Position numbers and translations under genes: made by a program. Source: Minisyncoccota bacterium (GTDB taxonomy: Bacteria; Patescibacteriota; Minisyncoccia; Phycocordibacterales; UBA9973). Taken from it: 64,000 nt of DNA. This document shows positions 1 to 64,000 of this stretch, piece after piece. The DNA lies in assembly GCA_041659205.1 (NCBI GenBank), contig JBAZYS010000004.1, positions 587 to 64,586 of the forward strand. Reading direction: 5' to 3'. The notes below the pieces were generated by a model. The model was not told the DNA's origin, searched no databases, and worked only from the letters and a program-made list of their open reading frames with translations. Positions within the stretch are counted from its first letter, which is position 1. Each line of letters begins with the position of its first letter.

Positions 1-215
1 AAGGTCCACATTTGCATATTCATTTATACGGAAGAGCAAAAAGTGCAAAGATTCAAAAATGGGGAGATGCTTGTTATTTTCCACAAATAGATACAGGTTT
101 TTATGATTCCTTTGAACCACTTAATGATAATGATATTGAAGAGATTAAAAAAGAAATTGAGTTAATTTTAAAAAAAGAGAAATATCAGGATCAATATTGG
201 CATTTATAAATTTTT

Positions 216-485
216 ATGGAAGAAAGAATTCAAAAATTAGAAAAAGAAGTTGAACTTATTAAAGAGAGAAATTTAAGGGTGGAAGCTGATAAAGCCTGGG
301 AGACAAGTTATTTTCGCGTGTTACTTATTTCAGTAATTATTTATTTAATTGCGGTAAAAGTTTTATATTTTATTGGAACAGGAAATTATTTTTTGAATGC
401 CCTTGTTCCACCAATAGGATATTTTATTTCTGTTCAATCTTTGCCTTTTATTAAAAAGTGGTGGATTAAAAATTTTACTAAGTAA
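216..485 (+). CDS. hypothetical small protein with N-terminal coiled-coil and C-terminal transmembrane helices
   Basis: ORF track. KE-rich N-terminus followed by two hydrophobic segments. No recognised family. Confidence 0.35.
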   Translation: MEERIQKLEKEVELIKERNLRVEADKAWETSYFRVLLISVIIYLIAVKVLYFIGTGNYFLNALVPPIGYFISVQSLPFIKKWWIKNFTK

Positions 486-512
486 AAAAACAACCCCAGC
501 TTTTTGCCGGGG
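484..512 (-). terminator. Rho-independent terminator for the 537..1025 gene (also directly downstream of the + strand ORF 216..485)
   Basis: On the minus strand: CCCCGGC-aaaaa-GCTGGGG stem-loop (7 bp with one G-U pair) followed by TTGTTTTTTT. Confidence 0.6.
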
Positions 513-536
513 CGTGGGTGGGTGATTGATGATGGG

Positions 537-1025
537 CTAGTTGTGGTTCTTGAAGAGATCAGAGATATCGACAAAATGAATCGAAAGGCTGATGCCTTCT
601 CCCGGGTGACCATCCCTGGTGCCCATGCAGATGGGGTCGGCGTAGTGGATCGCCCAATCCTTGCATACGCTGAAATTGTGGTTATTCTGGAGGTTGAGCT
701 CGCTACACGTAGCGAGCCAGAAAAAATCGTACAGATTCCGAATCTCTTGGATGGAAGATTGAATTTCATCGTCGAGAGCAGCGTTTTTCTCCTTTGTATT
801 TTTGCTGAGCATCTCCAGGTCAATTTTGTTGATCCTCTCCTCGAGGTTTTTCTGGGTGCGAGAAATGTAGGCCCAGAGCCATCTGAGCGGCTCGGGAAGA
901 ATCCCAACAAATTTTCCACCATTTTGAGTAGGAGGCTTCAATCTTGCCGCTTCCTGGCTGAGCTCCTTACGGGTAACAGATGAGGTATAAACCTCAAGGT
1001 TTTGGATAAATTTCAAATCGCGCAT
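537..1025 (-). CDS. hypothetical protein in a GC-rich (~50% GC) patch
   Basis: Strong RBS (AGGAGAatacATG) immediately upstream of the ATG at 1025. Terminator hairpin downstream. The overlapping opposite-strand ORFs (434..922, 504..983) lack such signals. No recognisable family. Confidence 0.5.
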   Translation of the reverse strand: MRDLKFIQNLEVYTSSVTRKELSQEAARLKPPTQNGGKFVGILPEPLRWLWAYISRTQKNLEERINKIDLEMLSKNTKEKNAALDDEIQSSIQEIRNLYDFFWLATCSELNLQNNHNFSVCKDWAIHYADPICMGTRDGHPGEGISLSIHFVDISDLFKNHN

Positions 1026-1257
1026 GTATTCTCCTGTGTTGTGGAATCTCGTCCACGATCAAAGCTACAGGGTTTTTTGATGGTAGCACAATACGAACCT
1101 AGAAATGCAAGATTCACATTGTGCCGCCATCAAAATATTTTTTTCCCAATTATTAAAGAACCATAATTAGTAAACACAGTAGCATTCAAAATGTCACATG
1201 TCAATAAGTATAATATCAATGTTATTTCATAACATTTTTTTATGCTAGAATATAAAA

Positions 1258-2910
1258 GTGAAAAATATAGCCAAAAATATGACTAAAAATACAGCTGAAG
1301 TTTTTGTGAAATGCCTTGAAATAGAGGGAATTTCCTATATTTTTGGTGTTCCGGGTGAAGAAAATTTAACCTTTCTAGAAGCCGTTAGAAATTCAAAAAT
1401 TAAATTTATTACCACTCGCCATGAACAAGCTGCTGTCTTTATGGCTGCAACGGTAGGCAGACTTACGGGTAAAGTTGGCGTAGCCCTTTCTACGCTTGGT
1501 CCCGGGGCAACGAATCTTTTTACTGGTGTCGCTCATGCACAGCTTGCGGGGATTCCACTTCTAGTTATCACAGGACAGAAGCCAATTAAAAAAAGTAAGC
1601 AAGGGCAATTTCAAATTATTGATATTGTAAAGATGATGACTCCGGTTACTAAGTATTCTGCTACGATTGTTTCTGGTGAGAGGATGCCGAGCATGGTTCG
1701 AGAAGCAATGAAGCTTGCCTTAGCAGAGCGTCCTGGGGCTGTTCACTTAGAATTACCTGAAGATATTGCACTTGAGGTTTGTGAAATTCCACCTCTTGTC
1801 CCATACATCATCCGTCGTCCAAATGCAGATACGAAAGCAATTTCTGAAGCTTTGAAGTGTATCGAAGAATCAAAACATCCAATTATTATTTTAGCTGCAG
1901 GAGGGAATAGAAAACTTGTTCGTAAACAATTAAAAGTATTTTTAGATAAAACTGGGATACCATTTGTCTCAACTCAAATGGGTAAGGGTGTTGAAGATGA
2001 AAGTTCCTCTTTGTATATTGGTACCACCGCTCTTTCTGCTGGAGATTATGTGCACAAAGCCTTAACTTATGCAGACCTAGTTGTCATGATTGGGCATGAC
2101 ATAAGTGAAAAGCCCCCAATTACTTTAAATGGAGAAAATTGTAAAGTCATTCATATAAATTTCAGCCCTGCAGAAGTTGATGATGTTTATATTCCGACGC
2201 ATGAAGTTGTCGGTGATATTTCCCACACCCTCTGGTCATTTACTGAAGACATAAATATTAATCCTTCTTGGGACTTTAAATATTTCTTTAAAATGAGAGA
2301 TATTTTAAAAAAGGACATTATGCAGTTTGCTAATTCAACAGAATTTCCACTTCGACCTGAACATGTTGTTTCTGACATTGGTAAAGTAATGCCAAGTGAC
2401 GGTATACTCGCTCTAGACAATGGAATGTATAAAATTTGGATTGCTAGGAATTATGTATGCAAAGAGCAAAATAGTATCCTGTTAGATAATGCACTTGCGA
2501 CCATGGGTGCAGGTTTACCTTCGGGAATTGCGGCGAAGATGATTTATCCTAATAAAAAGGTTTTAATCGTCTCTGGTGATGGTGGAATAATGATGAGTAT
2601 CGCTGAGATAGAAACAGCAGTGAGACTGAAGATTGATTTAGTAATTCTAATTTTGAACGATTCTGGTTTTGGAATGATTCGCTGGAAACAAAAAGACATG
2701 AAATTACCTCATTTCGGTCTTTCTTTTAATAATCCAGATTTTGTAATGTTAGCAAAAAGTTTCGGTGCAATTGGACATAAAGTTAAAAGTGCAAAAGATT
2801 TAGCTCTTGTGCTGAAGAAAGCATTAAATTCAAAAGGAGTGCACGTAATTGATTGTCCTGTTAGTTACGATGCAGCCAATAAGTCATTAGGTCTTATTAA
2901 AAATAAATAA
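1258..2910 (+). CDS. thiamine-pyrophosphate-dependent enzyme, acetolactate synthase large-subunit/2-ketoacid decarboxylase family. The true start is possibly the ATG at 1278.
   Basis: The N-terminal TPP-enzyme pyrimidine-binding region (GISYIFGVPGEENL) and the C-terminal GDG(G/A)xxM TPP-binding motif (SGDGGIMMS) are visible in the translation. Length ~550 aa. Confidence 0.8.
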   Translation: MKNIAKNMTKNTAEVFVKCLEIEGISYIFGVPGEENLTFLEAVRNSKIKFITTRHEQAAVFMAATVGRLTGKVGVALSTLGPGATNLFTGVAHAQLAGIPLLVITGQKPIKKSKQGQFQIIDIVKMMTPVTKYSATIVSGERMPSMVREAMKLALAERPGAVHLELPEDIALEVCEIPPLVPYIIRRPNADTKAISEALKCIEESKHPIIILAAGGNRKLVRKQLKVFLDKTGIPFVSTQMGKGVEDESSSLYIGTTALSAGDYVHKALTYADLVVMIGHDISEKPPITLNGENCKVIHINFSPAEVDDVYIPTHEVVGDISHTLWSFTEDININPSWDFKYFFKMRDILKKDIMQFANSTEFPLRPEHVVSDIGKVMPSDGILALDNGMYKIWIARNYVCKEQNSILLDNALATMGAGLPSGIAAKMIYPNKKVLIVSGDGGIMMSIAEIETAVRLKIDLVILILNDSGFGMIRWKQKDMKLPHFGLSFNNPDFVMLAKSFGAIGHKVKSAKDLALVLKKALNSKGVHVIDCPVSYDAANKSLGLIKNK

Positions 2911-2922
2911 AATAATTAAGTT

Positions 2923-4290
2923 ATGGCAATTCAATCAAAAAATCCTGCAACACTTGAGGTCACAAAGAGTTTTGATGAACTAAGTGATACTGCTTTAGAA
3001 CAGAAAATTTCTAATGCATATAATTTTTTTCATAGCTGGAAAAATACTTCTTTTAATGAACGTGCAAAATTATTGCATGCCCATGCTAAATATCTTCGAG
3101 CACATGCAGAGGATATGGCCATACTAGCTAGTATCGAAATGGGTAAGACAAAAAAAGCTGGAATTACTGAAGTTGAAAAATGTGCTTTGGTTTGTGATTA
3201 TTATGCAGACAATGCAGAGAGCATGCTTGCAAATCAAAAAATTGAATCAAATGCCAAAGAGAACTATGTATCTTTCGAACCCCTTGGTGTCGTGCTCGCT
3301 GTAATGCCTTGGAATTTCCCATATTGGCAAGTATATCGTTTTATCGCGCCAGCCTTGATGGCAGGGAATGTGGGGCTCTTGAAGCATGCTTCGAACGTAC
3401 CCCAATGTGCGGAAGCTATAGAAAAGGCATTTTTAGAATCAGGTTTTCCAAAAGAAGCTTTTCAAAATTTATTCATTAGTTCAGCTAGAGTTGAGAAAGT
3501 AATCCGTGACCCTCGTGTTATGGCTGTCACTCTAACTGGCAGTGAAAATGCAGGGAAAAGTGTAGCATCCATTGCTGGTAGTGAGATAAAGAAAACAGTC
3601 CTTGAGCTTGGTGGTAGTGATCCATTTATTGTATTAGAAGATGCAGATATAGAATCTGCTGCAGAAAATGCAATGATAGGAAGAATGCAAAACAATGTGG
3701 GGCAGAGCTGTATCGCTGCAAAAAGATTTATTGTTTTAGAATCCGTTGCAGAAAAATTTACAAAGGCACTTCTAAATTATTTTTCAAAACTAGTTATTGG
3801 TGACCCACTTTCACTAGAGACCAATGTCGGTCCACTTGCGACTGAACAAGGTCTCCTAGAGGTAGAGAGACAAGTTAATGAATCAGTAAAGAAGGGAGCA
3901 AAGATATTATATGGTGGGAAAAGAATAGGAGATAAGGGATATTTCTTTGAGCCGACAATTTTAAGTAATATATCAAAAGGAATGCCTGTCTACGACGAAG
4001 AGACATTTGGGCCGATAGCACCTATCATTGTCGTTTCGAGCATTGATGAAGCTATAAACGTCGCCAATGATACTTCATTCGGGCTAGGAGCGACCATATT
4101 TTCTAAAGATATAGAGAATGCAAAGAAGTTAGCTACAAAGATTGAAGCAGGGAATGTATTCATCAATGGCTCCGTGCGGTCTGATCCACGTGTACCATTC
4201 GGTGGAATAAAACATTCGGGTTATGGACGGGAACTTTCGGATTATGGTATAAAAGAATTCGTTAATATTAAAAATGTTTATATCGTTTAG
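2923..4290 (+). CDS. NAD(P)-dependent aldehyde dehydrogenase (succinate-semialdehyde dehydrogenase-like family)
   Basis: ALDH-family motifs are present: ELGGSDP (catalytic Glu region), CIAAKR (catalytic Cys region), FGPIAPI and PFGGIKHSGYGRE. Length 455 aa. Confidence 0.85.
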   Translation: MAIQSKNPATLEVTKSFDELSDTALEQKISNAYNFFHSWKNTSFNERAKLLHAHAKYLRAHAEDMAILASIEMGKTKKAGITEVEKCALVCDYYADNAESMLANQKIESNAKENYVSFEPLGVVLAVMPWNFPYWQVYRFIAPALMAGNVGLLKHASNVPQCAEAIEKAFLESGFPKEAFQNLFISSARVEKVIRDPRVMAVTLTGSENAGKSVASIAGSEIKKTVLELGGSDPFIVLEDADIESAAENAMIGRMQNNVGQSCIAAKRFIVLESVAEKFTKALLNYFSKLVIGDPLSLETNVGPLATEQGLLEVERQVNESVKKGAKILYGGKRIGDKGYFFEPTILSNISKGMPVYDEETFGPIAPIIVVSSIDEAINVANDTSFGLGATIFSKDIENAKKLATKIEAGNVFINGSVRSDPRVPFGGIKHSGYGRELSDYGIKEFVNIKNVYIV

Positions 4291-4300
4291 AAAATAATAT

Positions 4301-4972
4301 ATGGAAAAAAATTATAAATACTTAGGTGCAATTAGTGTCTTTTTTGTTTCGGTTTTACTTATTTCAAATGTTGCCTCGACCAAGATTGTTGATTTAAAAT
4401 ATTTTATTTTCGATGGGGGAACTTTACTTTTCCCTCTTTCATATATTTTTGGAGACATTCTAACTGAGGTTTATGGTTACAAGAGGTCTCGAGGTATTAT
4501 CTGGCTCGGTTTTTTTATGGCTCTACTTATGTCTATTATATTTATCGTAGTAGGTAAGTTGCCTGCGGCAATAGGCTGGGATAACCAGGCGGCTTATGAT
4601 GCAATACTTGGATTAACTCCTAGAATAGTGGCAGCGAGTTTGATTGCATATTTCTTTGGTGAATTTTCAAATTCTTTTATTCTCGCAAAGATGAAAATCT
4701 TAACTAAGGGTAAATGGCTCTGGACTAGAACTATCGGCTCGACTGTCGTCGGAGAATTAGTAGATAGTGCACTTTTTATTGTGATTGCATTCCTTGGAAT
4801 TTTACCAAATTCTCTACTTATAACTTTGATAGTCTCTAATTACTTATTTAAAACTGGTATCGAAATATTATTTACACCTATAACTTATAGGGTAGTAAAG
4901 TTTTTGAAGAAAAGAGAAAATGAGGATTATTATGATAATAATACCAACTTTAATCCATTTGTAGCAGAATAG
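4301..4972 (+). CDS. queuosine-precursor transporter (YhhQ/VUT family) membrane protein
   Basis: Six-TM protein of 223 aa with the conserved FPLSYIFGDILTEVYGY segment typical of YhhQ/DUF165. Confidence 0.75.
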   Translation: MEKNYKYLGAISVFFVSVLLISNVASTKIVDLKYFIFDGGTLLFPLSYIFGDILTEVYGYKRSRGIIWLGFFMALLMSIIFIVVGKLPAAIGWDNQAAYDAILGLTPRIVAASLIAYFFGEFSNSFILAKMKILTKGKWLWTRTIGSTVVGELVDSALFIVIAFLGILPNSLLITLIVSNYLFKTGIEILFTPITYRVVKFLKKRENEDYYDNNTNFNPFVAE

Positions 4973-4976
4973 TATT

Positions 4977-5318
4977 TTATTCTTCTTTTTCAAACATTTG
5001 TAAGACCCAGTTTACAATTCCGAGTACAATACCGAACAAGAATGCCCACCAAAAACTTTTTACTGTAAATCCTGGTACGATATAACTTGCGAGCATAACC
5101 AGAAAACCATTAATAAATAATACTGAAAGACCGAGGCTCAATACTGTTAAGGGTAACGTTAGAAAAACAAGTATTGGACGTAAAATTGCATTAATGGCAC
5201 CGAGAACCACTGCCAAAACAAGTGCGGCTACTATCCCTGTTACATGTACTCCTGGTAATATATATGCTGTAACTAATATAGCGAGAGCAGAAACAATAAA
5301 ATGTATTAATGTTTTCAT
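4977..5318 (-). CDS. 4-TM membrane protein of the phage-holin-4_2 / DUF360 superfamily
   Basis: 113 aa. Four hydrophobic helices. Gly/Leu-rich pattern typical of the DUF360 family. Confidence 0.55.
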   Translation of the reverse strand: MKTLIHFIVSALAILVTAYILPGVHVTGIVAALVLAVVLGAINAILRPILVFLTLPLTVLSLGLSVLFINGFLVMLASYIVPGFTVKSFWWAFLFGIVLGIVNWVLQMFEKEE

Positions 5319-6154
5319 AATTTATTAATTATACCACTTAAGTTTTTGGATGCATCTAACCATTTAATTTCTCTATCTCTTTTAAACCAGGTCATCTGCC
5401 TTTTTGCATATTTGAGTGTTTCAGTTACAACTTTTTCATAAGTTGGTTCATTGTATTCAAAGCCGAATTCCTTAAGTCTTTTGTCCGAAATACCCTTATT
5501 TTTAAGGCTTTTTATCTCTTTAAGTAATCCGGCTTTAAACATAGCTTTAACTCTTTTCTTAATTTTCTTTTTTAATTTTTCCTCTGGTAAATATAATCCA
5601 ATTTTTACAAATTTATACATAGGTTTAATCTCTGTCATTTCAGGAACTTTACCTAGTGCTTTTGCTATTTCTATTGCTCTCATAAGTCTTACTTTATTTT
5701 TAACATCAATATTTTTAGCACGCCTTTGATCAAGTTTTCTTAATATTTTCAAGAGTTCCATTTCAGTTTTTTTCTCTAGAATCTTACGTAGTTTTATGTT
5801 TGGAGGAACTTCAGGGAAAACTATACCTTTCACAATTGCATCAATATAAAATCCCGTTCCTCCACAAATGATTGGAGTCTTGCCTCGAGCTAAAATTTCA
5901 CTTATCTTTTCCTCCGCAAGTTTTTTATATTCTGTGACTGTAAATTTATGTTTGAGGTTTGCCACGTTCAGCAAGTAATGGGGAATACCTTTCATTTCTT
6001 TTTTGGATATTTTACCTGTTCCAATATCTAGGTTTTTATAAACTTGTCTAGAATCTGCAGAAATAATCTCTCCACTAACCTTCTTGGCAATTTTAACAGC
6101 CAGAGAACTCTTCCCTGTAGCTGTCTGTCCTAATATCACAATAACTTTTTTCAT
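5315..6154 (-). CDS. miaA: tRNA dimethylallyltransferase
   Basis: N-terminal P-loop GQTATGKS, then ADSRQVYKNLDIGTGK typical of MiaA. Overlaps the next gene by 4 nt. Confidence 0.9.
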   Translation of the reverse strand: MKKVIVILGQTATGKSSLAVKIAKKVSGEIISADSRQVYKNLDIGTGKISKKEMKGIPHYLLNVANLKHKFTVTEYKKLAEEKISEILARGKTPIICGGTGFYIDAIVKGIVFPEVPPNIKLRKILEKKTEMELLKILRKLDQRRAKNIDVKNKVRLMRAIEIAKALGKVPEMTEIKPMYKFVKIGLYLPEEKLKKKIKKRVKAMFKAGLLKEIKSLKNKGISDKRLKEFGFEYNEPTYEKVVTETLKYAKRQMTWFKRDREIKWLDASKNLSGIINKL

Positions 6155-6161
6155 ATTATTA

Positions 6162-6268
6162 AATTATGACATAACTTTTCGTAGGGGTTTTGCGAGTGAC
6201 GACGAGCAAACTTCAGGATTCTTTAAGCTTCAAAGAATCCGTACCGTAGAAGAGTTGATGTCATAATT
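6162..6268. repeat. copy 1 of a ~95-nt structured intergenic element (candidate ncRNA) with a closing inverted repeat
   Basis: Core 6175-6258 is ~85% identical to 17028-17111. It is flanked by the 11-bp inverted repeat AATTATGACAT / ATGTCATAATT (6162-6172 / 6258-6268). Internal 9-bp hairpin GGATTCTTT-aagcttc-AAAGAATCC (6216-6240). Confidence 0.6.
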
Positions 6269-6273
6269 GCTTA

Positions 6274-7605
6274 TTATTTTAAAATTTTAATATCTGCACC
6301 GATTGAGTTTAGACGTTTTGCTATTTCTTCATAGCCACGATTTATCATATAGACATTTCGGAGAATTGATGTTCCAGGAGCTCCAAGCATGGAAATAAGG
6401 ATAACCATCGATGGACGAAGGGCTGGAGGACATACCACCTGAGTTGCTTTAAGCGGTGTCCCACCTTGAATATAAAGACGATGTGCATCTGTTAGGCTTA
6501 CATTTGCTCCAAGTCGATTTAGTTCCGTCATATATATCATACGAACCTCATAGAACCAATCATGAATCATTGTCTGACCCTTTGCTTTTATTGCAATAGG
6601 TACAAAAAATGGCAGGTTGTCGATATTTATTCCAGGATAAATATTCGCATGTATTTTGTCTTGCAATGCTATCAATTTACTTGGGAATATTTCTATGTCT
6701 GCGAGTTTTGTACGGCCGTTGTAAGAATAATATCTCTTTAAAACTTTAAATTTCAAATGCATCCTGCGTAATTTTTCAAGCTCTAAAGAAAGGAAATCAA
6801 TTGGGCATCTGGTGATGGTAAGCCTTGAGTCTGTAACAATGCAGGCTGAGATAAACATCATGGATTCAATAGGGTCTTCGCTATTCCAGTATTCAACATT
6901 TTTATTTATTTCACTAACTCCATGAACAATTAAAGTGGAAGTTCCCACTCCGTCAATCTTTACTCCAAGGGTCTCAAGAAAGAAACAAACTTCTTGAACC
7001 ATATAATTATTACTCATGAAGCTTATTGTGGTATCTCCTTTGATTAAGGCTGCAGCAAATAAAGTATTTTCGCACGCAGTTTCTCCAGTTTCATACATAA
7101 CTATTTCTGCGGGTTTTAATTTTTTTGCAGTAATTTCATAGCTTTCACTAGTCGTTTTAATTTTTATGCCAAGTTCTTCTAGTGCATAAATATGAGCGGC
7201 AATTGTGCGTTTACCTAGATTACAACCTTGAGCGTGGGGCAATGAAAAGGATGGAATATGGTGTACCAATGATCCTATCAACATTACAACAGAACGAGTC
7301 CTAATAGATGACTCTACATTAATGTTTTTTAAATTAAATTTTTTCGGTGGAGTTATTTTAACAGTATTTTTATCCTTCCACTCAACACTTACTCCAATGC
7401 TTTCTAAAATTTCAATTACTCTATTTACTTCTTCGATTCTTGCAATACCATGAAGGGTAGTTGTGCCCTTATTTAAAAGTGAAGCACAGAGAAGGCCCAC
7501 AGATCCGTTTTTAGAAAAGTTCGTTTTAATACTTCCGCTCAATTTTTTTCCTCCATTTACTTCGAAATCAATTGAACTGCTTAATTGTATTTTTTTATTT
7601 TTCAT
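6274..7605 (-). CDS. murA: UDP-N-acetylglucosamine 1-carboxyvinyltransferase
   Basis: 443 aa EPSP-synthase-fold enzyme. N-terminal and central regions are typical of MurA (catalytic Cys region GCNLGKR). Confidence 0.9.
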   Translation of the reverse strand: MKNKKIQLSSSIDFEVNGGKKLSGSIKTNFSKNGSVGLLCASLLNKGTTTLHGIARIEEVNRVIEILESIGVSVEWKDKNTVKITPPKKFNLKNINVESSIRTRSVVMLIGSLVHHIPSFSLPHAQGCNLGKRTIAAHIYALEELGIKIKTTSESYEITAKKLKPAEIVMYETGETACENTLFAAALIKGDTTISFMSNNYMVQEVCFFLETLGVKIDGVGTSTLIVHGVSEINKNVEYWNSEDPIESMMFISACIVTDSRLTITRCPIDFLSLELEKLRRMHLKFKVLKRYYSYNGRTKLADIEIFPSKLIALQDKIHANIYPGINIDNLPFFVPIAIKAKGQTMIHDWFYEVRMIYMTELNRLGANVSLTDAHRLYIQGGTPLKATQVVCPPALRPSMVILISMLGAPGTSILRNVYMINRGYEEIAKRLNSIGADIKILK

Positions 7606-7624
7606 GGCTTTAAACTTTCAGCTT

Positions 7625-7644
7625 TGTGCCCGGGGAGAGAATCG
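7625..7644. repeat. 20-nt direct repeat of the tRNA-Leu 3' end (T-arm plus acceptor 3' strand)
   Basis: tgtgcccggggagagaatcg is identical at 7625-7644 and 7738-7757 (inside the tRNA-Leu gene). Confidence 0.8.
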
Positions 7645-7739
7645 GCTATTACATAGCCAGGTGATTTTCGGCTTCATATTATTCAGCAACGAAAATCCTT
7701 TCGATTCTCCCACGTAAACAAATAAATTTGTTTACTCTG

Positions 7740-7823
7740 TGCCCGGGGAGAGAATCGAACTCTCATGTTGTTGCCAACAATAGATTTTGAGTCTATCGCG
7801 TCTACCAATTCCGCCACCCGGGC
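7740..7823 (-). tRNA. tRNA-Leu (anticodon CAA), long variable arm, no encoded CCA
   Basis: Reverse complement reads GCCCGGGTGGCGGAATTGGTAGACGCGATAGACTCAAAATCTAT...GAGAGTTCGATTCTCTCCCCGGGCA. Cloverleaf has a 7-bp acceptor stem, anticodon loop CTCAAAA, a 15-nt variable arm and T-loop TTCGATT. Confidence 0.85.
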
Positions 7824-7897
7824 AATTCACACATTCTACACAAAATATGCAGTAAAATCAATTGTTAAAAACGAGGTCTATATGCTAAAATAGTTTT

Positions 7898-8920
7898 ATG
7901 TCTAATTTATATTCCAATTCAATTTTCTGGATTGATACTGATAAAATTAAACCAAATCCTTATCAACCAAGGCGTGATTTCGACGAAGCCAGACTTCAGG
8001 ATTTGGCTGATTCTATCAAGCAATACGGTGTCCTTCAGCCCCTCATTGTGTCTAGGGTTGAACTAGAAAAAGAAGGTGGTGGGCTCGTTACTGAATATGA
8101 ATTAATAGCAGGAGAACGTAGACTTCGTGCTGCAAAACTTGCTCAAGTGTCTCAGGTGCCTGCGGTCATCCGTCAAGGAGATACGAGCATAATGAAGCTT
8201 GAGCTCGCAATTATTGAGAATTTACAAAGAGAAGATCTGAATTCTGTTGATCGTGCACGAGCCTTTTTTCGTTTAGTAAGTGAGTTTAAGTTCACACATG
8301 CAGAAATTGCAAAAAAGATGGGCCGAAGTAGGGAATACGTATCTAACTCTTTACGCATCTTAACCTTGCCTGAAGAAATTTTAAATGCTTTATCAGAAGG
8401 CAAGATTACTGAAGGCCACACCAGACCAATTTTAATGCTCGTAGATCATCCAGAAGAGCAGTTAGTCTTGTTTAAGGAAATTTTATATAAGAAAATAACT
8501 GTTCGTGAAGCAGAGAGGTTAGCTCGAAAAATTGCTTATGATCGCGTACGTAAGAAAGAATTCATGCCTGACCCAGAGATTAGTGAACTTGAGGAAGAGT
8601 TTCAGGAAAAGCTTGGCACTCGTGTTCACATTGATAGACGTGAGCTTGGTGGGCAAATTAAAATTGACTTTTTCTCTACAGAAGATCTACGTACTATCTT
8701 AGATTTAATTCACAAGGGTGCAATTGAAAAAAGACCTGGTGAAATGTTAGAAAATTACATTGCCCAAAATACTGTTAATGAGACAGTTCCGTCAGGTGCC
8801 GCACATCCTATAGAGGGAGAGGTCGCTATAGCAGAAGAGAATCCAATCGACGATAGAACTAAAGATGAAACAGAAAAAGACGATACTGACCTGTACAATA
8901 TTTCTAAATTTAGTGTTTAA
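7898..8920 (+). CDS. parB: chromosome partitioning protein ParB/Spo0J
   Basis: ParB N-terminal box GERRLRAA and an HTH region. 340 aa. Confidence 0.85.
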   Translation: MSNLYSNSIFWIDTDKIKPNPYQPRRDFDEARLQDLADSIKQYGVLQPLIVSRVELEKEGGGLVTEYELIAGERRLRAAKLAQVSQVPAVIRQGDTSIMKLELAIIENLQREDLNSVDRARAFFRLVSEFKFTHAEIAKKMGRSREYVSNSLRILTLPEEILNALSEGKITEGHTRPILMLVDHPEEQLVLFKEILYKKITVREAERLARKIAYDRVRKKEFMPDPEISELEEEFQEKLGTRVHIDRRELGGQIKIDFFSTEDLRTILDLIHKGAIEKRPGEMLENYIAQNTVNETVPSGAAHPIEGEVAIAEENPIDDRTKDETEKDDTDLYNISKFSV

Positions 8921-10386
8921 GACTTACCAAAAGACATAAGCTTTGAAAGCAGACTGTTTTTTTCTAGGTAAGACTTTATGTGCTTTCGAGCGACAGTTGT
9001 TTTAACATATTCAAGCCATTTGCCAGATGGTTTGGAATCTTTTCGTGTTGAAATTTCGACGATGTCGCCATTTTTTAATTTTGTAAAAATTTGAGACATT
9101 TTATTATTAATTTTAGCTGCAAAGATATGATCTCCGATATCTGTATGTATCGAATAAGCAAAATCAATTGGAGTTGAGTCCTCTGGGAGGTCTACAACGT
9201 CTCCTTCAGGTGTAAAAACGAAGATACGGTCATTAAAGAAATCCATTTTGAGGTGCTCTATGAAGTTTTTTGGGTCATTTGGATTATAATTTAGCTCTTT
9301 TAACTCTTCGATCCATTTGAATTTATCCTTATCTCCTCTGACTTTTTTTACACCTTGCTCTTTGTAGGCAAAATGTGCGGCAATACCATAAGCTGCTTCT
9401 ACGTGCATGTCTTTTGTTCGTATTTGGATTTCTGCAATTCCACCGAGCCCAGTAAAAATAGTTGTGTGGATAGAGCGGTAACCGTTTGGCTTTGGGACGG
9501 CAATGTAATCTTTAATCCTACCGGGGAGTGGGTTCCAGATTGAGTGAACTAATCCTAAAACGTGATAACAATCTTCAACAGAATCGACGACTACTCGAAG
9601 AGCGACGATATCATTTATTTTGTCTAAATCAAAATTATATTTTAAAAGTTTTTTATAAAGGCTGTATTTATGTTTAACTCGGTAATCTATTTCAATAAAT
9701 TTTACTTTATTCTTTTTTAACATTTTTTCAAGCTCCGTACGAACTTCATCAAGATTTTTTTCATATAAATCTTTATTCTCTTTTATGATTTCTTCAACTT
9801 GAGAGTATTCATTTGGATAAGCATAAGGAAAAGCCGCATCTTCAATCTCACCTTTAAGTTTTCCCATGCCGAGTCTGTTTGCAAGCGGAGCATATACTTC
9901 AATTGACTCGACTGCGATTCTTTGTCTTTTGTCTTCACGTACAAATTCTAACGTTTTCAAGTTATGGAGCCTGTCAGCAAATTTTATTATGACTACCCGT
10001 AGATCATTTGCCATCGCAACGAAAAATTTACGCAAGGATTCTACGTGTCTTTCGTGTCCTCGATATTTTAAGGTTCCAAGCTTTGTTACTCCTTTAATTA
10101 AAAATAATATATCGTCGCCGAATTCTTTTCGGATTACTTCCTCTGGTGTTGGTGTATCTTCTAATACATCATGGAGTAGTCCTGCGGCAATTGTCTGAGT
10201 ATCCATTCCAAGTTTTGCTAATGTCTTTGCCGTTTCGAAAACGTGAGTGAAATAAGGTTCACCACTTAACCTCTTTTGTTCTGCGTGAGCTTTCTCAGCA
10301 AAAAGATAAGCCTTATTTATGAGTTCTTCCTCCTTTTTGTTTATATTACCTTCGATAATATCTATTATTTCCTTCACATCTGTCAT
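8917..10386 (-). CDS. RelA/SpoT-family bifunctional (p)ppGpp synthetase/hydrolase (short form, HD + synthetase + TGS)
   Basis: HD hydrolase motif (HDVLEDT). Synthetase-domain motifs (GRIKDYIAVPKPNGYRSIH). C-terminal TGS-like region (RIFVFTPEGDVVDLP). Confidence 0.85.
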   Translation of the reverse strand: MTDVKEIIDIIEGNINKKEEELINKAYLFAEKAHAEQKRLSGEPYFTHVFETAKTLAKLGMDTQTIAAGLLHDVLEDTPTPEEVIRKEFGDDILFLIKGVTKLGTLKYRGHERHVESLRKFFVAMANDLRVVIIKFADRLHNLKTLEFVREDKRQRIAVESIEVYAPLANRLGMGKLKGEIEDAAFPYAYPNEYSQVEEIIKENKDLYEKNLDEVRTELEKMLKKNKVKFIEIDYRVKHKYSLYKKLLKYNFDLDKINDIVALRVVVDSVEDCYHVLGLVHSIWNPLPGRIKDYIAVPKPNGYRSIHTTIFTGLGGIAEIQIRTKDMHVEAAYGIAAHFAYKEQGVKKVRGDKDKFKWIEELKELNYNPNDPKNFIEHLKMDFFNDRIFVFTPEGDVVDLPEDSTPIDFAYSIHTDIGDHIFAAKINNKMSQIFTKLKNGDIVEISTRKDSKPSGKWLEYVKTTVARKHIKSYLEKNSLLSKLMSFGKS

Positions 10387-10429
10387 GTGAAGATTATAGC
10401 ACGTGCAAAAAGCTTACAAAAATTGTATC

Positions 10430-12667
10430 CTAGGCCTCAATTTTAGGGATTTTGTGAGGGTTATGCATTTTGCAAGCTTTGTTTGAGCAACGTTCAGGAA
10501 TGGTTTTCGTTCCTTCCATCATTAAACTGCCGCATTCTTTACAGATATTTCCCGTTGGTTTTGCTTTAATAGCAAATTTACAATCAGGATAGTTTGAACA
10601 TGAATAAAATATTCCGAATCTTCCACGTCTTTCTGTGATATCACCAACCTTACAAGTCGGGCACATTATGCCAGTGCGTTTTCTTGCTTCCTCTGCTTCA
10701 TCTTTTTTAATAAATTTACATTTTGGATAACGTGAACAAGAAATAAATGTACCTGTACCATCACGTCTTTCTTTGATGACGAGCTTGCCTCCACCAGATT
10801 TACCTTTTTTCTCGCCACACAAAGGACAGAGTTCGCCAGTTTCTTCTGGACCTTTTAATTCTGTGCCATCAAGCATGAGTGCTCCATCACAATCTGGATA
10901 TTTTGAACAAGAATAAAATTTACCACCACGAGAGAGTTTGATTATCATTGCACTTCCACACTTCGGACATTTAATATTTTCCGGTGCATCACCTAGGTTC
11001 GTAGCTTTTTCTAATTTTTCTTTAATTTTTATTTCTTTGAGAAACGGTATATAGAAATCCTTCAATGTTTTTTCGTATTCACGCTCACCACGAGATATTT
11101 CGTCAAGCTCATCTTCCATTTCAGCGGTAAATGTATCTGAAATATAATTTGCGAAATGTGCCTCTAAAAAATCTGACACGACTTCGCCGACATCGGTAGG
11201 GAAGAGAGTTTTTCCTTCTTTCTTAACATACCCTCGGTCCTCTATGGTTCTCATGATGGATGCATAAGTTGAAGGTCGTCCAATGCCTCTTGCCTCGAGT
11301 TCTTTAATGAGTCCTGCTTCAGAATATCTTCCTAGCGGTTCAGTAAATTTTTCTTCTCCACTTAAGCCGAGTAATTTTAATTTCTCTCCTTCTTTACATA
11401 GAGGAAGTTCTACGTCCTCGCCCCGAGCACCCGTATCTACAGCGAGCCATCCAGGGAAAAGTAAACGAGACCCAACTGCACCGAATTCTGGGATGTCATC
11501 ATGACCTTCAACTATTGCAGTTATTTTTGTCTTAAGCAATTTCGCTTCTGTCATTTGGGAAGATATAGCACGCTCCCAGATGAGTCTGTATAGTTTACTT
11601 TGATCATCGGTACCAGCTTGTAACTTTTCAATATGGGTTGGTCGGATAGCTTCATGAGCTTCTTGAGCATTTTTCGATTTAGTTTTATATATTCTAGCTT
11701 CAGCATATTTATCACTATATTCTTTTTTCACGAACGCTAAAATTTGAGACACTGCGACAGCTGATAAATTTGTACTGTCTGTTCTCATATATGTAATATG
11801 CCCAGCTTCGTAGAGTTTCTGAGCTATTTGCATCGTACGTGAAGGAGAATATCCGAGTCGTGAAGAAGCTGTTTGCTGAAGTGTAGAGGTAGTAAAGGGT
11901 GCCCGAGGAGACCTCTTTTGTTCGGACTCTTTAACTCCTTTAACTATCCAGGAACCCTTTTTCCCCTCGGTCATTATTTTCTCAAATAACTTTTCGTCGC
12001 GAGGCTCTTCAGAACAAGTAAGAGTAATTTTATCCTTCTTTGATGTTTCAAATAATCCTAATATTTTCCAATATTTTTCAGGAATGAAAGCACGAATTTC
12101 TCTCTCACGTTCCATTATTATGCGAAGTGCCGGGGATTGAACTCGTCCTGCTGAAAGTCCGTATCGAACCTTCTTCCAGATGAGTCCACTTAAGTCATAT
12201 CCTACAAGTCTATCGAGCACTCTGCGTGCTTCTTGAGCCTTACGTAAATCAGTATCAATTTTTCGTGGGGCTTTTATTGCTTCCTCGACTGCTTCTTTTG
12301 TAATTTCGTGAAATGTTACTCTAGATATAGGTGCTTTTACTTTCTTGTCTTCTTTGAGCAATGTCTCTATGTGCCAAGCGATAGCTTCTCCTTCACGGTC
12401 AGGGTCTGTCGCGAGTAATACTTCTGTTGCTTTTTCAGCAAGTCCCTGAAGTTCGTGGACGATCTTTTCTTTGCCTTTTGAAATTTCATAATGAGGAATA
12501 AATCCACCTTCTATGTCGATGGCTTGTTTATTTGATTTTGGTAAATCACGAATATGTCCGACAGATGCACGCACAGTAAATTTATCCGCCGGAGAGGAGG
12601 AAGCACCCTCGAGGTATTTCTCAATGGTTTTCGCTTTCGATGGTGATTCTACGATTAATAATTTCAT
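10430..12667 (-). CDS. topA: DNA topoisomerase I with C-terminal zinc-ribbon repeats
   Basis: TOPRIM start MKLLIVESPSKAKTI. Active-site region ITYMRTDS. Multiple C-terminal CxxC...CxxC ribbons. Confidence 0.9.
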   Translation of the reverse strand: MKLLIVESPSKAKTIEKYLEGASSSPADKFTVRASVGHIRDLPKSNKQAIDIEGGFIPHYEISKGKEKIVHELQGLAEKATEVLLATDPDREGEAIAWHIETLLKEDKKVKAPISRVTFHEITKEAVEEAIKAPRKIDTDLRKAQEARRVLDRLVGYDLSGLIWKKVRYGLSAGRVQSPALRIIMEREREIRAFIPEKYWKILGLFETSKKDKITLTCSEEPRDEKLFEKIMTEGKKGSWIVKGVKESEQKRSPRAPFTTSTLQQTASSRLGYSPSRTMQIAQKLYEAGHITYMRTDSTNLSAVAVSQILAFVKKEYSDKYAEARIYKTKSKNAQEAHEAIRPTHIEKLQAGTDDQSKLYRLIWERAISSQMTEAKLLKTKITAIVEGHDDIPEFGAVGSRLLFPGWLAVDTGARGEDVELPLCKEGEKLKLLGLSGEEKFTEPLGRYSEAGLIKELEARGIGRPSTYASIMRTIEDRGYVKKEGKTLFPTDVGEVVSDFLEAHFANYISDTFTAEMEDELDEISRGEREYEKTLKDFYIPFLKEIKIKEKLEKATNLGDAPENIKCPKCGSAMIIKLSRGGKFYSCSKYPDCDGALMLDGTELKGPEETGELCPLCGEKKGKSGGGKLVIKERRDGTGTFISCSRYPKCKFIKKDEAEEARKRTGIMCPTCKVGDITERRGRFGIFYSCSNYPDCKFAIKAKPTGNICKECGSLMMEGTKTIPERCSNKACKMHNPHKIPKIEA

Positions 12668-12721
12668 AGTTTAGCAAGTATTACACGAAAATGTTTTTTT
12701 TTGCAAATTTTCTAAAAAATA

Positions 12722-13612
12722 TTAACTAAAACTTGCATGAATCTCTCCGAGCTCTTCTTTAATTAATCCTTTAATTTCCATAACAGACAAAAGTGCATTA
12801 GCTGTTGGGGTGGGCATTTTCATCGCCCGAATTAATTCATCACGTGGGGCTGGTTCACGAAGTAAATTTACGACTAATTTTTCTTCTGGTAATAAATCTA
12901 AAAATAGCTTTGCTTGTTTTTCTTTATTTTTTGGAAGCTCAAAACCGAGAGCTTCCAAAACTTCTTCACTGCAAGTAACGGGCGTCGCCCCCTGATGTAA
13001 TAATTTATTCACCCCTTTTGAATTAGGAGAAAATATTGAACCAGGCACGACCAATACATCTCTATTGTATTCTGTTGCAAGTCTAGCCGTTATTAGTGTA
13101 CCAGACCTTTCTTCGGCCTCTATTATAAGTGTCGCTCTTGATATTCCCGCCATTAGACGATTTCTTCGGCCGAAGCTCCATAACGTTGCCTTAAAATCAG
13201 GTTCAAATTCTGACAAGAAGCATCCACCATTTGCGAAAATTTCTTCAGCCAATTTTACATTTGTTTTGGGGTACATCGCTTCAGGCGATAATCCTGAACC
13301 AGGAAAAACTAGAGCCCTTAATCCTACAGACAATGCTTTCTTATGAGCGATAGCATCTATACCCATAGCAAGGCCAGAAACAATTACTATCGGATAGCCC
13401 TTGAGTCCTCCAATTATCTTTTCGCAAGCTTCACGCCCGTATGAAGTAAATTTTCTAGAACCAACGACACAAAGGTAAATTAATTCCTCTGGTGGCAGTT
13501 CGCCCATAACCCAGAGGTCTTTCGGTGGTTGAGGAATTTCCAATAATGCTTTTGGAAAATCACTTTTAGGTAATTTTTTTATTTTCATACGAATGCAAAT
13601 AAAAAGTAGCAA
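12722..13612 (-). CDS. dprA: DNA processing protein DprA (Smf)
   Basis: Rossmann-like DprA core (VVSGLAMGIDAIAHKKAL ... GSGTLITA) and C-terminal wHTH. 296 aa. Confidence 0.85.
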   Translation of the reverse strand: MLLFICIRMKIKKLPKSDFPKALLEIPQPPKDLWVMGELPPEELIYLCVVGSRKFTSYGREACEKIIGGLKGYPIVIVSGLAMGIDAIAHKKALSVGLRALVFPGSGLSPEAMYPKTNVKLAEEIFANGGCFLSEFEPDFKATLWSFGRRNRLMAGISRATLIIEAEERSGTLITARLATEYNRDVLVVPGSIFSPNSKGVNKLLHQGATPVTCSEEVLEALGFELPKNKEKQAKLFLDLLPEEKLVVNLLREPAPRDELIRAMKMPTPTANALLSVMEIKGLIKEELGEIHASFS

Positions 13613-13773
13613 ATATCTTTTAAAAACCGCACATAATTTTTTACTAAAAATTTGCTAAGCTCTGCTCGTCAGCCTCTGCAATGCTTTTTAAAAGTTATTT
13701 ACTACTTTTTAGTACGTTAATAATATTATGTATTCTTCTTTTCAATATGCAAAATATATTATATACTCTCTAT

Positions 13774-15039
13774 ATGTTAGATATCAAATTTATTCGTGAA
13801 AACAAAGACATTGTGCAAGCAGGTGCGAAGAAAAAGCATGTAGATATAGACATCGAACATTTGCTTTCTCTCGATGATGCACGCTTAAAAGAGCTTAAGG
13901 AAGTGGAAGAACTTCGTAGTGAAGTAAATAGAGTTTCAAATGACATTGCTCGCAATCAAGATTCCGCACTCAAGGTTCAGCTCATAGAGGAGATGCGTGT
14001 CGTGAAGGATGACATCAAGGCAAAAGAAGAAAAACTAAAAACAATTACTGAGGAATGGCAGAAGATGATGGTTCATGTGCCAAATATTCCTGATATGTCT
14101 GTACCTGATGGAGAAAGTGATGAAGACAATGTTGAAATTCGTGCCTGGGGAGAAAAACCAGTATTTAATTTCACTCCGAAGAGTCATGTGGAATTGATGG
14201 AGAATTTAGACATGGTTGATTTTGAACGCGGAGTAAAAGTTTCTGGCTTCCGTGGATATTTTATGAAGAACGACGGGGCAACTTTATTTTTTGCTTTGTG
14301 GCAATATTTTTTAAATTATTTTATTGAACAGGGTTATACCCCAATGATTGTGCCTTCACTTGTACGTAAGGAATCATTAATAGGTACTGGTATGCTTCCT
14401 CAGTCAGAAGAAGATTTATATAAAGTTGGGGAGAATGAATACCTCGCTGGGACAGCGGAAGTCGCTACGATGGGTTACTATATGAATGAAGTTTTAGATA
14501 AAAAAGATTTACCTAAAAAGTTTATTAGCTTTTCTCCTTGTTTCCGCGCGGAAGCAGGCAAACATGGTAAAGATGTAAAAGGTATCATCCGCGTACATGA
14601 ATTTTTCAAAATTGAGCAAGTCATCCTCACTGAGGCATCTCATGAAGAGTCAGTAAAATGGCATGAAGAGATAACAGCCCATGTAGAGCACTTGATGCAG
14701 ACATTAAAATTACCATATCGAGTAGTTGTAAACTGCGGTGGAGACCTAGGACTCGGGCAAGTTAAAAAGTATGACATTGAAGCTTGGATGCCTTCTCAGG
14801 CTAAATATAGAGAAACTCATTCATCTTCTTACTTTCATGATTTTCAAACTCGTCGTTTAGGAATCAAATACAGAGATGATGATGGTAAATTACGTTTTGT
14901 GCACTCATTAAACAATACTGCTTGTGCAACTTCACGATTACCTGCATCACTTGTAGAAAACTATCAACAAGAAGACGGAAGCGTTATAATTCCTGAAGTT
15001 TTACGTAAATACATGGGAGGAAAAGAAGTTATAAAATAA
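13774..15039 (+). CDS. serS: serine--tRNA ligase. The annotated ORF start at 13681 probably over-extends, and the ATG at 13774 (MLDIKFIREN) matches the canonical SerS N-terminus.
   Basis: N-terminal coiled-coil arm. Class II motifs (FRAEAGKHGKDVKGIIRVHEF, GLGQVKKYDIEAW). Confidence 0.9.
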   Translation: MLDIKFIRENKDIVQAGAKKKHVDIDIEHLLSLDDARLKELKEVEELRSEVNRVSNDIARNQDSALKVQLIEEMRVVKDDIKAKEEKLKTITEEWQKMMVHVPNIPDMSVPDGESDEDNVEIRAWGEKPVFNFTPKSHVELMENLDMVDFERGVKVSGFRGYFMKNDGATLFFALWQYFLNYFIEQGYTPMIVPSLVRKESLIGTGMLPQSEEDLYKVGENEYLAGTAEVATMGYYMNEVLDKKDLPKKFISFSPCFRAEAGKHGKDVKGIIRVHEFFKIEQVILTEASHEESVKWHEEITAHVEHLMQTLKLPYRVVVNCGGDLGLGQVKKYDIEAWMPSQAKYRETHSSSYFHDFQTRRLGIKYRDDDGKLRFVHSLNNTACATSRLPASLVENYQQEDGSVIIPEVLRKYMGGKEVIK

Positions 15040-15932
15040 TGCAAAAAAGAAATGTTTTAAATTCTCCGCGCCTTTTAGAATTAAAAAAAGAAAGGCGAAG
15101 AGCTGTTTTAAATAAAATATTAGTCTCTTTGTTAGGTTTTTTTATTGTATTCTTTTTGCTTGCTTATCTTTCAAATTTGAAAAGTTTAAATGTCACTAGT
15201 GTAGAGATATATGGAAATAATGTAGTCGACACAGCAATACTTAAAGATAATGTAACTGAACAAATAAAAGGTAAATACTTGTGGCTTTTCCCTAAGACCA
15301 ATGTATTTTTATATCCAAACAATTCCATCAAAAGAGGACTGTGGGATAAATTTAAGAGATTAAAGGACATAAGTGTTTCAACTAAAGATAATAAAATTTT
15401 AGTAGTAAATCTTACTGAGCGAGTAGCGAAATATACTTGGTGCGGAAATAGTTTAATAACTACAGAGGATCAAAAATGCTATTTCCTAGATGATGATGGT
15501 TATGTTATCGACGAAGCGCCGTATTTTTCTGGAGAAGTCTATTTTAAATTTTATGGCCTGACTGCGCAGGCAGGCTTAACTTCTGCTGCAGAACCTCTCG
15601 GTTCATATTTTTCAAAAGATAAATTTAAACAGCTAGTTTTATTCAAAGATGTCTTAATTAGTATTAATTTAAAACCTGTGGCTCTTTATGTCACAAATAA
15701 CAAAGAGGTGGAGATATATTTATCAAAGGGAAATACAATACCAACGGGTGGGCCTAAAATAATTTTTAAAATTGATGCGGATTTTCAGAATGTAGCAGAA
15801 AATTTAGAAGCTGCCCTGAATGCTGAACCACTGAAAACAAAGTTTAAGACAAAATATACATCACTGGAGTACCTTGATTTACGTTTTGGTAATAAAGTAT
15901 ATGATAGGTTTTCGACCACTCTAGTAAAATAA
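15039..15932 (+). CDS. FtsQ/DivIB-like cell-division protein (N-terminal TM anchor plus POTRA-like domain)
   Basis: Basic N-terminus, single TM, then VTSVEIYGNNVVDTAILKDNV...ILVVNLTERVAKYTW, resembling the FtsQ POTRA region. Start overlaps the serS stop. Confidence 0.5.
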   Translation: MQKRNVLNSPRLLELKKERRRAVLNKILVSLLGFFIVFFLLAYLSNLKSLNVTSVEIYGNNVVDTAILKDNVTEQIKGKYLWLFPKTNVFLYPNNSIKRGLWDKFKRLKDISVSTKDNKILVVNLTERVAKYTWCGNSLITTEDQKCYFLDDDGYVIDEAPYFSGEVYFKFYGLTAQAGLTSAAEPLGSYFSKDKFKQLVLFKDVLISINLKPVALYVTNNKEVEIYLSKGNTIPTGGPKIIFKIDADFQNVAENLEAALNAEPLKTKFKTKYTSLEYLDLRFGNKVYDRFSTTLVK

Positions 15933-15933
15933 T

Positions 15934-16980
15934 ATGAAAAACTTTTGGAAAAAACTCAAGAAACCCATTTTCGTCTTGGCTCCCATGGCTGATGTCACGG
16001 ACTGTGCTTTCAGGCAAATTATCGCTAAATATGGCTCTCCAGACGTCTTTTGGACAGAGTTTGTATCAGCAGATGGCCTTGCACATCTGAAAGCGAGAGA
16101 GAAACTCCTAATTGATTTAAAATTTTCCAGAAATGAACATCCTATCGTCGCACAAATATTCGGTTCAAAGCCTGAGAATATAAAGACTGCTGCAGCATTA
16201 TGTAAAAAGCTTGGCTTCGATGGTGTAGATATAAATATGGGTTGCCCAAATAAATCAATTGAGAAGCAGAATTCCGGCGCCGCGATGATGAAAAATGCAG
16301 ACCTAGCTGGAGAGATTATCAAAGCTGCGAAAGAGGGGGCAAATGGTTTACCTATCTCAGTGAAAACTCGTATTGGTTACAATAAAAATGAAATTGAAAA
16401 TTGGATACCATTTTTACTTAAACAAAATTTAGCAGTGCTCACTGTTCATTTAAGAACTCGGAAAGAAATGTCTGATGTTCCTGCTCATTGGGACTTGATG
16501 AAAAGAATAGTAGAGATTAGAGACGAACTCGGAGTAGAAACTTTAATAATAGGGAATGGGGATGTCACAGATTTAGAAGATGCGAAAAAGAAAGTAAAAG
16601 AGACGGGTTGCGATGGGGTGATGCTTGGCAGAGCAATCTTTGGTAATCCGTGGTTATTTACTCCTTTGCGCTTGGAACATATTTCAAAAAGCAATCTATC
16701 TGGTGTTGCTACACCAGCGAACTTCTCGGCTCGTCAGCCTGCGAAAGGCTTTTCTCAATATGTTCCTTCGCTCCAAGAAAAACTTAAAGCCATGATAGAG
16801 CATACGAAACTTTTTGAGAAAATGCTCGTTCCGCATAAAAACTTCGCTGTAATGAAGAAGCATTTCAAAGCATATGTGAATGGTTTTGATGGTGCCAAGG
16901 AGCTTCGAGTAAAATTAATGGAAACCGAAAACGCTAAACAAGTTGCAGATATTGTAAAGGATTTCTTGAAAACTCGTTGA
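15934..16980 (+). CDS. tRNA-dihydrouridine synthase (DusB-like)
   Basis: The Dus-family N-terminal motif (VLAPMADVTDCAFRQI) and the TIM-barrel FMN-site residues are visible in the translation. Confidence 0.85.
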   Translation: MKNFWKKLKKPIFVLAPMADVTDCAFRQIIAKYGSPDVFWTEFVSADGLAHLKAREKLLIDLKFSRNEHPIVAQIFGSKPENIKTAAALCKKLGFDGVDINMGCPNKSIEKQNSGAAMMKNADLAGEIIKAAKEGANGLPISVKTRIGYNKNEIENWIPFLLKQNLAVLTVHLRTRKEMSDVPAHWDLMKRIVEIRDELGVETLIIGNGDVTDLEDAKKKVKETGCDGVMLGRAIFGNPWLFTPLRLEHISKSNLSGVATPANFSARQPAKGFSQYVPSLQEKLKAMIEHTKLFEKMLVPHKNFAVMKKHFKAYVNGFDGAKELRVKLMETENAKQVADIVKDFLKTR

Positions 16981-17016
16981 GGTATTTCTTTCTAGGGGGT
17001 TTTGAGCAGAAAATTT

Positions 17017-17116
17017 TTGGAATAATACTTTTCGCAGGGGTTTTGCAAGCGACGGCGAGCAAACTTCAGGACTCTTTAAGCTTCAAAGAGTCCGTACCAA
17101 AGAAAAGTGATTATTC
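17017..17116. repeat. copy 2 of the ~95-nt structured intergenic element (candidate ncRNA)
   Basis: Core 17028-17111 matches 6175-6258. Hairpin GGACTCTTT-aagcttc-AAAGAGTCC carries a compensatory T>C / A>G change relative to copy 1. A different closing inverted repeat GGAATAAT / ATTATTCC (17017-17024 / 17109-17116). A degenerate partial third copy lies at 16993-17016. Confidence 0.6.
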
Positions 17117-17130
17117 CAAAAATTATATAA

Positions 17131-18189
17131 ATGTACTATAATGATTCCATGCATGACTTAGCTTTATATCGTAAATACAGGCCACAGAAGTGGGATCAAG
17201 TCTTCGGGCAAGAACACATCACCGATGTATTAGAGAGCTCTGTAGGGTCAAATAAAGTCTCTCATGCATACCTTTTCGTAGGATCTAGAGGCACAGGCAA
17301 GACGACCGTAGCCCGTATTTTTGCGAAAGAGATAGGCGTATCTGTAAACGACCTCTATGAGATAGATGCCGCCTCAAACAGAGGAATAGAAGATATAAAA
17401 GAACTCCGCGACGGCGTGCGAGTGTTGCCATTCGATTCGAAATACAAAGTTTACATCATAGATGAAGTACACATGCTCTCCAAGGACGCCTGGGGTGCAC
17501 TCTTGAAGACTCTCGAAGAGCCACCAAAGCATGTCATTTTTATTCTTGCTACGACCGAGCTTCATAAAGTCCCTGAGACTATTGTTTCTCGTTGCCAGGT
17601 TTTCACTTTCAAAAAGGCTTCCGAGCTTATGTTGAAGAACATAATTTTATACGTTGCGAAGGAAGAAGGCTATGATTTAGAAAAGGGTGCAGCCGAGCTC
17701 CTTGCTATTTTAGCTGATGGTTCATATCGTGATGGCCTGGGTGAACTTCAGAAAGTTTTAAATTTCTCTAAGGGCAAGAAAATCAAAAGAGAAGACGTGG
17801 AGAAAATAACCGGTGCGCCGAAGACGACCCTCGTGAATGATTTTATAAGTGCGATAGCAGAGAAAGATTTAGAGAAAGGAATAACTGCTGTGCGAACTGC
17901 ATCAGAATCAAATTTAGATATGAAATTATATTTCAAGCTCATCATTCAGAAATTCCGCATGGCAATTATCTTGCGTTATGCTCCGAAATTAGAAAAAGAT
18001 ATGACAGGGGACTTAGGTGAGGAAGATTTAGTATTTCTAAAAGCATTAATAAAGGAAGATAAAAACAGTATGCTCCGTTCAGGAGCCTTAGCTACCTTAC
18101 TTTCTGCTTACCAAGACATAGATAATACGTTTGTCGCTGAGCTTCCGCTCGAGCTTGCTCTTGTAAAAATAATCTCTGAAGAAAAATAA
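17131..18189 (+). CDS. dnaX: DNA polymerase III gamma/tau subunit, short form (AAA+ domains only)
   Basis: YRPQKWDQVFGQEHI signature, Walker A GSRGTGKTT, Walker B/DEVH region IIDEVHML. Only 352 aa. Confidence 0.75.
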   Translation: MYYNDSMHDLALYRKYRPQKWDQVFGQEHITDVLESSVGSNKVSHAYLFVGSRGTGKTTVARIFAKEIGVSVNDLYEIDAASNRGIEDIKELRDGVRVLPFDSKYKVYIIDEVHMLSKDAWGALLKTLEEPPKHVIFILATTELHKVPETIVSRCQVFTFKKASELMLKNIILYVAKEEGYDLEKGAAELLAILADGSYRDGLGELQKVLNFSKGKKIKREDVEKITGAPKTTLVNDFISAIAEKDLEKGITAVRTASESNLDMKLYFKLIIQKFRMAIILRYAPKLEKDMTGDLGEEDLVFLKALIKEDKNSMLRSGALATLLSAYQDIDNTFVAELPLELALVKIISEEK

Positions 18190-18190
18190 T

Positions 18191-18367
18191 ATGAGCGAAT
18201 TTAAAATCGGAAAAGTTCCACCTATATTTCCTGGCAATTTAAAGAAAGAAAAAGATCCCAGTGGAACAAAAGATAAAAAGAAAAAGTCTGATAAGGAGGA
18301 TGCAGTAGAATTCTCAGAAGAATTACAGGAATTATTAAAGAGAGCAAAGGAAAATGAATCCCGTTAG
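18191..18367 (+). CDS. small Lys-rich hypothetical protein (58 aa), not in the supplied ORF track
   Basis: ATG 2 nt after the dnaX stop. Uninterrupted frame MSEFKIGKVPPIFPGNLKKEKD...KENESR. No homology recognised. Confidence 0.25.
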   Translation: MSEFKIGKVPPIFPGNLKKEKDPSGTKDKKKKSDKEDAVEFSEELQELLKRAKENESR

Positions 18368-18444
18368 ATGCCGCTATCGCAATTAAGTACATAAATATTT
18401 ATGAAATTAAATACTGCAAAAATTAATAACTCTAAATATCAGGT

Positions 18445-18648
18445 ATGCGAATTGACCGCGATCTGCTTCTAAACGGGATGAATAAATACCAGTGTTCAGA
18501 TTGCGGGTGGATATATGATGAGGCTATAGGATATCCCGAGCGGGGCATAGCTCCTGGAACCAAATGGGAAGATGTTCCTGATGACTTTAAATGTGCGAAC
18601 TGCAGTAACAGAAAAAACACCCATAAGTGGAAGAAGTTGAGAGAATAA
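18445..18648 (+). CDS. rubredoxin (likely true start at the internal ATG 18478, [10 protein letters not shown])
   Basis: [12 protein letters not shown]...PDDFKCANC gives the two CxxC pairs and aromatic core of rubredoxin. Confidence 0.8.
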
Positions 18649-18661
18649 TTACTAAATAAGT

Positions 18662-18698
18662 ATAAAAAAAACGCCCCGAAGTCGAGGCGATTTTGAGA
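18662..18698. terminator. bidirectional Rho-independent terminator between rubredoxin (+) and the 18712..19386 gene (-)
   Basis: A8 run, GC hairpin CGCCCCGAAGTCGAGGCG, then TTTT. Confidence 0.5.
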
Positions 18699-18711
18699 TG
18701 GATAGCGATGT

Positions 18712-19386
18712 CTACATCTTGATCTTCATTCCGAAGGCGATGTGCGTCTTTTTGTCTGTCATGTTGATTGGTAATGATACTTGAACCACGGGAGAGAACA
18801 CCACGCTGCGGTGTTTGAATTCGACACTCGCTTCGTAACGAAACGTGAATCCGCGCTCTTCCTTGAAGATGCCGGAGTCGCGCATGATCCAGATGTTCTG
18901 GACGAACTCCGTGTTCTCGTGGAATGCCCAGTTGTCGCTGAGCCCCGCACGAAGGAACGTCCCCGAATCACCAGTTGAATTTGTCGGCAGTATTGCGCTA
19001 CCCGCCACATACAACTCCAGAGAATGGTTTCCTTTCTTGAAGGGGTAAGTACATCGAAGGTCAACCTGCACGAGATTGGAGGAGCTGCCGCCAGCATGAG
19101 CGTAATATCCCACGTCCATGCTGAAGTTCTTGCTCTCCCAGCCGACGAGGTAATCAAGCTCTCGTCCTCCTTCAGTACCTGTTGACCCCCAGAGGCCGAT
19201 ATGGAAACCAAGGGGAAGACTCCTCCTCACCGACGTATACACAATCGGTTTGTCGTATGGCTGGTCTCCGTTTTCCACGACATACGAGGAAAAGCTTCCA
19301 AGCGTCACTGTCGTCTGCGCTCCAAGTGGAAGCGACGCCAGAACTGCAAGTAGTGCGATGAGCATTGCGTGAGTGATCATCCTCAT
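18712..19386 (-). CDS. secreted beta-strand-rich protein (putative outer-membrane beta-barrel-like) in a GC-rich (~50%) patch
   Basis: Signal peptide MRMITHAMLIALLAVLASLPLGA. Alternating hydrophobic pattern. C-terminal aromatic residue. Many overlapping shadow ORFs because of the high GC. Confidence 0.45.
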   Translation of the reverse strand: MRMITHAMLIALLAVLASLPLGAQTTVTLGSFSSYVVENGDQPYDKPIVYTSVRRSLPLGFHIGLWGSTGTEGGRELDYLVGWESKNFSMDVGYYAHAGGSSSNLVQVDLRCTYPFKKGNHSLELYVAGSAILPTNSTGDSGTFLRAGLSDNWAFHENTEFVQNIWIMRDSGIFKEERGFTFRYEASVEFKHRSVVFSPVVQVSLPINMTDKKTHIAFGMKIKM

Positions 19387-19523
19387 TTCGTGCCTTCCTT
19401 TCTGTTGGGTGGAATTGTGGTTGGAAAAACTTCAAAGTGAGCTAGGATCTTTTTGTTACAAGTATTTAAGGTGCTTAATCCTCTTTAGCAATAACATATT
19501 TATACAAAAAAGTCAATATCAAG

Positions 19524-19552
19524 TTGATAAATAATGTTTTTTAAGGTATTCT
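19524..19552 (+). promoter_or_regulatory. candidate sigma70-type promoter for tRNA-Gln
   Basis: TTGATA, 17-nt spacer, TATTCT, about 20 nt upstream of the tRNA 5' end. Confidence 0.3.
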
Positions 19553-19571
19553 GTAGAAGTTTTAAGAATAT

Positions 19572-19645
19572 TGGGAGATCGTCTAACGGTAGGACAGAGG
19601 CCTTTGAAGCCTTTAATCTAGGTTCGATTCCTAGTCTCCCAGCCA
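19572..19645 (+). tRNA. tRNA-Gln (anticodon UUG) with encoded CCA
   Basis: TGGGAGATCGTCTAACGGTAGGACAGAGGCCTTTGAAGCCTTTAATCTAGGTTCGATTCCTAGTCTCCCAGCCA. Anticodon loop CTTTGAA. T-loop TTCGATT. Confidence 0.85.
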
Positions 19646-19735
19646 AGTCGTGATAGGTTATCTCGCACGAGATGCGTAGAAACCAAACGATGCACTATTC
19701 AGTCAAAGCATACCTGCTGAGAGCAGTATTCAGAA

Positions 19736-19764
19736 CAAAAAAACACCCTAATCGGTGTTTTTTT
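19736..19764 (+). terminator. Rho-independent terminator downstream of tRNA-Gln
   Basis: A-run, ACACC-ctaatc-GGTGT hairpin, T6 run. Confidence 0.55.
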
Positions 19765-21853
19765 GTTTGGTCTGATTTATCTTTCGGAGAAACTCTGTAT
19801 ATGCTATATTAGATTTAATATGGATGAATTTTTGGCTAACCTTTTACCTGGAAATTATTGGATAACAAAATCCATGGAATTTTCAAAGACCAATACCAGT
19901 GGCACTCTATGGTATCTTAAAAAATGGTTTGTTTACTATTACTATATTTTCTTTAAAAAAACGATACACGAGAATGATTATTTAGAAATAATAGAAATTT
20001 TTGATAAATTTATAATATCGCTAGATTCACGTGTCCAGGATAAAGCCAGGGGATTTTTTTATGAAATAGATATAAGGGCAAATTTTACAAGAATGAATGC
20101 TTTTTGTGACACCAGCGGAACTGTCTTCCCATCAGCTCGAGAAGAAGCCCAATCCATGGTTGAAGCTAAAAAGTTTTATTTTATGTATGTTATGGGCATA
20201 GGAGGACAAAGTGGTTATAAAAAAGAAATATTAGAACTTATCCAAGCTGGCACCTCATACACTGAGATAAAAAAAGTTATGGTAGAAAAAATGGAAAGTG
20301 ATGGAATACAATCGAACGATATAAAAATTCAATTTTCAGATTTTCCCGCCGCTATTCGCAATGAGAGACAAATATTTTTTTACTATGGGTTATTTCATGG
20401 TAGCGACAAGAAAGATTTGTCTGGTTTCTATACTATGACTCGACTAGGTAGATCAATAATATCTGCAACATTCTATGAATTAATAATTATATGGGAACAT
20501 CAAAAATTAAAGATGATATCCCAAAATCCAGATACGAAAATTGATTTAGGTAGCCATACCGTTAATACAAATTTGAATTATCCTGCTTTTGGTATCCATT
20601 ACCATCCATATGTAGCACTGTTAAAGACTCTAACAAACTTACAAACAACCAGTAAAGAAATCTATCAATTTTATATTGCTAGACTAAAAAATTCTCACGA
20701 TTTGAATGTTCTTTCGGAAAAAGTTAAGACCACACCTGCAGCGATAGAAGATATAAAAACAAAAATTGCATCTTTTAACAGAAAGGGAGATTTAGCAACG
20801 GAAGATTTTCATAAAGAATTTAAAAAATATGTCTTGGGGATTAGTAGTCTACCTTTAGATAATAATACTAATTTGTTCTCTTTTCTTTCTGAAGATGGAC
20901 TTGAGGTTGAGGATAATCCAAAAATTAGTTTTGTAATTAAATGCTACGACATAATTGCTAAATACTTAGATTTAAAAAATTCAGATAACTATAAAAACTT
21001 TGAAGGTAGTTTAAGACAATATTATCTTGCGCAAGTTAATAAAACTCCTTTCGAATATGACCCAGAAATAACATATGAATGGCATAAATATATAATATCT
21101 CCCGAGACTGCAATTATTTTAAGTGTTATCTACATATACTGCGCGCTAAAAAATAATAAATATGGTTTTGATTTAAGTGAAGCAGAAATTAAAGCCAACT
21201 ATAAGGAATTCAAAAACCTTTTGGAAATCACGGGTATTGGTAAGCAAAGTGATTTTATAGAAAACATACAACGAATTCAATCAGAACTCTCAGAAGGATC
21301 ATTGATGATGGCTTACGATACAGAGGAAGAGGAAATTCCTACTGTGTTTGATGAACTGGTTGATGAAAGCAAACTTGCTGAAATTTCAAAACGTACTAGT
21401 GCATTTAATGTTACCAGAAAAAGAAGTTCTGAAGTCATAAATGCTGTCAGAAGTTATTATCGAAAAAACTTTGAGCTTCCACCGGATAATCTTATTAAGT
21501 GTGATGCTTGTAGTGAGAAAACTTTTATGACAAAAGGTCAGTATGCTTATCTGGAATTTCATCATTTCATTCCTTTCTCTACTGATAATGGTCCGGATCA
21601 TTATCTAAATTTAGTTGGAATCTGTCCAATTTGTCACCGAAAATTCCATCATGCCACTAAAGATGTTAGGAAGGCTCTTTATGAAAACCTGTCAACAAAC
21701 AATAATATGAGAAAAACTCTAGATTTTCGTGTAAATAAATTATACGAGGAACGTGTACTCGAGCCATTAAATATTGAATTTCTCAGAAAGGAAAATATCA
21801 TCTCAAGGGAGAAATACGAAACTTACATGAATCAAGAAATTGTTGTTAGTTAA
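19763..21853 (+). CDS. large protein with a C-terminal HNH endonuclease domain (probable restriction endonuclease of the adjacent R-M module; likely true start is ATG 19820)
   Basis: C-terminal CDACSEK...EFHHFIPFS...NLVGICPICHRKFHH is the CxxC...HH...CxxC-H HNH/beta-beta-alpha-Me motif. Converges on and overlaps the MTase operon by 8 nt. Confidence 0.65.
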   Translation: MFGLIYLSEKLCICYIRFNMDEFLANLLPGNYWITKSMEFSKTNTSGTLWYLKKWFVYYYYIFFKKTIHENDYLEIIEIFDKFIISLDSRVQDKARGFFYEIDIRANFTRMNAFCDTSGTVFPSAREEAQSMVEAKKFYFMYVMGIGGQSGYKKEILELIQAGTSYTEIKKVMVEKMESDGIQSNDIKIQFSDFPAAIRNERQIFFYYGLFHGSDKKDLSGFYTMTRLGRSIISATFYELIIIWEHQKLKMISQNPDTKIDLGSHTVNTNLNYPAFGIHYHPYVALLKTLTNLQTTSKEIYQFYIARLKNSHDLNVLSEKVKTTPAAIEDIKTKIASFNRKGDLATEDFHKEFKKYVLGISSLPLDNNTNLFSFLSEDGLEVEDNPKISFVIKCYDIIAKYLDLKNSDNYKNFEGSLRQYYLAQVNKTPFEYDPEITYEWHKYIISPETAIILSVIYIYCALKNNKYGFDLSEAEIKANYKEFKNLLEITGIGKQSDFIENIQRIQSELSEGSLMMAYDTEEEEIPTVFDELVDESKLAEISKRTSAFNVTRKRSSEVINAVRSYYRKNFELPPDNLIKCDACSEKTFMTKGQYAYLEFHHFIPFSTDNGPDHYLNLVGICPICHRKFHHATKDVRKALYENLSTNNNMRKTLDFRVNKLYEERVLEPLNIEFLRKENIISREKYETYMNQEIVVS

Positions 21854-22589
21854 CTATTTTTATTTTTAAGTCTTTTGGCTTTGTTTCTATTGTAGTTTTT
21901 ATATAGGCTGGATTTATTTCATACCCTATGCAATTTCTTCCAGTTTTATAAGATGCAAAAAGAGTAGACCCTGATCCTAAAAATGGATCTAAAACCATGT
22001 CACCTTTTTTAGTAAAAAGATTGATACCTCGTTCGGCTAATGCAACAGGATAAAAAGCAGGATGAGGATGTTTTGATAAAATTGATCCGGCATTTTTTAC
22101 TATATGCCAAGAATTTATATCTTTTAACTGATCATTTTTGTAGTCATTATAGGTGTAATCTTTATTTAGTATAAGTTTTCCTTTTGAGGCAATAATAATA
22201 TATTCAAAACGATCTGTGAGTTTACTTTTTTGAGTTGGAACACCACTAGATTTATGCCAAATATTCATTTTGAAATTTTTAAACCCAATTTTTTTAAGTT
22301 GTTCGTAAAAATCAATATGTATAGGGTAATAATGATTCTGCACCGTTCTAGAGTTTATATTTATTGCAATAACTCCGTCTTTCTCTAAGACTCTAAAACA
22401 TTCTTTCCAAACCTTATTTAAATCATCAAGATATTTATTATAGGTTTGTTTATACCCAATTTGATCTTTAATTTCATAATCTTTTAAATCCCAATATGGA
22501 GGCGAAGTGAACACCAATTTAACAGAATGGTCCTTTAAATTAGACATTTTTAAACAAGATTTATTATATATGGTGTAGTTCTCCTTCAT
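21846..22589 (-). CDS. DNA methyltransferase, beta-class (N6-adenine or N4-cytosine)
   Basis: Motif IV TSPPYW near the N-terminus and motif I DPFLGSGST near the C-terminus. Confidence 0.85.
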   Translation of the reverse strand: MKENYTIYNKSCLKMSNLKDHSVKLVFTSPPYWDLKDYEIKDQIGYKQTYNKYLDDLNKVWKECFRVLEKDGVIAININSRTVQNHYYPIHIDFYEQLKKIGFKNFKMNIWHKSSGVPTQKSKLTDRFEYIIIASKGKLILNKDYTYNDYKNDQLKDINSWHIVKNAGSILSKHPHPAFYPVALAERGINLFTKKGDMVLDPFLGSGSTLFASYKTGRNCIGYEINPAYIKTTIETKPKDLKIKIVN

Positions 22590-23142
22590 CGATTTTTTTA
22601 AAATTATTACTGATACAAAGTAGTGTGTATTTTTTGTTTTTTATAGATGACAATTTAATTCTTTTTAATAATTCTTCTGGTGTTAAAATCTCATGCCCTA
22701 TAGTATTAGCTTTCCCATCATCAATTATTTTGATCCAAACAGTTCCTGGGTCCTTGCCTAATATGTTGTAATTCTTTGCTCGTTTACCCCATTCTACATC
22801 TTTCCATATATGTTTTTCTCTTATAGGATCCTTATTGAAAAAGTAATTTTCACCTAAATAAGCTCCAATTATAATATATATCTCTTTTGTTGGGGTTTTC
22901 TTATCTAACGTAAACGGATATATCCACGAAATTCTAAAGGCATGTTTAAAATATTTATTTATGAACGGCTCGAAAGTGAAGATATCTGAAGATTTCATAA
23001 TAAACCAAAATAAAGAATCTGGTGAAAAATTATAGTCCAGTTCTTTTGGATTTATGAATTTTTTTGAATTAGTTAAATCAATAACAGCAGATCCTATTAT
23101 TTTTTTATTTTCTTTTATCTTTTTCATCTTTGACATCATCAA
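22564..23142 (-). CDS. hypothetical protein sandwiched between two methyltransferases (possible R-M specificity/control or nuclease component)
   Basis: Translationally coupled (overlaps both flanking MTase genes). No recognised motifs. Confidence 0.35.
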   Translation of the reverse strand: MMMSKMKKIKENKKIIGSAVIDLTNSKKFINPKELDYNFSPDSLFWFIMKSSDIFTFEPFINKYFKHAFRISWIYPFTLDKKTPTKEIYIIIGAYLGENYFFNKDPIREKHIWKDVEWGKRAKNYNILGKDPGTVWIKIIDDGKANTIGHEILTPEELLKRIKLSSIKNKKYTLLCISNNFKKIDEGELHHI

Positions 23143-23998
23143 TTCTTTTCTGAGACACCTTACAATAATCTAAGTCAAGATCTATACCAATGAAATTTCT
23201 TTTTAATTCTCTACTAACTTTTGCAGTTGTTCCACTGCCTAAGAAGATATCTACCACCATATCTCCCTTATTTGATGAAGCTTTAATTATTCTCTCGATT
23301 AATTTTTCTGGGAATTGGCATGGGTGAATAGTTTTTTCGTTGCTAACATTAACAACTCTATCAATATACAAGAAATTATCACTTAGATCAGACTGACTTC
23401 TTTCATTGTCTTTTTTAACTTGTTCAATAAAATATTTTATTTCTTCTGGTTTTAAATCTTTACTTTTAAATTCCCAAACATCTGTTGGGTTTTTACCTTT
23501 TGGATTTACTCTTGGATCATTTTGCCACTTTGCTGGAATACGAATATCATCTAAATTAAATTTGTAATTGTCTTTATCTTTTACAAACCAAAGTATGTTT
23601 TCATATCTACCTGATAATCTGTTTTTGGTATTAATTCCACCTTCAAAATGCCAAATTATCCAATTTTTTAAATAAAATCCTGCATCTTTAAAAATCTTGT
23701 AATAAATTGCTCCTAATGGAATTATTTCATTATCAAGTGGTGTTTGTGCGACATTCCAAAAGACTGAGCCGTTTGATGCCAATTTATCATAGAGTAAATT
23801 TACTGTTTTCGTATGATATTCAAGATAGTCTGCAAAAGATTTATCTATTTCGTATTTTTTACCTACGAAGTACCCAGGACTTGTAACCATTAAATCAATA
23901 GAATTATCATTAAAATCAGCAAGGGCTAAATTTGTATCACTATTAATTATATAATCTTTTTTACCTTTTATATATTTTTTTGTTATTGAAGTTTTCAT
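23105..23998 (-). CDS. DNA methyltransferase, beta-class (second MTase of the module)
   Basis: Motif IV-like TSPGYF near the N-terminus and motif I DIFLGSGTT near the C-terminus. Confidence 0.8.
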   Translation of the reverse strand: MKTSITKKYIKGKKDYIINSDTNLALADFNDNSIDLMVTSPGYFVGKKYEIDKSFADYLEYHTKTVNLLYDKLASNGSVFWNVAQTPLDNEIIPLGAIYYKIFKDAGFYLKNWIIWHFEGGINTKNRLSGRYENILWFVKDKDNYKFNLDDIRIPAKWQNDPRVNPKGKNPTDVWEFKSKDLKPEEIKYFIEQVKKDNERSQSDLSDNFLYIDRVVNVSNEKTIHPCQFPEKLIERIIKASSNKGDMVVDIFLGSGTTAKVSRELKRNFIGIDLDLDYCKVSQKRIDDVKDEKDKRK

Positions 23999-24095
23999 CT
24001 GTTGCCTGTTAGTATATATAATACATTAATTTACTAGCATTTCCTATCTTTACAAAACTGTCTTTTTGTATGAAATAATACATAATGTCATTTTT

Positions 24096-25415
24096 CTATA
24101 ATAATCCAATCTCCTTATCTTTTAATACTATTTTACTCTTTAGACATCCTAGCAATTCACGTTTTTCAACACCTTGCCCCTCTTTCAATATGTACTTTGC
24201 ATAATTTCGTATATCGATATCTTTAACCTCAATTTTATCTTTGATTCCAAGAACTGATCTTTGAAACTTTTTTATCCTTTCAACTTCTGTTTTAATTTTT
24301 TCTTTTATACCTATTTCATTAATATCTATTTTTTCTATCAATTCTTCAAACTGCTTAACTAGATCAATTTCATTAATATAGCCACATTTGCAATCTCTAT
24401 CTTTAGATTTGTTGCAACCATAATAAACATGTCGGTGTACATTACCATTCTTTTGTTTCTTAAACTTTTCATCTGGGGTTATGCCTGATCCACATAGTCC
24501 ACAAGTCATTAACTTGGTGAAAGCAAATTCCTTACCCTCTGACCTAACAAACTGACTTTTGATTTGTGCTTGTACTTCATTAAACAATTCCTTAGTTATG
24601 ATTGGTTCATGTTTTCCTGTGTACCAGTTACCACTTTTAACTGGATACTCAAATACTCCATAATAGAAGTGGTTTTGAAGAATCATATAAATATTACCTA
24701 AACTTAGATTTTTGTTTCCACTAGCAGTTTTGAAATTTAGATCAAACTTAAGCCATTGATATATCTTTCTTCCACTCCATTTTTCATAAGCAACTTTTTC
24801 AAACATCTTTTTAATAATAGGTGCTCTATCAGGATCAATAATAGCCTGACACTTTCTATCAACTCTTTTTTCTTTTAAATAGCCGGTAGGAGCAGGTCCA
24901 GGCCATAATCCCATCTCCACTCTTGTTCTTAGACCTCGTTTAACATTGATACTTTTATTATCGTTTTCTAATTTTGCTTGAGAACATAAAATCATTAAAA
25001 GAAATTTTTCACTTGGTGTGTTTGTGAATGATTGTCCGAAAGTTCTTATCTCAACTAATAATTTCTGATCCATTAGATCAACTATTGATCCTAAATCACC
25101 AGCATTTCTTGAAAGACGATCAGGATGCCACACAAGTATTCCATTAAATCTTTCTCTTTTTATATCTTCCAATATCTCTTTATATACTGGTCGCTGTCCT
25201 GAATCTTTAGCTGAATGTGCCTCTCTTCTAACATCTACGATGTTAAGATTTTCTCTATCTGCTATAGCCAACATTTCTTTAACCTGAGAATCAATTGAAA
25301 GAGCTTGTTTCTCATCTGATTCAGTTGACTTTCTAGCATATAAAACATAATTAATTTTTACTGTCGGAATAATAGCTCTTGTGCCAATTAGTCCAAAATT
25401 TGTTTGTGTCTCCAT
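24096..25415 (-). CDS. large serine recombinase (resolvase/invertase catalytic domain plus recombinase and zinc-ribbon domains)
   Basis: N-terminal YARKSTESDEKQALSIDSQ (catalytic Ser region), then ...HPDRLSRN. C-terminal Cys cluster (CGLCGSG...CNKSKDRDCKC). Confidence 0.85.
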   Translation of the reverse strand: METQTNFGLIGTRAIIPTVKINYVLYARKSTESDEKQALSIDSQVKEMLAIADRENLNIVDVRREAHSAKDSGQRPVYKEILEDIKRERFNGILVWHPDRLSRNAGDLGSIVDLMDQKLLVEIRTFGQSFTNTPSEKFLLMILCSQAKLENDNKSINVKRGLRTRVEMGLWPGPAPTGYLKEKRVDRKCQAIIDPDRAPIIKKMFEKVAYEKWSGRKIYQWLKFDLNFKTASGNKNLSLGNIYMILQNHFYYGVFEYPVKSGNWYTGKHEPIITKELFNEVQAQIKSQFVRSEGKEFAFTKLMTCGLCGSGITPDEKFKKQKNGNVHRHVYYGCNKSKDRDCKCGYINEIDLVKQFEELIEKIDINEIGIKEKIKTEVERIKKFQRSVLGIKDKIEVKDIDIRNYAKYILKEGQGVEKRELLGCLKSKIVLKDKEIGLL

Positions 25416-25419
25416 ACCT

Positions 25420-25750
25420 CATGATGTCAGAGAAAGGGTCTTTTGCTAAGACTCGCTTGTTGGCAACTTGTTGGTAACTTTCCTCTGTGATTTAAAGGTT
25501 CTGCGATAGGATGGGCTTGGAATAATAGGGTCGAAAGTGGTATTATTCATTTACAAGTAAATAAGTAGTAGCCTAAACCTTTGGAAACAAAGGCATGGCG
25601 AAGAAGTCGATCAAGCGTAAAGAACCTATCATATAGGGTCGCTTGATCGCCATATTGGGAAACCAGTATGAGTACCGCAAGGTACTACCTATGTGGTAGG
25701 CTTTTTGCGTCTTACCCTAGGATTTTATAAATAAAACGCAACAAAAAAAT
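25420..25750. other. GC-rich structured non-coding region upstream of the serine recombinase gene (candidate recombination site or regulatory RNA)
   Basis: No ORF. Several perfect hairpins (TCGATCAAGCG/CGCTTGATCG 10 bp, GTACCgcaaGGTAC, GGTCTTttgctaAGACT). Confidence 0.3.
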
Positions 25751-25753
25751 ACC

Positions 25754-26233
25754 ATGAGCGATCAAGCTGGTAAAAAATTGTGTCCGCATTGCAAGCAGGA
25801 AGTAGATATAAAAGCGAGTCGATGTCCACATTGTCAGGGGAAGATATATGTTTGGACATGGAGTAAAAAGTTAATAGCAGGATTTATTGTCTTTATATTC
25901 TTAAGTGTCATTTTCTCTAGCGGATCAAGTAGATCAAGTACCCCTGTTACTACTCAACAAGGTCCTAGTAATGTAGAAGTATGTGTTGAATCAGAACATA
26001 TCCTTGAAGGATTTTTGAAATCACCATCAACTGCAAAATATCCAACATGTAATAGCATTACTATCGAAAGATTAGCCAATGATCAATTCAATGTCAGATC
26101 ATATGTTGACTCTCAAAATGGATTCGGGGCTATGGTGAGAAGTAACTGGTCAGTTAAGTATCATTACACAGACAGTGGAACACGAACACAATTAGATTCA
26201 GTTGTAATTGATGGGAAAGAAATGTATAAGTAA
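25754..26233 (+). CDS. zinc-ribbon/TM-anchored hypothetical protein
   Basis: CPHCKQ...CPHCQG ribbon, one TM, Ser-rich linker. Confidence 0.4.
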   Translation: MSDQAGKKLCPHCKQEVDIKASRCPHCQGKIYVWTWSKKLIAGFIVFIFLSVIFSSGSSRSSTPVTTQQGPSNVEVCVESEHILEGFLKSPSTAKYPTCNSITIERLANDQFNVRSYVDSQNGFGAMVRSNWSVKYHYTDSGTRTQLDSVVIDGKEMYK

Positions 26234-26235
26234 AT

Positions 26236-26676
26236 TTATTTCTTTTTCTTTTTGGTTGGTTTAACATCTTTCTGTTTTTCTTCATTGGCAGGTTTCTTAA
26301 ACCATTTATCTTGGAATTTTTTTAGCCTTTCTGCTCCAAGTTTTACCTTACGATCATATTCTTCTTTTGTCTCGCGTTCATTATGTATATGAATATGAGG
26401 TCTTCTAAATTCAGGATGCCTACAGGCTAACCAAAACTTGGTATAACCAGGATCCTTATTTTGGATTCCACCAAGCACATTACTCTCCGCAAAATCATTG
26501 ACTAAACGGATACCCATTCCCATGGCTTCTTCAACAAGCCCCCTAAATTCAAAGTCTTCATTCATCCAACGATAGAAAGTATTTCTAGATATACCAACCT
26601 TTTCGCATACGACAGAAATTATTGGAGTCTTCTCTAATTCCTCTATGAATTTTTTCTTTACACTAGCGTTCTTCAT
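26236..26676 (-). CDS. HTH protein resembling a phage terminase small subunit
   Basis: N-terminal HTH (VCEKVGISRNTFYRWMNED), FWLACRHPEF motif, Lys-rich tail. Confidence 0.45.
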   Translation of the reverse strand: MKNASVKKKFIEELEKTPIISVVCEKVGISRNTFYRWMNEDFEFRGLVEEAMGMGIRLVNDFAESNVLGGIQNKDPGYTKFWLACRHPEFRRPHIHIHNERETKEEYDRKVKLGAERLKKFQDKWFKKPANEEKQKDVKPTKKKKK

Positions 26677-27931
26677 AGTGTTCTATGATCGCTTTGCGAC
26701 CTGTTAGTTTCTCGTATCTGTGGATGATTAAGTCGCAAAATTGTGGTTCTAGTTCACATCCATATACTCTTCGACTAAGAGCTTCTCCTGCGATAATAGT
26801 GCTACCTGATCCCAAGAAACTATCTAAGATTATGTCATCAACCTTGGTGCATCTTTTGATAGCTTTTTCGTAAAGTTGTGGAGGCTTGCTGGTCGCATGT
26901 GTATATTCTTTGGCTGGGAGTCGCTTAACTGCCCATATGTCCGATATTTGCTCAAGTAGATTATTCCCCGTACCCATTTCTTTGTTCATCACTTCGTTTA
27001 GATTTGTAACTGTTTCGGCTAAGTATGGTTTACCACGAATACCATACACTGCCGGTTCGTAATTTTTATTGAACGCTACAGAAGGTACGGGATTTTGCGA
27101 ATTTTTTAGCCAAATTGCCACTCGCTTATTGTTAATGCCGAGCGAACGATAAATGTCTTGGACTACACCGATATAAATTTGATCGCAAAAATAAAACACG
27201 TGAGTGTCGCTATGTGATACTGCAAGTGCACATTCAAGACTATCCTTTAAGAATTTTTTATATTCCTCAAACGTACGATGATCATTTACTTGACCACCAT
27301 ATGATTGATTTCCACCCAAACCACTATCATAATTTACATCCAGATTATACACGGAGTCGCTAAAAATCATTGATGCTTTTTCTTGTCCAAGTAATCGTTT
27401 TAGATTTTCTTGTTTTGTGGAATCTCCACACAATAACCTATGCTTGCCCAAAACTATAATATCGCCAAGCTTTGTTATTGGTTTCTTAATTTTCTTTAAT
27501 TCTTTTTCGATTTCAAAATTATCATCAATGACTTCTTTTTCCTTATCCCAAATTTTTGTGAGATTGATTTCATCAAACCCAGAATCAATGAGAACATCAA
27601 ACTTAAATGATTTTAGGGACTGGAAATCCCATTCGCCATCATTCAAGTTGCTTTCTAGAGCTATTTTTGTTCTTTCATCTTTTGTGAGGCTACGACTTGG
27701 CACTAAAACATTTACTTTTTTTACTCCAAGTTGCTGAAGAACAACTTTTCGCTGATTTCCAGAGAGTATCGTATTATCTGTATCAATCACGATTACATCA
27801 TGAAAACCACGTTGTATTATTCTTTCTTTCAACTTTTCTAAACCCAACTTTGTTATCTTTCTTGGATTGTCTTTCCAGACTAATAAATTTTCGACATCCC
27901 TCACTTCTGTAAACCATTGTAATTTTTGCAT
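26663..27931 (-). CDS. ParB-like nuclease domain fused to a DNA methyltransferase (phage-type orphan MTase)
   Basis: N-terminal ParB/Sulfiredoxin-like region (VWKDNPRKI...ILSGNQRK). C-terminal MTase motif I ILDSFLGSGSTIIAGE. Confidence 0.8.
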   Translation of the reverse strand: MQKLQWFTEVRDVENLLVWKDNPRKITKLGLEKLKERIIQRGFHDVIVIDTDNTILSGNQRKVVLQQLGVKKVNVLVPSRSLTKDERTKIALESNLNDGEWDFQSLKSFKFDVLIDSGFDEINLTKIWDKEKEVIDDNFEIEKELKKIKKPITKLGDIIVLGKHRLLCGDSTKQENLKRLLGQEKASMIFSDSVYNLDVNYDSGLGGNQSYGGQVNDHRTFEEYKKFLKDSLECALAVSHSDTHVFYFCDQIYIGVVQDIYRSLGINNKRVAIWLKNSQNPVPSVAFNKNYEPAVYGIRGKPYLAETVTNLNEVMNKEMGTGNNLLEQISDIWAVKRLPAKEYTHATSKPPQLYEKAIKRCTKVDDIILDSFLGSGSTIIAGEALSRRVYGCELEPQFCDLIIHRYEKLTGRKAIIEHYEER

Positions 27932-28243
27932 AGATTTTTTCTATAAAAAGTTACTTAATAATTTTCCATAATTTTTAAGATTCTCTCGACAGAAAATCTA
28001 TGCTTGTTACCAGGGATTTATCTAGTTACCCGCTAAAACTTTATCAAATAAGTGCACAACTATGTGTTGTCTATGAATAGAAAAAAGAAGATCTCCGTAA
28101 AAACCCTTATATTAATAAGGGTAAATTTGTAATATAGAAAAATATTTTAAATTTATATTTTTTAGAAAGGCTGGCAGTGAGGGTATGCCAAAAATAGTGG
28201 ATACAATTTACTGGTCCGCTTTATAAAAATATTATTAGTTAGG

Positions 28244-28744
28244 TTAACAAGTAAACAAATTAAGATTTATTAAACGAAAAGTCATAGCTTTTTCACTAAC
28301 TTTATACATATCACATAGTGTCTTTATTTCTTTTTCTGAAATACCATGAGAGTTAAGTTTTTTTACATCTTCTTCTAAGAATTTTTTGGGCATTAAAAGA
28401 GCGGCAGCAAATTGATCTGCTTCAGTTTCTTTAAAATTTTTAATATCATTTTCTTTTAATTCCTTTCTGTAATCGACAAAAGTGTCGTCTTGTTGATGAA
28501 GGAAAAAATGTCCCAATTCATGAGCAATGCTAAATCTTTGTCTAACAGGTGCCTCATTATTGTTTATTCCAATTAGTGCATGTCCATCCTTTCTGATAAG
28601 CATTCCAGAGAATTCCTTACTTGGAGCACGGCTAATTTTAATCTTTTGAGCAATTGCAATTTCTTCTATTGGGACAGGTCTACTTTTAATATTTAAAGTA
28701 TCTAAAATCTCTTGTGTTTTTATTTCAATTTTCTGTGTGATCAT
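28244..28744 (-). CDS. ImmA/IrrE-family metallopeptidase (CapP-like)
   Basis: HEXXH motif HELGHFFLH. Directly downstream of, and co-directional with, the XRE gene. Confidence 0.8.
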   Translation of the reverse strand: MITQKIEIKTQEILDTLNIKSRPVPIEEIAIAQKIKISRAPSKEFSGMLIRKDGHALIGINNNEAPVRQRFSIAHELGHFFLHQQDDTFVDYRKELKENDIKNFKETEADQFAAALLMPKKFLEEDVKKLNSHGISEKEIKTLCDMYKVSEKAMTFRLINLNLFTC

Positions 28745-28750
28745 GATATA

Positions 28751-29107
28751 TTACTTTTTATTTTTAAACAGTCGCTCTGCCCATGCGGCAGCTTTTTCTC
28801 CTTTCTCCTGAGCAACTTTACGAATATCGACTTTAGTAATGGCGTATCCGTCTGGTAAGACGGGAAAAAAATCTTCAACTTCACAATTAAACAAAGTAGC
28901 CAATTTCCAAAGTGATACAGCTGAAACGTTATTCCTACCATTCTCTATATGTGTAACCGCTTCACGAGATATTTTTAAATGATCGGCAACTGTTTGAGCA
29001 CTAAGTCCAAGTGACCCTCGCAATTGCTTTATTGTCTTGCCAATTTCTTTTTTAATTTCATTGTCTGCGGCATCTCTATCGTCTATTGTAACTTTTTTCT
29101 TTTTCAC
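28751..29107 (-). CDS. XRE-family helix-turn-helix transcriptional regulator (CapH-like)
   Basis: HTH_XRE core LGLSAQTVADHLKISREAVTHIENGRNNVSAVSLWKLATLF. Confidence 0.8.
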   Translation of the reverse strand: MKKKKVTIDDRDAADNEIKKEIGKTIKQLRGSLGLSAQTVADHLKISREAVTHIENGRNNVSAVSLWKLATLFNCEVEDFFPVLPDGYAITKVDIRKVAQEKGEKAAAWAERLFKNKK

Positions 29108-29142
29108 ATGAAATAGGTAATGTTGATAATGCGGTCCAAGAT

Positions 29143-29187
29143 ATACCGACTGGTATTCTTTGTACCAAGGCTGGTACTATAAATACC
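29143..29187. promoter_or_regulatory. cluster of short palindromes (operator-like sites) in the divergent promoter region between the XRE regulator and the Ubl operon
   Basis: ATACCgactGGTAT (29143-29156), GTACCaaggctGGTAC (29162-29177), GGTActataaaTACC (29173-29187). Further GGTAT half-sites at 29215-29219. Confidence 0.5.
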
Positions 29188-29250
29188 AATTGATACATCT
29201 AGTAACCTTGCTATGGTATCAGGTTTGGGTGTAATATTCAAGTACGGTCA

Positions 29251-29547
29251 GTGGGCGCCGTATTTATTATAAAAGCCGACAGAATTAAATTTATGGTAGA
29301 CAATAATAAAAAAGAAAAGGATAGTGTCGTGGTTCACATTGATAAATCAGAATATCGTTCTCCTAATCCCACTACTGGTGTGGCGCTTTACGCTTTGGGA
29401 AACATCAATTCGGCCGAATATGATTTATATCAAGAGGTACCTGGTCACGGAGATGATAAACTAATACCTGCTGACACAACAGAGATTAAACTTAAAAATG
29501 GAGAACATTTTTACAGTGTTCAGAAAAAAATTAACCCAGGAGCATAA
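29251..29547 (+). CDS. ubiquitin-like beta-grasp protein of the multiubiquitin family (single domain; GTG start at 29251 or ATG at 29293)
   Basis: Pattern VHIDKSEYRSP...TGVALYALG...YDLYQEV...DDKLIPADTTEIKLKNGEHFYSV matches my recollection of multiubiquitin-domain proteins. C-terminus ...INPGA. First gene of a tightly spaced 4-gene operon with E2/E1/JAB. Confidence 0.55.
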   Translation: MGAVFIIKADRIKFMVDNNKKEKDSVVVHIDKSEYRSPNPTTGVALYALGNINSAEYDLYQEVPGHGDDKLIPADTTEIKLKNGEHFYSVQKKINPGA

Positions 29548-29550
29548 GCA

Positions 29551-29937
29551 ATGGCAGCAATAGAGTTACAAAAAGAGGACGCTTCGTACTTAGCTGAGAA
29601 AAGTTATCAGTATGAATTGTTCCCCGAGAATAACGAGTTGCATGTGATTATAAAGGAATTTCCGTTTCCAACTAGTTTATATTCGCCAAGTACAGCAGAG
29701 TTGTTGATTAAAATTCCACCAGGATATCCCAATACTCAATTGGATATGTTTTGGACTAATCCAGAAATCAAGAAAGTTGATGGTCAGGCTCCTGCAGCAT
29801 CTGAAACTCGTGAACAACATCACGGGCGTAGCTGGCAACGTTGGTCTAGACATTACGCGTCGGGGTGGCGACCTGGGATCGACGGACTAAGAAGTTTTAT
29901 TCAATCTATTAATGCCGAGCTACTAACGGGCAGATAA
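29551..29937 (+). CDS. E2/UBC-like protein (prokaryotic E2 family) with no cysteine in the predicted product
   Basis: 128 aa. Position in the operon (3 nt after the Ubl stop). IKIPPGYPNTQLDMFWTNPEI resembles the E2 HPN-loop region. Zero Cys residues in the translation. Confidence 0.45.
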   Translation: MAAIELQKEDASYLAEKSYQYELFPENNELHVIIKEFPFPTSLYSPSTAELLIKIPPGYPNTQLDMFWTNPEIKKVDGQAPAASETREQHHGRSWQRWSRHYASGWRPGIDGLRSFIQSINAELLTGR

Positions 29938-29941
29938 CAAC

Positions 29942-31327
29942 ATGGAATACAGCATATCTTTTAAAGAGGAAGACTATCAACGCCTCGTAGAGCATTTATT
30001 CTCTAATCGTACTACGGAATGCGCAGCATATCTTTTATGCGGTGTATCTAGGAGCGACACTGAGATACGCTTGCTTGTTCGTTCAGTTATTCCTGTAGAG
30101 GATGCGGATATTGAAGAATCTTCTCCTGTGCATATGAAAATAAGGTCGCTGTCGTATGTTCGCGCAATTAAACAGGCACGCAAGGCAGGTGAAGGATTTA
30201 TTTTTGTGCATTCGCACCCTAAAGAAAGCCCTCAGCATTCTAAGCAAGATGATATAGAGGAGGAAAAACTTTTCAAAACTGTTTATCAAAGAATTCCCGA
30301 TATGATACATGCTAGTTTGGTCTTATCGGAGCCATCACGATTTTCTGCACGTGTGTGGTTGGATGATGGGTCTAACATTCCAGTCAGTGTAGTTAGGTCA
30401 ATTGGGCATAGATTCCGTTTTTTTAGCAACCACGAAGACAAAAACCCTCATCCAGAATTTTTTGATCGGCAAATTAAAGCTTTCGGCAAAGACATACAAT
30501 CAACTCTTAACAAACTAAAGATTGGTATAGTGGGTCTTGGTGGAACTGGTTCAGCGGTGGCTGAGCAGCTTATTAGACTTGGAGTTGGTACCTTATATCT
30601 TTTTGATGATGATACCTTTGATTCTACAAATATAAATAGAGTTTACGGTTCACGTCTATCTGATACAAAAAAACTAAAGGTTGAGATAATACAACGCCTG
30701 GCTACGGAGATAGGGTTAGGGACTATCGTTAAAATTTTCAACAAAAAAATAACCTATCAGAGTGTTTTGCAAGATTTAAAAAAATGCGATATTGTTTTTG
30801 GTTGTACTGATGACAATTGGGGTAGGTCAATTTTATCTCGCCTCGCTGTCTATTATTTAATCCCAGTCATTGATATGGGCGTAAAAATAAACTCTAAAAA
30901 TAACGAGATAGTTTCTATCCATGGACGCGTGACTGTACTCTTACCAGACCATGCGTGTTTATTTTGCAGAGATCGCATTGATTCAGGTATAATGAGTACA
31001 GAAATTGCGGAAGCAACTAACCCTAGCGATGCGGCAACACGGAAGAAAGAAGGTTACATTCCGGAATTACCAGACAGTGCACCAGCGGTCATACCATTTA
31101 CCACAATAGTTGCAGCTACTTCAGTCAGTGAACTTCTGCATCGCCTCACAGGTTTTCTTGGTGAAGATCGAAAAACCAACGAAGTGATACATCTCTTTGA
31201 CCAGGAAAGAATCGGTAAGAATGCTCGTGCTTCTGAAAATGGATGTGTTTGTGGCGATAAAAATCATATTGCTCGTGGAGATGTCGATCCACATGCACTT
31301 GGATTAACATGGAGAAATGAAGATTAA
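29942..31327 (+). CDS. JAB/JAMM deubiquitinase-like peptidase fused to an E1-like (ThiF/MoeB) adenylyltransferase
   Basis: JAMM motif FVHSHPKESPQHSKQD (HxHx7Sx2D). E1 Rossmann IGIVGLGGTGS, DDDTFDSTNINR, FGCTDDNWGRS. Zinc motifs CLFC and CVCGDKNH. Confidence 0.85.
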   Translation: MEYSISFKEEDYQRLVEHLFSNRTTECAAYLLCGVSRSDTEIRLLVRSVIPVEDADIEESSPVHMKIRSLSYVRAIKQARKAGEGFIFVHSHPKESPQHSKQDDIEEEKLFKTVYQRIPDMIHASLVLSEPSRFSARVWLDDGSNIPVSVVRSIGHRFRFFSNHEDKNPHPEFFDRQIKAFGKDIQSTLNKLKIGIVGLGGTGSAVAEQLIRLGVGTLYLFDDDTFDSTNINRVYGSRLSDTKKLKVEIIQRLATEIGLGTIVKIFNKKITYQSVLQDLKKCDIVFGCTDDNWGRSILSRLAVYYLIPVIDMGVKINSKNNEIVSIHGRVTVLLPDHACLFCRDRIDSGIMSTEIAEATNPSDAATRKKEGYIPELPDSAPAVIPFTTIVAATSVSELLHRLTGFLGEDRKTNEVIHLFDQERIGKNARASENGCVCGDKNHIARGDVDPHALGLTWRNED

Positions 31328-31661
31328 AAAACTTTTTTACAATTGGTGGAATTCAGCTCGTTCTTTTAAATACAAGAAGGTTTATTTTGTTTCCTCTATA
31401 AATAAAATACCTGAAGGTAAATTAGAGAAACATATTTATATTGTATCTAAAGAAGGAAAAAATCTATGGGTGGTTATGGATTGTCCAAAAGGACATGACA
31501 GACGCATAGAGGTAAATTTAATGAAAAGCATTAAACCTTTCTGGGAAATACAACTTCAGAACGGTAAGCTTACATTATATCCATCCATAGTTGTTTCAGG
31601 AAAATCCTGTAATTGCCATTTTTGGCTAAGAGATAATAAAGTATACGATGCACACTGGTAG
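31317..31661 (+). CDS. small Cys/His-rich protein, probably DUF6527-like, the usual partner of multiubiquitin/E1/E2 operons
   Basis: Overlaps the E1 gene stop by 11 nt. CPKGHDRR...SCNCHF putative metal ligands. DUF6527 assignment is from memory. Confidence 0.45.
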   Translation: MKIKKLFYNWWNSARSFKYKKVYFVSSINKIPEGKLEKHIYIVSKEGKNLWVVMDCPKGHDRRIEVNLMKSIKPFWEIQLQNGKLTLYPSIVVSGKSCNCHFWLRDNKVYDAHW

Positions 31662-31704
31662 TTTTTGGAAATTAATATAAATTACAAGCAAAAAAACAAG
31701 AATA

Positions 31705-32076
31705 ATGAGTCCTGATTTTACAAAACAAATGGTAGATATGCTTTTAGGTTCCATACCAAAAGGAACAATTTGGGCTTTGCAATTTGTCTGGGATATCATT
31801 AAAACTTTCTTGTCGAATAACTTAATGGCTGTAACTATTATTCTTATTATTATCCTCATCTATGCAGTCCTTAGGGCTCTTATGGGAGATTGGTGGGTAT
31901 TAGGGAAAGTACTACATAAGTATTTATATTGGGGATCAGGGCTACTTATCGCCTTTATATGGGGTCCTGAAGTGTTTGCAGGCACTTATGTAGACATATG
32001 GTTATATATTCTATCTATAACTTGTTTTATCGTGGTTGGAGTAATTTTGAACAAAACAGGACTAAAAAGAATTTAA
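31705..32076 (+). CDS. membrane protein (3-4 TM) immediately downstream of the Ubl operon
   Basis: Hydrophobic helices. No known family. Confidence 0.4.
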   Translation: MSPDFTKQMVDMLLGSIPKGTIWALQFVWDIIKTFLSNNLMAVTIILIIILIYAVLRALMGDWWVLGKVLHKYLYWGSGLLIAFIWGPEVFAGTYVDIWLYILSITCFIVVGVILNKTGLKRI

Positions 32077-32119
32077 TTTCTCTTTTGGTTTTATTTTAAA
32101 TTTAATATAATTAATTGGT

Positions 32120-33472
32120 ATGAGTGAGAAATATTTAAAATCTCATCAATACTATATTGATCTTTACGATCGTGGTACCGTAGAGGTTTGTCGTAGGCTA
32201 GATAAGCCATCTCCTGAACCTGATAAAGAAGAACTTAAAGAAAAAAAGATAACTAGAAGACAAGCAAAAGTTTTAGATAAAGGTGTTCGAGATTGGATTA
32301 TTCATTTTCAAGCTGGTGAAAGATATCTTAAAAAAGACTCAACAATTCGTGAGTGGATGGATAGAGATCAAAAGAGAGATGAGTTATATGAAAATGCAGA
32401 AGCTCCTGAAGATATTCGCTGTCTTACTTGTCGTAACAAAATGAAACCGACATTTAAAGAACTCTGGTTAGAATCCGATAAACCAGATCGTGTTTTATTT
32501 ATGTACGATTGTCCTAATAAATGTTTACCGAGACGATCATTCTTTCATGATGGTGAAGAGTGGAGAACAAAACCACATCTTTGTATCCGTTGTAATTCTC
32601 CAGTCACCCAAACTTCAGAAGATGATGGTGTAAAAATGATTACTACTTCTACTTGTAAGAAATGTGGGCATATTGAGAAAGAAGAATATACATGGAGTGT
32701 TAAAAAAGAGGAAGATGGTCTCGATGAGAATTTTGCAGTTGATAGAGATCGTTTCTGTTTAAGCGATGAGGACGGTAAAAAGTTTCAGGATGAAAAATGG
32801 AACATGGAAAGTGCTGGTAAGTTCATGGAAGAGTGGAAAGAAAAAGAGAAAGCAAAAGAAGAAAAATTAAAACAAAATCCAAAGGGCTTTCATCTTGAGG
32901 GTGCAGGTTACACTTGTTTTATCTGTGGTGATAGTACTCCTGAGGGTGATAATTGGTACGACAAGTGGGGTATAAAATGTTTAGTCTGCCAAAAAGCAAT
33001 CGATGAGGGTGAAATACCACCTGCTTTGGCTAAATATCAAGACACTTGGTATACGAAGCATGACTTTGAATATTACTTTAATGTTAATCGTTTTGGTTTA
33101 CAAAAGTGGATTAAAAACGGAATATTAAGACCTAGGACAATCAGTCATTATGGTAAAGGCGAACATACACAAATCTTTCTTATGAAAGATAACAAAGGAC
33201 TATTGCCACCTAAAAAATTACTTAAAGGTCATTCAGTAAAAACAGTAGAAAAAGACGGCAAAGAATATACTCATATGGAAAAGTGGTATAGATTTGTTGA
33301 TCCTTTTAAATATCTTAAGAAATACAGAATTATGAGATATTTAAGAGTTGTTCCACCCGAAGAGGTAAAAGCAAAAGAAGAGGCAGAAAAGAAAAAACAG
33401 GAAGAAAAACAGGCACGTCGAGAACAGAGGAGACTTTTAAAACAAAAAATTAATCGTAAAAAGATAAATTAA
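32120..33472 (+). CDS. Lys/Glu-rich protein with six CxxC pairs (multi zinc-ribbon), hypothetical
   Basis: CLTCRN, CPNKC, CIRCNS, CKKCGH, CFICGD, CLVCQK. Strongly charged KE-rich N- and C-termini. Confidence 0.45.
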   Translation: MSEKYLKSHQYYIDLYDRGTVEVCRRLDKPSPEPDKEELKEKKITRRQAKVLDKGVRDWIIHFQAGERYLKKDSTIREWMDRDQKRDELYENAEAPEDIRCLTCRNKMKPTFKELWLESDKPDRVLFMYDCPNKCLPRRSFFHDGEEWRTKPHLCIRCNSPVTQTSEDDGVKMITTSTCKKCGHIEKEEYTWSVKKEEDGLDENFAVDRDRFCLSDEDGKKFQDEKWNMESAGKFMEEWKEKEKAKEEKLKQNPKGFHLEGAGYTCFICGDSTPEGDNWYDKWGIKCLVCQKAIDEGEIPPALAKYQDTWYTKHDFEYYFNVNRFGLQKWIKNGILRPRTISHYGKGEHTQIFLMKDNKGLLPPKKLLKGHSVKTVEKDGKEYTHMEKWYRFVDPFKYLKKYRIMRYLRVVPPEEVKAKEEAEKKKQEEKQARREQRRLLKQKINRKKIN

Positions 33473-33482
33473 ATAATCCACT

Positions 33483-33801
33483 GAAATGCTGGCAATAGTT
33501 TCGAAGTACTATTTAAATACTACTTCTTGGAACGTTGAGAGAGAGCGCTTGCCGCAGCCGATTTCTCGTCTTTGGTAGCTCTCGGATCTTTCAACACCTT
33601 AGCTGCTTCAGAAGCAACTTTAGCACTGGTTCTTCTAGACATAAATTATATCTGTTAGTTGTTTTGATAATTAGGAAGCTCGACCTTTGTTCACTTCCCC
33701 GAACAATCGCCTTATTGGAAAGCAACTGTTCAGGAAGGACAAAGGTGAGTAGAACCTAACCAATACAAAACCCGGGGCACCATTTTTATTGCCAGCATTT
33801 C
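33483..33801. repeat. GC-rich ~320-bp module flanked by perfect 15-bp inverted repeats, at the right edge of the island
   Basis: GAAATGCTGGCAATA (33483-33497) / TATTGCCAGCATTTC (33787-33801). Contains a 40-codon minus-strand ORF and a long imperfect hairpin (CCTTTGTTCACTTCC ... GGAAGGACAAAGG). Confidence 0.5.
33520..33642 (-). CDS. small basic hypothetical protein (40 aa), not in the ORF track
   Basis: ATG at 33642 to TAG at 33520, MSRRTSAKVASEAAKVLKDPRATKDEKSAAASALSQRSKK. High GC relative to surroundings. No clear RBS. Confidence 0.25.
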   Translation of the reverse strand: MSRRTSAKVASEAAKVLKDPRATKDEKSAAASALSQRSKK

Positions 33802-33977
33802 AAAGGACTAATTGATACAATATATCATAACTTACAAGTTTTACCCTTAGCCTTAGGGACTGTCACTTTTGTCACTTTTTGAGGTGCTCGAGATGCGTCG
33901 TTTTGGTATAATAAAAGGGTTAAAAATAACATTACAGGGTAAGGAACTGATTGGTTCTAACTCGAGTCTCCCAGCTT

Positions 33978-35348
33978 ATGTCAATAGAAGGAATAAAAAA
34001 ATTTTACGCTGTCCCAGATGAATCAAGGATTCCTAAAGAACAAAAGGATCAAGTAATGGCGCAGGTAAAAAAACTCGAAGAAACATTAGAACGGTTGTTT
34101 CCAGTACCATGCTCCTATGGTAAATGTGAAGTCGGTCAGTATTCTGGCCTAACAATTGTAGATCGCTTAATTGATACAGATGAAACTACAATAGGTGTCC
34201 CTCAGGGAGAAGCAAAAAATCGACTTACAAAAGAAGCAGATTTGGCCATAAAAGAAAATTGTCCATTGGTATTGGTTGGTATATATGGAACACCTAGACA
34301 TTTAGACAAACCAGAAATGAATAAAGCTCAACTTTCTGACATGTCTGCAATCATGATGGTGCAAGCAGCTATGGATAGGGTATATTCAGCTCATCTGCCT
34401 GGAGCAAAATATCGTGCTATTGATGAGGACTTAACTGCTCTTTGGTTGGACATTGCGCAACACCCTTCAGGAGAGAGGGGGGCAGAAAATTTTAAAACAA
34501 TATATAAAAAATACTTTGATGATAGGGAACGTTTAATTTGTACTCTTGAAAAAGAGGGCCTTCTTAATACTGGTAATACTAAAATTGAGTTACTATCTGA
34601 AGCAGATTTATACGGACAAGTATGGAAAAAGAAAGGCTCACTTTATTTACCACCGCAAGAAGATTTTTTGACGAAATGTGAAACAATTAGACCTCATATT
34701 TTAAACTATTTAATTTCAAACACTGAAATTTTACAGAAATTTTATGGAGAAAATGATAAACAATGGATAAAATCAGAAGAAGATCCAGATCTATGGAAAA
34801 AATGCCAAGAGACGATAAAGGGAACAGATGAATATAATAAAGCACTTACAGTGGCTGGATGGCAGGGCTTCATTCCACCTGAAATGATGAAATATTATCT
34901 AGAAAAGTTTAGATGCATCCTCGGCAATGCTACATTTAAGGCCAATGATCCGAAATTACTTTTTCATATAGCAACCTACCTTTCATCTACATTGGCAAAA
35001 CGTCACGCTGGAACACTAACTGAAGGAGTTCCAGCAGGTAGCCCAATTATACGTGTACCACTTGTACGTCCTCCTACGGGAACGCCTCCTTCATTTCAAT
35101 CCCTGGTTCCTTTACGTACATTACCTAAACCTAAAGGCAATATGGACAAGAGGCTAAGCAGTACAAATAGAGCAGCATGGCTTAGTGTTGCTGTACAAAA
35201 TGCTAACAAACTTAGATTGGTCGATACATCAAAAGTTACGGACTTGCCAGAAGAATCAGTAATTCCTGTGCAAATTTATGTAGTAGGACCAGACAATGGT
35301 CTAGGTTCTTATTTAGTAGACACAGCGATAGTTTTGTCAGACTTGTAA
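33978..35348 (+). CDS. hypothetical protein (the track start at 33951 lies inside the tRNA-like repeat; the ATG at 33978 is more plausible)
   Basis: Long ORF with no recognised motifs. Begins right after the attR-like repeat. Confidence 0.45.
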   Translation: MSIEGIKKFYAVPDESRIPKEQKDQVMAQVKKLEETLERLFPVPCSYGKCEVGQYSGLTIVDRLIDTDETTIGVPQGEAKNRLTKEADLAIKENCPLVLVGIYGTPRHLDKPEMNKAQLSDMSAIMMVQAAMDRVYSAHLPGAKYRAIDEDLTALWLDIAQHPSGERGAENFKTIYKKYFDDRERLICTLEKEGLLNTGNTKIELLSEADLYGQVWKKKGSLYLPPQEDFLTKCETIRPHILNYLISNTEILQKFYGENDKQWIKSEEDPDLWKKCQETIKGTDEYNKALTVAGWQGFIPPEMMKYYLEKFRCILGNATFKANDPKLLFHIATYLSSTLAKRHAGTLTEGVPAGSPIIRVPLVRPPTGTPPSFQSLVPLRTLPKPKGNMDKRLSSTNRAAWLSVAVQNANKLRLVDTSKVTDLPEESVIPVQIYVVGPDNGLGSYLVDTAIVLSDL

Positions 35349-35363
35349 TAAGTTTCAAAATAT

Positions 35364-35723
35364 ATGACACAAGAAGAGCAATATTTGCCAGAAGATCAAG
35401 AATTACTTGATGAGCTAGAAGCCATTAATCCACTTTCCACAGGACAGGCACTGGAGGAGCAGAAGAAACGAATTCAAGTTATTGAAATTAAAGCATTATT
35501 AAAGAGTAGAAAAAGTGCTGATACTTTTAGTAAAACAACAACAAGATTTTCTATAATAATTGCGGTATTTACGCTAATCCAAATAGTAATTGCTTCTATG
35601 CAATTTACTGTAAGCATTTTAAGTGTTGAAAATAAATTATTAGGAATTTTTTTAGCAATTTCTTTTATTGTAATAATACTTTGGATTATACAAAAATCCA
35701 ATGAACTTTTAAAAGATAAATAG
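35364..35723 (+). CDS. hypothetical protein, acidic coiled-coil N-terminus plus 2 TM
   Basis: ORF track. Hydrophobic C-terminal half. Confidence 0.35.
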   Translation: MTQEEQYLPEDQELLDELEAINPLSTGQALEEQKKRIQVIEIKALLKSRKSADTFSKTTTRFSIIIAVFTLIQIVIASMQFTVSILSVENKLLGIFLAISFIVIILWIIQKSNELLKDK

Positions 35724-35740
35724 TTTATATAATAAAAACA

Positions 35741-35986
35741 ATGAAGAAAATATTTAAAATAATATTACCCATAATTCTTCTAGCGATAATTTTATTGCCG
35801 TTTTCTACATTTGCTAAAAGTCTATATTATAAAAATATTTTTGGTTCGAAAATTCATGTTCCAGTTCAGGCACAAATTATACCAAAAGGGGCATCTGCAC
35901 AATGCAGAAACGGAAAGTATAGTTTCAGTGTGACAAGACGTGGTACTTGTTCAGGTAACGGAGGAGTAAAAATATGGTATAAATAA
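35741..35986 (+). CDS. small secreted DUF3761-like protein
   Basis: Signal peptide. C-terminal ASAQCRNGKYSFSVTRRGTCSGNGGVKIWY matches the DUF3761 pattern (C..G.YS.S..R.G.CS.HGGV..W). Confidence 0.55.
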   Translation: MKKIFKIILPIILLAIILLPFSTFAKSLYYKNIFGSKIHVPVQAQIIPKGASAQCRNGKYSFSVTRRGTCSGNGGVKIWYK

Positions 35987-35997
35987 ATTTAAACATT

Positions 35998-36873
35998 ATG
36001 ACAACTGATGATTTAGTAAAACAATTTAATTTACCATTTGCAAATTTTTCTGAACCAATTAAGTGGCAAGGTGATGTTGGTTTTAGTACAACTCAAAGCT
36101 ATGGAGACGGATACGGATCATTGTACAAATTTGGGATTCACAGCCAAAAATCAGAAGAGAATTTAAGAAATCTATCAGTCAGTGTAAGTTATGGAAAGGA
36201 AACTGAAGGTGGTATTAGTTTAGGGACAGGTAAAAGGGGTATTTTTAATCCACTAGATTTAAATTTTAGTGATGAATTTTCTTACAGTGAAAGTCAAGGA
36301 AAGTTTTTTCATTATGGAGAAGTAATTAATGCAAAAGACATACTTCTATATATAGAAAAAATGCATAAAAAACCTACAAATTTAAGAAAAGGCTTTTTCC
36401 TTATAACCAAGCTCTGGTTTTGGCGTGAGGCACTTCCTGCATTTATTAAATTCATAGATATAATCTTAATATACATTTTATTGTTAATTTCAGGAGAAAA
36501 AATTATAAATAATGATATTATAAAGAGATATTTTTCAAAAAGATTTGACGAAAAGAATAATCAAAAAACAGATACGGAATTTGAGTTTTTGGACGGTGGA
36601 ACTATGACTTTTTTTGGCTATACAGCAAAACGTTGGTCAGTTGTTTTTTACTGTTCTCTTCATTTGGTTATTTATGTTTTTTTCTTCTATCTACAAAATA
36701 ATCATTATATTCTTATTAGCAGAATAGGCAAAAATAGCTTTTTGATTATTTGTTATGTGGTTATTTCTTTTGTAATTACAGAGTCAGTAATTCCAAAAGG
36801 AATTAAGGCTGTTATTGCAAAAACTCCTAGGATTTTCACGGAGGTCGCTTTTAAGAGTATAAAGGTTTCATAG
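35998..36873 (+). CDS. hypothetical protein with C-terminal TM helices
   Basis: ORF track. No family recognised. Confidence 0.35.
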   Translation: MTTDDLVKQFNLPFANFSEPIKWQGDVGFSTTQSYGDGYGSLYKFGIHSQKSEENLRNLSVSVSYGKETEGGISLGTGKRGIFNPLDLNFSDEFSYSESQGKFFHYGEVINAKDILLYIEKMHKKPTNLRKGFFLITKLWFWREALPAFIKFIDIILIYILLLISGEKIINNDIIKRYFSKRFDEKNNQKTDTEFEFLDGGTMTFFGYTAKRWSVVFYCSLHLVIYVFFFYLQNNHYILISRIGKNSFLIICYVVISFVITESVIPKGIKAVIAKTPRIFTEVAFKSIKVS

Positions 36874-36898
36874 TCTAATCATGTTATAATATTTTCAT

Positions 36899-37291
36899 AT
36901 GAATAAAGTTACACATTTTGAATTTCCTTGGGATGACAAGGAGCGAGCAAAGTCATTTTATCAGAACGTTTTTGATTGGAAGCCCTTTGAGTGGGAGCAA
37001 ATGGGTTATACAAGCTGGCAGACTGGTCCAATAGATGAGAAAATGCAACCCACAGAAACTGGTTTTATAAATGGGGGCTCTAGTAAGCGTGATCCTAGCA
37101 TGCCATATCCGATGTTTTATGTTGATGTCCCAGATATGGACTTGGCATTGAGTAAAATTGTCGAAAATGGCGGCTCTGTCGTAAAAGGTAAAACTCCATT
37201 AGGGGAAAATGGCTCTATGGGCTTCCTCGCTTGGTTTAAGGATTCAGAAGGGAACATCCTTGGCCTATCTCAATACAACAAGCCTGTATAA
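36899..37291 (+). CDS. VOC/glyoxalase-bleomycin-resistance family protein
   Basis: ~130 aa, paired beta-alpha-beta-beta-beta module pattern, HFEFPWDD...YQNVFDW start typical of small VOC proteins. Confidence 0.6.
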   Translation: MNKVTHFEFPWDDKERAKSFYQNVFDWKPFEWEQMGYTSWQTGPIDEKMQPTETGFINGGSSKRDPSMPYPMFYVDVPDMDLALSKIVENGGSVVKGKTPLGENGSMGFLAWFKDSEGNILGLSQYNKPV

Positions 37292-37321
37292 AAATATGAA
37301 AGCCCCGGCGAGAGTCGGGGC
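37291..37321 (-). terminator. Rho-independent terminator of the 37375..37755 minus-strand gene
   Basis: GCCCCG-acucucgc-CGGGGC hairpin followed on the minus strand by TTTCATATTTTT. Confidence 0.6.
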
Positions 37322-37374
37322 TTGGGGCTGATGAAAAACAGATCTAAGAACAAGAAGGCGGCGGCGAAGTTAGC

Positions 37375-37755
37375 TCAGCGAGAAAGTTCAGCCCGAGCTT
37401 TTGATCCGTACCCCTCGACGAAGATTTTGTCTGCGCTCCCACGAAGGATGGAAGAAATCGACCTGTGGGAATAGCGATTGCGAAGCATCTTGTCGGCGTC
37501 GAGGCAATCCTTTTCTTTCTCGTGCTCTGGGCCACAAATGAGCATGACCGTCCTATTCTTTCCCTTACTGAACCTGGAGAGCTTTTTTCGCGCCCAGGAG
37601 AGAAGGTTCTTCTTTGCTTCTGCGATGTCCTTTGCCTCGAACTTCACGTCGTTAAAAGAGAAGATGGGGATCCTTTCTACGCCCCGGCTTCGTCTGTACG
37701 TTGTGACGCTAAGGCTGGCATGCCAGATTGTTTTTGTCATGGGTACTCCTTTCAA
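37375..37755 (-). CDS. hypothetical protein in a GC-rich patch (probable true start at the second ATG, 37740, which has an AAAGGAG RBS)
   Basis: RBS AAAGGAGtaccc before ATG 37740. Terminator downstream. Opposite-strand ORFs 37465..37758 and 37478..37813 are shadow frames. Confidence 0.5.
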   Translation of the reverse strand: MKGVPMTKTIWHASLSVTTYRRSRGVERIPIFSFNDVKFEAKDIAEAKKNLLSWARKKLSRFSKGKNRTVMLICGPEHEKEKDCLDADKMLRNRYSHRSISSILRGSADKIFVEGYGSKARAELSR

Positions 37756-37825
37756 TAACCAGAGTATACCCGCTACATATAGCTGTCAACTCGTAAATTT
37801 TTATTATATTTAGTATGATAAAGCT

Positions 37826-38560
37826 ATGAAATTAATCTCTTTAAACACTTGGTGCGGGAAGATATATGAACCATTAAAAAAATTCATAGAAGATAATGCA
37901 AATGAAACTGATATTTTTTGCTTTCAGGAAATACGCAATGGAAAATATTTAGACAGATGGGAAGCAGAAGACGAAGTCGAAGACCTTTTTGAGAAAATAG
38001 AAAATATCCTACCAAATTTTAAGGGTTACTTTACAGAGATGACACCTGGTCTTGGACTCGCAACTTATATTAAAAATACCCTAGAAGTAGAAAAATTTTA
38101 TTCATCAACAGTACTTTCTTCAGAAGAATTAGAAGACATAGAAAAATTTGAAAACAGAACAACAAAACCACGCGTGATACAAGTCATAACATTAAAAAAT
38201 AAATTATCTATTTTAAATTTTCACGGTATTTATGGTGGTTATAAAAAAGATACAAAAGAACGGGAATTACAAACAAAGAGAATACAAGAAATATTGATTA
38301 AATTAGATGAACCCAAAATTCTAATTGGGGATTTTAATCTAAATCCAGATACGAATGCTGTTGCTGAATTAGAAAAACTAATGAGAAATTTGATAAAAGA
38401 GAATAATATTAATGCTACCAGAAGTGACCTTTATGAAGAAAAAGAAATTATGCCTTTTGCAGACTATGCTTTTGTTTCAAAAGATATAAATATAAAAGAT
38501 TTCAGGGTTCTTCAAGATGAAGTTTCTGACCATTTACCGTTATTTTTAGAAATTAAATAA
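37826..38560 (+). CDS. endonuclease/exonuclease/phosphatase (EEP) family protein
   Basis: LISLNTWCG...IFCFQE N-terminus. C-terminal SDHLPL motif typical of the EEP fold. Confidence 0.7.
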   Translation: MKLISLNTWCGKIYEPLKKFIEDNANETDIFCFQEIRNGKYLDRWEAEDEVEDLFEKIENILPNFKGYFTEMTPGLGLATYIKNTLEVEKFYSSTVLSSEELEDIEKFENRTTKPRVIQVITLKNKLSILNFHGIYGGYKKDTKERELQTKRIQEILIKLDEPKILIGDFNLNPDTNAVAELEKLMRNLIKENNINATRSDLYEEKEIMPFADYAFVSKDINIKDFRVLQDEVSDHLPLFLEIK

Positions 38561-38574
38561 GTTATTATATCGTA

Positions 38575-39255
38575 GTGAACGAAAAAATATTAAAATTAAA
38601 ATCTGAATTAAAAAATCGTGGGATTGTAGGATTAGCTCTTGATATTGATGAGACCTTATCCCATACAAATCATCATTGGTGGGAACATATGATTAATTTT
38701 CATAAACCAGAAGAGCTGAGTAAGGAAGAAATGATTGAAAAATACAAATTTATTGATGAGGTACCAGAATGGCAGACAGAGGAAGCCAATAAATTCAAGG
38801 AACAAACCTTACACTCAAATGAGTTCAACGAAACAGTACCGCTCATTCATGATGCTAATAAAATTGTCCAAGAGATAAATAAAATTATTCCAATTGTAGC
38901 TTATATAACTGCTAGGCCTATAACTGTTGTCGATGGAACTCTCAAATGGCTCAAGAAACACAATTTCCCTGAAGCTGAATTAATAACAAGACCGAAAGAT
39001 ATAAGCTTAGAGGATTTCAATTTAAATAAAAATAAATGGAAAGCTGAAGTATTAAATACTCTTTTCCCTGAAGTTATAGGTATAGTTGATGATAATTCCG
39101 TATTAATACATCAGTTAGAAGCTTTAAATTACCCAGGAATGCTATATTTTTACGGAGAAGAAACTAATCAGTTCAAGGATGATGAACATGTTATAATTTG
39201 TCCTACCTGGAATAATGTATTAGATAAAATCAAAGAAAAAGTGCATTTGATATAA
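38575..39255 (+). CDS. HAD-superfamily hydrolase-like protein
   Basis: Motif I LDIDETL (DxDxT). Late GIVDDN resembling motif IV. Confidence 0.5.
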   Translation: MNEKILKLKSELKNRGIVGLALDIDETLSHTNHHWWEHMINFHKPEELSKEEMIEKYKFIDEVPEWQTEEANKFKEQTLHSNEFNETVPLIHDANKIVQEINKIIPIVAYITARPITVVDGTLKWLKKHNFPEAELITRPKDISLEDFNLNKNKWKAEVLNTLFPEVIGIVDDNSVLIHQLEALNYPGMLYFYGEETNQFKDDEHVIICPTWNNVLDKIKEKVHLI

Positions 39256-39262
39256 AATATAT

Positions 39263-39709
39263 ATGAAAAATAACATAAATAATAACCTAGTTATTGAATT
39301 ACACGTCCCAGATTTTAATAAAGTTAAGAAATTTTATGCATGCTTAGGTTTTACTGAAATCATATTCGAACATGTTCCGGCAGAACAACCAGGATATTTG
39401 GTTTTAAGAAGGAAAAGTGATCTTGGAGATACTCTTTTACATTTTTATGGCGGAGATGAGAGAGTTTATAATCAGTCATTCTTTAAACAATTCCCAAAAG
39501 ATACTCGTCGCGGATATGCAACAGAAATTACAATTCCAGTTAACGATATAGATTCAGTATATGAAAAAGTAAAAAATTTAGTGCCCGATGCTATCGTTCG
39601 AGAATTAAAAGACCTCGTTGATATAGATATCAAATGGAAAGATTTTCGTATGGTAGACCCTTTCGGTTATTATATTCGCATGACAGAGCTTATAAACTGG
39701 GGTCAATAA
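39263..39709 (+). CDS. VOC-like small protein, hypothetical
   Basis: Size and beta-alpha-beta pattern only. Weak. Confidence 0.4.
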   Translation: MKNNINNNLVIELHVPDFNKVKKFYACLGFTEIIFEHVPAEQPGYLVLRRKSDLGDTLLHFYGGDERVYNQSFFKQFPKDTRRGYATEITIPVNDIDSVYEKVKNLVPDAIVRELKDLVDIDIKWKDFRMVDPFGYYIRMTELINWGQ

Positions 39710-39713
39710 TTAT

Positions 39714-40328
39714 ATGAAAATAATTAAACCAATTAAGGGCATTGTAGTAAAAAGGGCCTTTGTTGTTTCTGATTTTATTAGTGCAAAAAATAACAGAAGA
39801 AAATATCTTACTTTGGTGCCTGAAAATATTTTTCTTAAAAAACTTAAAACTGCAAAGAAAAATGCACTTAAATTAAAAGAATCTCAGCTTGATAGAATCA
39901 TAATGAATGAATACAAGAAGAGGCTTACCGCCTACGATAATAGTACTTGGTATTTAGGAGAAGTAAAAACTAGTGAGGTGGGAGTTTGGAAAAAAGCTGG
40001 AGGACTTCCTTTGTCCTGGACTAATGGTTCGCTTGCCGAAACTGCAAAAAAAGTAAAACATGCATTAGCTAATAACCCCAAACTTATTAAAAAAAGAGCT
40101 AGGTACAGTATTCCTAATATGCTGAAAACAAATATCCACCTTCTTCAGCAGGAAAAATATTTATTACCAATTATTTTTAAGGGTGGCACAGGAACAAAAG
40201 GACGAAAAAGATTAAAAAAACATATGAAAGGGGATATTGATGATGGGTGCATGAGATCTATTGCATTAGCAATAAAAGGAAAAAGGACACTTAAGGCCTA
40301 CATCGGTTTTCCGAAGAATTTGGTATAA
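39714..40328 (+). CDS. hypothetical basic protein
   Basis: ORF track. Lys-rich. No motifs. Confidence 0.35.
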   Translation: MKIIKPIKGIVVKRAFVVSDFISAKNNRRKYLTLVPENIFLKKLKTAKKNALKLKESQLDRIIMNEYKKRLTAYDNSTWYLGEVKTSEVGVWKKAGGLPLSWTNGSLAETAKKVKHALANNPKLIKKRARYSIPNMLKTNIHLLQQEKYLLPIIFKGGTGTKGRKRLKKHMKGDIDDGCMRSIALAIKGKRTLKAYIGFPKNLV

Positions 40329-40358
40329 TAGAATTATTATTAATCTTAATTTAAAATT

Positions 40359-40766
40359 ATGGAAACACTTTCAACAAGTTCAGTGCAAACAAATAAAGGA
40401 AAGATTTTTTTGAATACTGTTTTGTGGGGTTTTGCACTTTGGCTTTTTGGTTATGCTTTAGGATTTGTATTCTTTGCTTTTGTACCTCAAGATTCGATCG
40501 GATGGTACATTATGCCTTTTGGTGTCCTTGCTACCCTCTTGGTATTACTTAAGAAAATCAAAAGGGAAGAGTTTAAATGTTATATCGGACTCGGGGTAAT
40601 TTGGACTATTCTGGCAGTTGTTTTAGATTATTTTTTCTTGGTTAAAATGCTTTCCGCAGTAAATTATTACAAACTTGATGTATATATTTATTACGCCCTA
40701 ACCCTTATTTTGCCAATTGTTGTCGGATGGTATAAGTTCAAAACAATTAACAATACTAATCAATAA
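40359..40766 (+). CDS. membrane protein (4 TM)
   Basis: Hydrophobicity pattern. Confidence 0.4.
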   Translation: METLSTSSVQTNKGKIFLNTVLWGFALWLFGYALGFVFFAFVPQDSIGWYIMPFGVLATLLVLLKKIKREEFKCYIGLGVIWTILAVVLDYFFLVKMLSAVNYYKLDVYIYYALTLILPIVVGWYKFKTINNTNQ

Positions 40767-40768
40767 AT

Positions 40769-41083
40769 ATGAGAAAACCATTCGTACATGCATTAGCCGC
40801 TGCTTTATATATCATTATCCTGGTTCTATCTATAAATGCCACGAGCGGCGTTATCCCGGAGGATAGTATAAATTTACTGATACCAATGGTAATGCTCTGT
40901 CTTTTAGTATTGTCAGTTTTAGTTATGGGGTATTTATTTCTATTCGAGCCTTTGCGTCTCTATATGGAAAATCAAAAAGGCGAGGCTGTGGCTTTCTTTG
41001 GTAAAACTGTTGGATTCTTTGCTTGCTTCATCCTCATTTTCTTGATTATTCTTTTCTTGAAACAATTTATTTTTCACGCATGA
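40769..41083 (+). CDS. membrane protein (3 TM)
   Basis: Hydrophobicity pattern. 2 nt after the previous gene. Confidence 0.4.
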   Translation: MRKPFVHALAAALYIIILVLSINATSGVIPEDSINLLIPMVMLCLLVLSVLVMGYLFLFEPLRLYMENQKGEAVAFFGKTVGFFACFILIFLIILFLKQFIFHA

Positions 41084-41225
41084 TATAATACTTATATGCA
41101 AAAAACTTTACGAATTTTTCTTTTAGTTCTCATTATTATAGGTATTGGATTAATAGCCACTCAAAAGTTTTGGGTTCCTAAATTAGTTGAAAAAATGCTT
41201 TCAAGCGAAGTTGCCGCACAATTAA

Positions 41226-41795
41226 ATGAAATTAGAAACTAAAAGATTAATCTTAAGAGAGCCTAAAAAGAGTGACTGGAAAGACCTCGTGGAAGGGGTC
41301 GGGGAATGTGATGTGGCAAAGATGCTTTCAACTATAGTCCATCCATATACAAAAAAGGATGCAATAGAATATATACAAAAGGTAAATAAACGTTGGAAAC
41401 AAAAAATCAAAGATGACTATTCATTTTTTATCGAATTAAAATCTGAGAAAAAAATGATCGGGGCCATCGGCATTCACAAAATAGATATTTATTCCGGAAA
41501 TGGCACGACGGGGTCCTGGATTAATAAAAAGTATTGGAGAAATGGCTATATGACTGAAGCAAAAGTGGCTTTAAATGATTTTGCATTTAATAAACTAAAA
41601 TTTATTAGATTAAATTCTTCTGTTGCTACAAATAACGTAGCTTCGAATGCTACTCAATTGAAAATGGGATATAAGCTAGAAGGAATGCAGAGAAAAATTA
41701 AGAGATGTAGGGCATCTGGCAAACTTTCTGACCAAAATATGTATGGCTTACTAAAAGAGGATTGGAAAAAGACAAAAGCTAAAATAAAGTGTTAA
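41226..41795 (+). CDS. GNAT-family N-acetyltransferase (RimJ/RimL-like)
   Basis: TKRLILREPKKSDWKDL start. GAIGIHKID...WINKKYWRNGYMTEA acetyl-CoA-binding region. Confidence 0.75.
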   Translation: MKLETKRLILREPKKSDWKDLVEGVGECDVAKMLSTIVHPYTKKDAIEYIQKVNKRWKQKIKDDYSFFIELKSEKKMIGAIGIHKIDIYSGNGTTGSWINKKYWRNGYMTEAKVALNDFAFNKLKFIRLNSSVATNNVASNATQLKMGYKLEGMQRKIKRCRASGKLSDQNMYGLLKEDWKKTKAKIKC

Positions 41796-41808
41796 TATAT
41801 ATCCCTAT

Positions 41809-42744
41809 ATGGAAAGCATAAACCCAGGAAACAATACAAATGAGGCAAGGGGACTCAAGCCCGAAAAGCGTGAACATATTCCGACTGCTGAGAAACTAAA
41901 AATTGTAATGGTGCGTATTGCAAGTGAAGTAAATAAGGAAACTGAGGAAAAATACGGACTTAAGAGTTTAGTTGACGCATCTTTACATATTAATCCTACT
42001 TTTTTTACTAAGGAAAAAGGTGGCATATATAATTCAGATGAGGTTTTTAATGATGAAGGAGAAGTTTATGCGCTTGATAGAATGAATTCAGGAGCAGATA
42101 GTGAGGGTGTACAGAAGCATTACAAGGCTGAATTTGGCGTAGAAGGCCAAGAAGGAATTATTGCAAAATACCGAGAGAATAAAGATATAAGCAAAAGTAA
42201 TCAGGCCGAAATAGTAATCACTGCGCTCCTGCACAAAGTACTTAAAGAGAAATTTCTCGTGGTACGTTCTGCTGTATTTGACGACTACAAGCACGGTATT
42301 GATAATTTAATTCTAGATAAAGAAACAGGAATGGTCATCAGTGCATTCGATGAAGTCATTGAAAACCTAGGTGATAAAGACAAGGGTCCTTCAAAAAAGA
42401 TTGAAAAAATTAAAAAGATCGCCCTAAAAGGTGGCACCGAGGCAAAATATGGTATTGCACTTAAAGACAACCAGCTCACAAGAGCACACACTCGAAATAT
42501 TCCTGTATTTTACTTAACCCTAGAAGGTAAAAATCTTACAGAACTTGCAGATTCTCTCTTTAAAGACAGTGATAATAATGCGGATGTTGAAGTTAAGCTT
42601 TTCTCCCATCTTGTACAATCTATCAGAGAGCAAAAGCAAATGTTAGAAAAATTGAATCTTCCTCCTGTTGTAAGGAAAAATTTAGAAGGTTTTGAAAGAT
42701 CTCTCATTACTATGGAAAATTTTTCTGTACAAACAAAAATATGA
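41809..42744 (+). CDS. hypothetical protein
   Basis: ORF track only. Confidence 0.35.
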   Translation: MESINPGNNTNEARGLKPEKREHIPTAEKLKIVMVRIASEVNKETEEKYGLKSLVDASLHINPTFFTKEKGGIYNSDEVFNDEGEVYALDRMNSGADSEGVQKHYKAEFGVEGQEGIIAKYRENKDISKSNQAEIVITALLHKVLKEKFLVVRSAVFDDYKHGIDNLILDKETGMVISAFDEVIENLGDKDKGPSKKIEKIKKIALKGGTEAKYGIALKDNQLTRAHTRNIPVFYLTLEGKNLTELADSLFKDSDNNADVEVKLFSHLVQSIREQKQMLEKLNLPPVVRKNLEGFERSLITMENFSVQTKI

Positions 42745-43355
42745 AAAAGAAAATACAAATAGTCATAATTCATGGCGGAATGACTTTTAAAAAAAGAAAG
42801 GATTATTTAGACTATTTAAAAAATCGTGAAGTTAAAATTGAAAAGAAAATAAGGTGGACTGATGATTATTTAGATAAAGAATTAGGGAAAAAATTTGAGA
42901 TTATCAGACCACAGATGCCCTTATCAGAAGATGCAAAATACGCGGATTGGAAAATATATTTTAAAAGACACATTCCTCATTTAAGAAATAATGTAATTTT
43001 AATAGGGAATTCACTTGGTGGGATATTCCTCGCTAAATATTTATCAGAAAATAAATTCCCAAAAAGAATCCTATCGACATATTTAGTCTGCCCACCTTTC
43101 GACAATACTCTTTCTGCTGAAGACTTAGTCGGCGGATTTAAACTCAAGGCTGACCTATCGCTCATTGAGAAGAATTCAAAAAACCTATATTTATTGTTTT
43201 CAGAAGATGACGACGTCGTTCCACTCTCTCATGCTAAAAAATATAAAAATAAGCTGAAGAATGCAAAAATCTTTATTTATAAGGGTAAAAACGGGCATTT
43301 CCGAATACCTAAATTCCCCGAGATAGTTAAAATGATAAAGAATGACATTTCTTAA
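42741..43355 (+). CDS. alpha/beta-hydrolase (serine hydrolase, YdeN/RBBP9-like)
   Basis: IVIIHGG start, nucleophile elbow GNSLGG, Asp/His later (DDDV...GHF). Confidence 0.6.
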   Translation: MKKKIQIVIIHGGMTFKKRKDYLDYLKNREVKIEKKIRWTDDYLDKELGKKFEIIRPQMPLSEDAKYADWKIYFKRHIPHLRNNVILIGNSLGGIFLAKYLSENKFPKRILSTYLVCPPFDNTLSAEDLVGGFKLKADLSLIEKNSKNLYLLFSEDDDVVPLSHAKKYKNKLKNAKIFIYKGKNGHFRIPKFPEIVKMIKNDIS

Positions 43356-43758
43356 TAAATTAATATATAATGAAAATATGAATATAGAAGATAATTTTCC
43401 ACCAAGACAATTTAAAATAGATAGTGATCTAGACCCCGAAGAGGCACTAACAGAAGCAAGGGAACAGGAAGAAAAATTAAGGTCCGAGCAAGAAGGAAGA
43501 GATTTAGTTCACAGCCAAATAGAAATAGAAAGACTAAGCCGCCCACAAAATATAATAATAAAACTAACTCAATTAAACATTCTGAAAAAGAATGGTGAAG
43601 TTGAATTGGATGGAATAGATTTTCGTGGCAGAGATATCAAACAAGGTGAAAAAGTTATTTTATTCGGCAGAAATGAAAAGATAGAGGCAAAATTTGATGG
43701 AATTGTAAAGAAAAACAAAGATGGAACTATGACTATTAAAGTTAGTTCATTAAATTAA
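43342..43758 (+). CDS. hypothetical protein
   Basis: ORF track only. Confidence 0.3.
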   Translation: MTFLNKLIYNENMNIEDNFPPRQFKIDSDLDPEEALTEAREQEEKLRSEQEGRDLVHSQIEIERLSRPQNIIIKLTQLNILKKNGEVELDGIDFRGRDIKQGEKVILFGRNEKIEAKFDGIVKKNKDGTMTIKVSSLN

Positions 43759-43782
43759 CCTAAAACAATAAATAGTTTTTTA

Positions 43783-44991
43783 TTGTACAATGGTTTGATG
43801 AGTGACAAAAAGGACAACCTATTTCTGCATGCAGACGGAGACTCATTTTTCGTAGCTTGTGAGCTTACATTGCGTCCAGAGCTCAAGGGCAAGCCCGTAA
43901 TCGTCGGTGAAGATAGGGGAATAGCAGTAGCAATGAGCGCTGAGGCGAAGAAGCTCGGAGTCACGAGAGGAATGCCAACTTTTCAAATCAAAAAACTATT
44001 TCCTGAAGTGGTCATCCTTCCGCACCATTTCGACCTTTATAATGATATTTCGAATGGCATGTATCAAATATTGCAATCATACTGCCAGACAATTGAGGTA
44101 TATAGTATCGACGAATGTTTCGCTGTCATTTGTCCTCACGATGTTAAATATTTCGGTGGAGAAAGGGAACTTCTTTCTGAATTAAAAAATGAAATAGAAA
44201 AAACTCTTGGAGTGACCTATTCATTCGGCCTCGCTCGTACTAAAGCTCTCGCCAAGCAAGCCTCAAAACTAGAAAAACCAAATGGAATGGTGATGTTACT
44301 TTCAAAAGACGATGAAATTCGAGCCCTTAAGGCAACCTCAATAGACGATATTTGGGGTATCGGTAGACAGACAGTTCCACGCCTAAAAGACCTTGGAATT
44401 AAAAATGCTTTTGATTTTGTTAATTATTCTAAAACAGAAATAGAGAAATATTTTTCAGAGCCTGTGTTTAATTTACAAAAAGAACTAAGTGGTGAAATAC
44501 TTTTTGAAGTAGAAGGCAATAGTGACCCTCGTGACCAGAAGTCTATTCAATCCACCTCCACTTTTCGTCCATCATCTGCTGATACGAAAATCATTTGGCA
44601 AGAAATTGCAAAAAATGCTGAACATGCCTGCGAGAATGCTCGCGAGCTTCATCTAGTAAGTAATAAGGTATCATTTTTCGTTAAAACAAGTGAATTTAAA
44701 TATCACACAGATGAAGTTAAGTTAAATTTATATACAGCAGACCCAGGGGTTATTCTTAATGCCATAGAAAACAAGCTTCTGAAACTTCTAAAAAAGAATG
44801 AGAAAATTCGTTCCACGGGTGTAATCTTGCACAATCTTATCCGTGAAGAAAATGTGCCCCGAGATTTATTTGGGAAACAGGACAAAGAGCTCAAAAGCTT
44901 GATAGTAGAAGAAGTCGCTGATAAAATCAGACAAAAATATGGTAACAATATGATAAAACGGGTTGCTTCGTTAAAAAGAAATAAAAGTTAG
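43783..44991 (+). CDS. dinB: DNA polymerase IV (Y-family)
   Basis: FLHADGDSFFVACE catalytic start, SIDECF motif, HhH region IWGIGRQT. Confidence 0.85.
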   Translation: MYNGLMSDKKDNLFLHADGDSFFVACELTLRPELKGKPVIVGEDRGIAVAMSAEAKKLGVTRGMPTFQIKKLFPEVVILPHHFDLYNDISNGMYQILQSYCQTIEVYSIDECFAVICPHDVKYFGGERELLSELKNEIEKTLGVTYSFGLARTKALAKQASKLEKPNGMVMLLSKDDEIRALKATSIDDIWGIGRQTVPRLKDLGIKNAFDFVNYSKTEIEKYFSEPVFNLQKELSGEILFEVEGNSDPRDQKSIQSTSTFRPSSADTKIIWQEIAKNAEHACENARELHLVSNKVSFFVKTSEFKYHTDEVKLNLYTADPGVILNAIENKLLKLLKKNEKIRSTGVILHNLIREENVPRDLFGKQDKELKSLIVEEVADKIRQKYGNNMIKRVASLKRNKS

Positions 44992-45022
44992 ATAAGAATA
45001 TTAAATCTGTTATAATCAAACT

Positions 45023-45841
45023 ATGAATTTAGAAGGAAAAATCGACAATAAGACAATATTACTAAAATCAGAACTGCGACAACACCTCGCAAAAGGGGTA
45101 AAACCAATCATCACAGGAATAGGTTCTTATGAGGATTTTGGTTTTACAAAACCACTAGAAAAGCCTGGAGAAAAACCAGAAGCTATAAATATTACAGATG
45201 TGGAGAAAAGTTTGGGATTAATTAATTTAAAAAATTTAGACCAAGATGCGGGTACTTATGACGGAGAAGAAGGTGCGCTATCTAATGGCCCTGCTACTTA
45301 TGTCATATCATCAATTGATGAATCAAATAAATTCTCAGAAAATTTTAGCAGATGTTTGGGATTAGTTATAGTTGGAGTAGATAAAATTACTGGAAAAAAT
45401 ATCTCTTGTTTGGGCCATTTTGACCCTATTAAAATGGAAGCTGAGGGAGGTGCCTTAAGAATGGATTTAGAACAAAGGTTAATGGAAATGAAAGTTAAAT
45501 GTAAAGAAAATACCGTTGATGCAGTGATAATGGGAGGTAGGTATTACAATGATTATGAAATAGATTTTCATCAGATGGAACAGCTTTACGATGATTCTAT
45601 AAAATTACTCGGAGGAGAAGTAGAAGAAATGTTTGGTTTTAAACCACAAGTAATTAATGGTCCGAAAACTTATAAAGGTCAAGACAGTATTTTTGTTGAT
45701 AATGAAAATAGAAGGGCATATCTTATGAGGCCGAAGGTGAGTCAGGTTACTGGAGATTTTCCTTATGATGAAATGGATGCAAAGAGTAAAGCCTTGGCAG
45801 ATGATTTTATACAAATAAAACCTAATTCACAAAAAAAATAA
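45023..45841 (+). CDS. hypothetical protein
   Basis: ORF track only. Confidence 0.35.
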   Translation: MNLEGKIDNKTILLKSELRQHLAKGVKPIITGIGSYEDFGFTKPLEKPGEKPEAINITDVEKSLGLINLKNLDQDAGTYDGEEGALSNGPATYVISSIDESNKFSENFSRCLGLVIVGVDKITGKNISCLGHFDPIKMEAEGGALRMDLEQRLMEMKVKCKENTVDAVIMGGRYYNDYEIDFHQMEQLYDDSIKLLGGEVEEMFGFKPQVINGPKTYKGQDSIFVDNENRRAYLMRPKVSQVTGDFPYDEMDAKSKALADDFIQIKPNSQKK

Positions 45842-45842
45842 T

Positions 45843-46184
45843 ATGAGATTCTTATTAAGATCAAAAATTCACCGAGCAAGAGTTACTGAAGCAAATCTTG
45901 ATTATGTTGGCAGTGTAACAATAGACAAGGATCTAGTCGAAAAAGTAGGCTTAATGGGAGGGGAAAAAGTTTTAATTACAAGCATTGATTCTGGCGCAAG
46001 ACTTGAGACATATGTGATAGTTGGTGAGGCAGGCTCTGGTGTAATCTGCATGAATGGTCCTACTGCTCATTTAATTAAAAAGGATGAAATAGTAGTGATT
46101 ATGGGTTTTGAGCTAACTGATCAGCGAATAAAACCAAAAGTGATAATAGTTGATGAACATAATAATTTTGTAGAATATATCTAA
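45843..46184 (+). CDS. panD: aspartate 1-decarboxylase
   Basis: MRFLLRSKIHRARVTEANLDYVGSVTIDKDL contains the Gly-Ser self-cleavage site and canonical PanD N-terminus. Confidence 0.85.
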   Translation: MRFLLRSKIHRARVTEANLDYVGSVTIDKDLVEKVGLMGGEKVLITSIDSGARLETYVIVGEAGSGVICMNGPTAHLIKKDEIVVIMGFELTDQRIKPKVIIVDEHNNFVEYI

Positions 46185-46215
46185 ATCGTAAAAATATAAA
46201 TGTTATACTTGAATT

Positions 46216-47304
46216 ATGTCTTTTTTAAATCCTGTCAGAAATTTTTATAGTCGCTATGAGCGCCCCATCTCATCTTTTTCGCTTGTTCTTGGATTCGTTT
46301 TTGATGCAGTAACTCTTAAGCGAGTGGATACACTTTGGGAAAATATATGGATTTTAGCTCACCTTATAGTTATTGGTGTTTTTATTACTCTTATTCATTT
46401 GAAGGAAAACGATGAAGGCGGAGAAAATAATCCTGAAAAAGCTCATTTTTGGTATGTGAATATATTACAGTTTTTCTTCGGAGGAATCATATCCACCTAT
46501 TTAGTTTTTTATTTTAGAAGTTCAGATTTTTTTTCAACTTGGCCATTCCTCATTTTGCTTACAATAGCGTTTATTGCCAATGAATCATTCAAAAGGCATT
46601 ACATTAAATTAAGTTTCCAAATTAGTTTATTCTTTTTATCTATTTACTCATTTGCAATTTTTCTAGTCCCAGTGTTGATGCATGACATAGGTGTCAGCAC
46701 ATTTCTTATTTCCGGATTTGCTAGTTTAATTTTTATAGCATTATTTCTCTTGATTTTATTTTATTTCATCAAGGACAAGTTTACAGAAAGCAAAAAATTA
46801 ATCATATCTTTAATTCTCGGTATTTTTGCTTTAGTGAATTTTTTGTATTTTACGAATTTAATCCCTCCGATACCTCTTTCGTTAAAAGATGGAGGAATAT
46901 ATCATTCAGTCCAAAAAAATTCTGATGGAAATTATGATGTTACCTACGAAAATTATGGCTGGAGAGGATATTTGAAATTATATCAAAGTTTTAATATGAC
47001 GGCTGGAGAGCCAGTTTATGCTTTCAGCGCAATTTTTTCACCAAAAAATCTCAACCTCACAATACTTCATGAATGGCAACACTACGACGAAATGCAGAAC
47101 AAATGGACAAATGAAAGAATAATAAATTTACCAGTAGTCGGAGGAAGGGATGGTGGCTTTAGAACATACTCAATGCGTTCAAATATTGCACCCGGAAAAT
47201 GGCGCGTAAATATCAAAACCACACAAGGCCAAACTATTGGTCAACTAAGATTTAATATTAGACTTGCCGATACATATCCATTGCTAAGTGACATGGTAAA
47301 ATAA
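46216..47304 (+). CDS. polytopic membrane protein with C-terminal extracellular domain, hypothetical
   Basis: 6-7 TM then soluble C-terminal domain. Confidence 0.4.
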   Translation: MSFLNPVRNFYSRYERPISSFSLVLGFVFDAVTLKRVDTLWENIWILAHLIVIGVFITLIHLKENDEGGENNPEKAHFWYVNILQFFFGGIISTYLVFYFRSSDFFSTWPFLILLTIAFIANESFKRHYIKLSFQISLFFLSIYSFAIFLVPVLMHDIGVSTFLISGFASLIFIALFLLILFYFIKDKFTESKKLIISLILGIFALVNFLYFTNLIPPIPLSLKDGGIYHSVQKNSDGNYDVTYENYGWRGYLKLYQSFNMTAGEPVYAFSAIFSPKNLNLTILHEWQHYDEMQNKWTNERIINLPVVGGRDGGFRTYSMRSNIAPGKWRVNIKTTQGQTIGQLRFNIRLADTYPLLSDMVK

Positions 47305-47315
47305 TTTAATACAAT

Positions 47316-49172
47316 ATGTTTATTAAATCTGTTTTAAAAGAAAAAAGTCTGACCCTTGTGATAACTCTCGTGAGTATTTTATCTATAGTTTTATATATTT
47401 TTTTATATTTAAATGGGAAAGATGAATTAGGAAAAGAAATATTAAAATGGGTGCTTTTCCTCGGCTCAATACCAATATGGTTTAACTTAATTAAAGAAAT
47501 AATTAAAAAAAATCTAGGAGTCGATCTGATCGCGAGTGTCGCATTGTTTGCTACATTCTTTTTCGGTCAATATTTAGCTGGACTCATAATTCTTCTTATG
47601 CTCTCAGGGGGAGAAGCACTTGAGAGCTATGCATTCTTTCGTGCACGCCGAGACTTATCTCTATTGCTTTCTAGAGCACCAAACAAAGCTCATTTAACTG
47701 ATGGAAAAACTATTACAGATGTTCCAATAGAAGAAGTACAAATAGGACAAAAAGTAATAGTTAAACCCGGAGAAGTAATCCCCATCGATGGAATAGTCGA
47801 AGAAGGAAATACTTATGTCGACGAATCAACTCTATCTGGAGAGAGCAATCCTGTACAAAAAAGTGAAGGATCATTCGTATACTCTGGAACAGTAAATCAA
47901 AACAGTACAATGACGCTCCTGGTCACGAAGCTCGCTAGTGAGAGCTCTTATGCACACATAGTAAAACTGGTACAAGAAGCAGAACAAAGTCGTGCACCAA
48001 TGATAAGACTCGCAGACCGTTATAGTATTTATTTTACTATTACTACATTTATATTCGCTGCTGGTACATGGTTTCTGACACATGACATTGTTCGGATGCT
48101 CGCCGTGCTCGTGGTAGCCACACCCTGCCCACTCATATTGGCTACTCCTATCGCAATAATTTCAGGCATGAGCAAGATAACAAAACATGGAATAATAGTG
48201 AAGAATGGTGGAGCATTAGAAAAGCTCGCCGAAGCGCGAAGTTTCGTTTTTGATAAAACAGGAACAGTGACAATAGGCACACCACAGATAGATAGAGTTT
48301 TCTCTTATGAAGGGGATGAGGACAAGCTCGTACGCATCGCTGGGTCACTCGACCAGCTCTCAGCCCACGTACTCGCAGAAGCCATGGTAACTGAAGCAGA
48401 AAAAAGAAAATTAAAACTTTCATTTCCTACAGATTTTAAAGAAGAATTCGGTGGTGGAGTCGAAGGAAACGTGGATGGTGTAAAATATATCTTTGGAAAA
48501 TTATCTTATGTAAAGAAATTTATACCCGAGCTTCCAGGAGATATTGAAAAGACTTTAGAAGAATTTAAAAATGAGGGAAAATCTGTCGTCTTCTTAGCGC
48601 ATGAAAAAAGTGTGATGGGTTATATCGTCCTCGATGACAAACTTCGCAGTGATTCACATGAACTTTTCGATGAATTACGCAAGGACGGCATTCAGAGAAT
48701 TATTTTACTCTCTGGCGACAAGCAAAGTGTCGCAGATAGAATAGGGACGGCACTTAATATAAAAGAAGTTTATTCGGAGTGTTTACCGGAAGACAAATTG
48801 CGAATAATAAAAGAAATACCAGCTACAGACAGGCCTTGTGTCATGGTGGGTGATGGTATCAATGATGCTCCGGCACTGGCTCAAGCCGAAGTAGGCATTG
48901 CTTTAGGCTCAAAAGGAAAGACAGCATCAAGCGAGAGCGCCGATATGGTGATATTAGGCGAAGGCATAAATCGTATTCATGATGTTTATCATATAGCTCA
49001 AAAGACCATCAATGTAGCCAAACAAGGTATCTTTATCGGTATTGGATTAAGCGTAGGCGCAATGATATTAGGAAGTGTAGGAATCATCTCACCACTTGCA
49101 GGAGCCTTGATCCAAGAGGTGATAGACCTGATAGTCATCATAAACGCACTGCGCGTGTCACAAATAGTCTAA
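47316..49172 (+). CDS. P1B-type heavy-metal-translocating ATPase with a TPCP transmembrane motif (P1B-5-like), no N-terminal metal-binding domain
   Basis: DKTGTVT phosphorylation site, GDGINDAPAL hinge, TM6 motif VATPCPLILATP, 618 aa, no HMA domain. Confidence 0.8.
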   Translation: MFIKSVLKEKSLTLVITLVSILSIVLYIFLYLNGKDELGKEILKWVLFLGSIPIWFNLIKEIIKKNLGVDLIASVALFATFFFGQYLAGLIILLMLSGGEALESYAFFRARRDLSLLLSRAPNKAHLTDGKTITDVPIEEVQIGQKVIVKPGEVIPIDGIVEEGNTYVDESTLSGESNPVQKSEGSFVYSGTVNQNSTMTLLVTKLASESSYAHIVKLVQEAEQSRAPMIRLADRYSIYFTITTFIFAAGTWFLTHDIVRMLAVLVVATPCPLILATPIAIISGMSKITKHGIIVKNGGALEKLAEARSFVFDKTGTVTIGTPQIDRVFSYEGDEDKLVRIAGSLDQLSAHVLAEAMVTEAEKRKLKLSFPTDFKEEFGGGVEGNVDGVKYIFGKLSYVKKFIPELPGDIEKTLEEFKNEGKSVVFLAHEKSVMGYIVLDDKLRSDSHELFDELRKDGIQRIILLSGDKQSVADRIGTALNIKEVYSECLPEDKLRIIKEIPATDRPCVMVGDGINDAPALAQAEVGIALGSKGKTASSESADMVILGEGINRIHDVYHIAQKTINVAKQGIFIGIGLSVGAMILGSVGIISPLAGALIQEVIDLIVIINALRVSQIV

Positions 49173-49174
49173 AA

Positions 49175-49741
49175 TTACGAGCTAAATTCTTCCATTAATT
49201 TTTCTGCACTTTGCCCTGTGTAGAGTATGGTTTTTAAGTTGGGGCATTTTTTGAAATCAAGATCTTCAAAAAACATGGTTCTATTGTCTACAAAAAATAC
49301 TTTTTCATTTTTATTGTCATCACAAATTTCTTCAATTGTTTCTTTTTTAGAACCTGGGACTATATAAATTTTCTTAAATAAATTTCCAATACCACTATAT
49401 TTTATTTTATCTTGATTAAATTCATGTTCACCGTTTGTTATTATATAGCAATTATCTTTTCCAAATTTTTCTACTAATCTAATAAGCGGAACATTCATAA
49501 ATTTTGAACACTCTGTCATTATTGTTTCATAAGTTTCATCTGCATCTAATTTTACATTGCAACGATTAAAAAGAGTTTTTATAAAATCTCTCAAAGAAAA
49601 TTCTTTTACACGAACTTCCAAATAATATTCCCTAGCTTTATCTTCTGGCACCCCAGCTTCAGAAATAGCCTTAAATATACGTGCTTTGAGTTGCACTGTA
49701 TTATTAAACAAAACATCATCAAAATCAAAAATGTACTTCAT
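49175..49741 (-). CDS. HAD-family hydrolase
   Basis: Motif I IFDFDDVL. Motif IV-like VFFVDNR. Confidence 0.55.
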   Translation of the reverse strand: MKYIFDFDDVLFNNTVQLKARIFKAISEAGVPEDKAREYYLEVRVKEFSLRDFIKTLFNRCNVKLDADETYETIMTECSKFMNVPLIRLVEKFGKDNCYIITNGEHEFNQDKIKYSGIGNLFKKIYIVPGSKKETIEEICDDNKNEKVFFVDNRTMFFEDLDFKKCPNLKTILYTGQSAEKLMEEFSS

Positions 49742-50721
49742 TTGTTTATTATTTCTTTTATGCAGTTAGCTAATTTTTCAGAATCGTGACGGATGAACCC
49801 TTTAGTGCTGGGTATAACATCAGCAGCCGCTCTTTCGAAAAATACATGTGAGAGCAGGGGAGCTCTGACGACTCTGTCGTCCTTGAAATCATCTTCGATG
49901 AGCACTCCATCACCTTCTTCTAATTTATAACGTTCTACTTGCTCAAGGGATGGCTCTTCATTGTTAACTAAAATTACATCGACTAATTTACCGAGATATT
50001 TCTCTACATCATTTACATAATTACTTACTTTAAAGCTCGTAGTATGACCTAATTTATTTGTGAGGTTAATAGGCAGAATAATTTTTGCTTTACTTTCTAT
50101 GATAGCCTCCTTGAAACCACTCACGATCAAATTCGGAACAAGAGAACAGTAATAATTCCCGGGGCCGAGAATAACATAATCAGCTTTTAATAGAGCCTCT
50201 TTCGCATGTTCGTTTAATTCTACGTTGTCTTTATAAAAAATCTTATCAATGCCAACATCTTGCAGATTTGAATGATTAATTTCATTTTCTCCTTCAATTA
50301 ATTTTCCATTGGAAAGTAATATAGATAATTCTGCTTTATTGCTCGTTATGGGTATCACGACACCATTTACTTTCAGAATTCCTGATGCTACCTCAACCCC
50401 CTCAATAAAATTTCCAGTTACTTTCTCCAGAGCAGCGAGGAAAATATTACCAAAGTTATGCCCTTTTAAAGTACCTTCACTAAACCTATAATTCATAAGC
50501 TTACGTACTATGTCAGTATGTTCACTTAGGGCTACTAAACACTGCCGGACATCTCCAGGCGGGAGAACACCGAGTTCATCTCGAAGTACTCCAGTAGATC
50601 CGCCATCATCAGCCATCGAAACAAGTGCCGACAAAGAAACATCGGGGATGTGTTTGAGCCCTGAGAGAACAGTGTAGCTACCCGTACCCCCGCCAATTGT
50701 TACAATATTTTTCACTATCAC
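49738..50721 (-). CDS. gluconeogenesis factor YvcK / CofD-like (UPF0052) family protein
   Basis: IVTIGGGTGSYTVLSGLK N-terminus. PGNYYCSLVPNL-type central motif. Confidence 0.8.
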   Translation of the reverse strand: MIVKNIVTIGGGTGSYTVLSGLKHIPDVSLSALVSMADDGGSTGVLRDELGVLPPGDVRQCLVALSEHTDIVRKLMNYRFSEGTLKGHNFGNIFLAALEKVTGNFIEGVEVASGILKVNGVVIPITSNKAELSILLSNGKLIEGENEINHSNLQDVGIDKIFYKDNVELNEHAKEALLKADYVILGPGNYYCSLVPNLIVSGFKEAIIESKAKIILPINLTNKLGHTTSFKVSNYVNDVEKYLGKLVDVILVNNEEPSLEQVERYKLEEGDGVLIEDDFKDDRVVRAPLLSHVFFERAAADVIPSTKGFIRHDSEKLANCIKEIINK

Positions 50722-50751
50722 AGTATAACAAAAATAGTGTATACTTTAAAT

Positions 50752-51822
50752 ATGAGAATCATAGATGATATAAAATTAGATTATCAAGATGTATTACTTC
50801 GGCCCAAAAGGAGCACACTAAAATCCAGGAAAGATGTGATCCTAGAGAGGACTTTTTCTTTTTATCATTCTCCGAAGAAGTGGACTGGCATTCCCATAAT
50901 GACTGCGAACATGGCCACATGCGGAACTTTCGAAATGGCTAAAATACTTTCCAAGTATAAAATGATTACAACTTTTCATAAATATTATTCTGTTAAGGAT
51001 TATGAGAAATTTTTTAAAACTTTTAATGACCCAGACTTTATTGCATACACCTCTGGAATACGTGAACAAGATATCAAACAATTAAAACTTATGAAAGACA
51101 AAGGACTGCTTGAAAAGTTCTCTTTCATTTGCCTTGATGTACCAAATGGCTATTTACAGCATTTTCTCGAGACAATAAAAAATGTTAGGAAGATGTGTCC
51201 GAAACATATCATCATCGCCGGGAATGTGGCAACCAATGAAATTACTGAGGAAATCATTTTAGCAGGTGCAGATATTGTAAAGATTGGCATAGGCCCAGGC
51301 TCTGCATGCACCACGAGGAAAATGACAGGCGTAGGATACCCACAACTCTCTGCCGTCATAGAATGCGCAGACTCTGCTCACGGCATAGCAAATGGTATGA
51401 GCGTAGGCAGGATAATAGCCGATGGGGGACAACAATATCCTTCAGACATTGCGAAGGCTTTCTGCGGAGGTGCAGATTTTAATTTATTCGGATCAATGTT
51501 TTCAGGTTTTGAGCAAAGTGGAGGAAAAACTATTACAAAAAATGGTCAAAAATTTAAGGAATACTTCGGCTCCTCATCAAACAAAGCCATGGAGGATTTT
51601 TATGGTAAAAAGGATGCTCACAGAGCGAGCGAAGGCAGATATACCCTTATTCCTCACAAAGGAGACATACATGTTTTCATTCAGGACATGCTGGGCTCAC
51701 TAAGAAGCACAGCCACCTATATAGGAGCAAGACAGTTAAAAGAATTTCCCCAAAGAGCTACTTTTATAAAAGTAAGTAGACAGCTAACTTCTTACCTTGA
51801 GAAATATGATATGGGAAAATAA
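50752..51822 (+). CDS. guaC: GMP reductase (IMPDH/GMPR family). The track starts at GTG 50737, and ATG 50752 (MRIIDD) matches GuaC N-termini.
   Basis: MRIIDDIKLDYQDVLLRPKRSTLKSRKDV...PIMTANMATCGTFEMA closely parallels enterobacterial GuaC. Catalytic Cys in IGPGSACTTR. Confidence 0.8.
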   Translation: MRIIDDIKLDYQDVLLRPKRSTLKSRKDVILERTFSFYHSPKKWTGIPIMTANMATCGTFEMAKILSKYKMITTFHKYYSVKDYEKFFKTFNDPDFIAYTSGIREQDIKQLKLMKDKGLLEKFSFICLDVPNGYLQHFLETIKNVRKMCPKHIIIAGNVATNEITEEIILAGADIVKIGIGPGSACTTRKMTGVGYPQLSAVIECADSAHGIANGMSVGRIIADGGQQYPSDIAKAFCGGADFNLFGSMFSGFEQSGGKTITKNGQKFKEYFGSSSNKAMEDFYGKKDAHRASEGRYTLIPHKGDIHVFIQDMLGSLRSTATYIGARQLKEFPQRATFIKVSRQLTSYLEKYDMGK

Positions 51823-52681
51823 TCTTATGACTAAAAGAAATATTGGAATAATATTGTTATTATTATTTTTTCTATTACCATTTAATTTAGTAAATGCGCA
51901 GAGTTCCAATGCTGGTTTTGTCCCAGGAAATATTTGGTATTCTAAAGACCCATTTGAAGAAGGGGATAAAGTACAAATATATACAGTCGTTTTTAACCCT
52001 GAAAAAAGAGAACTCTCAGGTACGATAGTTTTCTTTGATAATAACGTTTTTCTAGGGAAAAAGGACTTCGTAGCTGAAGCAAAAGGTGTTAAAGATATCT
52101 ATATTGACTGGACTGTAAATGTCGGGAATCATAGCATTTTCGCTAAAATTGAAAACGCCAAATTTCTAGTTTCAAAAGGGAAGTATGAAGAAGTATTCTT
52201 AGCAGAAAATGAGACAAGCAAAAGCTCACGTACGGTTAGTAAAAAAATAACTACCGGGATCGACGATGCCGGGTCAAAAATTAATTCTGTTGTAGATACT
52301 GTCGGCACCCTTAGCTCTGAGTCAGTGGGTAATATAAAAAAAATTATAGGAGAAAATACGCCAAATTTTATTTCTGAGCCTGTAGTCTCAACTACAAACA
52401 TTGTAGAAAAATTTCGCACTGATGTTGGTCTAAGCTCGGAAAATAAAAAAGTTGAAATTAACAATCAAATAAAATCACTAGATACAAGCAAGAGTGATGC
52501 CTCAAATACTTCTCCGACAAAAACAGCTGAACCTAATGTATTATTAAAACCATTCAAATATGCTGAACTTTTCTTCTTCACCCTCCTCGCATTTATTGTA
52601 AATAATCCATTTATCTTTTATGGATTTATCATTGCAATTATATTTTATATTTTACGCATGATTTGGCGTTTAATTTTCTAA
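51797..52681 (+). CDS. secreted, C-terminally membrane-anchored hypothetical protein
   Basis: Signal peptide, Ser/Thr-rich middle, C-terminal TM. Confidence 0.4.
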   Translation: MRNMIWENNLMTKRNIGIILLLLFFLLPFNLVNAQSSNAGFVPGNIWYSKDPFEEGDKVQIYTVVFNPEKRELSGTIVFFDNNVFLGKKDFVAEAKGVKDIYIDWTVNVGNHSIFAKIENAKFLVSKGKYEEVFLAENETSKSSRTVSKKITTGIDDAGSKINSVVDTVGTLSSESVGNIKKIIGENTPNFISEPVVSTTNIVEKFRTDVGLSSENKKVEINNQIKSLDTSKSDASNTSPTKTAEPNVLLKPFKYAELFFFTLLAFIVNNPFIFYGFIIAIIFYILRMIWRLIF

Positions 52682-52724
52682 ATAATGAATTTGTATTTTG
52701 ACCCAAAGCGTGTAATATAAGAAT

Positions 52725-52988
52725 ATGTTACCTAGAATACTTGCATCTATCGTCTTACTATTTTCAGTATTATTTATGCCTTTTTGGGTGTCAGTCATTT
52801 TCGCCCTCTGTGCAATGTTGTATTTTTCTCTATTCTGGGAGGCAGTTGTAATATTTCTATTATCTGACTTACTTTATGGAATAAAGGAAACAAAAAGTTT
52901 CCATGCAATCTTTATTTCATTCACTGTCACATTAATATTTTTAATATTAATTGAAATAATAAAGAAAAAAGTAAAGTTCTACAATTAA
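52725..52988 (+). CDS. small membrane protein (3 TM)
   Basis: Hydrophobicity. Confidence 0.35.
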   Translation: MLPRILASIVLLFSVLFMPFWVSVIFALCAMLYFSLFWEAVVIFLLSDLLYGIKETKSFHAIFISFTVTLIFLILIEIIKKKVKFYN

Positions 52989-54682
52989 TGATAAAAAAAT
53001 TATTAAAAAAAAATAACTTGAAACTCAAAAATTCGTTTGTCGAGCCTGACGAGATTTTTCTAGATTCAAAAAATTTGCAAAACTTTGACCGTCAACAATT
53101 TGAGGGACGAATAGAAAAACCAATCCCGAAGAAAACGATAATACTTTTGGGTATGTTATTTTTATTTTTTTCTACTATCTTTGGCTCTCGCCTTGTTTAC
53201 CTTCAGATACACAATGGTGCTACTTATTACAAAAGAAGCCAAAACAATGTCCTAGAGAAAGCGATCATCTTTACTGATAGGGGAATTATTTATGACCGCA
53301 ATAAAGTAGAAATGACCTGGAATAAAAAAACGGAAGAGGCTCCTTTGCCCACTCGAGCATACTTATCTCCTGGATTTTCTCATATTTTAGGATACGTGAG
53401 TTACCCTTCAGTTGATAGTTCTGGAAATTATTGGCAAGGAGAATTTATTGGCAAGGATGGCCTCGAAAAGCAATACAATAATGAATTAAAAGGAGAAAAT
53501 GGAGCAAAAATAATAGAAACTGATGCTCTCGGCAAGGTATATTCTGAAAATATCGTAAATACCCCCAAGCAGGGTACTGATCTTTATACAAGCATAGATT
53601 CAAAAGTGCAGAAACAATTATTCATTTTAATTAGAGATTTATCCGAAAGCAAAACCTTTACCGGCGGAGCGGGGATAATAATGGACATCAAGAATGGTGA
53701 ACTATTAACTTCTACAAGTTATCCTGAATATAATTCAGAAGTTCTTTCTTTTGGAAAAGATTCTGTGCAAATTAATAAATACTTAACTGATAAAAGAAAA
53801 GTTTTCTTGGACAGAGACATTTCTGGACTCTATACTCCAGGGTCAATCGTTAAACCATTTTTTGCTCTAGGGGCACTTACTGAAGGTGTGATTGATCCAT
53901 TTAAAAAAATACTTTCAACTGGCTCAATCTCAATTCCAAACCCATATTTTCCTGACCAAAAAACTGTTTTCAAAGACTGGCGAGTAAATGGTTGGACAAA
54001 TATGATGGAAGCACTTGCCGTCTCATCCGATGTTTATTTTTATGAAGTTGGAGGGGGATTTGAGGGCCAGAAGGGACTCGGAATAGCGAACATTGAAAAA
54101 TATGCCAACTTATTTGGCTTCGGCGAAAAAACGGGAATTGATTTACCTGATGAGAAAAAGGGAACTATTCCTAGTCCAGAATGGAAATTAAAAAACTTTA
54201 AAAATGATCCTTGGCGCATTGGAGACACTTATCATACGGCAATTGGTCAATATGGTTTTCAGGTAACTCCAATGGAAATGGTTCGCGCAGCAGGAGCTAT
54301 AGCAAATAATGGAAAATTATTAACCCCTCATTTAATTTTAGGAGATACGGAAAAAGAAAATCAATTTACAACAGTTGATTTAAAAAATGAATATTTTAAT
54401 ACTGTACATAAGGGTATGCGACTCGCAGTAACTATGGGAACAGCTGCATCACTCAATGTGCCTTATGTAGAAGTCGCTGCGAAAACTGGTACAGCTCAGC
54501 TTGGTGTCGCTAAAAACAAGGTGAACTCTTGGATCATTGGATTTTTCCCTTATGAAAATCCTCGATACTCTTTTGCAATAATGATGGAAGCTGGACCAAA
54601 TACGAACAGCGTCGGTGCTTCATCTATTGCTCGTGGTTTATTTGACTGGATGTCCATAAATACACCTGAATATTTCAAGTAA
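52988..54682 (+). CDS. penicillin-binding protein 2-type peptidoglycan D,D-transpeptidase
   Basis: N-terminal TM. SxxK (GSIVKPF), SxN (SSD), KTG (KTGTAQ). Confidence 0.85.
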   Translation: MIKKLLKKNNLKLKNSFVEPDEIFLDSKNLQNFDRQQFEGRIEKPIPKKTIILLGMLFLFFSTIFGSRLVYLQIHNGATYYKRSQNNVLEKAIIFTDRGIIYDRNKVEMTWNKKTEEAPLPTRAYLSPGFSHILGYVSYPSVDSSGNYWQGEFIGKDGLEKQYNNELKGENGAKIIETDALGKVYSENIVNTPKQGTDLYTSIDSKVQKQLFILIRDLSESKTFTGGAGIIMDIKNGELLTSTSYPEYNSEVLSFGKDSVQINKYLTDKRKVFLDRDISGLYTPGSIVKPFFALGALTEGVIDPFKKILSTGSISIPNPYFPDQKTVFKDWRVNGWTNMMEALAVSSDVYFYEVGGGFEGQKGLGIANIEKYANLFGFGEKTGIDLPDEKKGTIPSPEWKLKNFKNDPWRIGDTYHTAIGQYGFQVTPMEMVRAAGAIANNGKLLTPHLILGDTEKENQFTTVDLKNEYFNTVHKGMRLAVTMGTAASLNVPYVEVAAKTGTAQLGVAKNKVNSWIIGFFPYENPRYSFAIMMEAGPNTNSVGASSIARGLFDWMSINTPEYFK

Positions 54683-54732
54683 AAACGCAAATTAAGGGGT
54701 AAAATACTATCCACCCGTTATGCACTTTTTTT

Positions 54733-54761
54733 TTGACAAAATTTCTACTATGTTGTAGTAT
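54733..54761 (+). promoter_or_regulatory. candidate sigma70 promoter for the 54838 gene
   Basis: TTGACA, 17 nt, TAGTAT. Confidence 0.35.
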
Positions 54762-54837
54762 TAATGAATATAAAATAATTTTAGACAAACCGGTCCTTTG
54801 CCTTAAAAAAGTAAATTAACATAAATCTTTTATAGTT

Positions 54838-57072
54838 ATGAATAAACTGTCTTTTAAGAAAATTCTCGTATTATTAACAACCCCGCTATTTTTAGTTGGT
54901 GGTTTTTTTGTAGCGAATGTGTTTGCAGGTGTAGCACAAGTCATCACTAGCCCTGCTACTTCTATAACTACAAATGATGCAGCACTTAATGGTATTAATG
55001 GACCTAGTGATGCTACCGGGCATTCGTTTTGGGTTTCTCTAGCAACTTTTGATACCTCAAGCCCAACAATTCCAGCTGGCGTGTATTCTACACCTGACCT
55101 GGGAGCGATCTCTGCAGATACTTCTTTCTCTGCCACTCTTTCATCTATTACAACTTCTGGTGTCCCTGGAAATCTTCCTGCGATAACACCAAATACAACA
55201 TATTATTTCGTGGCATGGTCTCTTGTTGGGGGAACATGGTATCCTGGCGCAATATTATCTTTCAACACAGACCCAATTCCAACACCAGACTGCAATGGGA
55301 GTAGTTTTGATAGTTTTACTTTGGGCTCAGTAAATGGTCAAGGTGGATGGGGAGTAACTGGTTCATACGATCAAGCTGTTGTTGCTAACACTTTTAGTTA
55401 TCCAACCTTCGGTTGCCAAACCCTTAGAATATCAGACTCTGTAACCAGTGGTTCATTCGGTGACCAAATTTTTGCTAATCCTGAAGTTAATGGTGCAGGG
55501 GAAACAGACTCTACTGCAGCTGGTTTTTCAATAGGAACACTTCAAAATCATTTCGAAGCTCAGTTTGATATTGCGTCTACGGTGCAAAGTTATCAACCTG
55601 GTATGCATATGTCAATTTCTCCAGATCGTGGAGATGGATCACGAATGAGTTACCTAAGATTAGAAGATTCTACTGATGGTATAAATGTTTTCTTTGATGA
55701 TGTTCAAAGTGAAAATGCTGGTTTTCAGGCAGCTAACTTTGTCGAAACTCAAGTTGCAAGTAACCTAAATCGTTCAGTACCTCATACTTTTAAATTTGTT
55801 ATGGATTTTCATGATGGTTCTTCCAACGATATAGTGAAGGTCTACATAGATGGCTCTCTTGTCCACACTGGTACAAGTTGGGAAAATTATTATCGTTTTG
55901 ACACTGAAGCATCAGCTGAACAGACCCCTAGAATCGTAAAGACAGTATTGTTCCGCGAAAGTGGAGCAAACACTCCAGCAGATGCTGGTAACGGATTTTT
56001 AATTGATAATTATTCTATTTCTTCTTCAATCCTTAATCCAAATCCTACTACATTAGCTGCTACTGATGATCACGTAGATGATGCAACGATAAACGGAACA
56101 AATGGTGGATATGATGCAGCGGGGCATTCATTCTGGGTTTCATTGGCTCCATTTTCTACAGTAAGCCCAACAATTCCAGCTGATGTTTATTCTACACCTG
56201 ATCTTGGTGCTATTTCTGCTGGAGCTCCTTTCTCTGCCACACTTTCATCTGTTACAACTACAGGTGTTCCAACGAATCTTCCTCCAATAACTTCAAGCAC
56301 AAGATATTATTTCGTTGCTTGGTCTCTAGTAAATGGTACATGGTATCCAGGAGAAATGTTAAGTGTAGATACAGTCACACCTTTTGAAAATCCTCCTGCG
56401 CCAGTAGTTCATATTTCAGCCTTACCTTTGACTCTCACAGAAGGTGGCACAACAGTTATCACATACACAACAGAAAATATTGACGGTTGTACTAAAGCAG
56501 GAGACTGGTCTGGATCAACTGAAGGCTCTGGTTCTGACACAGTAGGTCCACTTTCTGCTGGTACTTATACTTATACACTTAACTGTAATGGTATTCCTGG
56601 CACGCACAGAGGTGCAAGTGGAAGTGTTACGGTCACTGTCACTTCTATTCCTCGCGGAGGCGGAGGATCAAATACTTATGGTACACCTCCATCCACTCCG
56701 CCTGTAGTTGGCGAAGTGCTAGGTGCTTCAACAGGACCAGACCAAAGAGAAATAGGAGGATGTGACATGAGAACAACTGGATTTAGTATAACTACTGGAG
56801 AGTCATGCATAAATAATATTCCGCATAGCGATGGAAAAGTTCTAGGTGCGGAAACATTCCAATTTTATAGAACACTAAAATATGGTATGACAGGGGATGA
56901 TGTATTAGAGCTTCATAAAAAACTCACAGTCTTAGGATATTATAAAGGTCCTATTGATGATGGATTTGGTTATATTCTAGAAGCAGCAATAAAAGCATTT
57001 CAAAAGGCAAATCCTCCATTAAAAATGGATGGAATTGTAGGTCCGGAAACTAGAGAAATACTTAATAAATAA
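54838..57072 (+). CDS. large secreted protein with two ~100-aa internal repeats and a C-terminal peptidoglycan-binding (PG_binding_1-like) domain
   Basis: Signal peptide. Repeated ...GHSFWVSLA.F.T.SPTIPA.VYSTPDLGAISA...YYFVAWSLV.GTWYPG... C-terminal LELHKKLTVLGYYKGPIDDGFG...DGIVGPETR. Confidence 0.7.
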   Translation: MNKLSFKKILVLLTTPLFLVGGFFVANVFAGVAQVITSPATSITTNDAALNGINGPSDATGHSFWVSLATFDTSSPTIPAGVYSTPDLGAISADTSFSATLSSITTSGVPGNLPAITPNTTYYFVAWSLVGGTWYPGAILSFNTDPIPTPDCNGSSFDSFTLGSVNGQGGWGVTGSYDQAVVANTFSYPTFGCQTLRISDSVTSGSFGDQIFANPEVNGAGETDSTAAGFSIGTLQNHFEAQFDIASTVQSYQPGMHMSISPDRGDGSRMSYLRLEDSTDGINVFFDDVQSENAGFQAANFVETQVASNLNRSVPHTFKFVMDFHDGSSNDIVKVYIDGSLVHTGTSWENYYRFDTEASAEQTPRIVKTVLFRESGANTPADAGNGFLIDNYSISSSILNPNPTTLAATDDHVDDATINGTNGGYDAAGHSFWVSLAPFSTVSPTIPADVYSTPDLGAISAGAPFSATLSSVTTTGVPTNLPPITSSTRYYFVAWSLVNGTWYPGEMLSVDTVTPFENPPAPVVHISALPLTLTEGGTTVITYTTENIDGCTKAGDWSGSTEGSGSDTVGPLSAGTYTYTLNCNGIPGTHRGASGSVTVTVTSIPRGGGGSNTYGTPPSTPPVVGEVLGASTGPDQREIGGCDMRTTGFSITTGESCINNIPHSDGKVLGAETFQFYRTLKYGMTGDDVLELHKKLTVLGYYKGPIDDGFGYILEAAIKAFQKANPPLKMDGIVGPETREILNK

Positions 57073-57090
57073 TTTTTTAAAAACAAATTC

Positions 57091-57118
57091 CCCACTAAAT
57101 ATGTGGGTTTTGTTTTAA
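57091..57118 (+). terminator. Rho-independent terminator
   Basis: CCCAC-taaatat-GTGGG then TTTTGTTTT. Confidence 0.6.
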
Positions 57119-57245
57119 CTGGTTGCATATTTAGTTATATACACATTATGCACTTATTACCTTGACACCTTCTTTTTTTTATTATAAAAATAAGATTAAG
57201 TTTTAAAATTATTAACAATAATATTAGTAATATAAATAGAAATAT

Positions 57246-58637
57246 ATGAAAAAATATCTATCTATCGGTTTTATGTCTGTGTTGGTTTTTGGAGGATTAG
57301 TGGTCGCAAATAAAGCAAACGCAACAGTAGCGCCTGGTCCAACAGTGGGTACTATTTTAATAACCCCCTCTGTGGTTAAGGATGAAGTACTTTATATTGG
57401 TAAATTAACAAGTATTTCAGCACCAATAGAAGATACAACTGGTTTTGGAATTGATCCAACTTCATGCGTATATGTCATTGATGGTGGTAGTACAAGTGGT
57501 ACACCTGTGCCAGATGCATACGTTGATTCAAATTGTGTTTTTACGGATCTAGATACTTCTGCTGCTCACGGTAGTTTAAATGTCAAAGTAAGGGATCTTG
57601 AAGGGGGAACTGGTTTGGGCAGATGGACTGTTTTTACCTTAGATATTACTCCTCCAGAAATTGCACCTCATGATAAAATTACAGTTGAAACAGTGGCCAC
57701 TTCCGCAAACATAAGTACAGGAGTAGCTGTTGACTACACTGCACCTGATGCTACTGATAACGTAGATGCAACAGCACCAGCTACCTGTCTTCCTGCTTCG
57801 GGCTCTATTTTTCCATTTGGTATAACTAATGTTAAGTGTAACAAAACAGACACATTAGGAAATGTTGCGACAGAAACAAATTTTGATATCAAAGTTCAAG
57901 ATACAATCGACCCAATAATTGTTCAAGCTGATGGAGCTTATTCAATCAAAAAAACTGGCCCGAATACAATAGAAGTTCTTTTTGATGGTGAATTACAAAA
58001 TAATCCAAGTGGACATCACCCAAGTGCTAGTGATTTCTACGCTTACAACGACCTAGATAGTTCTGAAGACTTTAGTGGAGGAGATGTATCATATGGAATT
58101 ATTGATGACGCTGTAAGCTATTCAAACAGTACACATACTGTATTCATAAATTTAACGAATTCAATAAATGCTGGAGACAAACCAAGATTATTAGTTGCTG
58201 ATACTCGAGCATCCCTTGTTGATTTTGCTAATAATTATTTTAACGATGGAAATTGGTTTGACCAGCCTGTGATAGACCCAACACCAAGAGGCGGTGGAGC
58301 ACTTATGTCTTACCCTGAGCAAACTCCTCCTCCTGTAGCACCTGTAGACCAAACACCTCCTCCAGTCACAGAACAACCAGCTCTTCCACCTACTTCTGGA
58401 GAAGTTCTCGGTGCAGAGACATATCAATTCACTCGAACACTAAGGCGTGGAATGAAAGGGGATGATGTGTTAGAACTTCATAAAAAACTTACAGAATTAG
58501 GATTCTACAAAGGTGTTATAGATGATATCTTTGGTAGAGAATTAGAAAAAGCTGTAAAAGAATATCAAAAGGCAAATCCTCCATTAAAAATTGATGGAAT
58601 CGTAGGTCCGAAAACAAGAGCAGTACTTAATAAATAA
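57246..58637 (+). CDS. secreted paralog with the same C-terminal peptidoglycan-binding domain
   Basis: Signal peptide. C-terminal LELHKKLTELGFYKGVIDDIFG...DGIVGPKTR nearly identical to the previous gene's C-terminus. Pro-rich linker. Confidence 0.7.
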   Translation: MKKYLSIGFMSVLVFGGLVVANKANATVAPGPTVGTILITPSVVKDEVLYIGKLTSISAPIEDTTGFGIDPTSCVYVIDGGSTSGTPVPDAYVDSNCVFTDLDTSAAHGSLNVKVRDLEGGTGLGRWTVFTLDITPPEIAPHDKITVETVATSANISTGVAVDYTAPDATDNVDATAPATCLPASGSIFPFGITNVKCNKTDTLGNVATETNFDIKVQDTIDPIIVQADGAYSIKKTGPNTIEVLFDGELQNNPSGHHPSASDFYAYNDLDSSEDFSGGDVSYGIIDDAVSYSNSTHTVFINLTNSINAGDKPRLLVADTRASLVDFANNYFNDGNWFDQPVIDPTPRGGGALMSYPEQTPPPVAPVDQTPPPVTEQPALPPTSGEVLGAETYQFTRTLRRGMKGDDVLELHKKLTELGFYKGVIDDIFGRELEKAVKEYQKANPPLKIDGIVGPKTRAVLNK

Positions 58638-58653
58638 ATTTTATTAACAAAAA

Positions 58654-58682
58654 CCCCACTCACAAGTGGGTTTTTTGTTTTT
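58654..58682 (+). terminator. Rho-independent terminator (duplicated along with the paralog)
   Basis: CCCACT-caca-AGTGGG then TTTTTTGTTTTTT. Confidence 0.6.
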
Positions 58683-58726
58683 TAAAACAGTTGCATATTA
58701 TTACCTTTTTAAGATATAATGCATCC

Positions 58727-58948
58727 ATGAGAAAAGCACGCATACTTTTAATTTTAGGTATTTGTATGGCAGTATTGCCATATTTAGGTTTCCCTTATTC
58801 ATGGAAGGATACTCTGTTTACTATCCTTGGATTTGTCCTTATGTTTTTCAGCTATCTCTTGTTTACTGATTATAAAAAACAAGAAGTGGAAAAGAAACCT
58901 TTTGACAATTTTAGAGAAAATACTAATTTTAACGAAACAGAAATATAA
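58727..58948 (+). CDS. small membrane protein (2 TM; the track start at TTG 58691 overlaps a promoter-like TTGCAT...TATAAT)
   Basis: ATG 58727, MRKARILLILGICMAVLPYLGFPYSW... Confidence 0.35.
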   Translation: MRKARILLILGICMAVLPYLGFPYSWKDTLFTILGFVLMFFSYLLFTDYKKQEVEKKPFDNFRENTNFNETEI

Positions 58949-58965
58949 AATAAAATAAATATTGC

Positions 58966-60186
58966 ATGAAAGAATTTATTCAAACAAAACGAGTCACCGT
59001 TACGGCTACAATACTTTTAGTAGCTGTCTTTTTTGTTTCTGGTATATACATTGGCCGCAATGATTATAAAGAAATTGATAAAGTTACAAGTATCTCTGGA
59101 AAGGAACCCCAAGTCACGACTCAAGCCGACTTTAGTCCATTCTGGAAAGTCTGGAACACTATTAATGAAAAATACCCCTCTGCGAGTAAAATAACCGACC
59201 AAGAAAGAGTTTACGGGGCTATTGCTGGCCTCACAAGCTCTCTAAAAGACCCATATAGCATCTTTTTCGCCCCAGATGAGGCAAAGTCATTTGAAGAGGA
59301 AATAGCAGGGAATTTTGATGGTATCGGCATGGAAGTAGGTATGAAAGATAAAATCCTTACAGTTATCGCTCCGCTCAAGGATACCCCAGCATATAGGGCA
59401 GATATAAAATCAGGTGACAAAATTCTCAAAATTGATAAAACTGTAACTACTGATTTAAGTGTTGAAAAAGCCATCAAATTAATCCGTGGACCAAAAGGGA
59501 CACCGGTTATGCTTACAATCTTCCGTGAAGGATTAAAACAACCAAAAGAAATTACTATCATAAGAGATACTATCAACATACCCACTCTCGACACTGAAAT
59601 TCGTCCAGATGGAATTTTTGTTATTAAACTTTATAGCTTCTCTGCAAACTCTGCGAACCTTTTCCGTAATGCCATGCAACAATTCGCTGAATCAGGAAAA
59701 GACAAACTATTACTAGATTTACGGGGAAATCCTGGTGGATATTTAGATGCGGCAGTTGATATATCGAGCTGGTTTCTAAAGGAGGGAAAAACTGTTGTCA
59801 CCGAAGACTATGGCAACAATCGTGAACCAGAAATATTCCGAAGTAAAGGTTATGATATTTTTACTGACAAATTAAAATTTGTAATTTTAATAGATAATGG
59901 ATCTGCTTCTGCTTCTGAAATTCTCGCTGGTGCAATGAGAGACAACGGAAAAGCAAAACTTGTCGGAAGCCAAAGCTTCGGTAAAGGTTCTGTACAAGAA
60001 GTCGTAAAGATTACAGCTGATACAATACTTAAAATTACGGTCGCTAAGTGGCTCACTCCAAACGGAATTTCTATCTCAGAAAAAGGATTGACTCCGGACT
60101 ATGTAGTAGAAAATACTCAAAAAGATTACGAAGCCAAGCGTGACCCGCAAATGGAAAAAGCTGTTGAATTATTATTATTAAAATAA
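58966..60186 (+). CDS. S41-family carboxyl-terminal processing protease
   Basis: PDZ region, LLLDLRGNPGGYL, catalytic Ser/Lys region (DNGSASASEILAGA ... KGSVQ). Confidence 0.85.
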   Translation: MKEFIQTKRVTVTATILLVAVFFVSGIYIGRNDYKEIDKVTSISGKEPQVTTQADFSPFWKVWNTINEKYPSASKITDQERVYGAIAGLTSSLKDPYSIFFAPDEAKSFEEEIAGNFDGIGMEVGMKDKILTVIAPLKDTPAYRADIKSGDKILKIDKTVTTDLSVEKAIKLIRGPKGTPVMLTIFREGLKQPKEITIIRDTINIPTLDTEIRPDGIFVIKLYSFSANSANLFRNAMQQFAESGKDKLLLDLRGNPGGYLDAAVDISSWFLKEGKTVVTEDYGNNREPEIFRSKGYDIFTDKLKFVILIDNGSASASEILAGAMRDNGKAKLVGSQSFGKGSVQEVVKITADTILKITVAKWLTPNGISISEKGLTPDYVVENTQKDYEAKRDPQMEKAVELLLLK

Positions 60187-60300
60187 TGAATGTAGTGAAT
60201 ATATTTTAATAACCCTGTTAAATGATTTTTGTAAAACAAAAATCAAAATCCAAAAGATTTTATTTAACAGGGTAAAGATTTTAAAATCGTTTCACTCATT
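60186..60300. other. nested inverted-repeat structure in the ctp-rplI intergenic region
   Basis: TAACCCTGTTAAAT (60210-60223) / ATTTAACAGGGTAA (60262-60275) 13/14 bp. Outer AATGAATGTAGTGAA / TTCACTCATT partial pairing. Confidence 0.35.
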
Positions 60301-60311
60301 TAAAATCATTT

Positions 60312-60755
60312 ATGAAAGTTATTTTTTTACAAGATGTACCAAAAGTCGGAAGAAGATATGATGTAAAGGAAGTAAATGATGGCTATGCGATGAATTTCTT
60401 ATTCCCAAGAAAATTGGCTGAAATTGCCACACCTAATGCTGTCATTCAATTAGAAAAACATAAAAAAGAAATCATTGTCGAGAGAGCCGTCCAAGAAGAC
60501 CTATTAATAAAGAATCTGGAAGAAATAAAAAGCAAGATCATTGTAATCAAAGGCAAAGCTAATGATAAGGGTCATTTATTTTCAGCAATTCATACAAAAG
60601 AAATAATTGAAGAAATGAAACGACAGCATCACGCTGATTTGAGTATAGAATGCATTGCCTTAGAAAAACCAATTAAAGAAGTAGGGGAGTTTGAAATCCC
60701 AGTTGAAATGAAAGGAAAAGTTTCTTCCTTTAAGCTAATAGTAGAGAAAATTTAG
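60312..60755 (+). CDS. rplI: 50S ribosomal protein L9
   Basis: [32 protein letters not shown] canonical L9 N-domain. Confidence 0.9.
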
Positions 60756-61027
60756 ATTACTACGTTTACAACTTTTTTAACTGCAGTTTTGCCGTTAAAA
60801 GAGGTTTTTCGTTTTGAGCCGAATTTAACTATGCCGTCCTTAAGGGCGAATAGGGTATGATCTTTACCAACAGATACATTTGTACCAGCCATAATAGCAG
60901 TACCACGTTGACGTACGATAATGGAGCCTGATTGAGCCCTCTCCCCATCAGTAAGCTTTATACCAAGGTATTGTGGATTTGAATCTCTTAAATTTTTCGC
61001 GGTTCCGCCGGCTTTTCTATGTGCCAT
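60752..61027 (-). CDS. rpmA: 50S ribosomal protein L27
   Basis: MAHRKAGG...[10 protein letters not shown]...G.DHTLFA signature of L27. Confidence 0.85.
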
Positions 61028-61096
61028 ATATTTATTCTTGTGCTGTTATATTATTTAATGCTAAAATTTACTTACTGAAGAAGTATAAACAATTAT

Positions 61097-61471
61097 ATGG
61101 AAAAAATCAAGCAATTTATAGAAAGTGATACTGGGAAAGACATAATGATAGTTATTATCGTTATTTTGGTTGGCTTGGGGTCATTTGAGCTAGGTAGACT
61201 ATCTAAGGGAACGAACTCCGAGGGTCTCAAGGTCATATATCCAGCTGTGGGGGACAAACAAGCTGCAAATGTAATCGAAGCAGTTCCCAATAAAGAAATA
61301 CCTGCTTCAAATAATTCTGGTAAAACTTTTTTCGCATCAAGCAGAGGAACAAAATACTACACGACAAGCTGTTCTGCGGGTAAAACAATCAAACAAGAAA
61401 ATAGAGTCTACTTTACAACAGGGGAAGAAGCAGTGCAGGCAGGTTATGTCCTTTCCAGCGCATGTAATTAG
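61097..61471 (+). CDS. secreted small protein with Ada-type metal-binding-like C-terminal domain
   Basis: N-terminal TM/signal. C-terminal FFASSRGTKYYTTSCSAGKTIKQENRVYFTTGEEAVQAGYVLSSAC resembles Ada_Zn_binding (F..S...YH...C......NR..F.S..EA...GY..C). Confidence 0.5.
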   Translation: MEKIKQFIESDTGKDIMIVIIVILVGLGSFELGRLSKGTNSEGLKVIYPAVGDKQAANVIEAVPNKEIPASNNSGKTFFASSRGTKYYTTSCSAGKTIKQENRVYFTTGEEAVQAGYVLSSACN

Positions 61472-61508
61472 AATATATACGTGTCGCACAATATATGTTT
61501 GAGACCCT

Positions 61509-61590
61509 ATACTATATTATATATGAGTCTCAAACATGGCGCAGATTGTACGACATTATTAATGTACGCACAATCTGCTTTTAAGGCCAC
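61509..61590. terminator. two tandem hairpins between convergent genes (bidirectional terminators)
   Basis: TGTTTGAGAC-(21 nt)-GTCTCAAACA perfect 10-bp stem. GCAGATTGTACG...CGCACAATCTGC followed by TTTT. Confidence 0.5.
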
Positions 61591-61606
61591 TGGTACTCCT
61601 AATAAA

Positions 61607-61930
61607 TTACGGCTGAAGCTTTAGATTATTCCCCGCATTTTCAAAATCAGTAGGCTTTCCATCACGGATACGTTCCATATTAGAAATAAAACTTTTCCAA
61701 AAAATATTTATCCAAATATCATTCCATAGATATGCTGCAGGCTCGGCAAAATACGCTGTCCATAAGTTCTTGGTACCTCCAGCTACATAATTTACGTTTT
61801 CCTGGCCTGTAGGGCTTTCTACGACTGATTTGATACTTACTTTAAAGTAACTAAGCACTAAAACAATAATAACGCCTAGAATGATGATTCCTAGGATACT
61901 TAGACCACGTTGTGTATTAAAATATTTCAT
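61607..61930 (-). CDS. membrane-anchored hypothetical protein
   Basis: N-terminal TM, ORF track. Confidence 0.4.
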   Translation of the reverse strand: MKYFNTQRGLSILGIIILGVIIVLVLSYFKVSIKSVVESPTGQENVNYVAGGTKNLWTAYFAEPAAYLWNDIWINIFWKSFISNMERIRDGKPTDFENAGNNLKLQP

Positions 61931-61940
61931 TTTATTTATT

Positions 61941-62078
61941 TTATCTCAAGACACCACTGAAAAATGAAGTAAACCAATTAATAACTCCAGAAATAGTAAT
62001 TCCAAAATATTTCATTATTAGCAAAGCAACAATTATAAAAATTATTATTTGAATAAACCCTCCTTGTTTATTTTTCAT
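61941..62078 (-). CDS. small single-pass membrane peptide (45 aa), not in the ORF track
   Basis: MKNKQGGFIQIIIFIIVALLIMKYFGITISGVINWFTSFFSGVLR. No clear RBS. Confidence 0.25.
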   Translation of the reverse strand: MKNKQGGFIQIIIFIIVALLIMKYFGITISGVINWFTSFFSGVLR

Positions 62079-62114
62079 AATTATATTTTAGCATAGAATA
62101 AAAATTTTGAACAA

Positions 62115-63449
62115 TTACTTTTTTAATGCATATGAGGCTGGTAAGAAATACAATGGATCAAGATAAGCATTTATTGGTGACACGGGTTGGGTTAAAACCT
62201 TTCCTTTGCATGTATTACTGGGTATGCTTTTAATTTCAGCGGCATTGGGAGCATACACTGAAACATGTAAATGTGGAGCTGTAGAATGGCCCGTATTGCC
62301 ACTATAAGCAACCATTTGCCCTCTTTCAACCTTTTCCCCAATACTTACTTTTATCAAGGAAAGATGACCATAAACGCTTGATAAACCGTTATCGTATGTA
62401 ATAAACACATAACGCCCAAATGAAGCACCCGGGCACTGTAAATCAATATCTCCGACTCCCGTTACTACCCCTTTTGCCATCGCCTTCACTGGAGTACCGA
62501 CAGAAGCTCTAAAATCGACTCCACTATGTGTACCATTTGCATAGAGACGCTTCCCTGCTTCTGTTTTTCCAAAAACTTGAGTAACTAATATATTATCAAG
62601 TGGCCAAGAAAATATCCCAGCGTCTGGAAGCTTTGACGGGTCTAGGATATATTTTAACTGGGATTCATAGTCACGAAGCTCTTTCTCTAGTGCATCTTTT
62701 TGTACTAATCTAGCCTTTAAAATTTTCTGATAATTGGATTCACTATTTTTTGTTTGCGCTAAAAGTTTCTTTTTCTCTAAAGCGTTCTGCTCCACAATTT
62801 TCTTCTGATCTGCTAATTCGGATTTTAACGCAAGCAATTCATTTTTTGCATTTATTGCTTCTTTTCTTGTATCTTCGAGTTCCCCTTTAATCTGCCTTAA
62901 TTCTTTTATCCTATCTCTAGTTTTTTCTCTTATACTAATAATATTATCTACGTCATTCCAGACGGAAGAAAAATTGTTATATGAGAGTAAATTTTCTACT
63001 ATACTTCCAGATTCAAATTCACTAATTTGTTTCAAACCAAGATTAATTGAATTAATATTATTAGCAATATGACGCTCCTTGGTATTTATATCTTTTCCTA
63101 AGTTCTCTATTTTTAATGTTGTTCTATCAATTTTTTTCTGAGTAACAGAAATATCTGCACCCAGCTTTTTTTTAGTTAAATCAAGTTCCTTCAAGGTTTT
63201 ACTTAAAGAATTTTTTTGCTGTCCCAAGCTATCAAGCTGCACTTGAAATGTTGCTATCTCAGCCTCTAACTTCTGAATATCAGAATCTTTTTGAGATATT
63301 TTATTTTGAATATCTAATGCAGTTTGAGCGTTAACATAAAGTCCTTCGGCAAATAAAAAAAACCCAAATAAAAGTGCAAGAAAAACTGCAGGCAATAATT
63401 TAAAAAAATATTTATTCAATTGCTTTTTGTAATCTAGATAATGTTTCAT
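62115..63449 (-). CDS. M23-family peptidoglycan DD-metalloendopeptidase with N-terminal coiled-coil (EnvC/NlpD-like)
   Basis: Signal/TM, long coiled-coil, LytM motifs HSGVDF (HxxxD) and HLHVSV (HxH). Confidence 0.85.
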   Translation of the reverse strand: MKHYLDYKKQLNKYFFKLLPAVFLALLFGFFLFAEGLYVNAQTALDIQNKISQKDSDIQKLEAEIATFQVQLDSLGQQKNSLSKTLKELDLTKKKLGADISVTQKKIDRTTLKIENLGKDINTKERHIANNINSINLGLKQISEFESGSIVENLLSYNNFSSVWNDVDNIISIREKTRDRIKELRQIKGELEDTRKEAINAKNELLALKSELADQKKIVEQNALEKKKLLAQTKNSESNYQKILKARLVQKDALEKELRDYESQLKYILDPSKLPDAGIFSWPLDNILVTQVFGKTEAGKRLYANGTHSGVDFRASVGTPVKAMAKGVVTGVGDIDLQCPGASFGRYVFITYDNGLSSVYGHLSLIKVSIGEKVERGQMVAYSGNTGHSTAPHLHVSVYAPNAAEIKSIPSNTCKGKVLTQPVSPINAYLDPLYFLPASYALKK

Positions 63450-64000
63450 TTTTACCGACTATGTAAGCAATAGTAAACGGATCTGGGGATTTATCGAGAC
63501 CTGATAAAGCAAAACGTATAGGATGAAGGAGCTCTCCCCTACTTTCAAGGCCATCAGCGATTTTCATTAATGCGACCTTGATATTATCAACAGTAAAATT
63601 GTCTTCTTTTAATTCTTTCAATGCTTCTATAGCTTGGCTTAAATTCTCAGTTGTTTTTTCAGGTAAAGTGTTTTTAAAAATTAATTTATTTTTTTCATAC
63701 TCTGGTGCCTTGTAGAAGAAATCGAGCTCCCCTTTTGTAAGCATTTCTTTAATATCTCCCCATTTAGAAATTCTCTCCACAATTAAAGGAATAATTTTGG
63801 GTACGATAACATCATCTTGCATTTCCTTCGGTAAATATTGTAAAACATATTTTTTTACTTCATCTGAAGGAAGTAACTTGATGTGTTCTTTGTTCATCCA
63901 ATTTAATTTTTCATCGCTCCATTGAGCTCCTTTGTGCTGGATCTTGCTTAAATCAAAAACATCAATCAATTCTTCTCTGGTAAATATTTCTTTCTCACCA
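63412..64000 (-). CDS. gltX: glutamate--tRNA ligase, C-terminal part (gene continues beyond the window end)
   Basis: Anticodon-binding-domain pattern ...LHPIRFALSGLDKSPDPFTIAYIVGKNETLSRLQKAI. The first Met in the track (63969) is internal. Confidence 0.7.
   Translation of the reverse strand, partial: GEKEIFTREELIDVFDLSKIQHKGAQWSDEKLNWMNKEHIKLLPSDEVKKYVLQYLPKEMQDDVIVPKIIPLIVERISKWGDIKEMLTKGELDFFYKAPEYEKNKLIFKNTLPEKTTENLSQAIEALKELKEDNFTVDNIKVALMKIADGLESRGELLHPIRFALSGLDKSPDPFTIAYIVGKNETLSRLQKAIE

What the first reader, a model, noticed from the sequence alone, without database searches (positions are those of the whole stretch)
19763..23998. Restriction-modification-like module: 696-aa HNH-domain protein converging on an operon of two beta-class methyltransferases with an embedded unknown ORF
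Two MTases of the same class (motif IV N-terminal, motif I C-terminal) flank and translationally overlap a 192-aa unknown ORF on the minus strand. A large protein whose only recognisable part is a C-terminal CxxC-HH-CxxC-H HNH nuclease converges on them and overlaps by 8 nt. Two MTases plus one nuclease is the layout of Type IIS or asymmetric-site systems (one MTase per strand). The large N-terminal region of the HNH protein would then be the specificity domain. Alternatively, the 192-aa ORF is the REase and the HNH protein is a separate modification-dependent or abortive-infection nuclease. Either way the system is unassigned.
Basis: partly seen in the sequence, partly recalled or inferred. 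Interest (0 to 1): 0.55.

Follow-up and report, generated by a model that had tools for sequence, protein, structure and literature searches.

The report
HNH restriction-modification module with dead methylase
This is a complete, apparently uncharacterised restriction-modification system (one HNH nuclease and two DNA methylases) on an integrated mobile element, and its "unknown" gene encodes a catalytically dead methylase copy that always travels with one of the active methylases.

Summary
In detail: all four ORFs, both overlaps and the motifs are present. Two corrections apply. The nuclease gene most likely starts at ATG 19820 (677 aa), and the 297-aa methylase has SPGY, not SPPY, as motif IV.

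The HNH protein belongs to a small, sharply defined family, about 104 clusters among 1.84 billion representatives. In every one of 19 informative loci from many phyla it sits next to the same two beta-class methylases. That linkage argues for a cognate Type II system and against a stray Type IV or homing nuclease.

The predicted nuclease structure (pLDDT 90) has a large helical N-terminal region, a disordered linker and a C-terminal McrA-type HNH domain. The N-terminal region weakly resembles the Type IIS nickase Nt.BspD6I. Distant relatives carry two HNH domains.

The 192-aa ORF is not a nuclease. It has a beta-class methylase fold without the catalytic or SAM-binding motifs. In most relatives it is fused to the N-terminus of the 247-aa-type methylase, and it is under purifying selection.

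The most likely reading is a Type IIS-like system recognising an asymmetric site, with the dead methylase acting as the non-catalytic dimer partner. Recognition site and activity are untested. This is a new variant of a known kind, of moderate interest.

The parts
19572..19645 (+). tRNA-Gln (UUG). It marks the left border of the inserted low-GC element that carries the module.
   Evidence: ARAGORN. Nucleotide homology to the 81%-identical relative L004 begins at 19657, just after the tRNA. GC is 0.298 for 19657-24000 against 0.353 for the whole window.
19733..19768 (+). Terminator-like hairpin (15 bp stem followed by a T run) upstream of the nuclease gene. It covers the TTG at 19763 that the mechanical ORF call used as the start.
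   Evidence: sequence read.
19820..21853 (+). R gene: predicted Type II (IIS-like) HNH restriction endonuclease, 677 aa from ATG 19820. The maximal ORF starts at TTG 19763.
   Evidence: 108 full-length homologues were found. AF2 gives pLDDT 90.3 and pTM 0.90.
19820..21304 (+). N-terminal, mostly helical region (aa 1-495) of R, the presumed DNA-recognition module. It has no Pfam family or PDB sequence homologue and only a weak fold match to Nt.BspD6I.
   Evidence: Many residues are invariant.
21317..21340 (+). Predicted disordered linker (aa 500-507, pLDDT below 50) between the recognition region and the nuclease part.
21500..21652 (+). HNH (His-Me finger) nuclease domain. Invariant residues are C561, C564, H581, H582, N597, C602, C605 and H606 (677-aa numbering).
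   Evidence: Pfam PF01844. The family profile hits EcoKMcrA 6ghc at E 7e-15.
21846..22589 (-). M-B: 247-aa beta-class N6/N4 DNA methylase with motif IV TSPPYW (aa 29-32) and motif I FLGSGS. It is the orthologue of the C-terminal half of the 443-535-aa fused methylase of relatives.
   Evidence: Best PDB match is 2zie (E 2.8e-33).
22564..23142 (-). psiM: 190-192-aa catalytically dead methylase-fold protein (likely start ATG 23136). It lacks motif IV and motif I. It is the orthologue of the N-terminal domain of the fused M-B of relatives.
22711..22839 (-). Hyper-conserved loop of psiM (NKDPIREKHIWKDVEWGKRxKNYNxxGKDPGxVW...DDGK). It corresponds to the target-recognition region of beta-class methylases.
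   Evidence: Alignment A2. This stretch is conserved at the nucleotide level even in distant loci.
23105..23998 (-). M-A: 297-aa beta-class N6/N4 DNA methylase with variant motif IV TSPGY (aa 40-43) and motif I FLGSGT.
   Evidence: (M.MboIIA 1g60, E 4e-25). Orthologues carry SPSY, SPGY or SPPY.
24096..25415 (-). Large serine recombinase directly upstream of, and co-directional with, the methylase genes. It is part of the same mobile unit and gives context rather than being part of the R-M mechanism.
   Evidence: Pfam Resolvase, Recombinase and Zn_ribbon_recom. It is syntenic in L004.

Best explanation
The region 19657-23998 is a four-gene Type II restriction-modification module. It is carried on a low-GC integrated element that sits next to tRNA-Gln and encodes a serine recombinase.

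R (19820-21853) is a modular endonuclease. A roughly 500-aa helical N-terminal region reads the DNA site, and a flexible linker connects it to a C-terminal McrA-type HNH domain that cuts DNA. Because each chain has only one HNH site, a double-strand break would need transient dimerisation or two sequential cuts.

Two different beta-class amino-methylases, M-A (297 aa) and M-B (247 aa), each protect one strand of an asymmetric site. Their S-P-x-Y motif IV suggests N4-cytosine methylation, but this is unproven.

The 192-aa ORF (psiM) is a methylase-fold protein that has lost the catalytic and SAM-binding motifs. It keeps an almost invariant target-recognition-type loop. It most likely acts as the non-catalytic partner of M-B in the dimer that beta-class methylases need, helping to bind DNA while M-B transfers the methyl group.

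Shown here: gene content, motifs, folds, conserved linkage, fusion and split states, and purifying selection. Inferred: cognate restriction, site asymmetry and Type IIS cutting, the base modified, and the dimer-partner role of psiM.
For: Conserved linkage. All 15 informative non-redundant loci found through R homologues have R immediately next to an M-A-type and an M-B-type methylase. These loci are L001, L004, L005, L008, L009 and L011-L020 (Campylobacterota, Bacteroidota, Firmicutes, Paceibacterota). Four further loci reached from psiM homologues show M-A, then psiM, then M-B, converging on R (L021 Pelagibacteraceae, L023 and L024 marine, L025 Firestonebacteria). The R gene runs off the contig end in L021. 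In L023-L025 R is an 876-887-aa protein, and L025_R visibly carries two CxxC-HH-CxxC-H motifs.

The R family is small and specific. A search with aa 1-500 finds only 104 clusters among 1.84 billion representatives. There is no homologue in 72,556 plasmids, and only the HNH motif matches in 50,697 phages.

R architecture. AF2 gives pLDDT 90.3, with a helical region at aa 1-495, a disordered stretch at 500-507, and then the HNH domain. The top Foldseek hits are the Type IIS nickase Nt.BspD6I (E 1e-3 to 8e-3, probability 0.89-1.0) and EcoKMcrA. The HNH residues are invariant. Relatives of 880-900 aa carry two HNH domains, and Sulfurimonas has two tandem R paralogues. Both variants fit one catalytic site per strand.

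Methylases. Both match PF01555 in the beta-class motif order. They are only 25% identical to each other. Both types are retained in every locus.

psiM.
- It is 45-69% identical to the N-terminal domain of the fused M-B in other loci.
- Standalone homologues match PF01555 positions 28-185 of 221 above the gathering score.
- The AF2 model (pLDDT 85.6) matches M.BceJIV, M.MboIIA, M.RsrI, CcrM, MTA1 and METTL3-METTL14 (E down to 3.6e-7, TM about 0.54).
- It has no motif IV and no motif I.
- dN/dS is 0.08.

Literature.
- Beta-class methylases function as dimers with division of labour between the subunits (PMC7544214).
- Enzymes that recognise asymmetric sites usually have two methylases, either separate or fused (PMC4081073).
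- HpyAII is an HNH Type IIS enzyme with two exocyclic methylases (PMC7494987).
Against: There is no biochemical or methylome evidence. The recognition site, the cleavage position and the modified base are all unknown.

The fold match of the R N-terminal region to Nt.BspD6I is weak: TM 0.2-0.27, E about 1e-3, with no support from sequence or Pfam.

PADLOC scores the HNH part slightly better against a Type IV model (3e-8) than against a Type II model (6e-7).

M-A carries the non-canonical motif SPGY, whose activity is untested.

The partner role of psiM rests on analogy. No complex model or interface test was possible, and psiM could pair with M-A instead or serve another role.

In Sulfurimonas CS5 the M-A gene is frameshifted while both R copies look intact. 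That would be unexpected if M-A is essential for protection, unless it reflects a sequencing error or phase variation.
Confidence: 0.7

Rival explanations
1. The HNH protein is a Type IV (modification-dependent) or abortive-infection nuclease. It merely lies next to protective or orphan methylases of the mobile element and is not their cognate partner.
For: Its HNH domain is closest to EcoKMcrA, a Type IV enzyme. The PADLOC Type IV model scores marginally best. The element also carries a separate ParB-methylase typical of phages.
Against: Adjacency to the same two methylase families is strict in all 19 informative loci across many phyla, often with overlapping stop and start codons. No SRA, SBD or McrA-N type modified-base reader was found in the N-terminal region. 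A methyl-dependent nuclease permanently linked to two methylases would be self-destructive unless their specificities never overlap.
Confidence: 0.07
2. It is a cognate R-M system, but psiM is not a dimer partner. It could be an evolutionary leftover kept as a spacer or folding domain, a regulator of methylase or nuclease expression, or a partner of M-A or of R rather than of M-B.
For: No interaction was tested. psiM resembles the M297-type methylase more than it resembles M-B. Separate and fused forms both exist.
Against: It is fused specifically to M-B in at least 11 loci and is never found alone with R. dN/dS is 0.08, and a loop of about 40 aa is nearly invariant across phyla, which is too much constraint for a spacer. 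Beta-class methylases need a second protomer (PMC7544214).
Confidence: 0.15
3. It is a cognate Type II system that recognises a symmetric or degenerate site and cuts within it (Type IIP-like). The two methylases would then be redundant or modify different bases of the same site.
For: Asymmetry of the site is inferred only from the presence of two different methylases. Many HNH REases are Type IIP (KpnI, Hpy99I, PacI; PMC4081073).
Against: Both methylase types are retained in every locus, and in one they are fused into a single chain (L017). R has a domain-linker-nuclease layout, and its best fold hit is a Type IIS nickase. Double-HNH and tandem-R variants suit strand-specific cutting at an asymmetric site.
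Confidence: 0.1
4. The 192-aa ORF is the true restriction endonuclease, or a controller (C) protein, of the two methylases.
For: It has no Pfam hit, and it lies between two methylase genes as small REase or C genes sometimes do.
Against: Its predicted fold is a beta-class methylase, and its homologues hit PF01555. It is the N-terminal domain of M-B in most relatives. It has no nuclease motif and no helix-turn-helix.
Confidence: 0.02

Closest known systems
HpyAII / MboII-type Type IIS systems (GAAGA 8/7): one REase plus M1 (m6A) and M2 (m4C), both exocyclic methylases
   Same: HpyAII is an HNH-type Type IIS nuclease accompanied by two separate exocyclic amino-methylases, one per strand (PMC7494987). 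The best solved-structure match of M-A (297 aa) is M.MboIIA (1g60, E 4e-25).
   Different: The HNH residues of HpyAII are H328-H359, so it is a much shorter protein, whereas R here is 677 aa with HNH at 561-606. Homology outside the HNH motif could not be tested because no REBASE sequences were available. No dead methylase component is described for HpyAII or MboII.
Nt.BspD6I / BstNBI / PleI / MlyI / AlwI family of Type IIS enzymes
   Same: It is the best fold match for the whole R model. Both have a large multi-subdomain recognition region followed by a separate cleavage domain. Members of that family are accompanied by two methylase activities, often fused (PMC4081073).
   Different: The cleavage domain there is PD-(D/E)XK, whereas here it is HNH. 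TM-scores are only 0.2-0.27. No Pfam RE_AlwI hit was found in any of 42 family members.
EcoKMcrA (PDB 6ghc), a Type IV HNH endonuclease
   Same: It is the closest HNH domain by sequence (profile E 7e-15) and by fold, with the same CxxC...HH...CxxC-H zinc-finger HNH.
   Different: McrA is 277 aa, has an N-terminal reader of modified cytosine, and works without a cognate methylase. R here has an unrelated 500-aa N-terminal region and is always linked to two methylases.
Beta-class methylase dimers with division of labour: M.EcoP15I Mod2, CcrM, and the active/inactive heterodimers METTL3-METTL14 and MTA1-MTA9
   Same: psiM has the beta-class fold, and its Foldseek hits include CcrM, MTA1 and METTL3-METTL14. 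The idea of one catalytic and one DNA-binding protomer matches the review PMC7544214.
   Different: In the bacterial examples the two protomers are identical and both are potentially active. A dedicated dead paralogue, either fused to or encoded beside a Type II methylase, is not among the examples in that review. The psiM-M-B interaction is inferred, not shown.
Split or two-polypeptide methylases (M.AquI, M.EcoHK31I), recalled from memory
   Same: One methylase function is encoded by two adjacent or overlapping ORFs that are a single chain in relatives.
   Different: Those are C5-cytosine methylases in which both pieces contribute catalytic motifs. Here the extra piece is a complete but degenerate second methylase core, and M-B keeps all its motifs.

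Membership tests
Type II restriction-modification system | Separate nuclease and methylase genes are adjacent, and this linkage is conserved in relatives | tested here: met
   All 19 informative loci plus the window have R next to M-A and M-B.
Type II restriction-modification system | Intact catalytic motifs in the nuclease and the methylases | tested here: met
   HNH residues are invariant. M-B has SPPY plus FLGSGS. M-A has FLGSGT, but its motif IV is SPGY, a variant shared as SPSY, SPGY or SPPY among orthologues. The activity of that variant is unproven.
Type II restriction-modification system | Sequence-specific cleavage of unmodified DNA that is blocked by the cognate methylation | not testable with these tools
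   This needs enzymology or a methylome.
Type IIS subclass | Separable recognition and cleavage domains | tested here: met
   The AF2 model has a helical region at aa 1-495, a disordered linker at 500-507 and an HNH domain at about 555-612. This is a prediction, not a solved structure.
Type IIS subclass | Asymmetric recognition site with cleavage displaced to one side | not testable with these tools
   Support is only indirect: two different methylases are always retained, and double-HNH or tandem-R variants exist.
HNH / His-Me finger nucleases (PF01844) | Beta-beta-alpha-metal motif with a catalytic His and Asn and a CxxC...CxxC zinc site | tested here: met
   PF01844 scores 31 bits against a cut-off of 21.4 and hits 42 of 42 family members. 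C561, C564, H581, H582, N597, C602, C605 and H606 are invariant.
Beta-class N6/N4 amino-methylases (PF01555): M-A and M-B | PF01555 match, with motif IV (D/S)PP(Y/F) N-terminal to motif I FxGxG | tested here: met
   Scores are 161.5 and 184.6 bits.
Beta-class N6/N4 amino-methylases (PF01555): the 192-aa ORF | Catalytic motif IV and SAM-binding motif I present | tested here: not met
   The ORF and all its orthologues lack both motifs. The window protein has no Pfam hit. Homologues match only profile positions 28-185 of 221. The fold is nevertheless that of a beta-class methylase. It therefore has the methylase fold but is not an active methylase.
Type IV McrA-like modification-dependent nucleases | HNH domain joined to a modified-base reader (McrA-N, SRA or SBD), acting without a cognate methylase | tested here: not met
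   Only the HNH part matches 6ghc and 5zmm. No reader domain was found by Pfam or Foldseek. The protein is always linked to two methylases.
AlwI / BspD6I REase family (Pfam RE_AlwI) | Sequence-family membership and a PD-(D/E)XK cleavage domain | tested here: not met
   RE_AlwI is not among the 25 most-matched Pfam families for the 42 members, nor among the hits of the window protein, at E up to 1. The cleavage domain is HNH. Only weak fold similarity was found.
Phage terminase-associated or homing HNH endonucleases | Small HNH protein next to terminase or cos, or inside an intron or intein | tested here: not met
   The protein is 677 aa. Its homologues lie in chromosomal contexts with methylases and none is found in 50,697 phage records.
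HpyAII / MboII R-M family | Sequence homology of R to R.HpyAII or R.MboII, and GAAGA specificity | not testable with these tools
   No REBASE sequences were available. Only the layout and the similarity of M-A to M.MboIIA could be compared.

The most novel reading that the evidence does not exclude
This would be a widespread but unrecognised four-component Type IIS-like R-M family, found in candidate phyla radiation (CPR) bacteria, Pelagibacteraceae, Firestonebacteria, Campylobacterota, Bacteroidota and Firmicutes. In it, one strand-specific beta-class methylase works only as an obligate heterodimer, or single-chain pseudo-dimer, with a dedicated catalytically dead paralogue that supplies DNA recognition. 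That would be a bacterial counterpart of METTL3-METTL14 and MTA1-MTA9. It would be paired with an HNH nuclease whose 500-aa recognition region represents a new REase specificity module.
Probability: 0.4. Interest if true: 0.6.

Novelty: new variant of a known kind. Interest (0 to 1): 0.42.

Why it matters
If confirmed, this adds a new family of HNH Type IIS-like restriction enzymes. Such enzymes are potentially useful reagents: single-HNH, domain-separable enzymes have been a source of nicking enzymes.

It would also give a natural bacterial example of an active/dead beta-class methylase pair that exists in both fused and split forms. That makes the proposal that beta-class methylases must dimerise and divide labour directly testable in a simple system. 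It also bears on how eukaryotic heterodimeric m6A writers could have arisen from R-M methylases.

For the genome in hand, the module marks a mobile defence cargo inserted at tRNA-Gln.

Tried and rejected
- Programmed frameshift or A-run slippage fusing psiM to M-B. The M-B ATG lies in the +1 frame just after an A7 run. The run is absent in L008, and L020 and L013 have cleanly separated genes, so this was rejected.
- Sequence-level identification of the R N-terminal region. Pfam on 42 members, NCBIfam and PADLOC and a PDB profile search matched only the HNH part.
- Annotated homologues in plasmids or phages. None was found.
- An att-type repeat of the tRNA-Gln 3' end elsewhere in the window, to delimit the element. 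None was found, so the right border is undetermined.
- Literature searches for a characterised prototype or a methylome of a carrier genus. No direct match was found, only analogues (HpyAII and the beta-class dimer review).
- Direct BLASTP of the 192-aa ORF against the two neighbouring methylases. This gave only a marginal hit (E 0.009). The relationship became clear only through the fused homologues and the fold search.
- Recognition-site inference from k-mer avoidance was considered and not run. A 64-kb window from a self-methylating host has too little power.

Full report
**What is there**

- a 696-aa ORF at 19763-21853 (+);
- a 247-aa ORF at 21846-22589 (-);
- a 192-aa ORF at 22564-23142 (-);
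- a 297-aa ORF at 23105-23998 (-).

The convergent overlap is 8 nt, and the 192-aa ORF overlaps both of its neighbours. Pfam finds HNH (PF01844) near the C-terminus of the large protein and N6_N4_Mtase (PF01555) in the 247- and 297-aa proteins. It finds nothing in the 192-aa ORF. Motif IV precedes motif I in both methylases, so both are beta-class.

Two corrections are needed. First, the large gene probably starts at ATG 19820 (677 aa). Its homologues of 677-686 aa align from that Met, and the TTG at 19763 lies within a 15-bp terminator-like hairpin. Second, the 297-aa methylase has TSPGY, not SPPY.

All four genes are under strong purifying selection against an 81%-identical relative, with dN/dS of 0.04-0.08.

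**Setting**

tRNA-Gln lies at 19572-19645. Homology to the related contig L004 starts at 19657 and runs through a large serine recombinase (24096-25415). After a gap it resumes across a small-terminase-like HTH protein and most of a ParB-methylase gene.

GC is 0.30 in the module against 0.35 for the window. The module is therefore cargo of an integrated, phage-like element. The right end of the element was not found.

**The nuclease family and its neighbours**

A word-indexed search gave 108 full-length homologues at 29-97% identity. An exhaustive phmmer search with aa 1-500 found only 104 clusters among 1.84 billion representatives. The family is small and well delimited. It is absent from the plasmid and phage collections.

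I fetched loci from genomes and metagenomes and compared every ORF with the window proteins. All 15 informative, non-redundant loci have the HNH gene directly followed by two methylases. Their sources include Aliarcobacter, Sulfurimonas, Flavobacteriaceae, Prevotellaceae, Cytophagales, Clostridia, Bacilli, Ruminococcus, Herbinix and Paceibacterota. The first methylase is 274-332 aa (M-A). The second is 443-535 aa (M-B). Only L010 was uninformative, because the contig ends just after the HNH gene.

Starting instead from homologues of the 192-aa ORF, four more loci show exactly the window's layout (L021 Pelagibacteraceae, L023 and L024 marine, L025 Firestonebacteria). That layout is M-A, then a 192-197-aa ORF, then M-B, converging on an HNH gene. 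The HNH gene is cut by the contig end in L021 and encodes 876-887 aa in L023-L025.

Such strict linkage across phyla is what a cognate R-M system predicts. A stray Type IV, abortive-infection or homing nuclease does not predict it.

**The nuclease itself**

With a 42-sequence alignment, AlphaFold2 gives a confident model (pLDDT 90.3, pTM 0.90). It has a mostly helical region at aa 1-495, a disordered stretch at 500-507, an HNH domain, and C-terminal helices.

By sequence only the HNH part has solved relatives. EcoKMcrA (6ghc) scores E 7e-15 with the family profile. No Pfam family covers the first 550 residues in any of the 42 members.

By fold, the best matches to the whole model are five entries of the Type IIS nickase Nt.BspD6I. 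Their E-values are 1e-3 to 8e-3 and probabilities 0.89-1.0, but TM-scores are only 0.2-0.27. McrA follows them. I treat this as a lead that the N-terminal region is a Type IIS-style recognition module, not as proof.

The distant relatives of 880-900 aa carry two HNH domains. Sulfurimonas CS5 has two tandem paralogues at 37% identity. Both variants make sense if each HNH site cuts one strand at an asymmetric site.

**The "unknown" ORF**

Its C-terminal half is 45-69% identical to the N-terminal domain of the long M-B of other loci. The 247-aa methylase matches the C-terminal domain of the same proteins at 42-48%.

The window thus carries a split version of M-B. L017 carries the opposite extreme, with M-A, the extra domain and M-B all in one 715-aa chain. 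The split form is stable. It occurs in the window, L004, L008, L020, L013 and the four loci reached from psiM homologues. Gene junctions differ among them and no slippery site is conserved.

A search with the ORF found 77 homologues. About half have precomputed PF01555 hits. In the four I scanned, the match covers profile positions 28-185 of 221, at 35-51 bits against a cut-off of 26.7.

An AF2 model of the window protein (pLDDT 85.6) matches beta-class methylases: M.BceJIV, M.MboIIA, M.RsrI, CcrM, M1.HpyAVI, MTA1 and METTL3-METTL14. E-values go down to 3.6e-7, with probability 1.0 and TM about 0.54.

Neither motif IV nor motif I exists in this protein or any of its orthologues. A stretch of about 40 residues is nevertheless almost invariant: NKDPIREKHIWKDVEWGKRxKNYNxxGKDPGxVW...DDGK. 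It lies where beta-class enzymes have their target-recognition region. The ORF therefore encodes a dead methylase, which I call psiM. It is not a nuclease or a controller protein.

**How it probably works**

Type II enzymes that recognise asymmetric sites are generally accompanied by two methylases, one per strand. These may be separate proteins or joined in one chain (PMC4081073). HpyAII is a precedent for an HNH Type IIS nuclease with two exocyclic methylases (PMC7494987).

Beta-class methylases are thought to be active only as dimers, in which one protomer recognises and the other methylates (PMC7544214). I therefore propose the following.
- R reads an asymmetric site with its N-terminal region and cuts with its HNH domain.
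- M-A and M-B each protect one strand.
- psiM is the non-catalytic protomer that completes the M-B dimer. It is covalently attached in most lineages and a separate subunit here.

The S-P-x-Y form of motif IV in both methylases hints at N4-cytosine methylation. This rests on my recollection of motif statistics and is unproven.

The M297-type M-A occurs with SPSY, SPGY or SPPY in intact systems from several phyla, and its dN/dS is 0.06. The variant is therefore probably tolerated.

**Weak points**

Nothing here shows activity, the recognition site or the modified base. The BspD6I resemblance is weak. PADLOC cannot distinguish Type II from Type IV for the HNH part.

Sulfurimonas has a frameshifted M-A beside apparently intact R genes. 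In Cytophagales the R gene is broken while the methylases persist, which is the usual decay order for R-M systems.

**Verdict**

This is an R-M system of a known general kind. However, its nuclease family has no characterised member that I could find, and it has an unusual, conserved dead-methylase component. I class it as a new variant of a known kind, of moderate interest.

Noticed in passing
window 18712-19386 (-): This 224-aa ORF has a signal-peptide-like N-terminus and 52% GC, in a window that averages 35%. It sits between a rubredoxin-like ORF and tRNA-Gln, and its only Pfam hit is a faint Gcw_chp match. It looks foreign to the surrounding genome and could be horizontal transfer or an assembly chimera.
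   Followed up: partly
window 24096-29107: The same element continues with a large serine recombinase, a zinc-ribbon membrane protein, a small-terminase-like HTH protein, a ParB-domain-methylase fusion (422 aa, phrog_498) and an XRE-like HTH / HExxH-peptidase gene pair. A third methylase is therefore carried next to the R-M module.
   Followed up: partly
window 29551-49172 (+): A long run of co-directional genes includes a phage-type DNA polymerase (43783-44991, phrog_1268) and an ATPase (47316-49172, phrog_12316). Most of the others have no PHROG hit. It may be the rest of a prophage, but the right border was not located.
   Followed up: partly
L009 8055-14509 (Sulfurimonas sp. CS5, NZ_CP180409): Two tandem paralogues of the HNH nuclease (679 and 658 aa, 37% identical) precede the methylases. 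The M-A gene is interrupted by a single frameshift. This may reflect a heterodimeric nuclease, phase variation or decay.
   Followed up: partly
L023 6296-8959, L025 4964-7594; proteins P0360, P0368, P0376, P0381: Distant relatives of 876-904 aa share the N-terminal region. P0360, P0368, P0376, P0381 and L025_R show two HNH domains, while only one motif was detected in L023_R. L023 and L025 sit in the same convergent four-gene layout.
   Followed up: partly
L013 7998-11987 (Cytophagales MAG): The nuclease gene is split into 369- and 225-aa ORFs, and the M-B-type ORF is shortened to 223 aa with no motif I detected, while M-A and psiM remain. This looks like a decaying copy of the system.
   Followed up: no
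L004 2218-6619 and 16206-17939: In the 81%-identical relative, the module is flanked by a Type III-like methylase plus ResIII helicase pair and by an OLD-family AAA/TOPRIM protein. There it sits in a defence-island setting that differs from the window's left flank.
   Followed up: no
window 22593-22599 (-): An A7 run lies immediately before the M-B start codon, which is in the +1 frame of the psiM tail, and no Shine-Dalgarno sequence is evident. The run is conserved in L004 but not in L008, L020 or L013. Translational coupling seems more likely than frameshifting.
   Followed up: yes
L001 8890-10497 (Aliarcobacter cryaerophilus): The fused M-B of Aliarcobacter (535 aa) carries a pentapeptide-repeat-like linker (aa 205-274) between the dead and the active methylase domains. 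This linker is absent from the 443-483-aa versions.
   Followed up: no

What the first reader, a model, noticed from the sequence alone, without database searches (positions are those of the whole stretch)
28244..31661. Ubiquitin-like conjugation operon (Ubl / Cys-less E2-like / JAB-E1 fusion / DUF6527-like) under a divergent XRE + ImmA (CapH/CapP-like) control module
Four tightly spaced or overlapping genes on the + strand form the operon. A single-domain beta-grasp protein resembling the multiubiquitin family ends in ...PGA. An E2/UBC-like 128-aa protein follows. The third gene product carries a complete JAMM motif (HSHPKESPQHSKQD) fused to an E1/ThiF adenylation domain (GLGGTGS, DDDTFDSTNINR, CxxC pairs). 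The fourth is a small Cys/His protein of the type that usually accompanies such operons. Divergently transcribed from the same intergenic region are an XRE-type HTH gene followed by an ImmA/IrrE HEXXH metallopeptidase. This is the arrangement described for CapH/CapP, which couple CBASS and other defence operons to DNA damage. The shared 140-bp promoter region contains three or more GGTAY/RTACC palindromes that look like operator sites. Bil/Bub-type Ubl defence systems have been characterised, but to my knowledge this variant has not been functionally described: a JAB-E1 fusion with a Cys-less E2 partner and an HTH/peptidase switch, sitting in a tRNA-associated island of a putatively CPR-like genome. 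The Ubl C-terminus (Gly followed by one Ala) suggests JAB-dependent maturation to expose Gly.
Basis: partly seen in the sequence, partly recalled or inferred. Interest (0 to 1): 0.9.

Follow-up and report, generated by a model that had tools for sequence, protein, structure and literature searches.

The report
Type I Bub ubiquitin-like conjugation operon
This is an intact bacterial ubiquitin-like protein-tagging operon with its repressor/peptidase switch, in a tiny CPR bacterium; the gene reading is correct, but the system (Type I "Bub", formerly 6E/DUF6527) was described and biochemically characterised in 2024-2026, so it is a new member of a known kind.

Summary
All six genes are real and sit at the stated coordinates. 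On the + strand lies a tightly packed operon. It encodes a single-domain multiubiquitin-type Ubl (BubA, ends NPG-A), a Cys-less Prok-E2_E (BubB), a JAB-E1 fusion (BubCD) and DUF6527 (BubE). Every catalytic residue defined for Citrobacter Bub is present and invariant in 79-82 orthologs. Divergently transcribed are an XRE HTH and an M78 peptidase (PADLOC capP, 1e-38). The shared intergenic region holds two perfect TGGTA-N7-TACCA palindromes 21 bp apart (0.06 expected by chance). The claim that this variant is undescribed is wrong. It is a Type I Bub operon (Ye, Gong, Chambers & Corbett). Their Table S1 already lists this exact layout, including separate Ubl and E2 genes. They report CapH+CapP beside 31% of Bub operons, including in CPR hosts. 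Three modest differences remain. The Ubl/E2 split (same frame, TAA) is a conserved arrangement in 67 of 86 relatives, not a mutation. The Ubl is probably 84 aa, not 98. The peptidase is a short 166-aa form lacking the GAF domain of CapP/IrrE, so it is ImmA-like and its trigger is uncertain. The biological role of Bub is still unknown. Interest is low to moderate.

The parts
28244..28744 (-). Short CapP/ImmA-like Zn metallopeptidase (166 aa). HEXXH = H75-E76-x-x-H79, with third ligand E106. It has no GAF domain and no cysteine-switch loop.
   Evidence: Pfam Peptidase_M78 6e-20. PADLOC capP 1.2e-38, but matching only profile positions 3-154 of 242. The PDB alignment covers only IrrE residues 82-172 of 301 and CapP residues 56-146 of 291. 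No ORF or domain remnant lies downstream. The L087 ortholog is 41% identical and also short, at 185 aa.
28751..29107 (-). CapH-like XRE-family HTH repressor (118 aa from GTG). The HTH spans residues ~20-80 and is followed by a ~35-aa C-terminal tail.
   Evidence: Pfam HTH_3 1.5e-11. PADLOC capH 9.5e-6 and HTH_VI 3e-10. It is 56% identical to the HTH gene in the same position in L087.
29151..29167 (.). Operator-like palindrome 1: TGGTATTCTTTGTACCA (TGGTA-N7-TACCA).
   Evidence: Exact pattern search gave 2 hits in 64 kb, both in this region, against 0.06 expected; 0 of 100 shuffles reached 2. It is a direct-repeat copy of operator 2, with 21-bp spacing.
29172..29188 (.). Operator-like palindrome 2: TGGTACTATAAATACCA. 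It abuts a weak sigma-70-like -35/-10 pair (TTGATA 29190 / TATGGT 29217) facing the Bub operon.
   Evidence: The promoter-like site comes, a consensus match only and not above chance.
29139..29200 (.). Larger imperfect inverted repeat (29-nt arms, 76% complementary) that encloses both operators.
29293..29547 (+). BubA: a single beta-grasp, multiubiquitin-type Ubl (84 aa from ATG 29293; the alternative GTG at 29251 gives 98 aa). It ends ...INPG-A, i.e. the conserved Gly plus a one-residue tail.
   Evidence: Close homologs start at the aligned MDKK and end in NPG+1 residue. An independent gene call gives 84 aa. 31 of 54 orthologs hit PF14452. The family profile hits PDB 9cd2 at 1.2e-6. The profile search found 2,991 relatives, and all those listed are Multi_ubiq. 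The AF2 model has pLDDT 83.8 with b-b-a-b-b-b topology. Foldseek top hits are 8u38, 9d5b, 9d59, 9cd2 and 9ea8_B.
29551..29937 (+). BubB: Cys-less E2 (Prok-E2_E, 128 aa). Catalytic Ser99 and His101 lie in the invariant QRWSRH motif, and Asp65 in DMFW. An AGGAG Shine-Dalgarno sequence sits inside the Ubl's P-G-A codons, 8 nt upstream of the ATG.
   Evidence: Pfam 2e-38. PDB Citrobacter BubB 2.3e-12, with QRWSRH and LDMF aligned. Invariant columns D65, Q96-H101. Junction sequence.
29942..31327 (+). BubCD: a JAB/JAMM peptidase (residues ~1-165) fused to an E1 adenylation domain (residues ~170-461). JAMM residues are E26, H90, H92, S100, D103. The nucleotide loop is G198-S204. R233 and D290 are adenylation-domain residues. 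The crossover-loop tyrosine is Tyr372. C339, C342 and C437 form a probable Zn site.
   Evidence: Pfam ThiF 6e-36 and Prok-JAB 8e-8. The best PDB match is Citrobacter BubCD 9ea4, 8e-34, over residues 9-405. All listed residues are 99-100% conserved in 79 orthologs.
31317..31661 (+). BubE: DUF6527 Ser-His protease (114 aa). The catalytic dyad is Ser90/His101. The likely Zn ligands are C56, H60, C98 and C100. The N-terminus is rich in hydrophobic and aromatic residues. The gene overlaps the bubCD stop by 11 nt.
   Evidence: Pfam DUF6527 3.4e-16. The family is named BubE in the newer Pfam release. S90, H101 and C56 are invariant in 82 orthologs. Function according to Ye et al..

Best explanation
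The locus is an intact Type I Bub (bacterial ubiquitination-like; formerly 6E.1/DUF6527) operon, in its split-gene form, together with a divergent repressor/peptidase switch. It sits in an integrase-bearing island of a Candidatus Paceibacterota (CPR) chromosome.

Proposed mechanism:
(a) Inferred. A dimer of the XRE/CapH-like repressor occupies the two TGGTA-N7-TACCA operators, which are 21 bp apart and so on the same face of the helix. This represses the divergent promoters.
(b) Inferred by analogy with CapH/CapP, IrrE/DdrO and ImmR/ImmA. A stress signal, most likely DNA damage or phage infection, activates the M78 peptidase. The peptidase cleaves the repressor and de-represses the operon. Because this peptidase lacks the GAF domain, the trigger may not be direct ssDNA binding.
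(c) Inferred from sequence conservation and the published biochemistry of Citrobacter Bub. The JAB domain of BubCD removes the single Ala after the conserved NPG glycine of BubA. The E1 domain adenylates that glycine and takes it onto Tyr372 as an oxyester. BubA then passes to Ser99 of BubB, assisted by His101 and Asp65, and from there to lysines of target proteins that are still unknown. BubE (Ser90/His101) reverses the conjugation.

The biological output is probably anti-phage or stress protection, but it is unproven for any Bub operon.
For: Domain hits support every gene. The best solved-structure relatives are Citrobacter BubCD (8e-34) and BubB (2e-12). Catalytic residues are invariant across 68-82 orthologs.

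The Ubl fold and family are established. Split Ubls in 67 loci share the NPG+tail C-terminus.

The genes are tightly packed: a 3-nt gap, a 4-nt gap and an 11-nt overlap.

Table S1 lists this exact layout with CapP/CapH.

The operators are non-random. An orthologous HTH + short M78 pair sits next to an orthologous Bub operon in L087, with a different outer neighbour. The same divergent layout occurs in 16 of 86 loci across phyla. Close relatives carry a LexA-type repressor at the same position, which points independently to DNA-damage control.
Against: No experiment exists on this locus. Every biochemical step is transferred from a protein set that is only ~30-45% identical.

The peptidase lacks the GAF/linker domains that bind ssDNA in CapP and IrrE, so the activation step is the weakest link.

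The promoter predictions are not above chance.

The operator sequence is not conserved in the L087 ortholog, which has different palindromes.

No Bub operon has yet been shown to protect against phage.

The left flank is phage-derived (integrase, terS-like protein, ParB-methylase). The switch could therefore also serve the mobile element.
Confidence: 0.9

Rival explanations
1. The XRE + short M78 pair is the immunity/induction module (ImmR/ImmA type) of the integrase-bearing, phage-derived element. It controls that element's own genes. The Bub operon is neighbouring cargo with an independent promoter.
For: The peptidase has ImmA-like size and a single domain, with no GAF. Immediately to the left are a ParB-like methyltransferase, a terminase-small-subunit-like HTH protein and a large serine integrase, all with phage-family hits. 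Homologs of the methylase and p146 recur near Bub in another Patescibacteria MAG, L016, consistent with a shared mobile element.
Against: The pair travels with Bub rather than with the phage-like genes. In L087 the orthologous pair sits divergently against an orthologous Bub operon, and its other neighbour is a UvrD helicase. The same divergent M78-HTH | Ubl layout is seen in 16 loci from several phyla and in 31% of published Bub operons. The only strong palindromes lie in the intergenic region shared with bubA. No phage structural genes are present in the island. Only 1 relative was found in 2.9 million viral contigs.
Confidence: 0.08
2. The operon is a decaying or inactive remnant. On this reading, the in-frame TAA between Ubl and E2 is a nonsense mutation that broke a BubAB fusion, and the Cys-less E2 and E1 are dead enzymes.
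For: The Ubl and E2 ORFs are in the same frame and separated only by TAA plus one codon. The main text of Ye et al. describes Type I Bub as having a BubAB fusion. The E2 has no cysteine.
Against: Separate Ubl and E2 genes occur in 67 of 86 relatives. In 55 of those the two genes are in different frames or overlap, and same-frame cases (12 of 67) are below the one-third expected by chance. Close homologs all end in NPG plus one residue. The E2 has its own ATG and an AGGAG Shine-Dalgarno sequence. All catalytic residues are intact. The lack of Cys is the defining feature of Bub chemistry, which runs through Tyr/Ser oxyesters. Table S1 lists split operons as Type I Bub.
Confidence: 0.02
3. The ThiF-like enzyme and the small beta-grasp protein act as a sulfur-carrier pair (ThiS/MoaD type) for cofactor or thio-modification biosynthesis, not for protein conjugation.
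For: NCBIfam's top hits for the E1 domain are ThiF/MoeB adenylyltransferases, all below their cut-offs. The E1 retains a CxxC...CxC cysteine cluster, as MoeB/ThiF do.
Against: The closest solved relative is BubCD, not ThiF/MoeB (8e-34 against ~1e-9). The operon encodes an E2, a JAB peptidase and a BubE deconjugase, none of which a sulfur carrier needs. The Ubl ends in NPG-x rather than GG and belongs to Multi_ubiq. No thiamine or molybdopterin genes are nearby.
Confidence: 0.01

Closest known systems
Type I Bub operon (6E.1 / DUF6527 operon): Citrobacter sp. RHBSTW-00271 BubAB-BubCD-BubE (Ye, Gong, Chambers & Corbett, bioRxiv 10.1101/2024.11.21.623953; PDB 9ea4, 9ea8, 9eae, 9eav)
   Same: The four functional modules occur in the same order: Ubl, Cys-less E2, JAB-E1 fusion and DUF6527. 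The catalytic residues are the same: JAMM Glu/Asp, adenylation Arg, crossover-loop Tyr, E2 Ser/His/Asp and the BubE Ser/His dyad. A conserved Gly lies at the Ubl processing site. The locus is associated with CapH+CapP and with a mobile island.
   Different: The Ubl and E2 are separate genes, whereas Citrobacter has a fusion. The Ubl has one beta-grasp domain, whereas Citrobacter BubA has three. The E1 keeps a C339/C342/C437 cluster that Citrobacter BubCD lacks. BubE uses C-H-C-C ligands instead of C-C-C-C. Sequence identity is only about 30-45%. The host is a CPR bacterium.
Split Type I Bub operons with CapP+CapH listed in Ye et al. Table S1 (e.g. Verrucomicrobium sp. 3C = locus L038; Hyphomicrobium denitrificans; Mucilaginibacter sp. 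OK098)
   Same: The gene complement is identical: CapP, CapH, a separate Ubl, a separate E2, the DUB+E1 fusion and DUF6527. The L038 Ubl ends in NPG-T, also a one-residue tail.
   Different: In L038 the CapH and CapP genes are co-directional with the operon, and its CapP is 233 aa. In the window the pair is divergent and the peptidase is 166 aa.
CapH/CapP of E. coli MS115-1 and Thauera sp. K11 CBASS (Lau et al. 2022; Calloji et al. 2026), and Deinococcus DdrO/IrrE
   Same: An HTH repressor is paired with an HEXXH M78 peptidase next to the promoter of a defence-type operon. The hit to the PADLOC capP profile is strong (1e-38).
   Different: The window protein has only the peptidase core. It lacks the HTH-like linker and GAF domains that form the ssDNA groove, and it lacks the cysteine switch.
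ImmR/ImmA of Bacillus subtilis ICEBs1 and related prophage immunity modules
   Same: An XRE repressor is paired with a short single-domain M78 anti-repressor peptidase of about 170 aa, located in an integrase-bearing element. (The size and role of ImmA are recalled from established literature and from the discussion.)
   Different: Here the pair faces a Bub operon and co-occurs with Bub across phyla, rather than controlling excision or lytic genes. No sequence-level test against ImmA was run.
Bil (bacterial ISG15-like) systems and Type II CBASS Cap2/Cap3
   Same: These are also Ubl/E1/E2/JAB-based conjugation systems in bacterial defence islands.
   Different: Bil and Cap2 use catalytic cysteines and thioesters, and they lack DUF6527. 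The PADLOC E1-E2 profiles match only the adenylation core of the window protein.

Membership tests
Type I Bub (6E.1/DUF6527) operon | A DUF6527/BubE gene with an invariant Ser-His dyad and a Zn-binding cluster | tested here: met
   Pfam DUF6527 3.4e-16. S90, H101 and C56 are invariant in 82 orthologs. Four candidate ligands are present (C56, H60, C98, C100).
Type I Bub (6E.1/DUF6527) operon | A JAB/JAMM peptidase fused to an E1 adenylation domain, with a crossover-loop Tyr in place of the catalytic Cys | tested here: met
   Pfam Prok-JAB + ThiF. Citrobacter BubCD 8e-34 over residues 9-405, with the GY(I) motif aligned. E26, H90, H92, S100, D103, R233 and Y372 are 99-100% conserved.
Type I Bub (6E.1/DUF6527) operon | A Cys-less E2 (Prok-E2_E) with catalytic Ser/His plus Asp | tested here: met
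   Pfam 2e-38. Citrobacter BubB 2.3e-12. D65, S99 and H101 are invariant. The protein has no Cys.
Type I Bub (6E.1/DUF6527) operon | A multiubiquitin-type beta-grasp Ubl with a conserved Gly at the processing/activation site | tested here: met
   The window protein has no direct Pfam hit, but 31 of 54 orthologs hit PF14452. PDB profile hit. AF2 pLDDT 83.8. Foldseek top hits are BubA/multi-ubiquitin structures. NPG is invariant.
Type I Bub (6E.1/DUF6527) operon | Ubl encoded as a fusion to the E2 (BubAB), as stated in the paper's main text | tested here: not met
   A TAA stop and a separate ATG lie between the two genes. However, the paper's own Table S1 files split operons under Type I Bub, and the split form is the majority among relatives. 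This feature is therefore not truly defining.
Type I Bub (6E.1/DUF6527) operon | ATP-dependent Ubl-lysine conjugation through Tyr and Ser oxyester intermediates | not testable with these tools
   This requires biochemistry. It is inferred only from residue conservation.
CapH + CapP regulator pair | An adjacent HTH repressor gene and M78 HEXXH peptidase gene at the promoter of the controlled operon | tested here: met
   The gene pair overlaps or abuts, is divergent from bubA, and shares a 143-185 bp region with it.
CapH + CapP regulator pair | CapP three-domain architecture: peptidase, HTH-like linker and C-terminal GAF domain, forming the ssDNA-binding groove | tested here: not met
   The window protein is 166 aa, against 291-301 aa for CapP/IrrE. 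The alignment ends at IrrE residue 172 and CapP residue 146. It matches capP profile positions 3-154 of 242. No downstream remnant is present.
CapH + CapP regulator pair | A cysteine-switch loop between the HEXXH motif and the third Zn ligand (present in about 33% of CapPs, so not obligatory) | tested here: not met
   There is no Cys between H79 and E106 (sequence). Frequency.
CapH + CapP regulator pair | ssDNA-stimulated cleavage of CapH by CapP, and DNA-damage induction of the operon | not testable with these tools
   This requires cleavage assays and reporters.
ImmR/ImmA-type immunity module | An XRE repressor plus a short single-domain M78 peptidase | tested here: met
   The architecture consists only of a 118-aa HTH and a 166-aa M78. 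No direct sequence comparison with ImmA was run.
ImmR/ImmA-type immunity module | Controls excision or lytic genes of its own mobile element | tested here: inconclusive
   An integrase and phage-derived genes lie to the left. But the pair co-occurs with Bub, not with those genes, in L087, L015 and L037.

The most novel reading that the evidence does not exclude
The short, GAF-less CapP-like peptidase recurs with Bub in this CPR locus, in L087 and in two Acidobacteriota loci. It may be a distinct sensor class that does not bind ssDNA in the CapP/IrrE way. It might instead be activated by a partner such as RecA (as ImmA is) or by a phage product. If so, this Bub subtype would respond to a different trigger from the published CapH/CapP paradigm. 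A minimal six-gene version in a reduced CPR genome could serve as a compact model for finding Bub's still-unknown targets.
Probability: 0.3. Interest if true: 0.45.

Novelty: new member of a known kind. Interest (0 to 1): 0.25.

Why it matters
Bub is the most divergent known ubiquitin-like conjugation pathway: it has no catalytic cysteines and works through Tyr/Ser oxyesters. Its biological role is still unknown. This locus adds a compact and fully intact example from an ultra-small CPR bacterium. The survey made here shows that the split Ubl/E2 form, with an NPG+short-tail Ubl, is common across phyla, and that near-identical operons swap their upstream regulators (short CapP/CapH, a LexA-like repressor, an HTH-Panacea protein). 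That supports stress-inducible control as a general property of Bub. It does not change the published picture, and it does not make the open question (targets and function) more testable than the E. coli and Citrobacter systems already in hand.

Tried and rejected
1. Nonsense mutation or read-through at the in-frame TAA between Ubl and E2. Rejected: the split is conserved in 67 of 86 loci and mostly in other frames. Same-frame cases (12 of 67) fall below the chance expectation. The E2 has its own Shine-Dalgarno sequence and ATG.
2. Alternative genetic code (UGA=Gly in some CPR lineages). Rejected: the stop is TAA, long ORFs read cleanly under table 11, and the host is Paceibacterota.
3. The GTG start at 29251 giving a 98-aa Ubl. 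This is less likely than ATG 29293.
4. The first AF2 run, with 8 sequences, gave pLDDT 60.5 and was not used for fold search. It was replaced by a 71-sequence run.
5. The E2 alignment A1 (68 sequences) was too diverse for the locus scan. A2 was used instead.
6. A search for att-type direct repeats of the tRNA-Gln 3' end, to delimit the island, found none.
7. A second GGTA/TACC-rich stretch at ~25630 was considered as extra operators. It is a LOOT RNA.
8. The 123-aa membrane protein downstream of bubE was tested as a conserved fifth gene. It is not homologous to the gene at the same position in L087.
9. An intact-prophage context was tested. No structural or packaging genes other than a terS-like HTH were found, and only one relative occurs in viral contigs.
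10. Operator conservation in the L087 ortholog was tested. L087 has paired palindromes, but of a different sequence.

Full report
OBSERVATION.

On the minus strand lie two genes:
- A 166-aa protein (28244-28744) that hits Pfam Peptidase_M78 (6e-20) and the PADLOC capP profile (1.2e-38).
- A 118-aa protein (28751-29107) that hits HTH_3 (1.5e-11) and weakly hits capH (9.5e-6).

On the plus strand, four genes are packed with a 3-nt gap, a 4-nt gap and an 11-nt overlap:
- A small ORF, 29251/29293-29547.
- A 128-aa Prok-E2_E protein (2e-38) that contains no cysteine.
- A 461-aa Prok-JAB + ThiF fusion (8e-8 and 6e-36).
- A 114-aa DUF6527 protein (3.4e-16).

All the quoted sequence motifs are there.

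WHAT IT IS. A literature search for DUF6527 led directly to Ye, Gong, Chambers & Corbett (bioRxiv 10.1101/2024.11.21.623953; cited as Ye et al. 2026). They rename the '6E/DUF6527' operons Bub, for bacterial ubiquitination-like. They define Type I as Ubl + E2 + JAB-E1 fusion (BubCD) + DUF6527 (BubE). Their findings are:
- The JAB domain cleaves immediately after a conserved Gly of the Ubl.
- The pathway has no catalytic cysteines. It runs through a Ubl~Tyr oxyester on the E1 crossover loop and a Ubl~Ser oxyester on the E2, helped by a His and an Asp.
- DUF6527 is a Ser-His protease with a Zn cluster that removes conjugates.

By sequence, the best solved-structure relatives of the window proteins are exactly these: Citrobacter BubCD (8e-34 over residues 9-405) and Citrobacter BubB (2.3e-12).

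I checked each catalytic residue against alignments of orthologs recovered from 86 loci:
- BubB Asp65, Ser99 and His101, in the invariant DMFW and QRWSRH motifs.
- BubCD JAMM residues E26/H90/H92/S100/D103, adenylation-domain residues R233 and D290, and Tyr372, all 99-100% conserved in 79 sequences.
- BubE Ser90 and His101, invariant in 82 sequences.

The operon is therefore intact, not a relic.

THE UBL. The small protein has no Pfam hit of its own, so this was the one claim that needed real work.
- Orthologous Ubls taken from related loci form a clean family (A5).
- 31 of 54 members hit Pfam Multi_ubiq, best E-value 5.8e-13.
- The family profile hits the solved E. coli ZDHYS365 BubA structure at 1.2e-6.
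- It also retrieves 2,991 database proteins, and all of those listed are annotated multiubiquitin.
- An AlphaFold2 model built on a shallow alignment was poor, with pLDDT 60.5.
- With 71 sequences the model reached pLDDT 83.8 and beta-beta-alpha-beta-beta-beta topology.
- Its best Foldseek matches in the PDB are the bacterial multi-ubiquitin/BubA structures 8u38, 9d5b, 9d59, 9cd2 and 9ea8_B (TM 0.64-0.73, rmsd 1.6-2.4 A), followed by eukaryotic ubiquitin-like domains.

Close homologs begin at a Met that aligns with the internal ATG at 29293, and an independent gene call gives 84 aa. The real protein is therefore probably 84 aa, not 98.

THE SPLIT BETWEEN UBL AND E2. The Ubl and E2 ORFs are in the same frame and separated only by TAA and one Ala codon (...INPGA*AMAAIELQ...). 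[quoted passage not shown] So I tested whether this split is a nonsense mutation or a read-through site. It is neither.
- Of 107 database homologs of the E2, nearly all are standalone proteins of 120-140 aa.
- A scan of one genome per species found 545 relatives, of which 80 loci were fetched.
- In those 80 plus six other loci, 67 of 86 have a separate Ubl ORF upstream of the E2. Only 12 of the 67 are in the same frame, below the one-third expected by chance. About ten are true fusions.
- The split Ubls share a C-terminal [LI][NT]PG motif followed by a tail of 0-9 residues.
- The window's closest relatives all end in NPG plus one residue.
- The E2 has its own ATG, preceded by AGGAG, which lies within the Ubl's Pro-Gly-Ala codons.
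- Table S1 of Ye et al. files such split operons under Type I Bub, with CapP and CapH columns filled. One example is Verrucomicrobium sp. 3C, which is my locus L038.

The arrangement in the window is therefore already catalogued.

THE REGULATORY MODULE. The 143-bp region between the HTH start and the GTG at 29251 (185 bp to ATG 29293) contains two perfect 17-bp palindromes, TGGTATTCTTTGTACCA (29151-29167) and TGGTACTATAAATACCA (29172-29188). They are 21 bp apart, i.e. two helical turns, and lie inside a larger imperfect inverted repeat.
- The pattern TGGTA-N7-TACCA occurs nowhere else in the 64-kb window, and 0.06 matches are expected by chance.
- GGTA/TACC half-sites are 7 against 0.9 expected.
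- Promoter-like hexamers abut operator 2, but such matches are not above chance in this AT-rich DNA.

Ye et al. report CapH+CapP next to 168 of 544 Bub operons (31%). These include CPR Yanofskybacteria. The later CapK/CapS paper repeats this finding. By the published criterion the window pair would be called CapH+CapP. Its peptidase hits the capP profile far more strongly (1e-38) than the Table S1 example in L038 does (2e-8).

There is one real difference. Canonical CapP and IrrE are ~290-300-aa proteins with three domains. Their C-terminal GAF domain, together with the peptidase domain, forms the groove that binds ssDNA and activates cleavage. The window protein is 166 aa.
- It aligns only to the peptidase core (IrrE 82-172, CapP 56-146).
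- It has H75-E76-x-x-H79 and E106, but no cysteine-switch loop.
- No domain remnant follows it.

In size and architecture it resembles ImmA. Short forms (166-204 aa) and long forms (256-297 aa) both occur divergently upstream of Type I Bub Ubls, in 16 of the 86 loci. The activation signal for this switch therefore cannot simply be copied from CapP.

IS THE SWITCH LINKED TO BUB OR TO A PROPHAGE? The left flank is phage-derived: a ParB-like DNA methyltransferase (phrog_498, 8e-78), a terminase-small-subunit-like HTH protein, and a large serine integrase (phrog_95, 5e-64). This raises the rival that the XRE/M78 pair is the element's own immunity module. Several results speak against it.
- In L087, the HTH (56% identical) and the short M78 (41% identical) sit in the same divergent position against an orthologous Bub operon (E2 62% identical). 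Their other neighbour is a UvrD helicase.
- The same layout recurs in Acidobacteriota loci.
- No phage structural genes are found in the island.
- Only one relative exists among 2.9 million viral contigs.

Close relatives of the window operon (E2 61-65% identical) carry different regulators at the same spot. L001-L003 have a LexA-like S24 repressor, and L088 has an HTH-SocA/Panacea protein. This modular swapping, which includes the classic DNA-damage repressor, supports stress-inducible control of Bub as the common theme.

CONTEXT AND HOST. The exact E2 protein is annotated 'MAG: Candidatus Paceibacterota bacterium'. That is the CPR phylum Minisyncoccota. The window carries housekeeping genes (topoisomerase I, SerRS, DnaX) up to tRNA-Gln at 19572-19645. 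After that come an HNH protein, two N6/N4 methyltransferases, the integrase and the Bub locus. Housekeeping genes resume near 43.8 kb (DinB, a P-type ATPase, PBP2). No att-like repeat of the tRNA end was found. 'tRNA-associated island' therefore rests on proximity and gene content only.

MECHANISM (shown versus inferred).
- Shown by sequence and structure comparison: the identity of all six proteins, intact active sites, the conserved NPG-tail, non-random paired operators, and recurrent linkage of the HTH/M78 pair with Bub.
- Inferred from the Citrobacter/E. coli biochemistry: JAB trimming of the terminal Ala, adenylation, the Tyr372 and Ser99 oxyesters, lysine conjugation, and reversal by BubE.
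- Inferred by analogy with CapH/CapP, DdrO/IrrE and ImmR/ImmA: repression by the XRE dimer and de-repression through cleavage.
- Unknown: the trigger, given the missing GAF domain; the targets; and the biological role. No Bub operon has yet been shown to protect against phage.

VERDICT. This is an intact Type I Bub operon with a CapH/short-CapP-like switch. It is a new member of a known kind, in a CPR host. The most novel reading still open is that the GAF-less peptidase marks a different sensing mode (probability about 0.3). Overall interest is 0.25.

Noticed in passing
window 25570-25686 (+): A full-length LOOT RNA (Rfam RF03000; 85 bits against a gathering score of 46.4; E 1e-14). It lies in the 338-bp gap between the large serine integrase and the next gene. 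Its function is unknown. It accounts for a second GGTA/TACC-rich stretch that might otherwise be mistaken for extra operators.
   Followed up: partly
window 24096-27931 (-): A phage-derived block immediately left of the regulator pair. It comprises a large serine integrase (phrog_95, 5e-64), a 146-aa terminase-small-subunit-like HTH protein (phrog_4102, 2e-9) and a ParB-like + N6/N4 DNA methyltransferase (phrog_498, 8e-78). Homologs of the last two lie ~5 kb from the Bub E2 in another Patescibacteria MAG (L016).
   Followed up: partly
window 19763-23998: A restriction-modification-like cluster directly after tRNA-Gln, in the lowest-GC part of the window (0.28-0.32). It comprises a 696-aa HNH-domain protein, two N6/N4 methyltransferases (247 and 297 aa) and a 192-aa unknown protein.
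   Followed up: no
window 32120-33472 (+); L087 854-1927: A 450-aa protein rich in CxxC pairs with a Lys-rich tail. It has no Pfam or PHROG hit. It sits two genes downstream of bubE and has a strong homolog (1.3e-43) on the other side of the orthologous Bub locus in L087. It may be an island gene or an accessory. The 123-aa membrane protein between it and bubE is not conserved.
   Followed up: partly
L001-L003 (2498-3196, -), L088 (1386-2111, -), L087 (3924-4810, -): Bub operons with 61-65% identical E2 carry different divergent regulators at the same position: a LexA-like S24 repressor, an HTH-SocA/Panacea protein, or an HTH + short M78 pair. The regulators are swapped as modules.
   Followed up: partly
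window 31317-31661 (BubE residues 56-62, 98-100): In most orthologs (67 of 82) the Zn-cluster motif begins C-P-C (e.g. CPCGC). The window has C-P-K-G-H, and L001-L003 have C-P-Q-G-H. Both carry an extra Cys pair (C98, C100) before the catalytic His. This suggests a C-H-C-C ligand set in this CPR-associated clade.
   Followed up: partly
window 29942-31327 (BubCD C339, C342, C437): Three cysteines (CxxC ... C) are invariant in 79 orthologs of the split-type BubCD but absent from the solved Citrobacter BubCD. They probably form a structural Zn site retained from ThiF/MoeB-like ancestors.
   Followed up: partly
L001 5315-6271: In one contig carrying a close relative, no BubE gene was called in the ~950-bp gap after bubCD. 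Two sister contigs (L002, L003) do have it. This may be a deletion or a pseudogene.
   Followed up: no
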